From Octopus vulgaris (taxonomy: Eukaryota), in assembly GCA_951406725.2 (NCBI GenBank), contig OX597815.1, positions 77,748,001 through 77,812,000 of the forward strand: DNA of 64,000 nt. The letters run 5' to 3'. Position numbers and translations under genes: made by a program. The notes below the pieces were generated by a model. That model was given only the letters and a program-made list of their open reading frames with translations. It was not told where the DNA came from and ran no database searches. Shown here one piece after another: positions 1-64,000 of the stretch (within the stretch, counting starts at the first letter, position 1; the number at the start of each line of letters is the position of its first letter).

Positions 1-277
1 TGAACAAGGTCACTTGATTGGTATTGTTGGGTGTGGTCAGTATGTTGGTGAAAAGCATAATTCAGTGGTAAAGTGGCTTTAATAATTCCTCGTTGGGAAG
101 TAGGAAAAATAATTAGGTGAGGATCTGAAGGAGAGGTAGAGGGGTTCAATTAAAGCAGTTTAATGAATTACATAAAGGAGAGATGTAGGATGCTGTAAAT
201 AAAAATTAAATGAAAATATACTAAGTAAATATATTTTTGAATTTATAAGTAAATAAATTATGTGTGTGTGTGTGTGT

Positions 278-493
278 ATTGTTTATTTGTATATTAAGGC
301 TACCAGTGGTTTCAAGTTAAGAAAGATATCTTAATATCGTAACGATTTTCCAAACTGATCACATGAAGGGATGGTGTTTGTCTCCATAGAGTACACCATC
401 CTTCCATGTGATTAGTTTGAAAAATTGTTAAGATATTTAGGTATTTTTCTTAATATGAAACCAATGGTAGCCTTAATACACAAATAAAGCAAT
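278..493. repeat. Imperfect palindrome/fold-back (~100-bp arms, short loop)
   Basis: attgtttatttgtatattaaggctacc...catgaagggatggtg (278-376) is the imperfect reverse complement of caccatccttccatgtg...ggtagccttaatacacaaataaagcaat (394-493). Confidence 0.85.
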
Positions 494-569
494 TTTATCC
501 ACTAATGCAATGTTGAGCACTCGTTCTCATTGTTCAGTACCTACACATATATGTATATATATATATATA

Positions 570-830
570 TCATCATCATTTAATGTCTGTTTTCCATACA
601 GCCATGGGTTGGATGGTTCAACTGGAGCTGGTATGACCAGGAGCTGCACCAGGTGCTGTTGACTGTTCTGACTTGGTTTCTACGGCTGGATACCCTTTCT
701 AACACCAACCACTCCACAGAATGTCCTGGCTGCTTCTTATGTGGCACCAGCACAGGTGCTTTTAATGTGCCATGAGCTTGAGTGCTTTTTATCTGACACC
801 GTCTTCGATATCAATTCTGACGGGTCTTCA
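570..830 (-). mobile_element. SINE/LINE-tail interspersed repeat ending in (GAT)n
   Basis: catcatcatttaatgtctgttttccatacagccatgggttggatggtt motif; related copies near 21600, 24992, 44800-44900, 45650, 57620, 62600. Confidence 0.7.
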
Positions 831-965
831 CATATTGAGGGACTGTTACAGATTTGTTGATGTTATTTTTGTTGGCCAGTCCAAGATTAGTCTCAGATAT
901 GTGATATAAGACCTTCCAGTCATGGCAATCCAACCTTTCTTCTTTTGACGATATTGTGTCTAGAA

Positions 966-2562
966 CAGTGGTTCTCAGCCTTTTTCAAAATTTTTGCTTC
1001 ACAGTCCCCTGGCTATTTTTTGGAGGCCTCGCAGTCCCCAGCCTATTTTGGCAGGAATAAGATTAATCAAATGCAAAATTTTCACGATTATATTACTATT
1101 AGCTTTGAGTAGTTGAATGCACAAAATGCCATTAAATATAAATGTTAGATGTAAGCATAAAATAACAATAATGACACCAGATGTTGGCAAAATGATATGA
1201 AGAAATTTACATTTTGTTTCTTTTTAGGCTATGAAGTAGGGCAACAGTTAACTATACCAAGCTTTAATTATTCATTAGTAATTTATGCTTTCAAACCCAT
1301 TTTTACAAATACTATGTGTGGTGGCAAGTAAGGTCGGCATTGATGTAGCATTTAATTCTTTGTTTATTTTCTCCAATTCTTTCCTTGATTTGCATATATA
1401 CTTGCCGAAAACCAATAGAAGACAGGATATTTTTTGATAGATGTATTAAAGAAAAATCATTAAACCTGTTCAAAAGAAGGATTAATGTAACTGCTGTATT
1501 TGATTTAGCTTTACCAACTCGTCTATATTTGGCTGGGTTCTGGATGAAGCAACCCTCATATCGTGTGTAACATCCAGTCTGTTTTGTTGTTTGCTTTTTA
1601 TCAATTGAATAACCGAAAACGCCAACTCGCACTCATAGGTGGTTGTGAAGGGAACCAGATATTTCAGTGCCACCTCTGAAATATCAGGATAGAGCATATC
1701 AGAGAATCAGCTTTTGTCTGGAAAAAATCCTCCTTTTTGTCAACAAAGCCAGGGTGTTTTCTTTCCAAGTGTCACTTTAACTTGCTAGGTTTGAGAGAAG
1801 ATGCCAAAAAACACATAACATCTCTCCTCTCCATTTGAAATTATAACAGTAAAGCCAAATTTCAAAAAGGATATGCTGTATTTCATTTTCTTTCTTGGAT
1901 TCATTCTAAAAAACAGAAATTTACATAGTATCAACTGTGCAAGTAATGGTAATTGATAAATTACATCTTCACATTTGATTTGGTAAAATTATTCAACTTG
2001 ATAGCTTTGTTTGGCTTTGAAAATGAATCATGACCGAGTAATCATAACCCTAATGCTTGATAACGTAAAGCAGTGTATGTAAACTTACATTAGATTACAA
2101 AGATGATGAATTTCTCTGTAATGGTAAATCGTCTGAGACCAATTGAAGTTGATGAAATCACATGTGCTTACAAGACCATTTGCAAAAAGGAAAGTCTGAT
2201 TAATCATGTTGCACTGTGAATAGTGTTTTAAAGCTGCATCCATAATCACAGACCACTCACTTGAGACCAAAATTGCCAACATAATGGCTGATACAGTGTG
2301 CTGTATACGCATGTGAGAACCTGTGAGTGTGACCTTACCATGCATGTCTAGACAGGTATTGCCAAGCTACCAGCATACCAAATTCTACAGCAATGCATGT
2401 GAGAATTGCATATGCATACAAATACTCACTATGAACATACGATTATTTTTTGGTGTAATAAAATTTCTAAAATTGTTGGTATTTGCCACTCAATTGCAGA
2501 AAAAATTTCTGATGCCTTCGCAGTCCCTTTGGAGACTGCAGACCTCAGGTTGCGAACCACTG
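966..2562 (-). mobile_element. hAT (Charlie/Buster-type) DNA transposon, internally deleted, non-autonomous
   Basis: TIRs cagtggttctcagcct / aggttgcgaaccactg; perfect 8-bp TSD gtctagaa (958-965, 2563-2570) matching NTCTAGAN; transposase remnants inside. Confidence 0.92.
1482..1900 (-). pseudogene. hAT transposase remnant: BED-finger-region fragment next to the C-terminal dimerisation domain
   Basis: YPDISEVALKYLVPFTTTYECELAFS...NRLDVTHDMRVA (hATC-like, 1482-1697); upstream FLKFGFT...LKPSKLK*HL resembles Buster/ZBED N-terminus. Confidence 0.8.
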
Positions 2563-4016
2563 GTCTAGAACTACAATTTTCAAATAATCTTTCTTTTATG
2601 ATAAGACTATATATATATATAGTATCATTTAAAGAAATTTGACTCTTATTTCTAGCAGTTGAACTGCTGTGTAGAAGCTACTGTGTTTGCTACTTCTGAG
2701 TGTGTGTATATGTGTGTGAATGTTGAATTTTTTTTTTATATATATATTCAATTGAAACCAAAGTAAGTTTCAGCAGATTTTTTAATTTTAGTTCACAGGA
2801 AATATCAGAGAGAAGACATTGCAACAAACTGTTGCCGTTAAGCGAAAATTATTAGAGACAGTATCATTTGCATAACTCTATATTTTATGTCAACAAACGT
2901 ATGATGGCTAAAACATAACTAAACAACATAAACTAAGAAGAATGACACAGACACACATCTGTAAAACATGAATGTGATCATGTATTACATGGTGTTAAAA
3001 TGGTTTGTATCAAAGACATCTGGAAGAAGAAGAAAATTAAGTCTTCATAATAATTTCTGTTAGACTTTACAAGAAATCAGACAGTGTGTTGAGGAAATTT
3101 AGGTTAGAATAATTGATGCAGCTTAGAAATTTGATAGGTGACTATGTAAGTTTATTAACAAAGTGGACTGATTGTTGTGTTTACTTCATTCTTAAAGATG
3201 AAAGGACACAGCAGACTTTCTTTTATATTTTAAGTTAGATGCATTCGGTATAGGTGGTGTTCATAATCTCTGAAGATCTTTCAAGATCGAGGAGGTTTAA
3301 TGCAGATGATACCCAACCTGAACTTCTTCAAACTATTGTCTTCAGGAAAAAACGTGAGTGGAGAACTAGTGGACTGGTCTGAGTGCTTGCAACATGGTGA
3401 ATTTAACTAAAGGTGTTCAAATACCAGTTGATGGTGTTTAACTAGTCAGCATCTTAGGCTTACCACACACACACACACACACCAAAGAAAAGTAAAAGAA
3501 AAACGCATAGTCTGTTATTCTGATTTATGTTCTTGTTACCAACTTTTACTTATTTCCAATCAAGGTAATATTTCCCCAAGGTCTAACATATTTTCGTGGA
3601 AGATTGGAAACAAATGACACACTACCTATGTAATGGTGATACTTATTTACTGTATCAAATCAAAGAGATATAACCCTCCTCAAATGCATTTATATATATG
3701 CATATATGTAAATGTGTGTGTATATATCACACACACACATGTATATGTGTATATATAGTAATATGTAAAGATAAGATCCAAGGATCAAGGTATAGGAAGT
3801 TACTAAGCTTTGAACAGTCTATAAAAAGTATAAAAAACAACTTCTAGGAACAATAATGGTTTATTCACGTAGCAGGATGTAAAAGTTTTCCCCTATCGAA
3901 ATCGATAAGCTGAAAAGAATTAAATTATATGGCTCTCCCCAGACACAACTGAAAGAAGTTATTTTTATGGTTTATGATTAGCAGCTGGAGCTGTTATGTA
4001 TGCAAATAAAAATCCA

Positions 4017-4217
4017 AATTTAAGGAATGGCATTGACAAAATCCAGGTTACATATGTTTTATAGCTAGCAGAACCTCAGAAGTAGCAATTACCCAAATAA
4101 GGGGTAATCCACTAGCTACTTGTCAAGACAAAGACACCTTGTTGTCAAAGGATTCCATGTTCTGCCAGCTATGAAACATATGTAGCCTGGATTTTATCCA
4201 CTCCATTCTCTAAATTT
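4017..4217. repeat. Inverted repeat (~58-bp arms, ~85-bp spacer)
   Basis: aaaatccaggttacatatgttttatagctagcagaac (4038-4074) vs gttctgccagctatgaaacatatgtagcctggatttt (4159-4195), extending imperfectly outward. Confidence 0.8.
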
Positions 4218-4226
4218 AGATATGTG

Positions 4227-4270
<44 letters not shown>

Positions 4271-4664
4271 CACATACATATACACACATATGCTTAATAC
4301 ATGTTGTAGATGTTTTTTATTTTTCAAACTGAAATTAAGAGTTTGCCTTATTACACCAGTTTCAGTTTCAATTCAGGATGTTCTTGAAGCCAAGAATTTG
4401 AACATATGGAGACAATATTTACATATCACCTGAGGAAACACAACTAGATCTCATAATGCAGGGAAACGGTTGCAAATCAAGTACCTGCACACCTGGTGAA
4501 CTACATTGCATAGAAACAATTGTAGTGATTGAAAATAAAGGCCCAACTGTACTCCTTTTTGTTGACTCCAAATTGTTTCAGTTATCTATTCACACTTGAC
4601 AGATGCCCAAATGCAAACCTGCAGGTACCTATAATACTACTATTGGATAGCAAAGGGTGAACGG

Positions 4665-4775
4665 CATGAGGCTATAGTCGAAGACACTTGCCTAAGGTAC
4701 CATCAGTAGGACTGAACTTGGAATCATGTGATTGGGAAGCAAGCTTCTTACCACACAGCCACTGCTGTGCCTGTG
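4665..4775 (-). mobile_element. tRNA-derived SINE fragment (family with gaagacacttgcccaaggtgcc core)
   Basis: gaggctatagtcgaagacacttgcctaaggtacc...ggactgaac...aagcttcttaccacacagccac; related copies at ~9270-9420, 20860-21010, 41780-41940, 43005-43150. Confidence 0.7.
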
Positions 4776-5559
4776 TAGTTAAATTATTTTTTCATCTACC
4801 AAATTTATTTACTAGGCATTGATGAGCCTGTGGCTATAGCAGGTGCCACACAGTGGGACTGAACCCAAAACCATATGGTTGCAAAGTGGAGAGTGTTTCC
4901 TTGATATTTCTCATGAGTGTTTTTGTGCTGTTGATACATGCTTATTATGTGCCACCATTACAGGATATTATGAAGGTCCCTGTTGTTCATGGAAACAGTT
5001 TATGTTTGATGAAATGTTGTGGTGGCACATGGATGATGCATGAATGGGAAATGTTAAGGAGGAATGAGAAAATGTTATCTGCTTAAAACAGAACAAGGCT
5101 AGGAGTGACAACAAATTAGCTGTCATTACTATACAGAAGAAAGATGTGTGGGAAATATAACCAGATATGTGTAGATCAGACACAGCAGTGCAAGAAATTG
5201 CTGATCTAAGAAATGAAAGACTGATGAAACTAAGAGAATGGTGATGGTGAGGTAACTTAGCTAGGATGTACTCTCATACCAGACACAGTCGAAGCTTTTG
5301 TTTTTTGTCAAGCAGAACAACATTGTTTTCACAGAGGATCTTATTTCTCCTTTTAGTGTGATATTTCCTAAATAAATACATAGAAAGTGAGAAACTCATA
5401 GCAGAAACAAAAATAAATCATTGGCTCTGAATTATGACATGAAATTTAACTACTAGTACATCCACTGAATACTTTTGTTTTTGCTTATCTATTCAAGTGC
5501 ATAAAAATTTACATATGATAATAATGATGCTGGTGATGATGATGATGATGGTGGTGGTG

Positions 5560-5770
5560 GTCCTTTCTACTATAAGCACAAGGCCTGAAATTTGGGGTAA
5601 AGGGGCTTAGTTGATTACGTCAACCCCAGTGTTTGAGCGGTACTTTTTTCATCGACCCTGAAAGAATAAAAGGCAAAGTCAACAGAATTTGAGCTCAGAA
5701 CATAAAAAACATATGAAATGCTGCTTAACATTTTGTCTAGCATGCTAATGATTCTGCCAGCTCACTACCT
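5560..5770 (-). mobile_element. tRNA-derived SINE (family with atcgaccccgaaaggatgaaaggcaaagtc-like core)
   Basis: Related copies at 13455-13670 and (opposite strand) 55150-55310; B-box-like gagttcaaattc on the minus strand of the 13455 copy. Confidence 0.7.
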
Positions 5771-6147
5771 TCATGATGATGATGATGATGATGAATAATA
5801 ATAATAAACAGCCCACATCCTGCACAAGACACTATCAATTCAATAATACAACCACAAACATAAAGACACACTCTATAAAGCAAATATCCAATAAAATAAA
5901 CAGCCACCAGCAATTCTAGTACCCAACGCATTACACGCACAACGCATAATACCAACACTGTGCAACAAAAGATTGCATCAGACCCCATAGCAAAAGAAAC
6001 TGATGCAAAGCAATATCAGGAAGAGTTTGCAGTCCCCCCACCCCACCCAACAACAACAAAATAAGAACTCACAATGCTGCACACACCCCAACAACACAGA
6101 GGTGTAGCATGTGATGTAGTACAAATTTTATTGAAACTACCAAATGT

Positions 6148-6186
<39 letters not shown>

Positions 6187-6700
6187 TAAATGTCCTGATG
6201 CAGTACCAGTTAGTGGCTCTTGTGGCTTTTTATCTTAACTCATGGGAAGTGTTATGTACATTGTTTTGTCTTGATATAAAAGATGGGTTACAGCAAATAT
6301 TCTGCTCAATACCATAGATTTGCTTGTCAGTTGCTTGACATTAACCAGTTGAGCATGTCCCTTAGTGGCTCATGATATGTGCATTTCTGATTATGAACAG
6401 AAGTCGTGGTGGGGAGCATCATAGGAATTCTTTGGGGTTTGAATAACTCGCCTCTGGAAACTTGGGTGTTTTGTTCAAAATCCTTAAACAAACTTATTCA
6501 GGGACTTTTTGGGTGGGATGTGCTCCTCAACTTGAAGAAAATTTTACCTGGGGCCCCACCTGCAAGGTTATGCACTTTTTATCCTGATATAAGATTGCCA
6601 TGTTGCGCTCATATGGCTGTGATGAATGTGACGGGTATACCGGGCTTTTGTATATTTGTACCCCAGTGTCACTTTGATGGGATGCACTGCTCTTTCACTC
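6187..6700. mobile_element. ~510-bp interspersed repeat embedded in a (TAA)n microsatellite
   Basis: Higher-GC block flanked by (aat)n at 6150-6186 and 6701-6712; no credible ORF. Confidence 0.5.
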
Positions 6701-7249
6701 AATAATAATAATATGAATAATAAATGAGAACATCACCGTACTATAGGATATACATATTCATACAGATTGGGAAATGGTAGAAAACTGTCTTGACATTATT
6801 ATCAAAGACAAAAAGGAAGAGAAATTCCCAAGAACAAAGTTCTGTGAAATGGAAGTTTTTAAAAATTGTTTTGATAATTGTATGCCACTTTATATATTTT
6901 TCGGCTGCTAATTCATAATATTAAAAAAGCTCTTTCCCATTATCTAAGGGTTTCTCTCAATTAATCATAAAATATACCATAATTTGTTGGTAAATCCACA
7001 TATTGTAGGACAAAATGGAACTAATAAAAATAAATTTTGTACTTTATTTAACAAAATAAAATGGCACAAATGCAATTGAAAGGTGAAAAAATTGACTTTT
7101 ACAAGGGTTTCATTCATTTTTTGGTTCAACACCTCAAAATATCTTCTTTTTCACTTGGACTCTATTACTGGAACACTCTTGCTTGTGGGCATTTGATGCA
7201 CATTCACAATGCAACATCCATTAGTAGTCAGCCATTTTATTTTTAGACC

Positions 7250-8220
7250 AGTAGTGGTATCTTGGCTTTGCTGTCCCATTCATACAGGAAAGAAGAAAAT
7301 TTTGTGTCACCTGACTGTTGTCCAAACTACATGCAAATTATTTTAAAGTCACCATAAATCACCCAGTTGTAGTCTTTGAAATTAATCTTGTGTAAGAGTG
7401 ATACTAAATTTTCATGTTTCTTTCATGATCACCAAGTTTCCAACAGGGATGAAGCATACTTAACATTATACAGTAGAACAGCTTTAAGACTCTTAGAAAA
7501 GTCATTAAAGAGTCTCTCTTCATCAGTGCTGTAACATACACCAAACTTTCCTATTAGTCCTGATGGGTCAATACACCAAATCATTTTCTTTAGCAAAATA
7601 GGAAAAAATTCTTTTTTGCAGTTACAATACCAATAGAATGATGCACAAGGAGCTAAAAGATTCTTGAATTTAAGTCTGGAACCTAATCTCACTAGATCAT
7701 TTTATTCACACTGGTTGAATAGTTGAGGCTCTTCATCTTCACTGCTATTGAAGTGTTCATCACCATTGCTATTTTCGCTTTCTGATTCAGAACTCAAGTA
7801 TATGTCTTCAAGGTCTCCTCATGGTAATGGGACTGTAATGTCTGGTCTATAAGCATCGGATTGCATTACAGATGGGAGATTTGGATAAACGAGGTTTTTC
7901 TCACTCGTTGAATTGTGTCACTGCAAATTACAATAAGTAAAAGTAGCAGTCATCACTATGACTTTTAGGCTCTCTCCATATCATTGGCATCCCAAAATGA
8001 AAATATTTCTTTGCACATTTTGTCCATTGTCTTAGTTCTTCAACATAAATTGAGCAGGCCTTGTGAGGTGCCCACTTCTTATCTTGGTCTCCTAATTTCA
8101 CACCAAAGTAGGCATAGTAATATTCTTTCGACAAATTCAGTAATGTTTCTTTGACATTTCTTAGTTATAAACTTAACACAAATTTAACAAAAGTTATCCA
8201 GGCTTGCTGCACATCTAGAT
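7250..8220 (-). pseudogene. Decayed DNA-transposon transposase, Chapaev3 (CMC)-like
   Basis: DNFC*IC...YAYFGVKLGDQDKKWAPHKAC...GMPMIWREPKSHSDDCYF; LGSRLKFKNLL; RLFNDFSKSLKAVLLYN; WVIYGDFK...GQQSG; several stops and frameshifts; family assignment from memory. Confidence 0.75.
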
Positions 8221-9842
8221 GTGCAGCAAATGATGTGGAGGGCTGTATGGAAAGGGGAAGGGGACATTTTTTAACAGCATATATTTTGTTTACCATTGAA
8301 ATGTATACATGATATCATTAAAGAAACATTGAAATGTAACATATGATACAATAAAACAATCTATGTAGCATATATACTTTGAAAAAAGGTTGTGAGAAAA
8401 TAACTAAAGTAAAAAAATAGGTTTTAACTTAAGCAACGTGACCTTGTAAAGTGCGTCTTTCTCTCCTCACTGTTTGGTGGGTGACTGAAGCTACAGTAAT
8501 GCAGGCACCTCTCTGTGTAGCTGAAATGGTCTAAATGTGGCTAGATGCATATTTTTCAAAATTATGCTTATCAGTTATACTGTTATATCTATTTACATAT
8601 TGTGATTAATACATACATACAGACATAAAAACAAGAACTGTAAATGCAAAGATATGCAAAAACGTTACACATGTATGTTATGCTGAATGTGTAATGTGAA
8701 TGTATATGAACAATAAAGCACAACTGAGCTGAGATAAAACCTGAATGTAAGAAATTTAGAGTGTGCAAGGGAGAATAGTATATTGGCAGTAACATGGAAT
8801 GTGCACGAAGACTGACTTTTGAGTAAAAATAAAGTGCCACGAGATATAAGTGGCAGGAACACATTGAAAAGGATGATTAAAGACAGAGGAAGATGCAGTG
8901 GGAGCTGAACCTCTGGAAGATGACAAAGTGTCATAGTAAGTGGTACAATGCTGTGATGGAGAAGATTTGCCCAACACACGCAGACTTAGAAAACTAGACA
9001 CATTATATTCACTTTTCCATGCTTGCAAGGGCTTGGACAAAATTTGTTGAGGCAGGTTTTCTATGGGTGGATATTCTTCCTATTTCCAACCCCCACCTAT
9101 TTGCATGCCAGGTAATATTTCTCCTATAGCTAGACAGATTTTTCATGAATGAAAGACTGGGTAGTATGACATTGATAGTCATTTATAATCATCACATGGC
9201 ATCTAGGCAATGGTTTACACACATGCTCACATGTGTGTGTTCGTGTGTGCGCACACACACACACACACTTCTTTCAGTTTCTGTCTACCAAATCCATTCC
9301 TAGGACTTTGGTCGACCCAGGGTTATAGTAGAAGACATTTGCCTAAGGTGCCATGCAGTGGGACTGAAACCAAGACCATATGGTTACAAAACAAGCTTCT
9401 TAACCAAGCAACCTCACTTGCACTTAATAATGGAAGTAATAAAAAAAAAAAAGCAAAAGACTGAGTGAGAAAAAGTTATTCCATAGAAACTAAGAGAATT
9501 TCTTGGCTGACTGGAAATGTTAATAAACTATTGATTATACCTCGTAGTATTAGAAGATATTCATTTCCATATGTGATATGGGATATTGAAAGTCATCGAA
9601 GGATACCTATTATTGGATAACGAAATATTATAGCTCATGGCAGTTTTTGAATTAATACTTGTATGTATGTGCAGAATAATGGGTGTGTTGGTAGAATTAT
9701 AGGTTTTGGACCATGTTATTCTGGTGTCTTTTTCAGCAATTTTGATCGTTTGGCCTTCTAGAACTGACAATTCAGTTAGAATCAAAACTAAAGTTTTGAC
9801 CATCATGCGATATATGTATATTGATTTTCCTTTAAGAACTTT

Positions 9843-9862
9843 GTGTGTTTTATGTTTATGTA

Positions 9863-9898
<36 letters not shown>

Positions 9899-9927
9899 CA
9901 ATATATATATATGTATGTATGTATATG

Positions 9928-9959
<32 letters not shown>

Positions 9960-10326
9960 TATATATATGTATGTATATATATATATGTATATATAAATAT
10001 GTATGTATGTATATATATATATCATCATCATCATCATCATCGTCGTTTAATGATGATGATGATGATGATATATATATATATATACATACATACATATTTA
10101 TATATATATAAATATGTATGTATATATAAATATGTATATATATATGTATGCATATATATATATATATATGTGTGTATATATGTATGTGTGTATATATATA
10201 TATATGTATGTATATATATATGTATGTATATATATATGTATGTATATATATATGTATGTATGTGTATATATGTGTATGTATATATATATGTATGTGTATA
10301 TATGTATGTATATATATATATGTATG

Positions 10327-10358
<32 letters not shown>

Positions 10359-10360
10359 TG
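9843..10360. repeat. Compound (TA)n/(TATG)n/(CAT)n microsatellite
   Basis: Direct inspection; source of the many YIYI ORFs. Confidence 0.97.
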
Positions 10361-10639
10361 CATCTATTGTTATATGTGGGTGTGCATGCCAAAGTAGACT
10401 TTGGTGCATGACAGTTCTCCAACTTGTCAGACCCTGTCAAGCCAGCCAACTCATACCAGCTTAGAAGCCGGATGTTAACTGATGTTGATGATCATGATGA
10501 TTATATACATGGGTGTGTGTATCTGTGTCTGTGTATTTTACTTTGAGAAATATGATAGTACTCAGACAGTGTGTGTTAAGTCATTTCAGTCAAATTGCTG
10601 TATGTTTCAATTTTTTGATATTTGTCAAATGAATACTAG

Positions 10640-10955
10640 ATAACCAGGATTTCAGTTGATTCAATCAGTAGAACAGCCTCTTCATGAAATTAATGTACAA
10701 TTAGTGTACAAGTGGTTGAGCATTCTACAGACATACATATGCATACCTTTAACGTAGCTCTCAAGGAGATTCAGCATAGTACATGATGTGACAAGGATGA
10801 CCCTTTGAGTTTACCGGTACAACTCATTTTTGCCAGCTGAGTGGATTGAAGCAATGTGAAATAAAGTATCTTGCTCTAGGACACAGTGCACTGCCAGAAA
10901 TTGAACTCCCAACCTTATGATCATGAGCTGAATATCCTAACCATTAAGCCACACA
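10640..10955 (-). mobile_element. tRNA-derived SINE (second family)
   Basis: Clearly related to 63555-63875 and partly to 45190-45350; minus strand begins gtggcttaatggttagg...gggagttcaatt (A/B-box-like). Confidence 0.72.
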
Positions 10956-11779
10956 TGCATCTTTGCAAATGTTAAATATGACTATATTAAAGAATATATA
11001 GTTTAATCAATGGGAAATTGAGGTGGAATTTTCTTTTTAATGAATAATGGATTACTATATTACAAGTGAAAAGGAAAACAAATGTTAAAAATTTAAATTT
11101 ATAATTAAATTTTAGATTTAGAAAATGGGGTTACAGAAGAAAGGTAAAGGAGGAGAAGATGTAAGTTAGTGATGAAATTAAAGGGAAACAGAAAAGAAAT
11201 AAGCAAAAAGGAATGGAAGAATTACATTTTGCAATAAGTGGAGTAAAATGTTAAATCTATTAAGTAAGGTATTAAGCTTGCAATGTTAAAAAAAAAGAAT
11301 AAAAATTGGTACAAGTCATAAAATGATGCAAAGGAAAAAGTAAATTCTACTAAATTAAGGGTAAAAGTTATATCATTGTGCTATCAAATTAAATAATGGA
11401 ATGATTAAATTATTGGAAGGTTAAAATCTAATTGGATAAATTAGGCAGTAGAAGTATATTTTGGGGTCTAAGCGATGGCGAAGTGAATGGAGGAAGAAGA
11501 AGGATATAAAAATTAATGAGGTTAATGATGATGAAGAATGAAAATGATTATATTTGGTTGTTATAGAAATGTGAGGGTAGTGGACTTAGAACACATTTTA
11601 AAATAATATGCTAATTAGTATAATTAGTCTAATAGTCTCATAAAAATATCTTATTTAAGGATTATAGTATTAGTCTTTGATAGATGCTTGCAATGCAATA
11701 ATCAGTCTTATTTAATAAGAGTATGTGAACATAATATGATAATACATACATACTCATATATAAATTTGAAATCATTGAT

Positions 11780-12350
11780 GATTACAACACCTTCCCTTAG
11801 CAAAGAAGGAAGGCAGATCTTTCTCAGTTTAGTGGTTGTGGCTAAAGAGGCTGTGTGGTGGACCGGACCCATCTGAAAGGCTTGAAGGCAGGCACATTCT
11901 TATCTGGTCAAACCTTCATCAATATCATTTGAAGAGGAAGGGGAGGATAGAGAGAGATGTGCTGCCTTCTAGTGTGCTTATCAAAAGATAGTTGACAGTG
12001 GCAAGACTGCTGAGACTGAATAGATCTACTTTGAGTATGCTCTTCCAAGCGAGAGGAAAGAAACTGGAAGAGGACACTTTCCCATGGTTTAGAGATGGCA
12101 GAGTAATGTGGGATTTTTGTTTGAGGTTTACCCCAGATTACCTTAAGTGGGCTGCTCTGCTATTGGGCATTCTATTTATTTATTTATAATTTATTTCTCT
12201 ACTTTCTTATATATATCCTGTTATATTCTTTAATGTGATAGCATCTCTCCTTGATTGATGTTAACCACACGTTTTTGTAATTTTTTTTTGTGCTCTAACT
12301 CATCCTTCAATATTGTCCTCTATGTCTTGGGCCCTTGTGGCCAATAAAAG
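11780..12350 (+). mobile_element. 5'-truncated, decayed Tx1-clade LINE (ORF2 C-terminus plus 3' UTR)
   Basis: PSLSKEGRQIFLSLVVVAKEAVWWT..LKGLKAGTFLSG..HLKRK..TVARLLRL aligns to element A ORF2 end (NEGKFRFLVVVAIAKEVIWKTRMKG...HLKRK...DVARKLRV); ends tattgtcctctatgtcttgggcccttgtggccaataaaa like the A-D tail. Confidence 0.82.
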
Positions 12351-13454
12351 AAAAGAATATTATTTTTAATATTATTAATAATAATAATAAAACTAAAGTG
12401 AAGATCAAATAAATATTGCATGTGTTTATTTGCAAAAGATAACCATCCCCAAATATGACAATGTGTGTGTGTATATATATATATATATATACACATACAC
12501 ACACACATATAATTTACATGCATACACAGCACATACACTGCTACACTAAATTGCCATAATTCACACATCCATAACCACTTATTTTGATTTGTAAATTAGA
12601 TAATAATAAAAAATAAGACGGACCTTGTTTAAAGCTGGTGTCTTGTAAAATATATGTTTGTTGAGTTTAGTGGTGGTGGTGGTGGTGGTGTGTAGGAGGG
12701 TGTTGATTTGAGCAAAGGGATTTTGAACTGCACTCAGTCATTTGTTATTATGCACCAACATTACAGGCTTAAGGTCTCTTCAATTGTGCACAAACTTCAC
12801 CTCAGGTCTTTGCTGGAACTGCTTGACTGGAAAAAAGATCTGGAAGTGACACTATTTCTAATTTGAAGAGAATCATTGCTAGTTTGGAACTAAAACTCTG
12901 AGAAGAATTCCATCTTAAACTACAGAACTCATTGTTGTTATTGTTGCTGCTGTTGGTGTCTCTACTGAGGAAGATTATGGTGGTTGTTGGTGTAATGTTT
13001 AATAGTTGTGTTGGTGATTTTTTGACTGTGTTAACAATTGTTGTAATGACAGTGGTGTCAGGAATCATTGGGAATGGTGTGGATGATGCTGATGGTGAAA
13101 TCTTATAATTAATGATCATTTGATATTCCTGTGTGAGTGTTGTTTTCTCAAATGCCCATTATAATTGCATAACAACTTGATATAACATCACTGTTGCCAT
13201 ATATATCCATATATAGTGTACATTACCAAGGTCATCATGTTCTAGAAATTGGCCAGCTGAAGTAAGTTGTGTTGTTTAACCCTAGGTCAGCAATGATAGA
13301 GAAAATATAAATGCCTTCAAAAACCATTATAGTGTCTTCTGCAATAAAATACCACAAATAGCATCATTCAGTTCTTCTTTTTATAAAATGACACTTCTTC
13401 CTTTTATAAGGCTGTTTGGTTAAGAAGCTTGTTTTGCACATAGCCTAATTTGCT

Positions 13455-13670
13455 ATTGGTTTCAAATTTTGGCAGAAGGCTATCAATTTCAAGGGAGGGA
13501 TAAGTTGATTCCATTGGCCCAGGTGCCCAACTGGTACTTATTTTATTGACCCTGAAAAGATGAAAGGCATAGTTGACATTGACAGAATTTGAACTCAAAA
13601 CATAAAGATGGACAAAATACCGCCAAGCATTTTGTCTGGTGTACTAACAATTCTGCCAGCTCACTGCCTT
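13455..13670 (-). mobile_element. tRNA-derived SINE
   Basis: Similar to 5560-5770. Confidence 0.7.
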
Positions 13671-14773
13671 CTGTGCCTAACTAATTATTAATCATTGCAT
13701 TTGAAAGTGAAGACTTCCAAACATCTGGTTGAATGTCTTCTTTTATAAATGCTGTTTACTAAATCAGAGAGTGCACCATTGAAAAATAGTTAGTTGTGAT
13801 ATTACTTTAAAATTCAATGTTTTTACAAATCTTACCTAACCCTATAATTTGTCTTGTGTACCCCCAGGAATACATGTACCCCAGCTTAAGAATCACTGCA
13901 CTTAAAGGATGAAAAATTTCACATACTCAAAATTTCTTTTACAAATTCCTCAGAGTACATGTATCTTGATTTGAGAATCCCTGTAATCTAAAGATGACTG
14001 ACATTGATGTGATTTGAAATCAGAAAGTAAAGTGAGGTAGTTAAATATCACAAGGTATTTTGTCTGATACTCCTCAACTAATTTTTACAATTCACTGCTC
14101 TAACATTATTCACAATACAATGATAAATATAGTTTATTTTTTAATAATCAACATTTAATTAATTTTTTATTTTCACTTTTTAAATTTATTTGATTATATT
14201 TTTGTTTCTGGTTTTAGTTTTTGATCAATTTTGGATGATTATCATGTTTCTTGTGATTAGTATTAATTTCTTAGTGTCAATTATTCCTTCACATTAGTCA
14301 TATTCAATCAATTAATTTACTGAATTTCACCGAAGGACATGTCTGTTTATGTTTAAAATACAAGGAATACAAAGAAATTTATATAAAATAATATGAGTAC
14401 TTCACCTATCAAAATCACAAGAGAAGGATTTTAGTATGTCATGGTGGCCTTGACAGACAAAAGAAATCAAGATATTGAGGCAACCACTTGGCTGTTAGAA
14501 GTGTTTAGGGCTTTAGGCAGTCATGATTATGAAGTGGCTAAATCATGTAAAAAAAAAAAACCCAAAAAACTGTCATGAAATACATCAGCTGTTATTGAAG
14601 CAGATTTTTATATTTCGATATTTTAGTAATAACTAAAATGTTAAATGTTAGTTTAATTAATAACTACTTATCATTATTTTTTGTATGTTTATATACACCA
14701 CATCTTGAATGTCTTGTTTTCAGGTAACTTATATGTACACATACTGATGATGATAGTTTTATATATATATATA

Positions 14774-14808
<35 letters not shown>

Positions 14809-14957
14809 AAGTAGCTCTCAGTTAAGTAGTTAACAGCTAACCACAATGACCAGTGACTAGTCACTGCAGCGGAAACATGTGCAGGTCATTATGCTGTATA
14901 TAAGTACAACATGAATTTTGTAGATGTACAAGTTTCTATACTCTTTACTTTTATTCA

Positions 14958-14996
<39 letters not shown>

Positions 14997-16041
14997 ATAT
15001 ATATGTATGTATATAATTAGAGTGACTGAAATATTCACCACTTAAAAGTGGATGTTGCATTAGAACACCCAAATACTGTGATATTTACCAAGGGAGAAAA
15101 ACTCACATATGATTTTACGATACATAAAAGCATATCGTAGCTCTCTCCAGCAGAAGACAATCACCACTACTTTCATTGCCAGGACTACCAGATCATGTGA
15201 CTTTGGCCTCTTTTGGCCTTGTTTGTGGCAGATACCTGGCTACTGGAAATAGCAGTAACTGCTTTGCTAGTGATATACTTAGAAATACAGGGACCAATCG
15301 GGCACAGGTGTTGCTAAAAGCCAGTGGGATTATTAAAAATAAATTGAGCAACAGAAGCAACAGTCTTCTTTTAATTTCATTCTACCAAATCTACACACAA
15401 TTAAAGAAGCTTGTCATGTATAGGAATGATGTAGTATTTGTAAGATTGTTTCTTTTACATGTCTACTGATTGAGGTTCTGGTGCTGTTGAAATATACAAT
15501 GGTGTACATAGTTTTGCTAGTTAATTTTTCTGTGTAGCTTTTTCTATATGGTAGTTTTTTTTAAAGGAAAAAAAATTGACCCCTTTTTAAATTGACCCCT
15601 TTTTCTGGGAGTGATGACATCTCATAGGAAAGACAAGATGGTTCATTTCTTATTGAGAAAACTGTAAATTGTATTCCTTTGGCATTGGATATCTACAAGA
15701 TACCTAATTGACAGCTTGGTTGATGAAGACCACTAGAAATTATTTTAGACTAAAATGCAGTTAGGTAGTGAGTGCTATACTCTTTCTTGTCACAGAAGCT
15801 GCCATTGAAATGACAAGAGAATAGAACAAGATATAGTCTTGTTGTATACTGTGTCACACTGGTTTTATGTTCACATGTCTAGAATGCTCAGCTTGTCATG
15901 CTAAACTAATTCAATGACCTGGTAATTCAGTTGATCTAGTTGGAATCATAATCAAAACCAATGGAGATCTATCCATTTGTATATACTCTATGTATATGTA
16001 TGTTTGTATTGATATATTATCTATATTTAAATGTACTCTGA

Positions 16042-16087
<46 letters not shown>

Positions 16088-17164
16088 AAATATGCATATA
16101 CATATATACATACATCATACATACTTACATTCATTCATTCATTCATTCATTCAAGAAAAGGGAAGTCAAATCGATGTTTTGAATGTTTCCCATAAATGAA
16201 TGTTGTTTATTTCATACTACACACTAAGTTATGTAGTATATGTGACATATGTGATAGTATTGTTCATTCACTTCCTCAGACATCCTGATTTGAATCACAA
16301 TTAACTTGAGTTGCATAACTTTGTATGTAGTATATAATAAGTAACATTCATTTGCAGAAATGTTTGTAACATTGATTTAAATTCTCTTTTCCTCAATTAT
16401 CATTTACTCTGTGAGGCTTACAACATGCTTACTGGATCATACCTTGGATTTGCAAAGTGCTCTGTTTTTATCATTAACTGAAGTATAACTGATCTTCCTT
16501 CAGTTTTTGGAATATTACACTAGCCAAGTCCCTATGTGTACTGCTGATGAGGTGATCACCTGGTTATATCTATCCCCTCAGTTATTATATTTATATGTAT
16601 ATATACATTCACACACACACACACACACATGCACGCAAATGAACTTTAAACATGTCTCTTAGTTCATTATATTTCTCTCTGGTTGTCTTTGTTAGACTTA
16701 CAAAGAAATACTGATGTTTTGAAAATACATTTTGCAGATATTGATTAAATTATAAGTGCTTAGAAATCAATCTCATAACTAAACAGAATTGTTTAGTTGT
16801 TAAATTATACAACTGTCATGGTGAAAAGATGAAAATGTTTACAGCAGCCATTTTTATCGTTGAATTTATTTTGTAGAAATATTTTTTAACAATTCTTAGC
16901 TTCATTGTATTGTAAACTGAAGTTTAACTTGATTTTTGTTTAAATATTTTTTTTTACTTAACTTAGTTTATATTCATTTATACACCTATCTATTTATTTT
17001 AGTAAATTTGTTGTGACTTTTTGAAAATATATTGTGACAATAAAAATATCATCTTCATCACTACCATTGTTTTAATGTCCACTTTTCTATTCTTGCATGG
17101 GTCAGATGGAATTAGTTGAGGTAGATTTTTCTATGGCTGAATGTCGTTCCTTTCATGATTATGA

Positions 17165-17470
17165 TCAGGAGAATTTAAAAAACCAGAAATTGGGGCTGGT
17201 GAAGTTGTAACAATTCTCTAACAGTGACTCCTGACTTTTTCTGGAAGTAAGGCATGGAGCTGAATCTTGCTGCCATAAACATGGCCTTCCAGCAGCAACC
17301 CTCTCCAGCCAGAGTTTGATCACAGTCTCTAGCAGTTTCACGTTGCTGTCTGAATTGAGCCTAAAGCCTATTTCAAAGATGTTGGGCAATATGATGTCAT
17401 CACCACTGGAGACTTACCCAATGACCATTACATTTTTGGGAACTTTGTTTTCATGGTACATTCTCCAATA
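17165..17470 (-). pseudogene. Tc1/mariner-superfamily transposase fragment (DDD domain, maT-like)
   Basis: MKTKVPKNVMV...LLETVIKLWLERVAAGRPCLWQQDSAPCLTSRKSQ...NFW; QQDSAP matches the second catalytic Asp motif. Confidence 0.75.
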
Positions 17471-20400
17471 TGTCAAGCTGTTCCTGAAAAAATGAGACAA
17501 AAAACAGTCAAATTTATCTTGAATACCTATTATCATAAGTAGGATGGATCTGATAATCAGTTGAGTCAGTTGTTTAGATAAACCATCTCATTTTCTTTGG
17601 TAAGTAAAAACAAGTAGCCTTCCTCTATTTGGCAGCTACAGGCAAAGGAAGTTATATGGTGGATGTGGTTGAAAGATTTACAGACAGTGGTTTTCTGCCC
17701 TGGCCAAGCCCTCATCATTTTCAAGAAGCACTTGAGGAAGGTGCTCTCTGATAAATTTATGAGATGAGTGAGATTGGCAAAATTTGATTTTGCATATTGA
17801 ATAATTTTATTAATAATTAATTAATCAGATTTTGAACTCAGAAACATTTCTTTATTCCTTTCCTGGATGTTTTTAATTACTAATTAAATCATTTATATTA
17901 ATCAGATGTAATTATAAAAGGATAGAATTATAGGCACAAGCAAAGCTCTGGTTAAGAAGTTTGCTTCACAACCATGAGGTTTCAGGTTTGGTCCTACTGT
18001 GCAACATCAAATTTTTATAGAAGATTTTTATTTAGATCCCTATAAAATGGCAAGTTTGTATCATAGAATCAATGTGGTCATATTCAAATGCATTTGTTAA
18101 TAAAGATTTTGTGCCTTTTCTTTTAATCAAGTTTGACTATTCTCCCAACCTCGCTCTCCATCCATCCTAGCCATTGATCATGCATGTTTTGTTTCATCAG
18201 TAAAGGACAAACTCCTGCAACTGCCTTATACTGGAAAATATAGATAGCTAGAACAACTATGTAAAACACCTTAGAGTGTATTTGTTAATCATGTATAAGA
18301 AAATAGGTCTAATCTTGCTGTAAGATTATTTGGTTGTTGTAACTAATAAGCAGAACATGCAGATATAATGGCTGAAGGATCTCAACTTAGCCAATACTGT
18401 ATTGTTAGGAGAGTTCAATAAGGTGAATTACTTTGATGAGTGAAGAATTTAACATTTCAGGCAACTGTGTTTAAACTCAAAGTAACAAGACCACTTTCTC
18501 TCTCTCCTCTAACCCCCCTCTCTCTCTTTTTCATTCAAACAAAGGGTGAGAGCTTGAAACATTGAATTCTTCACTCAAAGCGAACAAACACATCAAACAT
18601 TTCTATCAAAATAATGAAAATGTGGGACAGGGGAACAACAATTAAATTTATGAAAAAACGCCTGTGTGCATGCATGCACACACACACACACATGTGCACA
18701 AGCGCCATTCCTTATCTATTGTTGACCAAATATCACCACAATTTCAACAACTCCTGACAATATTCAATTTGGTATTGTCAGCAATACAACTTGCTGGAAT
18801 ATAAATGAGTGGACATGATAGGAGAACAAGGACAGGAATAAGCGAAGTACAATAACAAGAAATAAATAGGCAAAGATTGTAACACTAAAAATACAAAACA
18901 GCACAGAGAAATATTTATGTACAAAGAATGCATTTTGACTTTGCAACAAAAATGAGTCAAACTGTTCAAAATAGCACTAATAAGAAAAATAGTCGTCCTT
19001 TCCAACTTGAGAAAAAATACAGTAAAAATCTTTTAAAAACAAACTCTTCTATGAATATACCTATTGACTAATTAGGTTGATGATTATGTTTATTGGATTG
19101 CTGGTTTTGCCCCAAAATTGAATCAGATCAACACTAGATTCCTCAGATTTCAGAGTTTGCTTTTATGCTATTACTACTACACATATTGCTTCAGTAAGAC
19201 TGATTATATATCCGTTAATATCCAGTATAAATCATTTGGTTGTGTAGACTTGGCAATTACTGTATGAAGATAATAACATAACTACATAAAACACAAGAAC
19301 TAATTAATCCTATATGAAAATATTTCTAGTCTGACTTGAAAACTATTTAAAGGTTGATATCCAATGAGAAAGAGAAGGAGAGAGAGGGCATTGTCAGTAT
19401 TGATGGCATTATGAAACATCTGGCTTCCATGCTGGCATGGGTTACACAGTTTTACAGGATATGACAAGTCAGAGGACTGTCATGATAGTGCCTTGTTTGG
19501 CATGATTTCTACTGTTGGTTGCCTTTCCTAATGCCAACCGATACAGGAGTGTACTGGCTTCTTTTACCTTGGCACAAGTACTTCTGAAGATTGCTTTGTA
19601 TTTTGCAAGGAAAAAAAAACTTATAGTGACCCTTGTAATTAAGGAGAATAGCAGAGAGAGTGGGTGATAATTCTAGACTGGAGGATGAGGGAGGTTAAGA
19701 TGAAAGCAAGGGATTTATAGTTGCTATAGAGTGGTAAAGGTGAGGAGAGTAGCAATTAGTGGTGACTAATTGGGGTGCGGGAGCACAGGGAAAAGACAAG
19801 AGGGAAGGGATATGTGACATGGGTTATTAAGAAAGATGAGTGGTTAATAGAGTGGGTTGTGCAGCATGTGTGTATGGGGGGACTGTGACTATCCTACCTT
19901 ATAATGGTGAGTTTTGACAGAAGATGTGAGGGGAATGGGACAGAGAGGTGTCTGTAGACTAAGGTGGAGAGGAATCCTGAAAGCCATTGGAAGAAGGAGA
20001 GGTTGAGGTGTTGTGGAGGTTGGTCAAAGGAAGAAAGATGGGAAAGAGTATGAAAAAGTGAAGAAGCAGTTGGGGGAGGGCAGTTAGTGCGGTGGGACAA
20101 AGAGATGTTAGAGGATACCTTTAGATAGTATGCATTCTGATAAAATACTGAAAGTGTCATCACCTTAAATAGGAGTTATTCAGTTTCAATAATGTTAGAA
20201 CCATAAAGGTTCTTGCTATCATGTTAGTAAATATCAGAATAAATTATGTGTTGATATAAATTTGGTAATCAATAGGTGTTATAAATCCAAAATTGTTTTA
20301 GAGCAAGGCTAAATATACTCTCAGGATTAGTGTTGGGATTAGAAGTTTGACTTAATCTGAAAGGTCTTCTAAAAAATCCTTGTTTTGTGTTGTCTAGTCT

Positions 20401-23162
20401 GTAGTGGATGTAAGTTAGTTGTGACTTGTCTGGACTTGCCTTGATTTGGGAAGTTGATCTAATTGATGTTCAGTTCGAAACTGGTTCAAAGTAGTATTTA
20501 ACTCGATTCTGATATTCACAATTGTTCAGAGTTGGTCACTTACTGGTTACAAAAGGTGGCATAAGTCAAGTACCTGTTGTTAGAATAAGTGATTCTATTT
20601 AGTACTGAATGTGAGTACTTTTCTTCTTGGTTCCAGTCATTGAATTGCAGCCAAACTGGAACTTTCAAAAGGTTTAGCTAATTATATTGACACCATACTT
20701 TGCCTGACATTCATTTATCAAATGGTTAAGTTTACTTATATATGTCCCTTTAAAGACTTCTTTTGGATCCAGATTTATACTGGCATAAGCACACATGCAC
20801 ACACACATGCATACACACACACATGCACATTCACACATACAAACATGTGCACACACACATGATGGAACTCTGCACAGTTTCTGTCTACCAAATATCACTA
20901 ACAAGGCTTGGTGAATCTAAGGTTAGGTAGAAGATGCTTGCCCAAGGTGCCATGCAGTGTCATGAAACCTGAAACCATATGGTGGAAACTTCTTTAACCA
21001 AACAGCTGCCCATCTACAAAGCTCCAAATTCACCTACATTATATTACTGCTGATAAATTTAGGATTATAACAAATCTATTAGACTTCAGTGGGTCTGTGA
21101 AGGTCCTATGCATGGCCCCTTTCGCAACACCAAACCAATAAAAAAAAAGCGAAAAAAAAAAGAACAATGACCACAACCAAAAGAAGTCCTTTCAACTGCC
21201 TCACAAAGACCCAATCCCTACAATGTTATAAGCTTTAGTGCCAAATGTTTTATTTCTTCTCTCTGCTACCTGTCTACCTGTACTAAAACAACCAGTTCTC
21301 AGAACTTTCTTGATGTTCTTCCAACCACATCTCTGTAATTCACTGGTTTTTTGCACACTTGCCACCACCCCACTGTATCATACTGTAACTTATTTGTGAC
21401 TCTCTTTTAGAGATACTCATAGTGAACACAAACCAGCATCAGTCTCACCACCCGAGATGATCTACAGAAGTCACTTCCCTGTCTCCTTTAAGTAAGGAGT
21501 ATGAACCAATTCAGTAACCTCTATGCAGTTACTGCTAGAAATAACACTAAATTTCTCTCAAATCACACCCTTCTGTATTAAAAGGGGGAGAAAAATCATC
21601 ATCATCATTTAACATCCTTTTTCCATGCTGGGTAGGATGGTTTGACAAGAGCTGGCAAGCCGGCAGGGAAGTCAAGCCCTATTGTCTGATTTGGCACAAT
21701 TTATATAGTTGGGTACCTTTCCTAATACCAACCATTTTACAGTGTGTACTGGGTACTTTTTCCATGGCCCAGCGCCAGGAGTGCAGGGTCACTAAGTAAC
21801 TTGCAAGATAATGACCTCAGTTAGGTGGGGATCGAGGAATAATATAGAGGGAGGTGATCTGAGATGTAATCTGATCTTAGTTTAATATGGGATGGTTATA
21901 GTTGCACTGTTTTGGTCATAATTTCTCCACTCAATTGGGTCTATCCTGGGGTTACACAAGAACTCTTTAAAAACATGCTTCTTGTGTTTTGCCCTTTTAG
22001 CATTCTCAGAACTTCAACATTGTATTTTTTACTTCATTTATATTAGTTTTTCTTCTTGTTTGCGTTGGTTTTCTACCATTATCTGTAGCAGATTTGTGCT
22101 TCCTCTTAGACAACAAGAAGAATGAAAACAAATTTGTATCATCATTATCTTAAAATAACTGTTATATGACTTAATATGATTATTATAAGAGAAATCCTAG
22201 AAAAATGTCCATGAATAAGAAAACAAAGAAGTGTTTGTACTAAATCACAGAGAATGACTGTTATGTGCTGAAGTACTAATACAGAAATTTAATGATTTGC
22301 ATTCTGTAGTAATCAGAACATTGAAGAATTAACTATAGCTGAGATATTCAAGAAATTTTTTTGTACATATATTTCATTTCATATCTTTGTTTGTATTAAA
22401 TTATTTTGTTGATGCTGCTGTTGTTGTTGTAGAGACACGCATCAGTTGGAATTGAGAAAACTTGTTAGTCTGTAATAATTATTTCAGGTGATTCAAGTGA
22501 CTCATGAAAGTATGTCCTCCACCTCCTCTTTCTCCTCTTCTTCATCATCATTGTTTCATGTCTGCTTTCCATGGGTCGCCATGGTTGGAGTCAGTTTATG
22601 TATGACAGTACTGCTCCCCCAGACTGACTAGAGGACCACATTTCACTTGTATTTCATTTTTAGTTTGATTCCTATAGTTTGATGTCCATTCTCATCCCAT
22701 GTACTGTATATCTTCTATTGACATATTTTATTTTATTAATATATTTTAACTTTTATTAACTTATATGAATTTATTAACTATATTTTATATTAGCTTATAG
22801 CTCTTAAAGAGAGAGAGATTGTTTAATCAACTCTATAAGCACAATTATATCAATTATTCACCAGTTTAACCTAAATACAGCCACTAAGCTGCCCTCATGA
22901 TATATTCACACACATCAGCTGTATTGTACCATAGGCAAAGAAACAGGATATGCTGAATGAGCTTTTGTATGAAAAATTCAAACCTGGTTTTATTTGGTTA
23001 AAGTTTTTATATGAGTTAGTCAGAAGAGGAAAGGAAACACCCATGAACCTTTTCAAGAACTCTGAAAGGAAGAGAGGAATTTAGCCTTAGACCAGAGATC
23101 TGGTCCAAATGCTTGCAACAGAGTGGACTCTACTAAAGGTACTCATGGATCAAGTGGTGGTG

Positions 23163-23386
23163 TTAACCCTTTTAATACCAACCCACCTGAGACTGACACC
23201 TAGTTCTATGATGCACACTTCCTGTTGTAAAGTGTTCTAAATTAACATCTGTCAAAATTTCATATAAATTTATCTTTCAAACACCAGCTTCATTAAGACA
23301 GCTATTTTAGAAACTTAATTATTTCCAAAATTATTTGAAACAAAAGCAGTTTAATTTCAATAGAAATATGGTAACAAATAGGTTTA
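23163..23386. mobile_element. TTAA-flanked MITE (piggyBac-like termini)
   Basis: Starts ttaacccttttaatacca, ends tggtaacaaataggtttaa; related copies at ~49658-49880 and ~42441-42650. Confidence 0.6.
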
Positions 23387-23630
23387 AACTGCACAATGGA
23401 TTAAGAATTAACCCTTTAGCATTTAAACCATCCATATCCAGCCAAAATGTTCCATCTGTTTTATGTTTAAATTGACCAGATCCAGGCTCTCACACCTACC
23501 CTACTATGTTATTCTAAATATAAACAGTCACATCATTAAAATCTCAAAGATATGAGATAATGCATGATTAATTCGAAATAATGTGAATGAATAAGCCATT
23601 TCATTTAATAGAATAATCTGAATGCTAAAG

Positions 23631-23720
23631 CAGTGGTCCCCAACCTGTGGTCTGTGGACCCTTGGTGGTCTGCAAAGGTAGTACTGGAGGTCCGTGAATT
23701 AAATTCAAAATTTCATATAC

Positions 23721-23773
<53 letters not shown>

Positions 23774-24308
23774 GAAATGAGGTAATCAGAAGATCGGATG
23801 GTTTATATTTACAGATATTTAACCAAAAAAAAATTCTTTCCTTCTTCTTCCCTCTTTCTCTTTAGCACTCGCCTCAGATACAAACACACACACTCACACA
23901 CACATACACATACACATACACACATGTTCTCTCTCTCACTTTCTCCTCATCCACCTCACCCTTTTGTACTGTCTTATTCCTCCCCACCACTATGAAACTC
24001 TATAAAATGATTAAAATTCCCCACAAAGGAATTATTTTGATTTGAAAACCCCACTAGAATGGGAGAAAGCGCTAATGATCTAAGTGATATGATATATATG
24101 TAAAAAATGTAATATATAAATAAATATCTGTAAATATAAACCATCCGATCTTCTGATTACCTCATTTCTTCTAATATATAATACCTGTACATCATCTCCA
24201 AACCTTCCAATATATATTCACATAAGGATAAGCATATTAAAAGGGGTCCGTGGGAAAATTCATTTAAATAAAAGGGGTCTTTTGTAGTGAAAAGTTTGGC
24301 AACCTCTG
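23631..24308. mobile_element. hAT MITE
   Basis: Imperfect TIRs cagtggtccccaacct / agtttggcaacctctg; perfect 8-bp TSD tgctaaag (23623-23630, 24309-24316). Confidence 0.85.
23762..24180. repeat. Perfect 60-bp inverted repeat with ~300-bp spacer (possible Penelope-type terminus)
   Basis: 23762-23821 is the exact reverse complement of 24121-24180; abuts a (TA)n tract. Confidence 0.9.
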
Positions 24309-24961
24309 TGCTAAAGGGTTAAGTCTCCTATGTAAAGACAAGAACAATCCCTCTTATGGGATTTCACATAGTTTCCATTTACCAAATTTCTCTCCCAAAG
24401 GTTTGGTGAACCTCAGGTTATGTTACCTGATACTTACCTGAATGTTTCAATATTTAAGTGATAATATACTATTCATAAAGTATCACAGGAAATGTGTAAT
24501 CAATCATCATCTTTACCATCATTATTATTGCATCCACTTTTCCATGTTCTTATGGGTCAGATGGTAATTTGTTGAGGTAGATTTACTATGGCTGGATGCC
24601 CTCCTTGTTGCCCAGCCCTCACTTGTTTTACAAGCAAGGTAATATTTCCACATGACCAGGCATATTTTCATGGAAAATTAGCAGTGAAAGTCATTGCTAG
24701 TATAATAGTAACAACTCATTTACATCTATCACTCAATATCGAGACAGAGAGAGAGAAACACACACACACACTATATCAAAGTTGATAGTCTACTCTTAGT
24801 GTCATCCTTGGATGAGCTGTTCACAACAGTGAACAATCATGAATAGCCCATCTATGTATAATACATATATACCGATCCACTCTATGCAGCATATTGAGTT
24901 CTGTATCAATAAATGTTTGCGCTACGTAAAATATATAATTGGTTTATTTTATTACTGTTAC

Positions 24962-24991
<30 letters not shown>

Positions 24992-24995
<4 letters not shown>

Positions 24996-25266
24996 TCATC
25001 CTCATCGTTTAACGTCCGTTCTCCATGCTAGCATGGGTTGGACGGTTCGACCGGGGATCTGGGAAGCCAGAAGGCTGCACCAGGCTCCAGTCTTATCTGG
25101 CAATGTTTCTACAGCTGGATGCCCTTCCTAACACCAACCACTCCGTGAGTATAGTGGGTGCTTTTTACGTGCCACCTGCACAGGTGCCAGGCGAGGCTGG
25201 CAACGGCCACGGTCGGATTGGTGTATTTTACGTGCCACCGGCACGGAAGCCAGTCGAGGCGGCGCT

Positions 25267-25270
<4 letters not shown>
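24992..25270 (-). mobile_element. Young copy of the (GAT)n-tailed SINE/LINE-tail repeat inside (TA)n
   Basis: tcatcctcatcgtttaacgtccgttctccatgctagcatgggttggacggtt...; CpGs retained; (TA)n on both sides. Confidence 0.75.
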
Positions 25271-25303
<33 letters not shown>

Positions 25304-25564
25304 ATAATTAAAGGATAAAATCATTAAGATTAATGGATTTTATCAGTGGCCAGCATATAAAAAATAACCTTTTAGGTAAAATTCATATATAGAGATATAC
25401 TAGCATTAAGACCTGTCGTTGCCGGGTCATAGTGCTAGCGCATGTATATATGTGTATATATATGTGTACATATTACATGTACATCTATATATATACATCT
25501 ACATATAAAATACAAAGTTATATCTTGATATCGCTAGTGATAACAATTCTCAAAATATATAACA

Positions 25565-25870
25565 GACTGGAATTGTTAGCCCGTCTCTTGCAATTTCGAT
25601 CAATTAAATTTTGTCCTCCCTCTTGTATAGAAGTGTGGTTACAATCCAGCCTACATCTACTTCGGGGGGCGGGGGGGCATTTAAAATTTTTATCTGGGAC
25701 GTCCTACGTCCCAGATATAAAGGTAAAAATAAAATATTTCCACTTTGCAAGTTCGAGTCGAGTACTCCCTTGCATGCTCCATTGACTTGAACCTTGCTTC
25801 TATTGTGGCGAATTTACCGCCTCTGGTGAGATATCTTTCATAGTCGCACCAAGACGCTTTTCGAAGGTGC
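25565..25870 (-). pseudogene. Decayed ORF1 of a third Tx1-like family, downstream half (insertion target)
   Basis: STFEKRLGATMKD / YLTRGGKFATIEARFKSMEHAREYS / SGNILFLPLYLGRRTSQIKILNAP aligns with B ORF1 IENCLKPIMDKITYINRGKKYGTVEVRF...IVLLPLYKGKRTSKITMNNIPPE. Confidence 0.8.
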
Positions 25871-25882
25871 TTTCCTCCAGGT
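25871..25882 (-). other. Target-site motif ACCTGGAGGAAA (3' flank of element A)
   Basis: tttcctccaggt; identical copy at 31125-31136, forming a 12-bp TSD around A. Confidence 0.9.
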
Positions 25883-26128
25883 TGTTTTATTATTACCCAC
25901 AAGGGGCGAACATAGATGGGACAATACAATCTGATGATGGGGTCAGACACACGAATGGGTTTTTACAATAAATCGAATTTAAAAATTTTCATGAATTACA
26001 ATAAATGGACAGAAATCGAATGATGGGACAGACCGGAAGACATTACGGGTGGAGTGGGTGCGGGTTTAGCTCGGACCCCACGAGCCCCGCCTCCCCACTG
26101 ATACTTTTGGTTGCGCTTGGTATTACAT

Positions 26129-29100
26129 TTATGTTGTATCTTTCACTCGCAACTTTCGTGCTACATCCTTCCATCGTTCTTCATACACTCTCCTAGTCAG
26201 GCATATTCTCTCCAGCCCTATCTTCCTTTTCAGGTGAAAGATGAAATACTTCATCAAACCAGGGCTGGAGATGAACTTGCCTGACTGTACACCTTTCATT
26301 CTCGTCTTCCATATCACCTCTTTCGCAATTGCTACTACAACGAGAAAACGAAACTTACCTTCATTCACGAGGAAATCCGGTGGGTCAATTTTTGTAATCG
26401 ACTCAGTCGACAGCTGTACTCTTCGTGTACCTGACAACAGCTGTTCGGCATAAACCCACACCTCAGACACGTCCGGACAATGAACAATAGCGTGCGGGAC
26501 GGTTTCCCTATCCCGCCCGCATCTTGGACATATCGGACTGTCTTGGCCACCGTGCCTTGCGAGTTTATCCCGAACAGGTAGAGCTCCTCTGTAGCATTGC
26601 CATGCCAGAGACTTCTGGAAGTTGTCCAGTGTCCTCGGCTTGAACGTACGTCGGAACAGACTGGCCAGCTGATTATCATCAAGACCTAGGGTTTCCCCCA
26701 AGGTATCTTCACATTCCGCCTCTACCAACCCTCTATAGAAGAATGTGGTGGAACCCCCACCGCAGGCGTTGCCCGAGCGACGGAATAGCAGGAGAGCCTT
26801 GCGACACTCCGTGTACCAAGTACCAAGTTTCGATCTACGATTCAGCCAGGTTTCCCATCCACCGAAACTAGTGAACTTGGGAAACATCAGTTTTGCTAGC
26901 GAAGACCACACCCGTTCACCATCCAGGTAGAGCCACAGATGTCTTAACCTCAGCGCATGTCTGCACATCATCAGCCAAGGCATCCCTAGCCCACCCTTTA
27001 ACGGTTGTTGACAGCAAGTAGAGCGTTTCACAAGTGGTTTCCCGCCCTTCCACAAGAAGTAGAAGAGATGTCTTTCCAACTTGATCAACCACGAATCAGG
27101 GCAAGGAACGACGGAAAGGCGGTAGGTGATAACCGATGCGATAAACACATTGGCCACCTCCGCCCTCCCTTTCAGGGATAGCCACCGCCAAGACCAGGTC
27201 TTGGCTACTGCAGCCACCTTGCTCGTTACCTCGCCCCAATTCTTCTCTATTTGGAGGTCTGGACCGAACCAGACCCCTAGCAGTTTAATCGGACCCTCCG
27301 TCCAACGTCCCACGACGCTGTCAGGAGGCATCGACTTGCCTCTCCAGGTGCCGAGTTGCAAGCCGACTGACTTTTCGCGATTAACTTTTGCTCCTGTCAC
27401 CGTCTCGTAAACCTCTATGGCCTTGCCTACTTTACATAGGTGGTCCATTTCGGTTACGATGATGGTGATGTCATCCGCGTACGCTGACACTGATTTTCCA
27501 TTACCTGGCTGTCTCGGGATGCCGCTCAGTTTTCGCAGTAATGGCTCAAGAGCCATCACGTACAAAAGCGGGGAGAGCGGACACCCTTGACGAACCGAGC
27601 GTTTGATTTTGAACGGCTTCGACAAGAAGCCGTTCACCCGAACTACCGAGTCGATGTTATCATAAATTTGGATAATCCACCTGAGGAAGCCAAGGCTCAG
27701 CCCGAACTGTGCCAGGGCAGATACCAGGTAACGATGGTCGACCCTATCAAAAGCTTTAGATTGGTCTAAATGGACCAGTGCCCCACCCTTGCCAGAATCA
27801 CTATTAAACCCCTCTATAGTGTACCGCATTAGATGGAGATTATCCTGAATGGATCTGCCCGGAACGGCACATGTCTGTGCCTCTCCGATCAGACCATCCG
27901 CGACATGCGCCAATCTTTTCGATAACACTTTGGCCAAAATCTGCAACTCTGTGTTTAGCAGAGTGATGGGCCTGAAATTATCAATGCACTCCCCCTTGCT
28001 CGGGTCCTTTCTGACGAGAGTCACTACTCCCCGGCGCACAGATCTGGGTATAAGCCCGTTCTGCTGCCAGTTCGCATAGACCTCCGCCAGTAGGTGCCCG
28101 AACAAGTCTGGCATACTCTTATATAACTCATATGGTAGACCATCCAAACCCGGCGCCTTGCCCGCGCCGCAGTCCGCCATTGCCTCAACCACCTCCTCAG
28201 GCGTGATTGGCCCTTCACAGCCCTCCGCATCTCGCCCCGATAAGCGCGGCAGACCGTCGAGTAGGTCCGTAAAGGCCCTCCTCCTATCCAGTCCGCCGCA
28301 CTCACCGAAAAGCTGAGCGAAGTGCTCCTGAAAGGCCTCACACATCTCCTCGGGTTCGTTTATCAACTCACCTTGTTGGTTCGTCAAAGATCGAATCGTG
28401 GCATCGTTACCATGCTGAGCTTCCACCACTCGGGCCCATCTCACGGCGTTGATTCCTTCACATCCCATATGGCGGATTCTAGCCCTGACAATGCAGCCCA
28501 TGTGTTTGGCCTCGAGGTGCTGGTTTAACACCAGTCTCTTGGACGCCACCTGAGCCGCAGAGCCAGTTTTCATGGCTTCCTCTAATTCCTTAACTAGAGT
28601 AGTTTCCCTTCTAGCCTCTCTAGCCACTACTCCTATGCTATATCTAATAGACTCAAACTTGATGGCTCGTTTGAGGGCGTACCACCATTTGTTATTAATG
28701 ATGGTACCAGATAGTGCCCTCTGAATTATATTCCTAATCCGGTCTTTGTACTCCTTAATCGCCAAAAGGGACGTATTAAGTTTCCAGTAACCGGATCCTC
28801 TATTTTTAACCTTATCTATGTCAAGCTTACAAGTGACCATTTTATGATCACTGTAGCTGATCGGGTAAAACTGTGGACACTTAGCTATTTTACTGTCTAC
28901 TTTTCTAATTAGTATTCTATCTAAATATGACCTGGAAGATCCGTCGCTGTTTGACCATGTCCACAATGGAGCGTTCGGAAATTCCAGCCTATAAGGATCT
29001 GCTAGCTCAAAGCGGCTTAGCAGTTCCATGAAGCCACTGTTGCCTTTTCTATCTGGACGCGAGCCAACACAATCTACATCCGCTTTGCAAATTCTGTTAA

Positions 29101-29524
29101 AGTCTCCTAGCACCACTAATGAATGCGAAGTACCAAGAAAGTTTTCTAGTTCACGAAAGTAATCACTTTGCCCTGTATGGTTGGGTGCGTAAATTGCAAC
29201 CAGTCTGATAACTTTACCATTACTGAACGTCAAATCCATGACGACCAGCCTACCTTCTGGATCTGCAAAAATTAACTTTTTCTCAGAAACCCGGTTTCTT
29301 TTTAATAGGACCAACACCCCACTCCCGCCTGTAGGACTGCCAGGAGAGAAAAAACTCTCGTAGCCGTCAAACAGCGGGAGTAGACCTCTTGGCCCCTCTA
29401 ACCGGGTTTCTGTAGCAACAATAACATCTAAATTACGCGACCTGATATCATGCAGGAAGCGACCTTGTTTCCAGCCTGCTCCCAGGCCGCACACATTCAA
29501 ACAACCAACATAAATGTAATCCAT
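26129..29524 (-). CDS. ORF2 of A: APE endonuclease, reverse transcriptase, C-terminal zinc ribbon (1131 aa, intact)
   Basis: APE motifs LNVCGL, ATET, GDFN, YLDRI, SDH; YWKLN; KAPGLDGLP; RT motifs FRPITLLN, DQSKAFDRV, RQGCPLSP, YADD, GGLG; CPRC...H...HC. Confidence 0.96.
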   Translation of the reverse strand: MDYIYVGCLNVCGLGAGWKQGRFLHDIRSRNLDVIVATETRLEGPRGLLPLFDGYESFFSPGSPTGGSGVLVLLKRNRVSEKKLIFADPEGRLVVMDLTFSNGKVIRLVAIYAPNHTGQSDYFRELENFLGTSHSLVVLGDFNRICKADVDCVGSRPDRKGNSGFMELLSRFELADPYRLEFPNAPLWTWSNSDGSSRSYLDRILIRKVDSKIAKCPQFYPISYSDHKMVTCKLDIDKVKNRGSGYWKLNTSLLAIKEYKDRIRNIIQRALSGTIINNKWWYALKRAIKFESIRYSIGVVAREARRETTLVKELEEAMKTGSAAQVASKRLVLNQHLEAKHMGCIVRARIRHMGCEGINAVRWARVVEAQHGNDATIRSLTNQQGELINEPEEMCEAFQEHFAQLFGECGGLDRRRAFTDLLDGLPRLSGRDAEGCEGPITPEEVVEAMADCGAGKAPGLDGLPYELYKSMPDLFGHLLAEVYANWQQNGLIPRSVRRGVVTLVRKDPSKGECIDNFRPITLLNTELQILAKVLSKRLAHVADGLIGEAQTCAVPGRSIQDNLHLMRYTIEGFNSDSGKGGALVHLDQSKAFDRVDHRYLVSALAQFGLSLGFLRWIIQIYDNIDSVVRVNGFLSKPFKIKRSVRQGCPLSPLLYVMALEPLLRKLSGIPRQPGNGKSVSAYADDITIIVTEMDHLCKVGKAIEVYETVTGAKVNREKSVGLQLGTWRGKSMPPDSVVGRWTEGPIKLLGVWFGPDLQIEKNWGEVTSKVAAVAKTWSWRWLSLKGRAEVANVFIASVITYRLSVVPCPDSWLIKLERHLFYFLWKGGKPLVKRSTCCQQPLKGGLGMPWLMMCRHALRLRHLWLYLDGERVWSSLAKLMFPKFTSFGGWETWLNRRSKLGTWYTECRKALLLFRRSGNACGGGSTTFFYRGLVEAECEDTLGETLGLDDNQLASLFRRTFKPRTLDNFQKSLAWQCYRGALPVRDKLARHGGQDSPICPRCGRDRETVPHAIVHCPDVSEVWVYAEQLLSGTRRVQLSTESITKIDPPDFLVNEGKFRFLVVVAIAKEVIWKTRMKGVQSGKFISSPGLMKYFIFHLKRKIGLERICLTRRVYEERWKDVARKLRVKDTT

Positions 29525-29532
29525 TACTTACC

Positions 29533-30908
29533 TTATATCAGTGGTTCGGTTTTCTCTTGTTCTTCTAACTCTTTTTCTGGGCCTCGTGGGGGAGTCTGAC
29601 GTAGGCCCTCGAATATATGTGGAGATGTCACATCCAATCTAAGTGGGCCTACGTCATGGAAGAATTCTGACTTTATCCGCCCGTAATCCTTCCGGCCTAT
29701 TCTGTAAATTACAAAGTCGTTTTTTTCACTACTTTCTCCACTTTGGCCATGGCTGCCAACTCGTTTCCGAGTCTGCTATTTGCTGCCTTTACGGCCATAT
29801 ACGAGTTCATTGACTCTTTTTTCTTTTTTAAAATTACTCTGGGAGGGGTGGTTTCCGTTTTTCTTTTTTTTTTTTCCGGTAATTTTTGCCCACCCCTCCT
29901 CATTTATCTTTTCCTCGCTCTTTTTTTCCTCCGCCGCTGGTTCTGCTGTCACCGTCACCTCCACACCTTCAGTCTTCCCTTCTGGGCCGTCCGACGCTGC
30001 TTCTGGTGACACATTATCTCTTCTTTTTCTTTTGGCTTAGGTGCTTCCTGCGGTTTGGGTTGGGGTTGGCATTCCGCCCTTACATGACCCTTCTTGCCGC
30101 AGCCGAAGCACCTCGGCTTCCTGCCCTCCACGAAAACTGTTATTTTCTCGTCTTCACTAATCTTTACCGTTTCTGGAATTTCTTCCAGTGTTTGCACCTC
30201 CGCCTGAATGGCTATCACTATTTTCTGCCCTTTCCAAAACTCCTCTTCCTCCACTGTGGCCTGGAGGATGTTTATTTTTTCCTCCAGACCTACCATCACT
30301 GCTGCCACCAGACATTCAGCATCTGCCTCTGGCGGTATGTTGTTCATTGAAATTTTCGACGTCCTTTTTCTTTTATACAATGGTAGTAAGACAATGTTTT
30401 CCGCTTTGATCGGCTCCATTGATAGTTTCTTCGCTATCTCCTCCGTAGTAAAACGCACCTCCACTGTGCCGTATCTTTTTCCTCTGTTTATATACGTTAT
30501 TTTATCCATAAAAGGTTTTAGACAAAACTCTATTTTTTTTTCTTCGATTTTTTGATCATTTTGTCGTTGTGTCGTAAGTTTTATATATTATTCTTTTTTT
30601 TCTATATCGTCATGTTTTTGTATGTTTGTGGCCACAGTCACTTCTGTGCCTTCTTTTTTACACAGTCTGCAAATTTTCCAAAATTTTCTATATTTATTTT
30701 TTTGATCTTTTTCCCAGCCACTTCAGCGAATTTTTTTGCTGGAGTTGATGCTGGTACTGGTTTTTCCATTTTCTTGGGCGACGCCGCCTCTTTTTTCTTC
30801 GGCGACAACGCCTCTTTTTCTTGGCGACAACGCCTCTTTTTTTCTTGGCGACAACGCCGGGTATTCATCCTCGCTCGTCACGGGCGAATAAGAGATGGGG
30901 GACTCCAT
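29533..30908 (-). pseudogene. ORF1 of A (RRM-like region plus CCHC knuckle), broken by several 1-bp frameshifts, possibly assembly errors
   Basis: MESPISYSP start; RGKRYGTVEVRF; CFGCGKKGHVRAEC; ends KTEPLI*; colinear with B ORF1. Confidence 0.88.
30770..30858 (-). repeat. ~24-bp coding tandem repeat (about 4 units, SP[KR]KKEA[LA])
   Basis: Repeated ttttcttggcgacaacgcctc; two units at the equivalent site in B (~36003-36048). Confidence 0.85.
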
Positions 30909-31398
30909 CTTGAACAAATGGCTTTAACAAGCCTTTGGTAAATCCAAATTAATTGTAGTTTTCCCCCACGGAGGGGGGAACACCAACGCGAAGTCTTCGC
31001 GCGAAGGCTGACTTCGTCAGTTAGACAACAATAGACAAAACAGGTAGACCAACAGTATATAATAACAGAGATAATAGTACGAGAGCAAAAATATATCAAC
31101 TTACTAATAAACGCAAAAAATTGATTTCCTCCAGGTTGTTTTATTACTACCCACAAGGGGCGAACATAGAGGGGACAAAACAATCTGATTTGGGGTCAGA
31201 CATACGGATGGTTTTTACACAAAATCGGATTTAAAAATATCATGAAATTACAAAAATACACACAAAATCGAATGATGGAATAGACCGGAAGACATTACAG
31301 ATGGAGTGGGTGCGGGTTCAGCTCGGACCCCACGAGCCCCGCCTCCCCACTGATACTTTTGGTTGCACTTGGTATTACATTTATGTTGTGACTTTCAT

Positions 31399-34300
31399 TC
31401 ACAACTTTCGTGCTACATCCTTCCATCGTTCTTCATACACTCTCCTAGTCAGGCATATTCTCTCCAGCCCTATCTTCCTTTTCAGGTGAAAGATGAAGTA
31501 ATTCATCAAACCAGGGCCGGAGATGAACTTGCCTGACTGTAAACCTTTCATTCTCGTCTTCCATATCACTTCTTTCGCAATTGCTACTACAACGAGAAAA
31601 CGAAACTTACCTTCATTCACGAGGAAATCCGGTGGGTCAATTTTTGTAATCGACTCAGTCGACAGCTGTACTCTTCGTGTACCTGACAACAGGCTGTTCG
31701 GCATAAACCCACACCTCAGACACGTCCGGACAATGAACAATAGCGTGCGGGACGGTTTCCCTATCCCGCCCGCATCTTGGACATATCGGACTGTCTTGGC
31801 CACCGTGCCTTGCGAGTTTATCCCGAACAGGTAGAGCTCCTCTGTAGCATTGCCATGCCAGAGACTTCTGGAAGTTGTCCAGTGTCCTCGGCTTGAACGT
31901 ACGTCAGAACAGACTGGCCAGCTGATTATCGTCGAGACCCAGGGTTTCCCCCAAGGTATCTTCACATTCCGCCTCTACCAACCCTCTATAGAAGAATGTG
32001 GTGGAACCCCCACCGCAGGCGTTGCCCGAGCGACGGAATAGCAGGAGAGCCTTGCGACACTCCGTGTACCAAGTACCAAGTTTCGATCTACGATTCAGCC
32101 AGGTTTCCCATCCACCGAAACTAGTGAACTTGGAAAACATCAGTTTTGCTAGCGAAGACCACACCCGTTCACCATCCAGGTAGAGCCACAGATGTCTTAA
32201 CCTCAGCGCATGTCTGCGCATCATCAGCCAAGGCATCCCTAGCCCACCCTTTAACGGTTGTTGACAGCAAGTAGAGCGTTTCACAAGTGGTTTCCCGCCC
32301 TTCCACAAGAAGTAGAAGAGATGTCTTTCCAACTTGATCAACCACGAATCAGGGCAAGGAACGACAGAAAGGCGGTAGGTGATAACCGATGCGATAAACA
32401 CATTGGCCACCTCCGCCCTCCCTTTCAGGGATAGCCACCGCCAAGACCAGGTCTTGGCTACTGCAGCCACCTTGCTCGTTACCTCGCCCCAATTCTTCTC
32501 TATTTGGAGGTCTGGACCGAACCAGACCCCTAGCAGTTTAATCGGACCCTCCGTCCAACGTCCCACGACGCTGTCAGGAGGCATCGACTTGCCTCTCCAG
32601 GTGCCGAGTTGCAAGCCGACTGACTTTTCGCGATTAACTTTTGCTCCTGTCACCGTCTCGTAAACCTCTATGGCCTTGCCTACTTTACATAGGTGGTCCA
32701 TTTCGGTTACGATGATGGTGATGTCATCCGCGTACGCTGACACTGATTTTCCGTTACCTGGCTGTCTCGGGATGCCGCTCAGTTTTCGCAGTAATGGCTC
32801 AAGAGCCATCACGTACAAAAGCGGGGAGAGCGGACACCCTTGACGAACCGAGCGTTTGATTTTGAACGGCTTCGACAAGAAGCCGTTCACCCGAACTACC
32901 GAGTCGATGTTATCATAAATTTGGATAATCCACCTGAGGAAGCCAAGGCTCAGCCCGAACTGTGCCAGGGCAGATACCAGGTAACGATGGTCGACCCTAT
33001 CAAAAGCTTTAGATTGGTCTAAATGGACCAGTGCCCCACCCTTGCCAGAATCACTATTAAACCCCTCTATAGTGTACCGCATTAGATGGAGATTATCCTG
33101 AATGGATCTGCCCGGAACGGCACATGTCTGTGCCTCTCCGATCAGACCATCCGCGACACGCGCCAATCTTTTCGATAACACTTTGGCCAAAATCTTCAAC
33201 TCTGTGTTTAGCAGAGTGATGGGCCTGAAATTATCAATGCACTCCCCCTTGCTCGGGTCCTTTCTGACGAGAGTCACTACTCCCCGGCGCACAGACCTGG
33301 GTATAAGCCTGTTCTGCTGCCAGTTCGCGTAGACCTCCGCCAGTAGGTGCCCGAACAAGTCTGGCATACTCTTATATAACTCATAGGGTAGACCATCCAA
33401 ACGCGGCGCCTTGCCCGCGCCGCAGTCCGCCATTGCCTCAACCACCTCCTCAGGCGTGATTGGCCCTTCACAGCCCCCCGCATCTCGCCCCGATAAGCGC
33501 GGCAGCCGTCGAGTAGGTCCGTAAAGGCCCTCCTCCTATCCAGTCCGCCGCACTCACCGAAAAGCTGAGCGAAGTGCTCCTGAAAGGCCTCACACATCTC
33601 CTCGGGTTCGTTTATCAACTCACCTTGTTGGTTCGTCAAGATCGAATCGTGGCATCGTTACCATGCTGAGCTTCCACCACTCGGGCCCATCTCACGGCGT
33701 TGATTCCTTCACATCCCATATGGCGGATTCTAGCCCTGACAATGCAGCCCATGTGTTTGGCCTCGAGGTGCTGGTTTAACACCAGTCTCTTGGACGCCAC
33801 CTGAGCCGCAGAGCCAGTTTTCATGGCTTCCTCTAATTCCTTAACTAGAGTAGTTTCCCTTCTAGCCTCTCTAGCCACTACTCCTATGCTATATCTAATA
33901 GACTCAAACTTGATGGCTCGTTTGAGGGCGTACCACCATTTGTTATTAATGATGGTACCAGATAGTGCCCTCTGAATTATATTCCTAATCCGGTCTTTGT
34001 ACTCCTTAATCGCCAAAAGGGACGTATTAAGTTTCCAGTAACCGGATCCTCTATTTTTAACCTTATCTATGTCAAGCTTACAAGTGACCATTTTATGATC
34101 ACTGTAGCTGATCGGGTAAAACTGTGGACACTTAGCTATTTTACTGTCTACTTTTCTAATTAGTATTCTATCTAAATATGACCTGGAAGATCCGTCGCTG
34201 TTTGACCATGTCCACAATGGAGCGTTCGGAAATTCCAGCCTATAAGGATCTGCTAGCTCAAAGCGGCTTAGCAGTTCCATGAAGCCACTGTTGCCTTTTC

Positions 34301-34775
34301 TATCTGGACGCGAGCCAACACAATCTACATCCGCTTTGCAAATTCTGTTAAAGTCTCCTAGCACCACTAATGAATGCGAAGTACCAAGAAAGTTTTCTAG
34401 TTCACGAAAATAATCACTTTGCCCTGTATTGTTGGGTGCGTAAATTGCAACCAGTCTGATAACTTTACCATTACTGAACGTCAAATCCATGACGACCAGC
34501 CTACCTTCTGGATCTGCAAAAATTAACTTTTTCTCAGAAACCCGGTTTCTTTTTAATAGGACCAACACCCCACTCCCGCCTGTAGGACTGCCAGGAGAGA
34601 AAAAACTCTCGTAGCCGTCAAACAGCGGGAGTAGACCTCTTGGCCCCTCTAACCGGGTTTCTGTAGCAACAATAACATCTAAATTACGCGACCTGATATC
34701 ATGCAGGAAGCGACCTTGCTTCCAGCCTGCTCCCAGGCCGCGCACATTCAAACAACCAACATAAATGTAATCCAT
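31399..34775 (-). pseudogene. ORF2 of B (APE-RT), nearly identical to A ORF2 with a few single-base indels
   Basis: Track pieces 33636-34775, 33277-33639, 31904-33445, 31399-31965 reassemble to the A ORF2; indels near 33640, 33505, 31905, 31692. Confidence 0.92.
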
Positions 34776-34784
34776 TACTTACCT

Positions 34785-36098
34785 TTATATCAGTGGTTCG
34801 GTTTTTTCTTCTTCTTCCTTCTCTTTTTCTGGGCCTCGTGGGGGAGTCTGACGCAGGCCCTCGAATATATATGGAGATGTTATATCCATTCTGAGCGGGC
34901 CTACGTCATGGAAAAATTCGGACTTTATCCGTCCGTAATCCTTCCGGCCTATTCTGTACAATACATAGTCGTTTTTCCTCCCTATTTTTTCTACTTTGGC
35001 CATCGCTGCCAACACATTTCCGAGTCTATTGTTCGTGGCCTTAACGGCCATAAATGAGTTCAATGACTCCCTTTTTTTTTTGGTTTACTTTGGGAGGGGT
35101 GGTTTCAGTTTTTCTTTTTTTCCTAGTGATTTTTGACCACCCCTCCTCCTTTTTCGTTTCCTCGCTCTTTTTTTCCTCCTCCGTTGGTTCCGCTGCCTCT
35201 GTTACCTCCACACCTTCAGTCGTCCCTCCTGGGCCGACCAGCGCTGTTTCTGATGACGCGGCTTCTGCTTTTCCACTTGGCTGAGCTGCTTCCTGCGGTT
35301 TGGGTTGGGGCTGGCATTCTGCCCTTACATGCCCTTTCTTACCGCAGCCGAAGCACCTCGGCTTTCTGCCCTCTACGAAGACTGTGACTCTTTCATCTTC
35401 GCTTATCTTTAGAGTCTCTGGGATCTCTTCCAGGGTTTGTACTTCTGCTTGTATGGCTATTATTATCTTTTGCCCTTTCCAGAATTCTTCTTCTTCTACG
35501 GTGGCCTGGAGGATGTTTATTTTTTCCTCCAGGCCTACCATAACTGCTGCCACCAGACTTCGGCATCCGCTTCTGGCGGAATGTTATTCATTGTGATCTT
35601 GGAAGTTCTCTTGCCTTTATACAGGGGTAGGAGAACAATATCCTCCGCTTTTATGGGTTCCATGGATAGCTTCTTCGCTACCTCCTCTGACGTGAATCTC
35701 ACCTCCACTGTGCCGTATTTCTTCCCTCGATTGATATATGTGATTTTATCCATTATCGGCTTTAAGCAGTTTTCGATTTTTTTCTCCTCTATTTTTTGTA
35801 TTGCTCTGCTTGTTATACTGAATGTCTTATAGATTATTCTCCTATTTGAAATTTCCTCCTGTTTTTGGGCGTTTGAAGCCACGGTTACTTCCGTGCCCTC
35901 TTTTGACACACAGTCCGCATGTTTTCCCAGGTTTTCCACATTAATTTTTTTAATTTTCTTCCCAGCTACTTCCGAAAATTTTCTCGCTGGTGCTGGAATA
36001 TCTTTTTTCTTTGGCGACCCCGCCTCTTTTTTCTTTGGCGACACCGCCGGTGATCCTGCATCACTTGTCACAGGAGAATACAAGATGGGGGATTCCAT
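34785..36098 (-). pseudogene. ORF1 of B (CCHC knuckle), two frameshifts
   Basis: Track pieces 35535-36098, 35041-35553, 34785-35063; CFGCGKKGHVRAEC. Confidence 0.9.
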
Positions 36099-36320
36099 CT
36101 CCGATAACTGGCTTTAACAAGCCCTTGGCACAACCAAGATAATGATAGTTTTTTCCCCCACGGAGGGGGGAAACACCAACACGAAGCCCTCGCACGAAGG
36201 CCGACTTCAATAGTTTTACAACAACACAGAAAGACAGCTAGACACACAGTAGATCACAATGGAGAAAATATACACAATATAATAACTTACTATACACGCA
36301 AAAATTGATTTCAGACAGGT

Positions 36321-38093
36321 GATTTTATTACTACCCACAAGGGGCGAACATAGAGGGGACAATACAATCGGGGAACTTAAAATAAGAAAGCGAATGACAA
36401 GAAAAGGAAAAAATAAAAGTAAAAAATGACATATGAAAGAATATTTACAATGAGATGTAAATGCCCACTCGATCCCCGGAATCGAGAGGTTACATTTTCG
36501 TCACATATATTTCACAAATTTTCTTTTTTCTCTTCTTTCTTCTCTCTCTTCTCACAATTCTATACATATTCCATAATAGCTTTCAATTCTCTAAAGTCTA
36601 TCACTGAGCCCTCAGGCAGCCGCTCTCTCACTCGAACACTCGTGTAAAATATTACACTCTCTCCGGCAGCTCTGAGGAACTCAGCGACTCTTTCTTCGGG
36701 GATTAGAGCAGTCTCCTGCCACTGATCGGTCATCCTGTTGACCCATATATGTCCCTCCGTATTACATGTCAAGTCTTTCATTACAGGGCAGAAATGGAAG
36801 GTTACTAACTTGTAGAAGCAGTAATCTTGTTTCCGTCCGACGTTTTCCTTCATTTTTCTTTTCGGGCTTATTTCTTCCTTGTTCTCCTCTCTTTGTTTCT
36901 CTCTTTCTCTCTTTTTGCCTTCTTTTCTTTCTCCTTCCTTCTCTTGTCTTTTTGGTTCTTTGTCTGTTCTCTCTTTCTCTCGTGTTTTATGTTCCTTTTC
37001 TTTTTCCTTTTGTGTGCCGTCTTTTCTTTTCGTTTGATTCTGATCTCTCTCTTGTTTTTTTCCTGTTGTTTCTTTTTCCTTTTTTTTTTCCTGACTCTGT
37101 TTTGGTTCTATTTCTTTCTTTTCTTTTATTTCTTTTTCCTTCATTGACTTATTATTTCCTTTCTCTTGTTGTTTTGTTTCCTTTTCTATGTTTTCTTTTT
37201 CATTTACCGTATTCTTCTTTTCTTCAAGTTCCTGCTCGCACTCCGCTACGAATTCGTATAACGGGCACTCTTTTTTAATGTGCCCCCTTGTCCCGCACAG
37301 GTAACAGTTTGGTTTTCTTCCCTCTACAATTACACTGAGGGTTTTTTCGTCTTCAATTTCTATTCTGTAGGGGAACCTTTCAATGTCCTCTTTTGTGGCC
37401 ATCAAACACAGTTCTACCCCATATCCTCTCCAGTTTACCGCGTTGGACTCCTTAAAGGATTCCACCTCCACTTCCTCTTCTGCTGCTCCTAGAATAGCTG
37501 TTGCCAGCCATTCTGTTTTCACTTCTGGGGGTATATTCGGGATTTTAACCCGGACCCCTCTTCTTCCCTTGTATGAGGGCCACATTGTAAATTTTTCCGC
37601 TCTTAGTACGGTGGTAGCCAGTGAGGCTGCAATTTCTTCCGTTGCACATCTCACCTCCACCGTACCAAATTTCTTGCCTCTACTCACGTAGGTTGATTTC
37701 CCCATTATGTCTCCCAGACATTTTTCAATTTCGGCTATCTCCACTCTTGCCAGTTTCTTCGTATTTTTGTCTTGGGTTCTATATGTCACTGTCTTGCTTT
37801 CTTTGTCCTCTTTTGCTTTCGCGGGGGGGGGGGGATTAGCTTCACGCTATCACCCTCCCTTTTGAAAAGCTTTTCATATTCTTTGAGTTTATCCTTCTCA
37901 AAGAAAACATCCTTCACGATTATCGACGAATCATTATTTTTTCCCGTGACCCCCGCGTAAGTCGCCATGACTAGAGGGTCAATTCACCTTCTTCGGAAGG
38001 TTTCTACACGTGGAGGCAAACGCCTCGCGCGATATTAATCAATTTACACGGAAACAATTTCAACGTCTAGTCACAGATAACAACACGCATAGA
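36321..38093 (-). mobile_element. Element C: ORF1-only non-autonomous retrotransposon (half-Tx1, HAL1/HeT-A-like architecture), ~1.77 kb
   Basis: Own 5' UTR, single ORF1, ~240-nt 3' UTR, no APE/RT; last ~45 nt match A/B; 12-bp TSD tttcagacaggt (36309-36320, 38094-38105). Confidence 0.9.
36560..37968 (-). CDS. ORF1-like protein of C: RRM-like region, CCHC knuckle, K/E-rich linker, distinct C-terminal domain (409 codons open; N-terminal ~47 codons out of frame at a C-run)
   Basis: YVSRGKKFGTVEVRC, NIPPEV, VIVEGRKPNCYLCGTRGHIKKEC are homologous to A/B ORF1; ATG at 37968. Confidence 0.88.
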
Positions 38094-38105
38094 TTTCAGA
38101 CAGGT

Positions 38106-39873
38106 GATTTTATTACTACCCACAAGGGGCGAACATAGATGGGACAATACAATCGGGGAACTTAAAATAAGAAAGCGAATGACAAGAAAAGGAAAAAATA
38201 AAAGTAAAAAATGACATATGAAAGAATATTTACAATGAGATGTAAATGCCCACTCGATCCCCGGAATCGAGAGGTTACATTTTCGTCACATATATTTCAC
38301 AAATTTTCTTTTTTTTCTTCTTTCTTCTTCTCTCTCTTCTCACAATTCTATACATATTCCATAATAGCTTTCAATTCTCTAAAGTCCATCACTGAGCCCT
38401 CAGGCAGCCGCTCTCTCACTCGAACACTCGTGTAAAATATTACACTCTCCCCGGCAGCTCTGAGGAACTCAGCGACTCTTTCTTCGGGGATTAGAGCAGT
38501 CTCCTGCCACTGATCGGTCATCCTGTTGACCCATATATGTCCCTCCGTATTACATGTCAAGTCTTTCATTTCAGGGCAGAAATGGAAGGTTACTAACTTG
38601 TAGAAGCAGTAATCTTGTTTCCGTCCTACGTTTTCCTTCATTTTTCTTTTCGGGCTTATTTCTTCCTTGTTCTCCTCTCTTTGTTTCTCTCTTTCTCTCT
38701 TTTTGCCTTCTTTTCTTTCTCCTTCCTTCTCTTGTCTTTTTGGTTCTTTGTCTGTTCTCTCTTTCTCTCGTGTTTTATGTTCCTTTTCTTTTTCTTTTTG
38801 TGTGCCGTCTTTTCTTTTCGTTTGATTCTGATCTCTCTCTTGTTTTTTTCCTGTTGTTTCTTTTTCCTTTTTTTTTCCTGACTCTGTTTTGGTTCTATTT
38901 CTTTCTTTTCTTTTATTTCTTTTTCCTTCATTGACTTATTATTTCCTTTCTCTTGTTGTTTTGTTTCCTTATCTATGTTTTCTTTTTCATTTACCGTATT
39001 CTTCTTTTCTTCAAGTTCCTGCTCGCACTCCGCTACGAATTCATATAACGGGCACTCTTTTTTAATGTGCCCCCTTGTCCCACACAAGTAACAGTTTGGT
39101 TTTCTTCCCTCTACAATTACACTGAGGGTTTTTTCATCTTCAATTTCAATTCTGTAGGGGAACCTTTCAATGTCCTCTTTTGTGGCCATCAAACACAGTT
39201 CTACCCCATATCCTCTCCAGTTTACGCGTTGGACTCCTTAAAGGATTCCACCTCCACTTCCTCTTCTGCTGCTCCTAGAATAGCTGTTGCCAGCCATTCT
39301 GTTTTCACTTCTGGGGGTATATTCGGGATTTTAACCCGGACCCCTCTTCTTCCCTTGTATGAGGGCCACATTGTAAATTTTTCGGCTCTTAGTACGGTGG
39401 TAGCCAGTGAGGCTGCAATTTCTTCTGTTGCACATCTCACCTCCACCGTACCAAATTTCTTGCCTCTACTCACGTAGGTTGATTTCCCCATTATGTCTCC
39501 CAGACATTTTTCAATTTCGGCTATCTCCACTCTTGCCAGTTTCTTCGTATTTTTGTCTTGGGTTCTATATGTCACTGTCTTGCTTTCTTTGTCCTCTTTT
39601 GCTTTCGCGGGGGGATTAGCTTCACGCTATCACCCTCCCTTTTGAAGAGCTTTTCATATTCTTTGAGTTTATCCTTCTCAAAGAAAACATCCTTTATGAT
39701 TATCGATGAATCATTATTTTTCCCGGTGACCCCCGCGTAAGTCGCCATGACTAGAGGGTCAATTCACCTTCTTCGGAAGGTTTCCACACGTGGAGGCAAA
39801 CGCCTCGCGCGATATTAATCAATTTACACGGAAACAATTTCAACGTCTAGTCACAGATAACAACACGCATAGA
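38106..39873 (-). mobile_element. Element D: second ORF1-only element, highly similar but not identical to C
   Basis: Colinear with C end to end with scattered substitutions; flanked by tttcagacaggt (38094-38105, 39874-39885). Confidence 0.9.
38348..39748 (-). pseudogene. ORF1-like gene of D with 1-bp frameshifts
   Basis: Track pieces 39222-39575, 38656-39192, 38348-38641 match the C protein. Confidence 0.85.
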
Positions 39874-39885
39874 TTTCAGACAGGT

Positions 39886-39950
39886 GCTCAAATCTTCTTT
39901 TTTCTTTACATTGTATACTTTATAGACAATAGTCTTTTCTTTAATTTGAT
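39886..39950 (-). pseudogene. Upstream half of the decayed ORF1 split by the array
   Basis: IKEKTIVYKVYNVKKK..EH joins LEESTFEKRL at 25882; aligns with B ORF1 NRRIIYKTFSITSRAIQKIEEKKIENCL. Confidence 0.72.
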
Positions 39951-40446
39951 TTTTTATTATCCATCTGGACTATTCCATTTCTGCACACTAATTTTATTTT
40001 TAATTTATTCCCATTCATGTGAAACCACTTATTCAAGTTCAAGTCATTGATGCAATTTTATACCAATTGCTATTTTTACTTTTGTTATGTTACAATTACA
40101 TTATACTTTAGTTTGATTTTAATTATTACTTACTACATATAATTCAATTGTTATTATTATCTCTAATTTTTATTGTTAAAGTGAAAGTATCTGATATAAA
40201 ATAGAGAAATGTTTTTGTTTCACTTTTAACACGTAATACTGAAATAGTGGAAAAGATATGATATTGCTATGGGCTCGCTCTAGGCAAGAAGTTGAACATT
40301 TTTTTTGCCCATGAAACTACATGGACCCTAAGTAAGGCATGTGTAAAATTTGAATGAAATTGGTTGTGTAGTTCTCAAGTTTTAGGGAAACACACAGACA
40401 GACAGACACACACACATTCTCAGTTTTATATATAGAGAGATAGATA

Positions 40447-41430
40447 TAGATAATTGTATAGAATACAATTATAATTAAGGGCACAGAAGCTACTGTAGTG
40501 AACTCCAGTAAACTTCCTCTTTCTAGTATATATACATACACACGAACGTAGCAGGTAACAGTTAACCTTTAGGTGCTGTTTTGGACCCTGTTGCCATTAT
40601 AGATGGATAGTTGTATTCCATCTAATGTGACTCTACTCAGAAGGCTGTAATATCATTTGACAAGAACACGGTATAAAGAAATACATGGAACAAGGTGGTG
40701 ACTTTAAATGTCTTTAATGTGGGCCTCACATACATACATATATATACAAGCTGAATGATAAATGGAAGTGGTTGATGGACATTTATTCATATATCTACAT
40801 GCATCTATGTGGGTTGTATGTTAGCTGTTAATCTTGGTGAGGAAGCTCATGAACAGTGATATGTTAGAACCTGTGCAGTGTGTTGGTGCTGTGTGGAGAT
40901 GTTGTTGATGACATTGGTGAGAGACATAATGGTGGCAATGTAATGTTGTCAGTGGTTAGACCTTAGAAGGTCTGGAACCAACAGACTCCAAGACTAGGAA
41001 GAGGTGAGTTTTTATAGCTAACAGTAAGCTCAAATGTAGTTTAGAACAGACTGCCTCACGTGATTCATTTGGAGGCTGCGATTGGTTGGGTTGTATATTG
41101 GTATGGATAGAGTAAGAGAGAAATTGCGCCAGTACTAACCTATCAGTGTGGTAGACACAACGGAGTCCAAAACACTACCCAAAGGTTACCTGTTACTTAC
41201 TACGTTCGTATGTATGTATATATAATAGAGAGAGGAAGTTCACTAGAGTTCATTATATTATAGAAGAATAGTGTGGTCTTCCATCTATACTACCATGCCT
41301 ATATGCTTTTCAGCCTGTGTATTTTTGAAGTGAAACATATAGTGGCTGGATGTATTTGGCATCTACTTCTAGCATATAGGCATGGTAGTTTCTGTGCCCT
41401 TAATTTAATTTTATTCTATGCAATTATCTC
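40447..41430. repeat. Diverged long inverted repeat (fold-back; possibly Penelope-derived)
   Basis: 40498-40595 pairs with 41157-41253; 40447-40493 pairs with 41385-41430. Confidence 0.8.
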
Positions 41431-41466
41431 TCTCTTTCTCTCTCTTCCTCTCTTTCTTTCTCTCTC

Positions 41467-41516
<50 letters not shown>

Positions 41517-41742
41517 ATAATAAAGGGTAAAATTAATTAATTAATTAATAATTAATAATTTTACCAAGTAGTTCGGTATGTTAAAGAACCATTATCGGTA
41601 ACCTTGTACAAAAATTCTATAATTATAAGCATAATATTAATTAGGGTTCAGCAAATTCCTTCACCACATACCGAAATTTAGAAATAGCAGTCAAATACTA
41701 TTCCTCTACCATAAGATATCTCCCAGACAGCTTATAATTAAA

Positions 41743-41785
<43 letters not shown>

Positions 41786-42001
41786 ATTTCTTTCACTTTC
41801 CATTTGTGAAGCCCATTCAAAAAGCTTTGGTCCTCTTGGGGCTATTGTAGAAGACACTTGCCCAAAGTGCCACTCAGTAAGGACTAAACTTGAGACTATG
41901 GTGGTTAGGACACCGACTTCTCAACCACACAGCCATGACTTAGGAGCCAAAAATTGCATCCAAAATTAAAACCATAGCATGCTTTATATATGTGAATATA
42001 T

Positions 42002-42053
<52 letters not shown>

Positions 42054-44689
42054 ATGTATGTTTGTGTGTGTATATATATATATATTATATTTACATACAT
42101 ACACACACATACATACACACTATAAAATGCAGTTTCACCTTCAGTAAATTGTAATGTATAATGCTGTTAAACCACTTGACTTTATGTGGTAGAAATGTAA
42201 ATTCCAATTCACACCCTTATCTCCACATTGACTTCCTCTTGCTACAACAATACAACATGAACCATGGTGGTTTGGCTTGATTGCAGTTGACTTAGCAAAC
42301 AATATCTTAGGTTTGAACTGTTTAATAATAACATTTAGAATGTTATGAACATCTCTGGCAAATTGTAATAAACTGCAAATAGTTAATTTATTTACTGGGT
42401 ACAAACAAGAATAGTGTATTAATACTTGAAATTGAATCTATTAATCTTTTTCATACCAAGCTCGTCCATCCAAAACCGCTTGCTATGAAACCAACCTTTG
42501 CTTTCTTAGTTATCTGAATTAAAAACCTTCCATTATACTTTCATGTTAATTTTATGCTATGAAAAACACCTGCTTTAATAATGATAAAGGTATTATAGTA
42601 AATACTTCATTATTTAGAATATTAATTGAAGCTGTTGCAACAAATTTCAATCATCATCATCATCATCATCATCATTTTAATATCCAGTTTTTCATGCTTA
42701 CATGGGTCAGATGGAATTTTGTTAAGGCATATTTTCTATGGCCAGTTGCTCTTCCTGTTGCCAACCCATACCTGTTTCCAGGTTAAGTAATATATTCCCA
42801 CGACCAGGTGTTTTTTGCATGGAAGGCTGGATACAAACAAACTTGTTTGTATCTTGATAGTTCTCATTTACAACCATTACATGATATCACAACAAGGGTA
42901 CACAGACACATACACACATGCATGCACACATGCACTCACATATATATGCTCTCACATGCACTCACATAAACATACTCATATACACACACATGTATACACA
43001 AAGGGGCTTTTTTCCAGATTCTGTCTATCAAGTTCATTTGGTCAGCCCAAGGCTAAAGTAGAAAACATTTGCCCAAGGTGCCATATGGTAGGACTGAACC
43101 AGAGACCACATGGTTGGGAAACATGCTCCTTAACCTCACAACCATGCCTGTACATGTTATAGGGTAGCAAAAAAGTTAAATAACTATTTCACAGTTTTTC
43201 ATCTAAAAATGTTTGCTTCTACTCACTTGGCTCTAAACCATCTTGTTTTCAGTTAAGCTAAGCAGATAAACTAATATGCCTAACCTAAAGACATAGCTTG
43301 AACTGTATTAACTCTCTTAATCAATAAGTGTCTACACATCTCTGTTACTAAATGGAAATCATGACAAACTGCCTCAGTTCCTTTAGCTGCTAACCTATTT
43401 CTTTCTAGTCAGTTTTATATCAAGATATTATCACTTCAGATTCACATTTGCCTAAAGCCCCAAATGCTTCTAACAGTCAAGTGGTTTGCTTCAGTTAGTT
43501 GATTTCTTTTGTCTTTCAAGGCTACTATGTCATACTAAAATTCCTGCTCTTGAGAACTTCAGATTCTTATGAATGAAGTACTGCTCTTGTTTTCACTTCC
43601 TTTGAATAACAGACATGGCCTTTTGAATGAAATTCAATAAATTAATTGCTTCCATCTGACTAATAATAATAATAATAGTAATGATGATGATGATTCAAAA
43701 TTAATCAGAAATTGGAGAACAATCCCACTTGAGCATTGAAGAATGGTTATAAAATAGAAAAGAAAGTATCTTTAAAATGAAGTGAAGCTTGTGTACAACT
43801 TTTGACCAAATTTAATTTACTTGCAAGATGGTGCTACTAAACAAATTAATTTCTATAATCTTAAATGTCAACTTCTGCAAGAGATCTTGGAAATGTTCTA
43901 GGTTATTGATTTTCATGTGAGAGGATTTTGGTTTTGCTAAACCCGCAAACTACATGGTAATTTCCAGTTCATTTGACCCTTCACCACCAATTTATTCTCT
44001 TCCTGTTATTCTACTTGCTCTGTGACTGCTTTAAGTGTAACATCAGGCACCAAATACCAATAACACTGATGGGTAACAGGATACAAATTACTGTCTTCCT
44101 TAGATATGAGTCTGACAACTTATATCCATCCACTCAGATAGATTTTTAGATGGTTATCATCAATAGTTGCTGAAATATTCTAATTTTCTCTAAGAAGCCA
44201 CAACAAAATGATTGAACTCAACCTGCTAGAAAGAGCAGCTAAATTTTCCTCAAATCAAACTGTACTGCAAAAGACAAAAAGAATATATTGGACAGTGTAG
44301 GCTCTAGTATATACAAATAAATGTGATGGTCGTGGCTGGACTGCTTTGATCATATGTCTACTTCATTTGTGCTACATAGAACTGAACAACACTAACAACA
44401 GGTTTTTAACTTTTAGCACTCATAAATTGTTTATTTTAGTAAAAATACTGAACTGCTTCAAGTAGGATGTTGAAAGGTATGATGTGGGGAGCAGGAACAT
44501 GTTTACTGTTGTGGAGATTTGTGGCTACCTTGCATTTTAGATGAGGTGGATGGAGTATGTCAAAAAAAGAGGCAAATGTGGTGGTGACAAGGTGCCAGAA
44601 TGTACACTTGTTATCATGCATCCATGTATATGTATGTATATATATATATATTTATATATATATATATATCAAACAAAATCAAACAAAAT

Positions 44690-45060
44690 CAAAATAGATG
44701 AACATCAATGGAATTTGTATCTTTGTGGTACCAGTGCCGGTGGCACACAAGAGCCAAATCTCTGGCCTGGTGCAGCCTTCGGGCTCCCCCGACACCAGTT
44801 GAACCGTCCAACCCATGCTAGCATGGAAAGCTGACGTTAAATGATGATGATGATGATGATGATATCATCATCTTTTAACATCCGTCTTTCATGCATTCAT
44901 GGGTAGGATGGTTGACAGGAGCCAGCCAACTAGAAAACTACTCTAGGTTACTGTATTTGTTTTGGTAGGGTTTTTATGGCTGGATGCCCTTCCTAACATC
45001 AACCTCTCTGCAGAGTGAACTCAGTACTTTTTACATGGTACTAGCTCAGTTAAGATTACT
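44690..45060. mobile_element. Two (GAT)n-tailed repeats joined tail-to-tail at a (GAT)n/(ATC)n tract
   Basis: ccatgctagcatggaaagctgacgttaaatgatgatg...atcatcatcttttaacatccgtctttcatgc. Confidence 0.7.
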
Positions 45061-48008
45061 TTTGACATGATTTTTACAGATGCACAAATGATTTGTTTAT
45101 AATGTTCCACCCATGGGAGGTGGATGTTAAACGATGATAATGGTGATGATGATGATGATGATCAAATATTTGTGCCGCATATCACTCTCTCCATCAAATC
45201 AACATTGTCTGTACAGGTGCACTGTGTACCATGCGTCAGGCTTTGAAGTGATCACAGAGCAACATGAGATGAAGTGTTTTGCTCAAGAACACAATGTACC
45301 ACCCAGTCTAGGAATTTAACTCCCTCACCACTAAGCTATGTACCTCACTATACAAGTTTATATGTATGTATATAATTTGCAAAGTTACTTGGTTTATCCT
45401 TCCAGTGCAGGTGCCACTTAAAAAGCACCCAGTCTACATTGTAAAGTGGTTGGCATTAAGAAGGGCATCCAGCAGCAAAAACTGTGCCAAAACTGACCTC
45501 ACCTGTGTGAGTGCCACATAAAAAAGCACTCAGCTCACTCAGCAGAGTGGTTGGTGTTAGAAAGGGCATCCAACCATAAAAACCATGCCAAAACAGACAC
45601 AGAAACATGGTGCAGGCTCTGCCTGGCCAGCTCCTGTCAAACTGTTCAACCCATGCCAGCATGGAAGGAGGATGTTTAACAATGATGATGATGAGTACTG
45701 TTAGATCATTGTTAGTGCTACTGTAACATGTAACTCTGTACAGCCTGCTTGGCAAGGAGATTGGTTTTTGTAGGACACTCCACAAGACAAAACCTATCAA
45801 AGGATTGATGAACTCAGTAGCATCAACAACCATCCAGCAGCTGCAAGTCAGAGATACCTTATCTTTGTTTAAATATTTCTTGAAAAGAAGGAAAATTCTG
45901 ATCTAACACTTACAACTTTGTTTGCATCTAATGATGTCATCTAGTTTGTCTTTTTGGGAAAATTCTTGCATTGTTTAGAGAGTGGGCCTTGCCTTATTTT
46001 GAAAAGTTTCAGGCTCTGGTATTGCTTTTTTTTTTTTTTAAACATCTGTTATGTGTTGCATACTATGGCTGGCCATAGTCATAAAAGGCAAAACACTCAA
46101 TGATTGAATGAAGGTGTGAGTGGGGTAGCTCTCTGAACAAGTGGCACCCATCATTGCCACATCGCTGCTGCTTTAGGAGAACAGGCAAGTGATGACATTG
46201 CTTAAGATCAAATTGCAACCATCATGTGTGTGTGTGTGTATTTTGGTATTTATTCATTTGTTTCTGCTAGAAATATTTGAAATATTCCTATGTTAAGTTC
46301 TTGTATCAAGGTTCTATTGGTCAGCAAGACTAGGTATATTCATGTGTACTAGAAGTAAGTGGATAGTTGTCCCAATATAAAACAAGTATTTAACAATAGG
46401 CAGTGATCCTTGTTGAATAGAAACAAATATTTAATATTTTCCAGATGGTCAGAGTAAGATGAGATAGTGTAATGTATATGGTAGAGAGATTTAGCTTGTT
46501 TGTTTGCCTAACTGTAGCACCTTAGTCAGTCAACAAATTTAATTCTAAGTGGACATACACAGGGGCACTCTTTAAATTTGTAAAAAAAAACAAAAAAAAA
46601 CAATATTGTCGTGTATGATATAAAGAGGATTTTCTCTTTCCTTTCTTAATTTTTTCTTTTTATTACAAATTTGGACATTTGTGTGCATAAGTCACCCAAA
46701 TGGTTTACAGCTTTTAGTATTGCCTGTTCATGAATATGTGCTTGTTTGCTTGTATGTATGTGTATGTATATATGTGTGTGTGCATGTATGTCTATGTATG
46801 TATATATGTATGTATGCACATGTTTTCTCTTATTTTTTTTCACACAGATGCATGCTCAAACACACCAATGCACCAATACTTTATGTCTATAAATAAACAT
46901 TATGCTTGAAATGTGGGACATAATTAACAAAATATTCAGAAGCTATTTAACATGGTTTTCTAAACTTGAGGACATAAAAATACTTCCTCTTAAGGTTCAG
47001 TTCTTGTAATAGCAGGATAACAAACTGGACAACAGTTTTATATTTCTAATAGTAATTGTTCTTCTGTGATATCTGTTTGAATAGTACTATACAGGGTGAT
47101 AAATCTTGTTTTTATAATAACTACAGTACCAACTATACAACATGGATCTGGATGAGTTGTGAAGTAACAATGTAGCCAGTCAGTTCAATCCTTATCACAG
47201 TCTGTCAGATTGGCTTTCCTGGGGGCTATAATTTTACAAGGAGATTAAATGCATATTGATATGACGTAATAAAACAATGGCATTTCTCACAAAACTAGTT
47301 ACGTTAGTTTCTTATCCTAACTTATTTGAAAGCATTAAATAAAAGCCTTTGTGTGGGAGTGATACAGTAAAGTTTGCATGGGTTAGTTACCATCATCTTC
47401 ATCTTCTTTATCATTTTATGTTAACTTTTCATGTCTTGTAAATTATATGGGTTGTTATGGGCTGTGTTACTTTTTATTAACAGTTACTACCTTTCTAGCT
47501 GGCTCAGAAGACCACATCTAATACAAACATTGTAGTTTCGGTTTAGTTTGTATAATTTTTGGTTTGGTTTCCACTGTTTTTGGCTTGGCTTCTAAGGAAG
47601 GCTGTACTTCCTTTCTATCACCAACCACTTCACAGTGTGAACTGGAAGCATACTATCATAGCTGCAGCACTTGAGTGGTCATCTTGTCCCCAACAAGACT
47701 AAAGGGTTGTGGTTAGTTGTAGGATTAATCATGATTCTGTATTTTTACAATGATTTACATATTCATTTTTAATATATTTCAGCAGATTCATATGTAAATA
47801 TGCTAATATTTGTAGTATTTTGCCATTTGAGAACAGCTTCACCTTTCAGATGAATGTGTGTTTATCACACATTCAATTCATTAGCTTAAAGGAACTTTGG
47901 AGCACCAAGTTTATGATCAATGAAGTGAATGGATGTTAAGGTATATAGATAGAAAGTTGATTGCATCTGTATCAATGGTTTGTTAGGGTAGCATGTAAGG
48001 GGGTTAAT

Positions 48009-48400
48009 TAGGTCTGGTCATAAATAGAAACAGTACTTAGGTCTGGTTATAACTGGAAGTAGTAGTTAGGTCTCAGAACTGGAAGCAGTAGCTAAGTCTT
48101 AAGTATAGAGTTCCAATACAGTGGTCTATAGTTCATGGTCTGAAGTATAGTAGTTCAGCAAAGTGGTTTTTGGATATTGCTTTGAACTACAGCAGCTCAA
48201 TAAAAGAAGTTTGTACTCAGTGGTGTGAAATATTACAGCTCAGCAAAATAGTTTTTGAGTTTTAGTCTGAAATACTCTGGTTTAGTAAAGTGGTTTTATA
48301 GATCAAGGTTTGAAATAACAAATGTTTTTCTAGGCTATTGTCTGAAATATGTTGGTTCAGAAAGAGGTTTTTAATTCATGGTTTGAAATACAATCTTTTA
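48009..48400. repeat. Degenerate minisatellites (~29-bp x3, then ~44-bp x6)
   Basis: Repeated taggtctggt(c/t)ataa..gaa.cagta and tgaaata...ttcag.aaagtggtttt. Confidence 0.65.
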
Positions 48401-51400
48401 ATGAAGAACAGATAAAGTTTACTTGCATCATTCTGCTAATGAGATCTTATCTAAGAAATTCAAGGAATTCCTCAAAGTTCAAAGAATTTAACAAAAAAAT
48501 TTTAAGAATTTAGCAAAAAAAAAAAAAATTCAAGTAATTTAGAGAAATGGAGTGTGGGGATAATTCTGCTTCTATCTTCAAAGTGTGTGTAATGAATCAC
48601 ATCTACTGGGTAACTTTTATTAATGTTTTTTTAAAAATTTCTTTATGGAAATATTGATCCCACTGTTTTCCATTTAAAGTAAAGAAAGCAGGTCCAATAT
48701 TCTTTTGTCTTCACCTCCATCACACCACTTATAAGTTTCAGGCTTGGTGCCACCTTCAAAATGCAACATTCTTCTAATAATGTTCTATTTCTGCAAACAT
48801 CTGCCATTTTTTTTCATCTTTTTTATTTTTTTAAGTTTATTTTTTTCTGCTGCTGCCAACAAATCATTCTTAAACTCACAGTTATTATATCCTGTTATTT
48901 TCCAATGCCATCCCTACCACACCTATAACATTATATTAAACATTATTGTTTGTTTTCACTGTACTGTAAGCATCATTTTCTCAATTACTAATCCAACATT
49001 TTATCTCATGCTATCACAATCATTATATTTTTTTAATGCTACCTCATCAATGTCTCAAACATTACAATTACAAACAACAGTTTTGTCTTTCTTCTTAACA
49101 TTTCTCATTCTTTTTTTCCTGTTTTATTTATTAGAAATAAACAAATCTTTCAGTAGTATTCAAAAGTTATTGCCTTCTGTCAACGAAAATGATGGGTTTT
49201 AAACCTGTAACTTGATAAGATCTTTTTTCTTTAAATTCTTTTTGCAAGCTCTCACTTCCTATCAATTCAATTTTTTTTTGTTTTTAAATCTTTTTCCTTT
49301 ATGTTTTTTTAAATTTCATTTTTGTCTTTTCTCTCAGTTCTTTTCTGTGATTTTAAAAATAAATCTTCACACAGCTAGCAAGATAAAGGAATTAGTTATA
49401 AGCTCCTTGCTTTAATTATATTCAGAAATATTCGCACATTCATCTGCATTTCCATTTAAATGTGTAATTAACAGATGTTCCTTGTCTTAGAAGATTACAT
49501 TATGTGATATTGGTTCATTGATAACATATTGTACTCATCGCATCTCATTGCTTGAGTGTGGAAACTATTTTTGACTGATTTAACTTTTCATTCTTCTCCA
49601 GTTGATATGTACCAGTAATACATTGATAGTAATAAATTCAATTAATGGTTGAATTCATTAACCCTTCTGATACCAACCTGCCTAAGACCACCCTTGGCTC
49701 TACAATACAAACTTCCTGTTTTAAAGTGATCTAAATTAAAACCTTCCATAAAAATTCCATGTTAATTTGTATTCCGAACACCAGCTTAAAAGTTATTTTA
49801 TTAAATTCTCCATTATTTTCAAAATTAATTGAAACAAAGGCTGAGTATTTCACCAGAAATATGGTAGCATAATGGTTACTATCTTTACTTGTGTATAAGT
49901 TGCACCTCTAATTTAATGTTAAATGTTGGTACAAATTTTTTTCCTTCTTCATAGTTTTAGCTTTACCCTGTGTATTAGTCACACCCTAATTTTTTCAGTT
50001 AAAATCAGTTACAACATAGTGTGATTTATACATGAGTAGATACAGTAAATTAAGGCAGGAGGCTTATGTAGACATTAATAGTATTTTTAGTGTTGATTTA
50101 TAATCTCTGTCAAAGAACAAGCTGTCCAAAATGTCATGAATCAGAATAACAGTGTCCTGAGATCCAATTAACATCATTTCTCATATATTTTTTTGTCTTA
50201 CTCTTCAATAGGAAACTATCATTGTTAGCATGACATGTTTTATTTTCATCTATTAGAGGTCGTTCAGCTGCATCACGTATCCATACCTGTAATGTCACCT
50301 AACTCTCTTGCATACATTATGTAACTTGGCTAACAAAGCAGCCTCTAGTTTATTACTTGACCTGCTTGAAACAGCACTCGAAATTTCCTCAATTCACACC
50401 CAACCATGTCAGTGGTCCCTTTGGATAACGTGGTTGTGTTTTCCCTAAACATACCAAACAGATGGATGATCAAGGCTGGAATGCCTTTGATCACAGTTAA
50501 CTTGAGGATGGAAAGCAACAACATTATTTAACCAAGTCAGTAAGAGAGAGTCTCCTCATGGTTGCTCACCCTGCTAAAAGTAGCAGCCAAGTCTCCTTCA
50601 TATGTGTGTCCTTTTTATAAGGACATACTGTCATGTAAAAGGACACATTAAATGATATGGTACTTGATTCACTATATCTCATAAAAGACAGGATTGTTAT
50701 GGCTGAAGTGCCTTTCATCATAGGTGCATTTGTCCAGAGCTGACCTGGGGCTATACAACAATATCAATATTATATAATGTCTTTAATTTCCAGTCAGTTT
50801 CCCAGTTCTCTTTCCTCTATGTCCAATGGATCTATTTTAAGATTTTAGATGTTTGCCAGAAAGAAAATCAGTGATGCAAACTTTTAATAAAACTGGCTGA
50901 GAAGATGGTAAAATATCTGTTTGAGGCAGTTGATAGGATGGTAATCAGACTGGATTGAGATAAAAGTTTTCTTTTCTTGTCTTTTTTAGATAGATTCTTA
51001 ATATATAAGTTAGTCAATGGCAGATGAATAGTTGTTTTGATGTTTACAAGGCCTCCCAGACAAGAGAGATTGATGTGGATGCTGTCTAAGCTTGACTCAT
51101 CATTGTTGTTGTTGTTGTTGTTGTTGTTGTCAACATCATCATCGTCATCAACCATTTGCTTTTCATGCTGGCATAGGTGGCTGGTTTACTCTAATGTCTC
51201 ATTTTTGATATGTCTTCTGTAGTTGTATGCATTTCTTATGCCAATCACTTTGCAGAGTGTACTGGGCATTTTTTTTCATGGCATTAGCACATGTGAGATC
51301 ATCTTGTAACTCCTTGTGGATTACAAGGTGACAACTCTGCAGAAAAATCTAGGCTGGGAGATAGAAGTAGAAATCTGATCTGACTGCTGGCCTCTACTAA

Positions 51401-51544
51401 AGGTGTCTGTAGTGCTGGTATTTAGCCCTAAGTTGCTAGTAATTGAACATATCTGTGATTAAATTTAGTTGTATCTTGGGAGTGTCATTTGATTACTTAC
51501 TAGTTGACTACTACTACTACTCTTACTAATACCACCGCCACCAG

Positions 51545-53230
51545 ATTGATAAATGTACCAAGGCCACTTTCCAGAAAGGGAAATTGAAGACTTCACATTC
51601 AGTGGTGTTAGATGTTGACGTGGTCACAAAAGAACTTGAGCAGGAACAAACTTGCAAATACTTTGGAATAAATGAGGGCTCTGGCATTTAGCATGCAAGT
51701 GTGAAAGAGAAGATCAGGAAGGAATGTTATAGGAGAGTTCGAGCAGTCCTAAAATCCGAGTTAAATGCATGTAACAAGGTTTTAGCTATAAGTTCCTTAG
51801 CAATTCAGGTTGTTATTTACAGTTTCAATGTGTTAAACTGGAATATGAGTGAAATAAGGAAGATTGACAGGAAAATCCATAAGCTGCTGACTTGCAATAA
51901 GATGCACCACCCAAAGGTAGATGCAGATTGTCTTTATCTACCCAGAGCTCAAGGAGGTTGAGACTTGATGCAGTTTGAAATCTCCTGCAAAGCCACCACA
52001 ACTGGACTGGCAAAATATCTTGAAACATCTAACAACTGGATGCTAAAGCTTGTTGAAAACTTTGAAAAATGTAAGCAGTTTCGTTCTGTTATGAAGGAGA
52101 GCAAAAAGTTTGCAAGTGAGTTTATGCATAATACCCACATTGAACAGCATGATAGAAGTGCAGCAACTGTAGTTGCAAAGGTGAAATCAATTGCAAAGCA
52201 AAATGCATTTGGAAAGTTGGCTAATAGGTGAGAACAAAAACCTCTGTATGACAAATATGTGGCCCATAGCAAACAAGCTGATGTAAACTAGAAGCACACC
52301 CATCAGTGGCTGCAGAGCTCAGAGCTAAAGGCAGAGAGTGAAGGCTTTATCTTGGTTGCCCAAGATCAGAGCTTATTGACCTGGAACTATCAAGCCAATG
52401 TGATGAAAAATGGCATAGACCCAAACTGCTGATACTGCAATGATGGGATTGAAACAGTGGACCAACTGATCTGAGTGTAAGGTTTTAGCACCTGTAGAGT
52501 ACAAATCAAGACATGACAGAATTGGCCAATATCTACAGTGGATAATGTGTCAGCATTATAAAATCAAAACTACTGACAAAAGGTACAAGCACCACCTTGT
52601 GGCTGTAACTGAGGGAGAAAATGTAACTATTCTTTGGGACTTCCCAGTATGTACAGACCAGACCATCAAAGCAAATAAACCAAATGTTGTTGTGAAAGAC
52701 CAAAACAATAACGTCTCTTTATTGATTGACATGAGCATACTCTGTGACTATAATATCTCAGCAAAAGAATTTGCTAAGCTCAGAAAATATAAAAATTTAC
52801 CAATCAAAATCGAAAAGATGTGGCATTTCAAGACGGATACAGTACCAGTGATTGTAGGAGCACTTGGAATGATCAAAAAAGGAACTGAAAATTATTTAAG
52901 ATTGATCTCTTGCTTACCATCCTTGCAGGAAGTGCAAAAGATTGTCTTAACTGGTACATCATGCATATTGAGAAGAGCATTGTCGCTATGAATTTTCTTC
53001 CCTCCCCTCTTTATTTTCTTTGTTTACTTTTTTATTTTTTATTGTTTCCTTTTTCTCTCTGTCTTTTGTTCCCTTTTTCTCTATCACATGACTTTGTAAA
53101 TGAACAATCTGGTGTATTTATTTTAATGGCCTACCAATGTATACAGTACATTTCTCTGCCCTAGGTGTCAAGAAGACCTTTGGCAAGAAATGGAAACAGA
53201 ATTGAAAGAAGAGGCTAATGAAAATAATTT
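51545..53230 (+). mobile_element. 5'-truncated, decayed R4/Dong-like LINE (RT thumb, zinc finger, restriction-like endonuclease; coding to 52991)
   Basis: KYFGINE..KEKIRKECYRRVRAVLKSELNA..HHPKVDADCLYLPRAQGG; ESEGFILVAQDQSL; C..C...ETVDQL; RHD; TILWDFPVCTD...ANKPNVVVKD...LLIDMS; VPVIVGALG; several stops. Confidence 0.87.
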
Positions 53231-53727
53231 TAAAAAATAAAATAAAGCTAGTGCATGTGTTTATTATTGGCAAATTCACCCCCTCAAGATAAAATAAAAT
53301 TTGTTTCAACATGTGAGAATTTTATAAACCAAATACAGAAACAAAATTTTCTATGATTAGATACTTTCCAGCTGTGACTATCTTGCCTATTTTTCAGACA
53401 TATTGCAGACTAGACTATATTATTCAAGCTGTTCATTGGTTTTAAAGATGGAGTAGTTTGAGGATGATTTAGCTTCTATTTCTAGAAAGGCCTCCAGCCC
53501 TAATATAACAGTGAAAAGAACAGTTATTGTATTAAGTGAAATTTTGAAATACAGGCATTGTAAGTATAGGAACTATTTAGATAATAATATAAACAAAAAA
53601 ATTAGCTCATTTGGGATAAGAGTTTTAATGAGGATGATAATGATGCTGACCCTAAGATGAATTATGTAAATTATTGATGTGTAATTACATACTGTGTTAG
53701 ATACAACCTATGAATATATTCTTAGAT

Positions 53728-54062
53728 CAGTGCTTCTCAATCGGGGTTCATTCATCTCCTGAAGGTCCATATAAGATTTTTGGGGATCCACATAACAAAA
53801 TAGTAAATTGGGGATCCACAATAGTATTTTAAGGGCCTCTGAAAAAATTTTGCTTTAGATGTATGTATTGGTATGTATTGCAAGAAACAGCTAGGGTTCT
53901 TTTTCTAACATTTTACATGCTTTAACCTATACTAGTTATTGTGTAAAAAAACAAAAAGAAATTTTGAAAGAAGTTTCTATAAAACTAGTTTTTAAACATC
54001 GAAAAGCTTTGGGGGACCACCAGAATAAAATAGTAATAAAAGGGGTTCATAAGTAACAAATG
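53728..54062. mobile_element. hAT-type MITE with right TIR largely deleted
   Basis: Left TIR cagtgcttctcaatc; repeated ggggatccac/ggggttcat subterminal motifs; imperfect TSD tcttagat/ctctagat. Confidence 0.6.
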
Positions 54063-55733
54063 CTCTAGATATTTTTTCTTTATATTTTTATCTTTTGTTT
54101 TAGTAATTGGATTATAGCCATGCTGGAGCACTACCTTGAAGGATTTATTCAAACAAATCAGCCTCAGTACTTACTTTTAAAGTCTGATACATGCTCAAGG
54201 GACATAAACAAACCAACACTAGTTATCAAGCAGTGGTGGTATTCGATGGGGGTGGGGGGATGGATGACAAACACTGTCAGAAACACAATCACAAACACGT
54301 GCACAGAATAGTTCAGAATAGTAAGATATGTCAAGGGTTACCTAGGAAATGACAAAAGGGAAAGAGAATTCTGGAAATTTATCCATCCATGACTACAATG
54401 AAATAAATATCAGATTAACATTTTCAAAACAAGAAAAATATAATAAAAGGGGAAATATTTGACAGGAGCTTTATTTTGATTGTTTTGGCTGTGGCAAATT
54501 TCCAAATATCAATATTTTTATGAGCAATTGACTATTGAATCAAATATTTTTATTGTTGAATAATGCACTTTAATCTTTCTTGTTCTTGTAGTTATCTATG
54601 CATTTCACTTATTTTGTTTATTTATTTATTTCCTTTTTCCTTGTTTGGATGAATACATCAAATGTTTTTTATACAGTTGGATGCCCTTTCTACTGCTAAC
54701 CACTTAACTGTGAGAGTAGGAATATGACCTGGTTTTACTTGTCAAAGTTGTTGACTTTGCTGAAGGTCACTCAACATCATGGCTGCTGTAAGATTTTAAC
54801 TTCTGAACGATATGGTCAGTGATCCAGCTCTGTTAAGTAAACATCATGACCAAGTTATTTAGGCTCACTCCTGTATATGTGGATTTGTGCATGAATTTCA
54901 AGAATATAAGAATTATATCCAGATAGTTATTTCAAACAGAAGCCACTCTCATGTCACGAAGCAGGCCTCTTATCTGTTTTCCATCTAGACAGACAGACTC
55001 GGTTTTATGTAAAATAAGATGCTTAAAATCTCAATAGAAGCCTTTATATTGCAGATTCATTCATGGGAAAGATAAATCAAGTAACAAAAATACTTGTAAA
55101 TTTTTGTTTTTACTGACTCAAGCTAAAATAAAAACAAACACGGTTACTACTGTGAATCAGCAGAATTGTTAGGGTGTTGGACAGAATGTCTAGTGGTATT
55201 CACTTATGGTGTTTCATGTTGTGAGTTCTAATCCCACCAAGGTCAACTTTGTCATTCATCTTTCCATGGTTGACAAAATAATATACCAGTTGAGTGCTGG
55301 AGTTCATAAATCTTGTGTCTGTTAGATTTCAATATTACCTCTTCTCATAATTTATTTAATCTGTTGGGAGGTGGAGACTCAGACATTGAAATTTGGACTA
55401 AATATCTCACAATATTTAGTTGTGTTTGTCTTTATTCTTACTTTAATTCCTACCTAGGCTAGCCCTTTCAAGGTTACTAAAATAAATACCAGTCATTTAC
55501 TGTATCAGTTCAAATGACTATATTTTTCCTTGACAAATATATATGAATGCTATACTAGAAATAAGTATTTACCTCATAGAGGTGAGACAGCTGAATGTAT
55601 GAGGTATTGGGCTATCTACTCATAAAGTAAGTTCTATTTAGTTGTTGGTTTTTTGAATTTAGTTCTTTTCCTCCCATTTGTAGTACAAAACACTCTCTTT
55701 CTCTGTGTGTGTGTGTTTTAAGAAGGAGGCAGT

Positions 55734-55859
55734 GATCGGCAGGCGGCGTCTGTCTTCCTCATCAATATCATCTATTTGTTTATCCTTCGTCTCATCTTGT
55801 ATTTTGTCCAGCCTCCAATTGCTTCTGTGTAAAGCCCTTGTGGCTAATTTTATGAAATA
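55734..55859 (+). mobile_element. 126-bp 3'-tail insertion of a Tx1-like element with 14-bp TSD
   Basis: Direct repeat aagaaggaggcagt at 55720-55733 and 55860-55873; tail agcccttgtggctaat...aaata. Confidence 0.72.
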
Positions 55860-55865
55860 AAGAAG

Positions 55866-55924
55866 GAGGCAGTCAGAATTTTGGATAATTCTTTATTAGC
55901 GCTATCTAAAATTCTGACTGCCTC
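55866..55924. repeat. 22-bp-stem hairpin
   Basis: gaggcagtcagaattttggata / tatctaaaattctgactgcctc, one mismatch. Confidence 0.85.
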
Positions 55925-56034
55925 TTTCTTCTTAATATACAATATCTGTACACCACTTCAAGCATTCTCACTCTACACACACACATGCATGTGCATGCAC
56001 GCACACGCACACACACACACACATGCATGTGCAT

Positions 56035-56095
<61 letters not shown>

Positions 56096-56436
56096 ATGTA
56101 TAATATATGTTGTCTGAAGCTTACTCATCACTCGCAAGTGAGTATGGTCTGGTGGCTTGCACCACACTTTCACTAGTTGCTACAGGTACCCATGCAATCA
56201 CCAGTGGACATAGACATGCTCTTTGCCCTCCCACTCTTGATCCAGTGGAACATTGAGGATGTAATGAGTGGAAGGAGATAGAGCTGCATCAGTAGTTGGC
56301 TGTTACTCATTTTCAGCTGAGTAGACTGGAGCATTGAGAAATTATGTGCCCTGTTCAAGGACACAATATGCTACCCAATCAAAGAACTGAGCCCATTACC
56401 TTATTATCAAGATGTCATCACCCTAAGCTAATACTT

Positions 56437-56470
<34 letters not shown>

Positions 56471-56644
56471 ATAATAAATGTCCACTTTTCCATGCTTGTA
56501 TGGGTTTGACAGAATTCATTGAACCATATTTTCTATGAATGGAGCAAGGTAATTTTTCCCCATGGCCAAACATGTTTTACATGGAAGACTGGAAGCAAAC
56601 AACATTGCTTGTATGACAGTCATGCTTGCTTACAACCATCATGC

Positions 56645-57290
56645 GATTGGAAGATCAAAGAAGCTCAACAAATTGGTACCACACAATTTGAATGAAAATT
56701 AGAAAATGTGCAGATATGAAATTTGTTTGTCACTTCTCCGTAACCAGACTGATCCATTTCTCAACCATATTGTAACTTGCAACGAAAAGTGGATTCTGTA
56801 CAATAATAAAAAACGTTCTTTGCAGTGGTTGGACCAAAGTGAAACACCGAAAACCTTCCCTAAACCCAAGCTCTTCAAAAAGAAGGTTATGGTGACTGTT
56901 AGGTGGAGTACTGCTGGGCTCATCCACTATAATTTCTTAAAACCTGGAAAAACCATTCCTGCAGAAACTTATTGCCATGAAATTTTCAAAATGAACGAAA
57001 AACTGCTACTCTTCTGTCCCAGACTAGTCAACAGAAGAGGGCCAATCATTGTTCATGACAATGCTTGACCACATGTTTCACCAATGAAGCTCCAGAAGTT
57101 GAGGGAACTTAGCTATGAAGTTCTTCCCTACCTAGCTTATTCCCCAGACTTTTCTCCTATCGACTACCATGTTTTAAAGAACCTTGATGGTTTCCTGCAA
57201 GAGAAGGAGTTTAAAAATCAAACCGATGTTGAAAGCGCATTCAAAGAGTTCATCAGCTCCAGAACTCCAGATTTTTATGTTACTGGTATA
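56645..57290 (+). pseudogene. Mariner (DD34D, Mos1/Hsmar-like) transposase remnant
   Basis: (W)VPHNLNE; FLNHIVTCNEKWILYNN; KKVMVTVRW; IVHDNA*PH; AYSPDFSPIDYH; in-frame stops. Confidence 0.92.
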
Positions 57291-57992
57291 TATATATATA
57301 TATATGTATATATGATATGATGATGGCCGTCCACTCGTGACTGAGAAAGACCATTGCTGACTTTTAGGAAAATTGTGTGCTCTAGGACTAACTTATATTT
57401 TGCAGGCTGTCCTTTACAGGTGTTGTTGCCGCATAAAATGTACTCATGCCGCTGCTGCATGAATGCACCTGTGCCAGTGGCCCATTCAAAGCACCCAGCA
57501 CACTCTATAAAGTGGCTGGTGTTATGAAGGGCATCCAGCCATTGAAATCATGCCACCTCAGACAATTGGTGTCTGGACAGCTCTATGGCTGACCAGCTCA
57601 TGTCAAACGGTCCAACCCTGACCAGCATGGAAAACAGACGTTAAATGATGATATATAAATCAATAAGTATGGAAAAATAGCATGAAATGTTAAGTTTTAT
57701 TGCAAAATTATGATTTCTACTGATTTTTCTTTGATTATTTGGTATTTATTTATTTTATTTTTATTTTCATATTTGTCTTCTCCTTGGGTTTTATTCAGAT
57801 CCAACAAAGGCTCATTTAGAAATAACATTGTGTTTTCCTTTTATTATTGTTATTTTGTAAGGTATTTTGGAAGAATCATCTTTGCCAATTATAAACACAC
57901 ACACAGACACTGATTGCGGCTGTTATTCATTTCTTTATTATTTAATTATCTGATTGTTAACCATTCAAAGTTTTCCATCATTATTACCTGCT

Positions 57993-58102
<110 letters not shown>

Positions 58103-59450
58103 ACTCTTCCAAAATACAACAATGCTTGTTTTTGAAAAACATTCTTTCAGATCAAAATTCCTGCCAAACCTATATTTTTGGCATTTTTCCCTTTTTTCTT
58201 TTCTTTTTTTTTTGTAATCAGGAAATAAATTAGCTAAAAAAAAGAAGAAAAAAAGACAAAGAAAAAAGGTGTCTTAATGAATATTATTAGGTTACATGTA
58301 AATGTTTATTCCAGAATGGAGAAAAATAATACTTTTCAATTCAGTGTTTCAATTCTTTCATAGTTTTGTGGCTCTGTTCCAACAATAGAGTCACTATAGA
58401 GTTGCTTGACCTGCTAAAAATAGCAGGTGAATCTTCCCCAACTCACATTGGATAATTCACTTCTAGATATGCTATGCTGGACAATAATAATATAATGTCC
58501 TGGACTTCAATGCCTTTGATCTTAGATGATCAATCTGGATTAAACTAAAACAAAATCAACACAGACTACTGTAACAAAACTTTGAAAAATAACAACACCT
58601 CTACAGGCCAATAAGGGAGCCACAATGTAGCTGTTCAACTTGCTAAAAATAACTACCAAATTTCCCTCAAATAATATGCTATCTTAAAAAAGTAATTACA
58701 CACTGGATAATATAGTCCAGACTGCTATTTTCTTAGTCTTTCACTTGTTTCATTCAGTTGACTGTGGCCATACTGGAGCACAGTTTAAATAAGTTTAGTA
58801 AAACAAATTGACTTCAGTATTGATTTTTAAGTCTAGTATATATTCTATCAGTTGTCAATTAGTGGAGGTGGATGGTGGATGTGTACAGGTATCTCTCTTT
58901 GTCTCTTTCTTTTATACACACATACACACGTGTTTTATGGGCTCTCACAGTTTCCTTCTATGGAATTGACTCACCAGATATTGGTTAACCCTTGTCCCAG
59001 ACATCACATAGTGAGACTGAACCTGAAGCTACATGGCAGCTAACTGAACTTCCTATCCACACAGCCCGCCAAGCCTGTACCTACTTCTGTGCCTAAAAGG
59101 TGGATGGTCATTACCAAAAGATCCATTTGGTCAGAGCTGCCTTGGGCTAAAAGACAACAGTAATACAAACAATTTCATGTCTAGTAGATACAAACAGCAC
59201 AACTGCTACATCATACAGGGTTGTTATATTACCTAACTTTATATATATTTTTTCTTTACCTGGTTAAACACTATATCTTCTGATCCATTGTCAGGGGAAA
59301 ACAATAATAACAATGTTGAATGGTTCTACATTTGAGTTGAGTGTTAAGTTTCACATCTCTCTATCTTCTCTCTCATCCTCTCTCTTCAGTTTTCGTTTTG
59401 TATTTTCTGTTTGTATCTCACTCTTTTTTTCCTTCTCTCTTGTTTCCTCT

Positions 59451-59566
59451 TCTTTTCCTCCCTTTATTTTCACTCTTGTTTCCTTCTCTCTTTCCTCTTT
59501 TCCTCCCTTTATTTTCACTCTTTTTTCCTTCTCTCTTTCCTCTTTTCCTCCCTTTATTTTCACTCT
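59451..59566. repeat. 45-bp pyrimidine-rich tandem repeat (~2.6 units)
   Basis: tcttttcctccctttattttcactct starts at 59451, 59496, 59541. Confidence 0.9.
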
Positions 59567-60399
59567 GTTCTTCTCAGTCTCATTTTGACTCCTGCTATTT
59601 CTCTTTCCTTCCCTTCCCACATCTCTCTCTCTCTCTTTGTCTCTCTCTCTCTCTCTCCCATAGTTGTTGTTAGTTTAAATATATAATAAGAATGAAGCAT
59701 GATGGGTGATAAAATGCTACAAACTGGTGAATGATTAATTGGAGCAGAGAATCTCATAGAATGAGATAATTAGACATAGCCTGAGATAACAAGGACTTGC
59801 AGAAAAATCAATGAATTACACATCCGACTGCAGATCTAACTGATGCCATATATTATTGTCATGGAATGTGTTGGCTGATTTCTTCTTTAACCATTTCCAG
59901 ACTAAAGAACACCTAATTAGATGGATTCTTCTTGGAAGATCTTTTGCAGTTTCAGAACTTGCCCTCTGTTGTTTTGTTGTTTATAGAACTTGATTGTTAC
60001 TAATCTATATTTACTCAAATAGTAATACATTTTCACAGAAATAACTGTTGTTTATCATCATTATTGTTTTTAATGTCCACTTTTCCATGTTTGCATGGGT
60101 TCGGCAAAATTTGTTGATGTTGGATGCTCTTCCTGTTGCTAAACTTACTTGTTTCAAAGCAAGGTAATATTTCTCTGTGGCTGAACATGTTTTCACAGAA
60201 GATTGGAAATGAAAGGCTGCTTGTATGATGGTGATATGTGTTTACTACTATTTTCATGATGTCAAGTCAAGGAGACAGAAACATGTATACATGCACACTT
60301 GAACTTCCACACACTCACACCCATGCATGCAAGCATACACACACATGTGTGTGTGTGTGCAACAAATCCTCCCTATCTTAACTAAAAACTCTGAAGCAA

Positions 60400-61540
60400 A
60401 TGTGGTCCTTACCAGAATTAGAATCTTGATGAGGGACAATCATGCAATATTTATGTATGGTATGATATAAACAACAAAGCACCATAAACCAATAAATCAA
60501 TAACTCTTTAACAAGTTCAGCTCTGCTAGAATAAAAGACACCTTAGAACAATGAGACCACAAGATACAAAAGATTTACAGGCAACAAGTACATCAAATGT
60601 TTTCCCATCATCAGTTGCCTAACAGACATCATTATGGTTTCAGCACTGGCAATGTCAAGAGCGTTAAAAACATAAAAGCTGCCTGGGAATTAATAGACAA
60701 GAAGCAGAAGCAAATGTTTGCATAATATGTCCATTAGCTCTACACCTGCTTATTACAAATGCAAGCACCAAATCTCTAAAATATACCAAAGTTACAGCTA
60801 TAAAACACAGAAAATAGAATTACTGCATATAAAATATCATTAAAAATACTTTCATAAAGACATTGCTAACACACTAGTGAACTAAACATATTGAGCAAAT
60901 TTATTAAACCTAATTGAAAGCTCAGATTACTAATACATGAAACAGAAAACAATAACCTAAGGGATAACCAACATAGAGAAATTAAAGAACATAGACCAAT
61001 TGACATTGCTGCTCCACACTCTATAACATATATTTCAGACACAAAAACATAAGTAAAACAAACACATATAAACTAGCAGAATAACATATCAGTTTATCTA
61101 TTCGGGCCCCAACCATCTTAAAAAAGCATGATATGGGTATAACCTTTTATTTCTCAACATTTATAAACCTTAATTACAGAAAATAAATTTAAATAAATAT
61201 TTCATCTAAAAACATATACATAGTATAATATAATATAAAAATGATTAAAACATCCAAGTCATAATGAAAATAACTCACTAAAATACTTAAACATGATAAC
61301 ACATTTAAAACAATATAATTGTAAACAAATTGAATAACATGTCATTTAAATTTCAGATGTTAAAATGCCCACGACATTGTAGAACTATAGCTATTAAATA
61401 AACTTGAATTATAGAAAGCATTTAAACAATATTTTCACCTATAAACTTATATATAATCTAAAATTGACTAAAACAAGCAAAATGCAATAAGATATCTCTT
61501 ATTTAAAATAACATAGAATGATATTGGTGCCAACCAAATC
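60400..61540 (+). mobile_element. Possible highly decayed LINE RT relic
   Basis: A-rich strand bias; EIKEHRPIDI (YRPI-like) near 60980 and LEL*KAF (D..KAFD-like) near 61405; weak. Confidence 0.35.
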
Positions 61541-63554
61541 TACTCACAATGCTTTGTTTGGCTTGGAGTGATAGTAACTTGCTTCAAAGTGTCATGCAGC
61601 AGGACTGAACCTGAAACCATGTTTTTTGGAATGTTTGCTTGATTAAAGACCGAACTAGCCTGATAAACAACAACACACACAAACAAACACACTTACACAC
61701 ACACACCTATGCATAAACTCTTTCATGTACATATACACAAAGTAATAACTGTGTATGTAGCAAAATGTATTCTTACTTATTCCAAATGAAGCTTAAGTAA
61801 TTCAAGTAGTAGACATAATCTCTCACTGAGTTTAATACCAGTCCCTGGCCCTTGTGCATATTTAACAAGAAACCTTCTTTTGCAAGCTCTCAGATCAGAT
61901 TTGAGGTTCCTTTCTCTTTTTCCCCAACAAGTTTTAGAGGGCCTGTAAAAGTCATCAGTATTTTGCCTCCTCTTAATAAACTATAAAAAAAAATTTATAT
62001 TGTTGAGTCTAAGACAATTAGTATTTATGACAGCTGGTATTTAAGAGGCAATGAGAATTTAAGACAACTAACACTTAAGATACTAATGTCTAAGAAATGA
62101 CATTTAGAAAATATAGTTTAGTAAAATTGTTTTATGAAAAATAAATAATATGAATAGCTTCTCTTGTATGTTTTATTAGCACAAGGTCAAAAAGTATATT
62201 TATGGGTACTTTCCACTCTTCTTTGCTATTGTCATTCAGTGCAAGGCAGGGTTTACTAACCACTGCTATCATGCTGGAAAACCAGGTCATACCAGATGTT
62301 ATATTTCAGAAACTTCTATACCCTTGCAGAAGACAAAAAAAACCCTCAACTATTAATTATTAGGAGAAGAACACAACATGAAATTGAGTACTTTAAAAAG
62401 CTAATAGGGGGCAGAGATTTTTGGCATGTCATGGTGCAACACATCTTGGTTGCAGTGCCTTGAAAGTATTTTATCCTCTCAGTGTTTTCTGCTCTGTAAA
62501 GTGGTTGGCATTAGGAAGGGCATCCAACTGTAGAAACCATGCTAAATCATACTGGAGTCAGGTGCAGCACCACTCCCCCTGCTTACTAGCTCTGGTCACA
62601 CCGTCCAACCCATGCCAGCATGGACAATGGATGTTAAATGATGATGATAATGTTCTTATTTTTCCATACTGGCCAGTGTTAAATATTGTGTTTTCATGAG
62701 TGAGTGTTCTAATATTATTTTGGCTGATGAGGTCATTAATGAGATTTAACCATATCTTGAGTTATTCCCCATACTTGTACTCACTGAAATGACATCAGTT
62801 ATTGACTAGTATTGTGTTTTCCCTCACCACACAATCATTTCTTCTTAACTTTCTAATAAATACTTCCTGCATGAAATATGTTAATGCTAACTTAACTTTT
62901 ACAAATCAGAGTTGACTAGATTCAGAAGGCAGTGGGTTATTTTAACAAATGAAATGAAATTAAAGAGCATTTTGAAAGTAAGAAGGTTGTGAAATTTAGG
63001 AAATTTTCTTCTTTTGTACTTGATTCATTTTTCCATGCCTTTAGGGATTGGCTGAGATAGAATAATTGTAAAGTTGCAATCCCTGAGCTAGAGACTGAGG
63101 AGGCTTTATTGCCAAAAAAACAGCTGACAAAATTCATGGCAAGATTTTTCTCCTAAAGGAAAAATGGTTTCTTTTATTCCTCTGACCTGTCAGATCCTGT
63201 CAAACCATCCATGGATTACAGATGCTAAATCATGATTATGATGATTATATATCAGTGCTTTCAGATGTTGTGATATACCACTGGTCACAAGATGCTATTT
63301 CATATTGTTGTAATTTTTGAATGATGCCACCTCATTGGCTAGGCATACAGGCAGGCCAACATTCCCTCTTAACAGGATAGCATTTTATAGTTGAGTGAAC
63401 TGAGTGACTGAAGTAACATGAAATGAAGTGTTCTGCTCAAGAACGCAATGTATCACCGGTCTGGGTTAGTGAGTGCAATGCTCTAACCAATAAAACCACA
63501 TGCCTTCACCCCCACTCCCCCTGCACACACACACACACACTATATATATATATA

Positions 63555-63872
63555 AAACTGGTACTCTGTCAGTTACGATGATGTGGGTTCTAACTGATCT
63601 GGTCAACACAACAGCCTGCTTGTGAAATTAATGAGCAAGTGGCTGAGCACTCCACAAACATGTGTATCCCTAACATAGTTCTCGAGGAGATTCAGCATGA
63701 CTCAGAGTGTGACAAGGCTGGCCCTTTGAAATACAGATACGGCTCATTTTCGCTAGTTGAGTGGGCTGGAGCAACATGACATGAAGTGTCTTGCTCAAGG
63801 ACACAATGCATCACCGAGAATTGAACTCATGACCTTATGACTGTAAGTCAAGTACCTTAACCACTACTAAGC

Positions 63873-63875
<3 letters not shown>
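63555..63875 (-). mobile_element. tRNA-derived SINE, near full length
   Basis: Related to 10640-10955; minus strand tagtggttaagg...tgagttcaattc A/B boxes. Confidence 0.75.
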
Positions 63876-63925
<50 letters not shown>

Positions 63926-64000
63926 AGAGTTATGGTAAGTAATACAGCCTTTCTGTTGTGTTTCAGAGTGCAAAGATTTTGAGACAAATAAATTGAATGC

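Follow-up and report, generated by a model that had tools for sequence, protein, structure and literature searches.

Four retroelements stand head to tail inside a decayed LINE ORF1 in a 64,000-nucleotide stretch of Octopus vulgaris DNA (the window), and the short spacer that parts them changes version across one of them, the LINE we call B. We lean, with somewhat more confidence than doubt, toward an array built by repeated insertion at a regenerated target site duplication (TSD), in which the RNA of B brought a 5' leader carrying the TCT version of the spacer that annealed at the junction and replaced the upstream copy. This is the best reading we have, and it rests on one locus and one informative event.

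The array and its spacers

The four elements (D, C, B and A) all lie on the minus strand and are parted by five 12-bp spacers, with one half of the ORF1 remnant on each side (Table 1). Their 3' tails have 47 nt in common at 96-98% identity. The ORF1s in the array match Octopus proteins, and the shared tail and the proteins had no match in viral, metagenome or prokaryotic collections. Among 24 sequencing runs listed, 20 contain the stretch or a part of it, in every case as contigs, and none is of RNA.

Table 1. Features of the array, by position in the window and in order along the minus strand
Feature	Position	Strand	Basis
Host ORF1 remnant, upstream half (L1/Tx1-type)	39886..39960, outer limit approximate	-	tblastn
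Spacer 5, TCT version, host 5' flank / D	39874..39885	-	sequence motif
Element D, 1768 bp, ORF1-only, CCHC knuckle, frameshifted in assembly	38106..39873	-	98% identical to C
D, shared 47-nt 3' tail; AATAAA ends 3 nt before spacer	38108..38154	-	tail comparison A-D
Spacer 4, TCT version, D / C	38094..38105	-	sequence motif
Element C, 1773 bp, ORF1-only; open frame 36560-37846 (428 codons), zf-CCHC	36321..38093	-	
C, shared 47-nt 3' tail	36323..36369	-	tail comparison A-D
Spacer 3, TCT version, C / B; 5' junction of B, records the switch	36309..36320	-	sequence motif
Element B, 5172 bp, full-length L1/Tx1-group LINE; ORF2 at 31384-34775	31137..36308	-	
B, shared 47-nt 3' tail	31139..31185	-	tail comparison A-D
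Spacer 2, GAG version, B / A	31125..31136	-	sequence motif
Element A, 5242 bp, full-length LINE; ORF2 at 26129-29524	25883..31124	-	
A, shared 47-nt 3' tail	25885..25931	-	tail comparison A-D
Spacer 1, GAG version, A / host 3' flank; in frame with host ORF1	25871..25882	-	
Host ORF1 remnant, downstream half, two further frameshifts	25583..25870	-	homologue and profile matches

The sequence-only reading of this DNA described a junction motif, ACCTG-NNN-GAAA, in two versions that switch across B. All five motifs are there, two with GAG and three with TCT, and the switch is borne out, with GAG at one end of B and TCT at the other. The two spacers of B agree only in the first 5 bases and in GAAA. 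The window contains the gapped pattern 7 times, where shuffled sequence has it 0.80 times on average (none of 100 shuffles reaches 7). Five of the 7 sit exactly on element boundaries, and the other two (44221 and 50360, plus strand) are in the flank with no adjoining element.

Perfect 12-bp TSDs had been claimed for A, C and D. The motifs are indeed present, but C and D provide no independent evidence of such duplications since the two are near-copies (98% identity) whose ends blend into the spacer. Each of the four element 5' junctions extends the spacer identity to GAAATC, and the three TCT junctions extend it by one base on the left as well, so that A alone sets the length at 12 bp.

The same reading saw a gapped recognition site in the invariant positions, and this part goes beyond what the spacers show. 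The argument rests on just two spacer versions that are probably related by descent or annealing, so their common GAAA is no independent sign of what an endonuclease reads. One could still argue that nine fixed bases are read and that TCT is either an unrelated terminus fixed in the element or a local change of several bases, the RNA bringing no target copy at all. The triplet is tolerated, since C and D show that insertion continued after it had changed, and that is all they show. However, recognition alone is unable to alter three bases, two of the seven pattern matches in the window are unoccupied, and for an unrelated end the odds of an in-register GAAA are about 1 in 170 (arithmetic from base composition). 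We consider this explanation very improbable.

The LINEs and their ORF1-only partners

By their predicted proteins, A and B are L1/Tx1-group LINEs. The ORF2 of A is intact (1131 aa), with an APE endonuclease, a reverse transcriptase (RT) with YADD and a C-terminal zinc finger; its ORF1 is broken, and in B both ORFs are broken in the assembly by frameshifts and a stop. The ORF2 domains are recognized by Pfam (Exo_endo_phos, RVT_1, zf-RVT) and the catalytic motifs are present. Among solved retroelement proteins ORF2 is nearest to L1 (L1 ORF2p, E 5e-64, residues 3-867), while its match to R2 (E 1e-25) covers the RT only. The R2 endonuclease is restriction-like. A separate ORF1 with a CCHC knuckle is a Tx1 feature; the ORF1s of A and B align with the same Cys/His spacing as the zf-CCHC of C and D, with no Pfam match at 0.01, and one distant match (26% identity) carries the TX1 name. 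The Tx1 label is a lead for A and B, not a result. The two ORF2s are 99.1% identical (29 substitutions in 3394 columns, clumped), whereas the 5' UTR and ORF1 are only about 80% alike, which points to mosaicism. No HDV-like ribozyme was found by Rfam E-value scans at two of the four element 5' junctions, nor at any of the four with a simple descriptor that is unvalidated on known ribozymes.

C and D, read in the same way, are ORF1-only partners of A and B. They have no ORF2 match, and zf-CCHC is above the Pfam cut-off in both. Over the region searched C is 97-100% identical to O. vulgaris proteins. The ORF1 of C and D is only 36-39% identical to that of A and B, so these elements are probably no simple deletion product of their apparent helper; their ORF1 would instead be a homologue from another lineage. 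There are 19 C-type proteins across 7 different O. vulgaris sequence records, distinguished by their lengths. C and D differ by three amino acids, and at one of the three each matches different O. vulgaris copies (15 and 3 of the 19), which favours separate sources for the two rather than local duplication. Runs of consecutive accessions among the C-type ORF1s hint at further arrays in O. vulgaris. At three other O. vulgaris loci gene models put C-type ORF1s downstream of another repeated ORF; an 89-aa ORF joined to C-type ORF1s in gene models has no match in the window and showed no homology to ORF1.

The host ORF1 and the empty site

The upstream flank is matched by 7 of 156 ORF1 homologues (tblastn, best E 8e-7) and the downstream flank by 109 of them, with profile matches at E 3e-14 and 2e-8. 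We take the two flanks to be adjacent halves of one decayed LINE ORF1. Homologues have 17 residues across the site in 51 of 58 informative cases and 13 in none. An empty site with one spacer copy would measure 53 nt (17 codons plus 2) and so fits this spacing, although it requires a 2-nt frameshift upstream. A 7-bp direct repeat around the whole array was rejected as the TSD, since it leaves 39 nt, or 13 residues (0 of 58 homologues). A version of the empty site without the first two bases of the spacer was also rejected: the upstream flank scores +4.6 bits against the profile in the downstream frame and -4.2 in the other frame, the one this version needs. An RNA gene as the target was rejected as well, as the window contains no Rfam family and no tRNA match.

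Read in the host ORF1 frame the spacer gives Leu-Glu-Glu, and the variable triplet is exactly one codon. The two nearest of 68 homologues, ranked on host residues outside the spacer, read Phe-Glu-Glu-Ser/Asn-Thr-Ile-Glu. The variable codon is Glu in 5 and Ser in 2 of the top 8, and Glu in 13 and Ser in 10 of all 68. Nearest here means only 50-54% identical to the host. With Glu at the variable codon in both of these nearest homologues, GAG was probably the original version, as the sequence-only reading expected, and the empty site probably held one GAG copy of the spacer. The full target could be encoded at all four codons in 0 of 63 homologues, so it is no conserved ORF1 motif. A single site would have been used four times over, inside a remnant that spans 363 of the 49,985 bases of flank. 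When closer proteins of the host family were sought, only 3 came up, all already in the query.

These residues also bear on an opposite polarity, in which the host was TCT and A/B-type RNAs end in a donor-derived GAG spacer, with priming at a nick that separates the triplet from GAAA and a duplication of 4 bp. This would explain without any special event why the spacer version follows the family of the element upstream in all four cases (GAG after A and B, TCT after C and D). AATAAA 3 nt before the spacer makes Pol II cleavage in or after the spacer likely, and some R1 insertions included up to 14 nt of downstream target (PMC2718515). The tails of A and B can pair with the spacer start, but the fold is no more stable than that of shuffled sequence (z 0.36 and -0.21), and the same was true of all five tail stem-loops assessed. 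Against this polarity, the nearest host homologues have Glu-Glu at the site, and one of them agrees with the downstream host reading at 6 of 8 residues. All three bases of the codon would have to have changed in this host copy, to a Ser codon that by chance equalled the trailer of C and D. We find this scenario rather improbable.

A different objection is that the switch arose in DNA. TCT-type and GAG-type arrays in two host-family copies could have been joined within B by ectopic recombination, by gene conversion or by the assembler. The mosaicism of A and B fits this idea, other arrays probably exist, and the homopolymer frameshifts suggest an error-prone assembly. No gene was found to span the array (140 of 298 candidate flank frames and 3 longer ORFs were scanned), so the flanks are unproven as one locus; the sole match above cut-off in the flank exon scan was a transposase fragment. 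However, the flanks join in register as one ORF1, and the objection requires a second host copy with three adjacent bases different and an insertion at the same base. The mosaic can be explained by 5' replacement alone, a process established for L1 (PMC5753468). A DNA-level origin therefore seems unlikely to us.

How the spacer may have switched

Under the reading we prefer, four successive target-primed insertions took place at one site. The ORF2 protein of A would nick just before the spacer and leave a 12-bp duplication, whose upstream copy, still attached to the host 5' flank, would be reused by B. The B cDNA would end in the complement of a TCT-type spacer and anneal to the top-strand overhang, pairing either through the first 5 bases or over the full 12 with a 3-nt bubble; of the two strands, the one with TCT would be retained. 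C and D, mobilised in trans via the shared tail, would then insert at what had become a TCT-type junction. The leader could have been picked up when a donor array was read through, or it could be a fixed 5' end of target origin. It may even be that TCT is the usual target of these elements and that the local GAG site was a 9-of-12 near-match converted by B.

The sequence-only reading had proposed a TCT leader on a read-through RNA that annealed at ACCTG. A diverged target copy on the 5' leader of the B RNA stands as the best explanation, with precedents in R1 and R2, but annealing at ACCTG is one of the two options: the 12-nt bubble duplex is barely more stable than the 5-bp annealing (-6.3 against -5.9 kcal/mol; -14.5 when matched). 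It had also allowed D-C-B to arrive as one unit. If a single read-through RNA of a TCT-type array, spanning D-C-B (8.7 kb) or C-B, was reverse-transcribed and integrated upstream of A, one event covers all three TCT junctions, and the gene models at the three other O. vulgaris loci suggest that mixed arrays may exist as donors. For such a transfer, transcription must pass two AATAAA signals and the whole 8.7 kb must be copied, and there must still be a TCT leader at the 5' end, which is the same annealing step with more assumptions. We regard block transfer as quite doubtful, and its one-unit D-C-B version as possible but less likely.

If our reading is true, the locus amounts to a marked-leader experiment done by nature on an APE-type LINE. 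The three marked bases would reveal which of the two strands prevails when the second strand is primed, a stage of LINE integration that is poorly resolved, and the ORF1 of another LINE would join the kinds of sequence that such elements insert into. The intact ORF2 of A makes the endonuclease directly testable. A broader idea, that an octopus LINE lineage and its ORF1-only parasites target the ORF1s of sister LINEs, carry the site on their RNA and rewrite near-matches, with first insertions seeding landing pads for mixed-family arrays genome-wide, is one we hold only tentatively and would not yet bet on.

Comparison with known systems

One close parallel for the architecture is R1. R1 arrays grow by new insertions into the 5' TSD. 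The RNAs of melanogaster-type R1 bring along target sequence, which anneals at the 5' junction and does so at off-target near-matches too (PMC2718515). The octopus array resembles those of Drosophila in its head-to-tail copies with TSD-length spacers, and under our proposal it would share reinsertion at the 5' copy and the annealing of target sequence on the RNA. R1 uses 28S rDNA and its leader is upstream target, whereas the octopus site is an ORF1 remnant and the octopus leader would correspond, in diverged form, to the duplicated (downstream) sequence. Unlike R1 arrays, the octopus array is shared by two families.

The switch itself can be compared with R2. In the earwig a 22-bp copy of downstream target with three substitutions is found at all R2 5' junctions (PMC3774820). 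We propose that the octopus copy, also with three substitutions, spread at 5' junctions through a cDNA/target heteroduplex, as in earwig R2 and R2 with upstream self-cleavage (PMC3774820). R2 has an HDV-like ribozyme and lives in rDNA, whereas the octopus elements have an APE endonuclease and no ribozyme detected at their 5' junctions.

For the Tx1 clade the comparison is with passages of one paper (PMC4494074). They list DNA transposons, LTR elements, microsatellites, satellites and small-RNA genes as targets, and describe tandem SINEU-3 copies that sandwich a TSD in a transposon target. Like Xenopus Tx1L in Tx1D and crocodilian Tx1-Mar with SINEU-3, the octopus case has an APE-RT LINE of the L1/Tx1 group in transposon-derived sequence, and like Tx1-Mar/SINEU-3 it has a non-autonomous partner and tandem copies that sandwich the TSD. 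It differs in that the site is in a LINE ORF1 remnant, the partner is ORF1-only rather than a SINE, and the spacer switches, for which those passages describe no counterpart.

C and D recall HAL1 (half-L1, PMC5753468) in being non-autonomous and encoding ORF1 only, but they have no poly(A) tail, stand in spacer-separated arrays and have an ORF1 only distantly similar to the helper's. Zepp of Coccomyxa (PMC3446292) is likewise a LINE that gathers in multi-copy clusters at few sites; its clusters, about one per chromosome, are nested copies of one family, whereas the octopus array consists of full-length head-to-tail copies in a different, decayed family. Each of the ingredients is known elsewhere: TSD reuse in R1, target copies on RNA in R1 and R2, Tx1 elements in transposons, and ORF1-only partners in HAL1.

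The array and its elements

The four insertions comprise two full-length LINEs (A and B) and two ORF1-only partners (C and D), and they interrupt an older, decayed LINE ORF1, the host. We place all four in the L1/Tx1 group, a label meant at group level, with Tx1 itself no more than a candidate. A and B have two ORFs each. ORF2 of A is intact, with 1131 aa carrying an APE endonuclease, an RT and a C-terminal zinc finger, and among solved proteins L1 ORF2p comes nearest to it (E 5e-64; R2 gives 1e-25). Between A and B, ORF2 differs by 29 substitutions and 3 gaps over 3394 columns; their 5' UTRs and ORF1s are only about 80% alike. C and D are 98% identical, have ORF1 as their sole coding content, and share no more than a 47-nt tail with A and B, which ends in AATAAA 3 bases before the spacer. 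C ORF1 is up to 97-100% identical to Octopus vulgaris proteins, and A/B-type ORF1s were found in O. vulgaris and O. sinensis, which makes an octopus origin of the window very likely. The ORF1/ORF2 junction of A and B reads stop-Gly-Lys-stop, overlapping the ORF2 start.

Positions of the array and of other features in the window
Feature	Position	Strand	Remarks
A	25883..31124	-	5242 bp
B	31137..36308	-	5172 bp
C	36321..38093	-	1773 bp
D	38106..39873	-	1768 bp
GAG spacers	25871, 31125	-	12 bp
TCT spacers	36309, 38094, 39874	-	12 bp
A ORF1/ORF2 junction	29515-29540	-	strong splice-donor-like GTAAGT
B ORF1/ORF2 junction	near 34775		strong splice-donor-like GTAAGT
Two 5' UTR hairpins, A and B	30950-31030, 36150-36210	-	kept despite roughly 80% identity
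Spacer-like stretch, A ORF1	30278-30289	-	10/12 match to GAG spacer
Spacer-like stretch, B ORF1	35523-35534	-	11/12 match to GAG spacer
7-bp direct repeat	39882-39888, 25866-25872	-	around whole array
Old 3' fragment of related LINE	11781-12350	+	about 45% amino-acid identity to ORF2 C-terminus; similar tail, same 5-nt loop, different stem; then A-rich run, no spacer
Transposase fragment	56703-57065	+	Pfam Transposase_1, E 2e-23; presumably mariner-type
Weak hAT dimerisation-domain match	1485-1706	-	E 0.005, under Pfam cut-off

The spacers

The array with its spacer switch is a real feature. In element sense it runs host 5' flank-TCT-D-TCT-C-TCT-B-GAG-A-GAG-host 3' flank, and all five ACCTG-NNN-GAAA junction motifs lie where the sequence-only reading had placed them. 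That reading also gave A, C and D perfect 12-bp TSDs. End-to-end identity is indeed 12 bases for A, but it is 14 for C and unbounded for D, since C and D start alike; for B it is 5. The gapped pattern has 7 matches in the window against a shuffle mean of 0.80, five on element boundaries and two in flank without an element, and TC directly follows GAAA at all four element 5' junctions. The gapped recognition site once proposed is still a mere candidate, its support coming down to two related spacer sequences, and pure gapped recognition or coincidence is a very improbable account of the switch. Neither near-match within the ORF1s of A and B is interrupted, which hints at a role for the first base or for the upstream context. 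Immediately after the target, the host carries another spacer-like stretch.

The interrupted host

The two flanks together make up a single decayed ORF1, half on each side, from the superfamily to which the ORF1s of the elements belong. Searching 1.84 billion representatives with a profile yielded 816 matches, from which the best 150 were taken. The downstream flank is matched by 109 of 156 homologues and the upstream flank by 7, and the protein parts are adjacent. Among 155 aligned homologues 58 span the site, and 51 of these have a residue spacing of 17; one spacer copy in the empty site gives 53 nt, or 17 codons plus 2. If the 7-bp repeat were the TSD for the array as a whole, the spacing would be 39 nt; this reading is rejected on codon spacing (13 residues in 0/58). 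Against the profile, the last upstream codons fit in the downstream frame alone (+4.6 bits, with -4.2 in the alternative), which locates a 2-nt slip in an upstream A-run; the remnant has further frameshifts elsewhere.

In the downstream host frame, the three variable bases coincide with a single codon. We ranked homologues on host residues outside the spacer, with enough overlap in 68 of 155 rows. Glu occupies this codon in the two nearest among the matches listed (54% and 50% identity) and in 5 of the 8 top-ranked; overall, Glu has 13/68 and Ser 10/68. The pre-insertion spacer was thus probably GAG, as the sequence-only reading expected, judging from two moderately distant proteins. A search for a closer host-family protein found none. 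All four fixed target codons could be encoded by none of 63 homologues, which speaks against conservation of the target in ORF1s. With the remnant taking up 363 of 49,985 bases of flank, landing there by chance is unlikely (under 1%, with one event as the basis).

Origin of the switch

The simplest history would reuse the upstream TSD copy, with A inserting before B, and then C and D. Such reuse is described for R1 arrays (PMC2718515) and argued for TE dimers in general (bioRxiv 10.1101/158386). By itself, such reuse would leave the three bases as they were, and the switch therefore calls for a template. We lean towards a 5' leader on B RNA, a TCT-type spacer that would anneal to the top-strand overhang. 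The insertion of A would either have had no leader or have ended as GAG; C and D would have entered a site already TCT and so are uninformative. By computed duplex energy, annealing over 5 bp and over 12 bp cannot be told apart. Rfam scans at two of the four element 5' junctions and a simple descriptor at all four detected no HDV-like ribozyme.

A 3' trailer on the element RNA could also supply the template. The spacer version tracks the upstream element family in 4/4 cases and the AATAAA lies 3 nt before the spacer, but we consider a trailer improbable. Transfer of D-C-B as a block is equally improbable. C and D differ at three amino acids, one with states common to other copies (C's in 15/19, D's in 3/19) and two private; sharing states with different copies elsewhere modestly favours separate insertions. 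DNA-level exchange or misassembly is an unlikely source of the switch.

Copies at other loci

The C-type proteins number 19, spread over 7 sequence records of O. vulgaris. In CAI9715245-251, six of seven accessions are C-type; they comprise five different sequences, separated by 1-50 substitutions (one frameshifted model inflates the top values). CAI9739099-101 hold one identical C-type protein and may be isoforms; CAI9729052-053 and CAJ1099379-380 are further consecutive accessions. Taking accession order as gene order, these runs suggest that arrays recur at other loci. A repeated ORF of 89 aa in O. vulgaris (P0204 group), absent from the window, is spliced onto C-type ORF1 in three gene models. 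It ends Gly-Lys, like the A/B ORF1/ORF2 junction, and may therefore represent the end of ORF1 in a further autonomous family of the arrays.

Comparison with known systems

We found no report of such octopus arrays, or of Tx1 insertion directed at the ORF1 of a different LINE, in literature searched largely without subscription journals and without Repbase; the families may already be catalogued, and Tx1 target data in the supplements of PMC4494074 may bear on novelty. L1-Tx1 is expanded in coleoids (PMC8967140). That these elements target and rewrite their sites genome-wide is doubtful. Array-building and leader mechanisms are already known from R1 and R2. In earwig R2, every 5' junction bears a 22-bp copy of downstream target sequence, altered by three substitutions, for which heteroduplex priming is given as the cause (PMC3774820), and melanogaster-type R1s bring target sequence to off-target near-matches (PMC2718515). 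What is unusual here is that R1/R2-like mechanisms likely operate in an L1/Tx1-group element, that the array is mixed with ORF1-only partners, and that the insertion site lies within another LINE's ORF1.

Follow-up and report, generated by a model that had tools for sequence, protein, structure and literature searches.

A likely HAL1-like, ORF1-only retroelement family in a tandem array with L1/Tx1-like elements of Octopus vulgaris

Introduction

Can an element that encodes ORF1 but no ORF2 spread on the enzymes of its neighbours, and what does its ORF1 protein (ORF1p) then serve? An array in Octopus vulgaris raises this question. The window studied here, a single stretch of 64,000 nucleotides, contains four head-to-tail elements on the minus strand in the order D-C-B-A, in which two elements of 1.77 kb (D and C) lie upstream of two L1/Tx1-like elements of 5.2 kb (B and A) (Table 1). 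The lifestyle as such, ORF1-only with a borrowed enzyme, is already known and recurrent, in mammals and in flies. For non-autonomous LINEs that have an ORF1, a passage of a 2018 review names three clades, Jockey, L1 and CR1 (PMC5786205). A preliminary description of the locus had proposed that C and D form such a family, mobilised by A/B and carrying a divergent ORF1 of its own.

Table 1. Features of the array and its flanks (positions in the window)
Feature	Position	Strand	Remarks
Decayed ORF1 relic, downstream half	25580..25884	-	same clade; host of array
Junction word Y (CAACCTGGAGGAAA), downstream of A	25871..25884	-	in frame with ORF1 relic
Element A, 5240 bp	25885..31124	-	candidate helper
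A ORF2, 1128 aa, open	29515-26129	-	endonuclease, RT, zf-RVT domains
Junction word Y (CAACCTGGAGGAAA), B/A boundary	31125..31138	-	
Element B, 5170 bp, ORF1 + ORF2	31139..36308	-	both ORFs with frame breaks in assembly; candidate helper family
Junction word X (CACCTGTCTGAAA), C/B boundary	36309..36321	-	
Element C, ORF1-only non-LTR element, 1772 bp	36322..38093	-	5' UTR 125 nt, 3' UTR ~238 nt, terminus AATAAAAT
3' end (47 nt) common to A, B, C, D, 96-98% identical	36323..36369 (in C)	-	
C ORF1, ATG to stop	36560..37968	-	start ATG at 37968; out of frame at poly-C run
C-terminal domain, predicted beta-alpha-beta-beta-alpha-beta	36566..36820	-	remote homolog of B ORF1 C-terminal domain
CCHC zinc knuckle	37262..37309	-	Pfam PF00098, 22.6 bits (cut-off 20.8)
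Pair of predicted RRM folds (residues 19-92 and 95-171 of the model)	37334..37792	-	AlphaFold model, block pLDDT 90-97
Poly-C run, frame change of C ORF1	37823..37834	-	12 C
Junction word X (CACCTGTCTGAAA), D/C boundary	38094..38106	-	
Element D, second copy, 1767 bp	38107..39873	-	ORF1 39748-38348 (start ATG at 39748), three frame breaks
Junction word X (CACCTGTCTGAAA), upstream of D	39874..39886	-	
Decayed ORF1 relic, upstream half	39887..39945	-	matches positions 18-36 of the profile (E 0.0014, 6 frames searched)

Results

Aligned over 1806 bases, C and D show 98.1% identity, and they share one start point, with the same first base. They also pass from ORF1 into the 3' UTR at the same junction, which holds no ORF2 remnant. 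A profile of 55 full-length ORF2 sequences recovered the ORF2 of B in four pieces but had no match in any of the 12 C/D frames, and none of 120 ORF2 relatives (the best 120 of 728) matched C/D by tblastn (0/120). The elements are indeed ORF1-only, as the preliminary description had stated. Their 3' ends fold no better than shuffled sequences (z 0.07 to -0.91), and the 5' UTRs gave z values of -1.7 and -1.6 against shuffles.

The neighbours A and B are candidate sources of the missing enzymes. Pfam recognises Exo_endo_phos, RVT_1 and zf-RVT in their ORF2, the catalytic motifs are present in the open ORF2 of A, and the best solved relative is the human L1 ORF2p (E 1e-63, versus 1e-25 for R2). 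Among the features checked for the Tx1 clade, an L1-group ORF2 with APE endonuclease, RT and C-terminal zinc motif as well as a type I ORF1 are present; A and B would be Tx1 members if the type of their ORF1 and their apparent target preference are taken as grounds, the 120 listed of the 728 ORF2 relatives including two named ones, neither of them a classified element. The ORF2s of A and B are 99% identical (pS 0.017) versus only ~80% in the 5' halves (ORF1 core pS 0.74), and A and B are, on this comparison, one ORF2 under two different 5' halves.

The ORF1 core of C is 38-40% identical to that of A/B and 53% identical to the O. bimaculoides protein P0007, so that C/D are not a deletion of A/B, a derivation that we reject in agreement with the preliminary description. 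A tree of 54 rows joins C to P0007 and to three unnamed proteins, on a branch with support of 93/90 that stays under the bootstrap mark of 95, with the backbone unresolved; A/B fall in a separate 10-row clade (100/97). We place the C/D ORF1 on a different branch from the ORF1 of A/B. The motifs RGKKFGTVEVR, NIPPE and VEGRKP-CCHC are shared between them as had been claimed. ORF1 had been described as alignable at the protein level only; at the DNA level, one 61-nt patch within ORF1 is 74% identical. Beyond it, a 53-nt patch (E 0.05) and short A-rich chance matches, DNA likeness to A/B is that of the common 3' end: on the 3' side the UTRs do differ except at the extreme end, and nothing else of the C/D 3' UTR resembles A/B outside the final 47 nt.

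The same C-terminal domain occurs at 84-98% identity in 19 distinct O. vulgaris proteins from seven chromosome-size sequences and one scaffold, and the C-type ORF1 is, by these records, a dispersed family in O. vulgaris. Several of the 19 have consecutive accessions, and the gene models suggest tandem runs of C-type copies. At the DNA level the family is represented by two copies, the protein records being silent on the sequence past the stop codon. Among the best 120 of the 728 ORF2 relatives none is a close one from O. vulgaris, so ORF2 seems to be unannotated there, and consecutive accessions are therefore compatible with an ORF2 lying between copies. The words of C were found at 0.52-0.64 in 20 of 24 listed runs (10 studies, 3 organisms), one of which may be the source of the assembly; no RNA run holding them was among the 24. 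A metagenome scan with ORF1 patterns left 0 confirmed of 113 candidates, and the 3' tail was absent from each of the viral, metagenome and prokaryote collections searched (0 matches in each).

As assembled, ORF1 is open in neither copy. The frame breaks at the poly-C run of C and at the same site of D (6 C, 39609-39614), D having two further single-base gaps; the homolog P0007 crosses this position in one frame, and the N-terminal segment is included in 0 of 21 C-like protein records. Excluding three codons with gaps and those of the poly-C run, C and D differ by 14 synonymous changes on 272 sites and 5 nonsynonymous changes on 1113 (pN/pS 0.087, binomial p 5e-7), and in the RRM-RRM-CCHC core by 7 synonymous and 0 nonsynonymous changes. 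On this count the coding capacity of ORF1 is maintained by purifying selection, which the preliminary description had guessed from a few synonymous differences.

The ORF1p of C has the predicted plan RRM-RRM-CCHC-charged linker-C-terminal domain and is predicted to bind RNA. Its predicted RRM region best matches RRM12 of IMP3 in Foldseek (E 1.4e-5) and the La protein in VIA (Z 8.8, rmsd 2.9, 83 aligned), and Pfam finds zf-CCHC alone in C ORF1. The RNA-binding domains of ZCCHC3 have a feature-level likeness of 0.86-0.87 to C ORF1, which is a lead only. The C-terminal region had been described as different from that of A/B; this did not hold, as the domain is remotely homologous to its counterpart in B ORF1, through a link that is transitive only. 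Direct hhalign comparison of the C domain with B's group gave a probability below 3% in 5 of 5 pairs, and with a profile made without C, 197 of 300 shuffles were equally good. The domain has no Pfam match and no usable match in the ESM Atlas; B's domain aligns with ferredoxin-like folds (Z at most 6.0, rmsd 2.8-3.3, 62-67 aligned), a common arrangement. We reject a captured host domain at this end of the protein, and the idea of a foreign domain is not supported. P0012, an 89-aa O. vulgaris ORF considered as a relative of the domain, is absent from the window and its likeness is not significant. Named octopod proteins carry the domain too, as do unnamed records.

A preference for particular target sequences is common in the Tx1 clade. 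The motif ACCTGnnnGAAA is present at five of five junctions, which represent one locus and two distinct words, X and Y. In the window this pattern, itself derived from the junctions, has 7 matches against 0.8 expected, and 0 of 100 shuffles reach 7. Word X stands on either side of C and of D as direct repeats; it is preceded by a T after C and after D, which makes it a 14-mer like Y, and this T is missing upstream of D. Both flanks of the array read as collinear halves of one decayed ORF1 of the same clade, inside which the array is inserted. The downstream half aligns to positions 58-93 of the profile (E 1e-10) and to 84-139 (E 4e-16); its match to positions 41-57 is weak (E 0.4), yet this part is 50% identical to P0099 by tblastn. 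Since the copy of Y downstream of A reads in frame within the relic, it is probably the original target. The collinearity rules out a large deletion or a join of two loci as the origin of the X/Y mismatch. An RNA gene is not the target, as all 10 Rfam matches over 24000-42000 lie far below the gathering score.

Discussion

We consider it likely that C and D are HAL1-like elements, whose ORF1p serves their own RNA while ORF2p is borrowed from A/B-type elements. From the shared 3' end, the shared junction motif and the direct repeats we infer that mobilisation in trans by an A/B-type ORF2, as put forward in the preliminary description, is likely. C/D would be transcribed by Pol II and their RNA coated in cis by the predicted RNA-binding ORF1p. 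The ORF2p of A/B would recognise the 47-nt tail of this RNA, A/B-type elements being the likely suppliers of endonuclease and reverse transcriptase. Target-primed insertion at ACCTGnnnGAAA would create a duplication of 13-14 bp, which would renew the target and allow tandem arrays to build up. Such a family may have arisen when a sister lineage lost its ORF2 and captured or retained a tail accepted by the A/B ORF2p. HAL1 is likewise taken to need ORF1p in cis and ORF2p in trans in a passage of PMC3627910.

It is rather unlikely that an autonomous element with a C-type ORF1 exists and that C and D are its recent deletion or recombination products, with an inherited signal of selection. The ORF2 of A/B, near-identical under diverged 5' halves, speaks for swapped ORF1 modules or a homogenised ORF2, and if 5' halves were exchanged on one ORF2, a combination of that ORF2 with a C-type ORF1 is plausible. 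Moreover, C/D are more diverged at synonymous sites (14/272) than in the UTRs (3/363; Fisher p 0.001), which also favours such a source and is compatible with constraint on the UTRs as well as with ORF1s from differing donors. However, the identical ORF1-to-3' UTR junction with zero ORF2 remnant, the distribution of C/D differences across all four ORF1 regions and a 3' UTR unlike that of A/B beyond 47 nt argue against it, as does, in a test that is weak because ORF1 and ORF2 lie in separate frames, the finding by blastp of an ORF2 piece in 0 of 179 ORF1-related proteins.

The preliminary description had also suggested that C ORF1p might act in trans on the ribonucleoproteins of A/B, as a helper (cf. 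HeT-A Gag for TART) or a competitor, selection preserving that role. No result supports it and we regard it as very unlikely. C/D and A/B do have a common array and a common domain plan, and a passage of the review PMC5786205 holds it likely that ORF1-present non-autonomous LINEs make proteins which multimerise with the proteins of their autonomous partners. Yet A and B have an ORF1 of their own under purifying selection (pN/pS 0.058), a product acting only in trans would give no advantage to the copy that makes it and should decay unless the host benefits, and the interstitial position of the array gives no sign of a role for the host. For selection on a multi-copy selfish element, use in cis would be the simpler explanation.

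It is hardly probable that C/D spread mainly as passengers, in D-C-B read-through multimer RNAs with the ORF2 of B acting in cis or by DNA recombination between arrays, rather than as free 1.8-kb RNAs. The flanks are one continuous relic with target word Y, yet X precedes each of D, C and B, so that X would have been imported; the T that is missing upstream of D fits a D-C-B block from a donor array, and the tandem runs suggested by the O. vulgaris models point the same way. Against this, C and D each have X at both ends and so were once inserted singly with a duplication, the T is perhaps just the C/D terminus with X arriving at the 5' end of B, each copy has its own AATAAA, and passenger status alone leaves the selection on ORF1 unexplained. 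It is scarcely credible that collapsed or mis-joined repeats in the assembly produced the short elements or the array as an artefact: many single-base frame breaks (B ORF1 is split by a frame change against an in-frame O. sinensis protein, with 66/66 and 138/140 residues identical) and an A/B ORF2 identity that could be consensus collapse are in its favour, but errors do not yield such an excess of synonymous over nonsynonymous changes, the same stop-terminated protein is found among O. vulgaris records and the two flanks together make up one collinear relic.

The HAL1-like reading of C/D might be part of a wider, self-targeting octopod Tx1-like system, in which several exchangeable ORF1 modules are served by a single ORF2 and 3' tail, with insertion into the ORF1 of related elements. 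C/D would be an old ORF1-only lineage predating the split of O. vulgaris and O. bimaculoides, with a tail captured from an unrelated helper, a C-terminal domain under diversifying pressure and maybe a one-base poly-C slip to make full-length ORF1p. As a whole this picture is speculative and unlikely. If A/B are Tx1 elements, C/D would be a fourth clade case, and a target-specific one; the literature searched contained no report of an ORF1-only Tx1 family, and Repbase, Dfam and the repeat library of PMC13282606, beyond that scope, may hold it. With helper and parasite both young and side by side, the array is a compact natural experiment on whether an ORF1p serves its own RNA only, and on whether an ORF2p accepts a foreign ORF1p (38% identity) given a common 47-nt tail.

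Among known systems, HAL1 is the closest parallel, and the likeness proposed earlier is supported by an ORF1p without ORF2, the 3' end of a partner, target duplications and an ORF1 under selection. As described in passages of PMC5753468, PMC3627910 and PMC5786205, HAL1 is a non-autonomous, ORF1p-only element with coding kept and ORF2p taken as borrowed in trans, within the L1 group broadly. C/D similarly combine their own 5' end with the A/B 3' end and have amplified as a unit with target duplications, which were seen at C and D, the 19 family proteins on 8 sequences being counted as proteins only. In contrast to HAL1, whose ORF1 is of the Transposase_22 kind, C/D have a type I ORF1 (RRM and CCHC) from another branch than that of the presumed helper, share only the 47-nt tail with it, and are inserted with a specific motif in tandem arrays. 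HAL1 in the strict sense, mammalian and L1-derived with a type II ORF1p, does not apply to an Octopus host with no Transposase_22 among 105 relatives. HeT-A of Drosophila and Ag-Sponge of Anopheles are also ORF1-present non-autonomous LINEs, but from the Jockey and CR1 clades, as a passage of PMC5786205 has it. HeT-A is likewise described in head-to-tail arrays with autonomous partners, whereas the C/D array is interstitial, inside an old ORF1, with no evident host function. C/D are not a HeT-A of the Jockey clade at chromosome ends, the partner ORF2 being of the L1 group and the flanks ordinary on both sides. In crocodilians, Tx1-Mar and the dependent non-autonomous SINEU-3 share a target in another mobile element, and a target duplication is sandwiched by tandem insertions; SINEU-3 is, however, non-coding, snRNA-derived and directed to Mariner (PMC4494074, in the passages on these elements), whereas C/D code for ORF1 and were seen at one site, within a relic of an ORF1 from their own clade. 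Finally, the type I ORF1p of Tx1-like L1-group elements, with RRM and zf-CCHC as outlined in part of PMC5203782, resembles that of C, in which two predicted RRM folds are followed by a CCHC knuckle, and differs from it by the extra, fast-changing C-terminal domain of C.

Results

The four elements, all on the minus strand, form a head-to-tail series D-C-B-A, and self-comparison of the window gives two long repeats, one pairing A with B and the other C with D (see table). C and D carry ORF1 only, as the preliminary description had proposed: an ORF2 profile built from 55 full-length sequences, which recovered the broken ORF2 of B in four pieces, has no match in any of the 12 frames tested for C and D, and by tblastn none of 120 ORF2 relatives matches either element. 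They are also not deletions of A or B, as had been stated, since their ORF1 core (the RRM-RRM-CCHC part) is 38-40% identical to that of A/B, and clear DNA alignment is confined to the final 47 nt (96-98%) and one patch of 61 nt (74%). The core of C is 53% identical to its O. bimaculoides homolog P0007. Searching 1.84 billion representatives with a profile yielded 1130 matches (best 150 of 1130 listed). The relatives that carry a name are octopod, and those of C are from Octopus vulgaris. In a 54-row tree (51 proteins out of 173, covering 72% of the core profile, with A, B and C), whose backbone is unresolved and whose root serves drawing only, C, P0007 and three unnamed proteins form one group (93/90), apart from a 10-member clade that contains A/B (100/97).

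Elements and associated features, in window positions
Feature	Position	Strand	Remarks
Element A	25885-31124	minus	5240 bp
Element B	31139-36308	minus	5170 bp
Element C	36322-38093	minus	1772 bp
Element D	38107-39873	minus	1767 bp
Long repeat, A and B	25868-31185 vs 31122-36369		92%
Long repeat, C and D	36304-38106 vs 38089-39886		98%
Junction word X	36309-36321, 38094-38106, 39874-39886		upstream of B, C and D
Junction word Y	25871-25884, 31125-31138		downstream of A and B
Relic, upstream half	39887-39945	minus	profile positions 18-36, E 0.0014, 6 frames tested
Relic, downstream half	25580-25884	minus	positions 41-57 (weak), 58-93 (E 1e-10), 84-139 (E 4e-16)
C ORF1	37968 to 36560	minus	frame change at poly-C run
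Poly-C run, C	37823-37834		12 C
Poly-C run, D	39609-39614		6 C
C-terminal domain, C	36566-36820		
C-terminal domain, B	34839-35075		
A/B identity switch	near 29900-29600		
24-bp tandem repeat, A ORF1 N-terminal part	30769-30858		3.8 copies
24-bp tandem repeat, B ORF1 N-terminal part	36001-36048		2.0 copies
Weak match to ORF2 C terminus	11781-12030	plus	E 0.007
173-aa open frame	52470-52991		resembles end of another retroelement protein, by eye

The purifying selection hinted at by the C/D differences is borne out: between their ORF1s there are 14 synonymous changes (272 sites) and 5 nonsynonymous ones (1113 sites; pN/pS 0.087, p 5e-7), with synonymous/nonsynonymous counts of 4/2 in the N terminus, 7/0 in the core, 2/1 in the linker and 1/2 in the C-terminal domain. 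Divergence in the UTRs, 3 of 363 sites and one 3-nt indel, is lower than at synonymous sites (Fisher p 0.001), which fits either constrained UTRs or ORF1s from differing donors.

The frame changes at the poly-C run by the same amount in both copies, and the ORF1 of D has two further single-base gaps. We read the C ORF1 as one gene, because P0007 crosses this position in a single frame and the synonymous bias is present on either side. Assembly error is the simplest cause, since the ORF1 of B is also split by a frame change in the window despite its in-frame public match (66/66 and 138/140 residues identical). The break may instead be real and shared, perhaps with slippage; in its favor, none of 21 C-like proteins in public records contains the N-terminal segment upstream of the run.

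An AlphaFold model of the C protein, based on a 105-row alignment, predicts with high confidence two beta-alpha-beta-beta-alpha-beta domains that match RRM proteins, followed by a knuckle, a long helix and a disordered K/E linker. On this model the protein is an ORF1p of type I, which has been described from Tx1-like elements (PMC5203782). The C-terminal domain is modeled with the same topology (block pLDDT 65-86). This region had been thought to look different in C/D, and that impression did not hold: it is not foreign but related to that of B by stepwise profile links, from C to P0107 (11.8 bits, 0/1000 shuffles), from P0107 to the proteins P0044/P0054/P0139 (16.4 bits, 0/1000), and to the group of B from P0044 (13.4 bits, 0/300) and from P0054 (9.0 bits, 1/300). 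Direct comparisons of the C and B domains were weak or negative. The B domain at the equivalent place reaches 21 bits against a relatives' profile from which B was left out (0/300 shuffles) and is predicted to fold with the same element order as that of C, an agreement that is incompletely independent since the C model included four distant rows over the C-terminal domain. Within the C family the C-terminal domain is the most variable part: 11 of its 87 residues typically vary, compared with 0 of 49 for the core (p 0.007) and 8 of 131 for the linker (p 0.14). The domain has no Pfam family and is common to octopod relatives.

This domain of C recurs at 84-98% identity in 19 distinct O. vulgaris proteins, which are spread over 7 chromosome-size sequences plus one scaffold and include series of consecutive accessions. 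Copies with neighboring accessions may still have an ORF2 between them, because none of the 120 ORF2 relatives listed, out of 728, is a close one from the O. vulgaris annotation. Of the sampled words of C, more than half are present in each of 20 of the 24 sequencing runs listed (10 studies, three organisms). An 89-aa ORF, absent from the window, lies on many O. vulgaris chromosomes, where gene models splice it onto a downstream C-type ORF1 (P0012, P0020, P0014, P0023, P0024, P0002, P0008); it may be the terminal part of a different family within mixed arrays.

The ORF2 of A is open over 1128 aa; it encodes endonuclease, RT and zf-RVT domains, has catalytic motifs, and finds its best solved relative in human L1 ORF2p. 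The Tx1 label is likely for A and B. An O. sinensis protein is 98.6-100% identical to the B ORF1, which, together with the O. vulgaris relatives of C, places the window in the O. vulgaris species group. The ORF2s of A and B are 99% identical (pS 0.017), against about 80% for their 5' halves (ORF1 core pS 0.74, pN/pS 0.058). Judged by this switch in identity A and B are mosaics. Module exchange is one possible cause, as are gene conversion within the array and consensus collapse. This mosaicism is the main ground for considering that an autonomous element bearing a C-type ORF1 may exist.

All four elements end in AATAAAA(T), and ACCTGnnnGAAA stands at all five junctions (7 matches in the window against 0.8 expected, the pattern being derived from the junctions). 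In translated profile matches, both outer flanks of the array are decayed ORF1 of the A-D clade on the same strand. As these relic halves are collinear, the array occupies one insertion site with its own word Y, and X was imported, either at the 5' end of B or as part of a D-C-B block that came from a different array. The motif is absent at the matching position in the ORF1s of A, B and C. The ORF1s of relatives are a possible preferred target, one locus being seen. Crocodilian Tx1 and SINEU-3 have targets within other mobile elements and insertions arranged in tandem around a duplication (PMC4494074).

Discussion

From the observed layout, shared tail, shared motif, duplications, selection and dispersal, we infer a mechanism in which C RNA would be translated and the resulting ORF1p would package the same RNA in cis. 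An A/B-type ORF2p would then bind the shared tail, nick the motif and copy the C RNA, and the duplication would renew the target and let the array grow. We favor cis use, since a selfish copy is selected for a protein that aids its own RNA, as has been argued for HAL1, the mammalian half-L1 (PMC3627910). Less probably, the C ORF1p would be a helper or a competitor towards A/B, a role with printed precedent (PMC5786205).

The C/D observation is real, and non-autonomous LINEs that retain ORF1 are as such already known, with published examples in the Jockey, L1 and CR1 clades (PMC5786205). In the literature searched, no report of an ORF1-only Tx1 family was found. In a 2026 O. vulgaris annotation, 421 insertions belong to 13 L1-Tx1 families with recent activity (PMC13282606), and a term search of its main text returned neither 'non-autonomous' nor 'ORF'. 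HAL1 itself had several origins within mammals (PMC5753468). The parallel drawn earlier with HAL1 is apt as regards the proposed way of working, ORF1-only with a borrowed ORF2p; however, C and D are not HAL1, as they have a type I ORF1 and a mollusc host.
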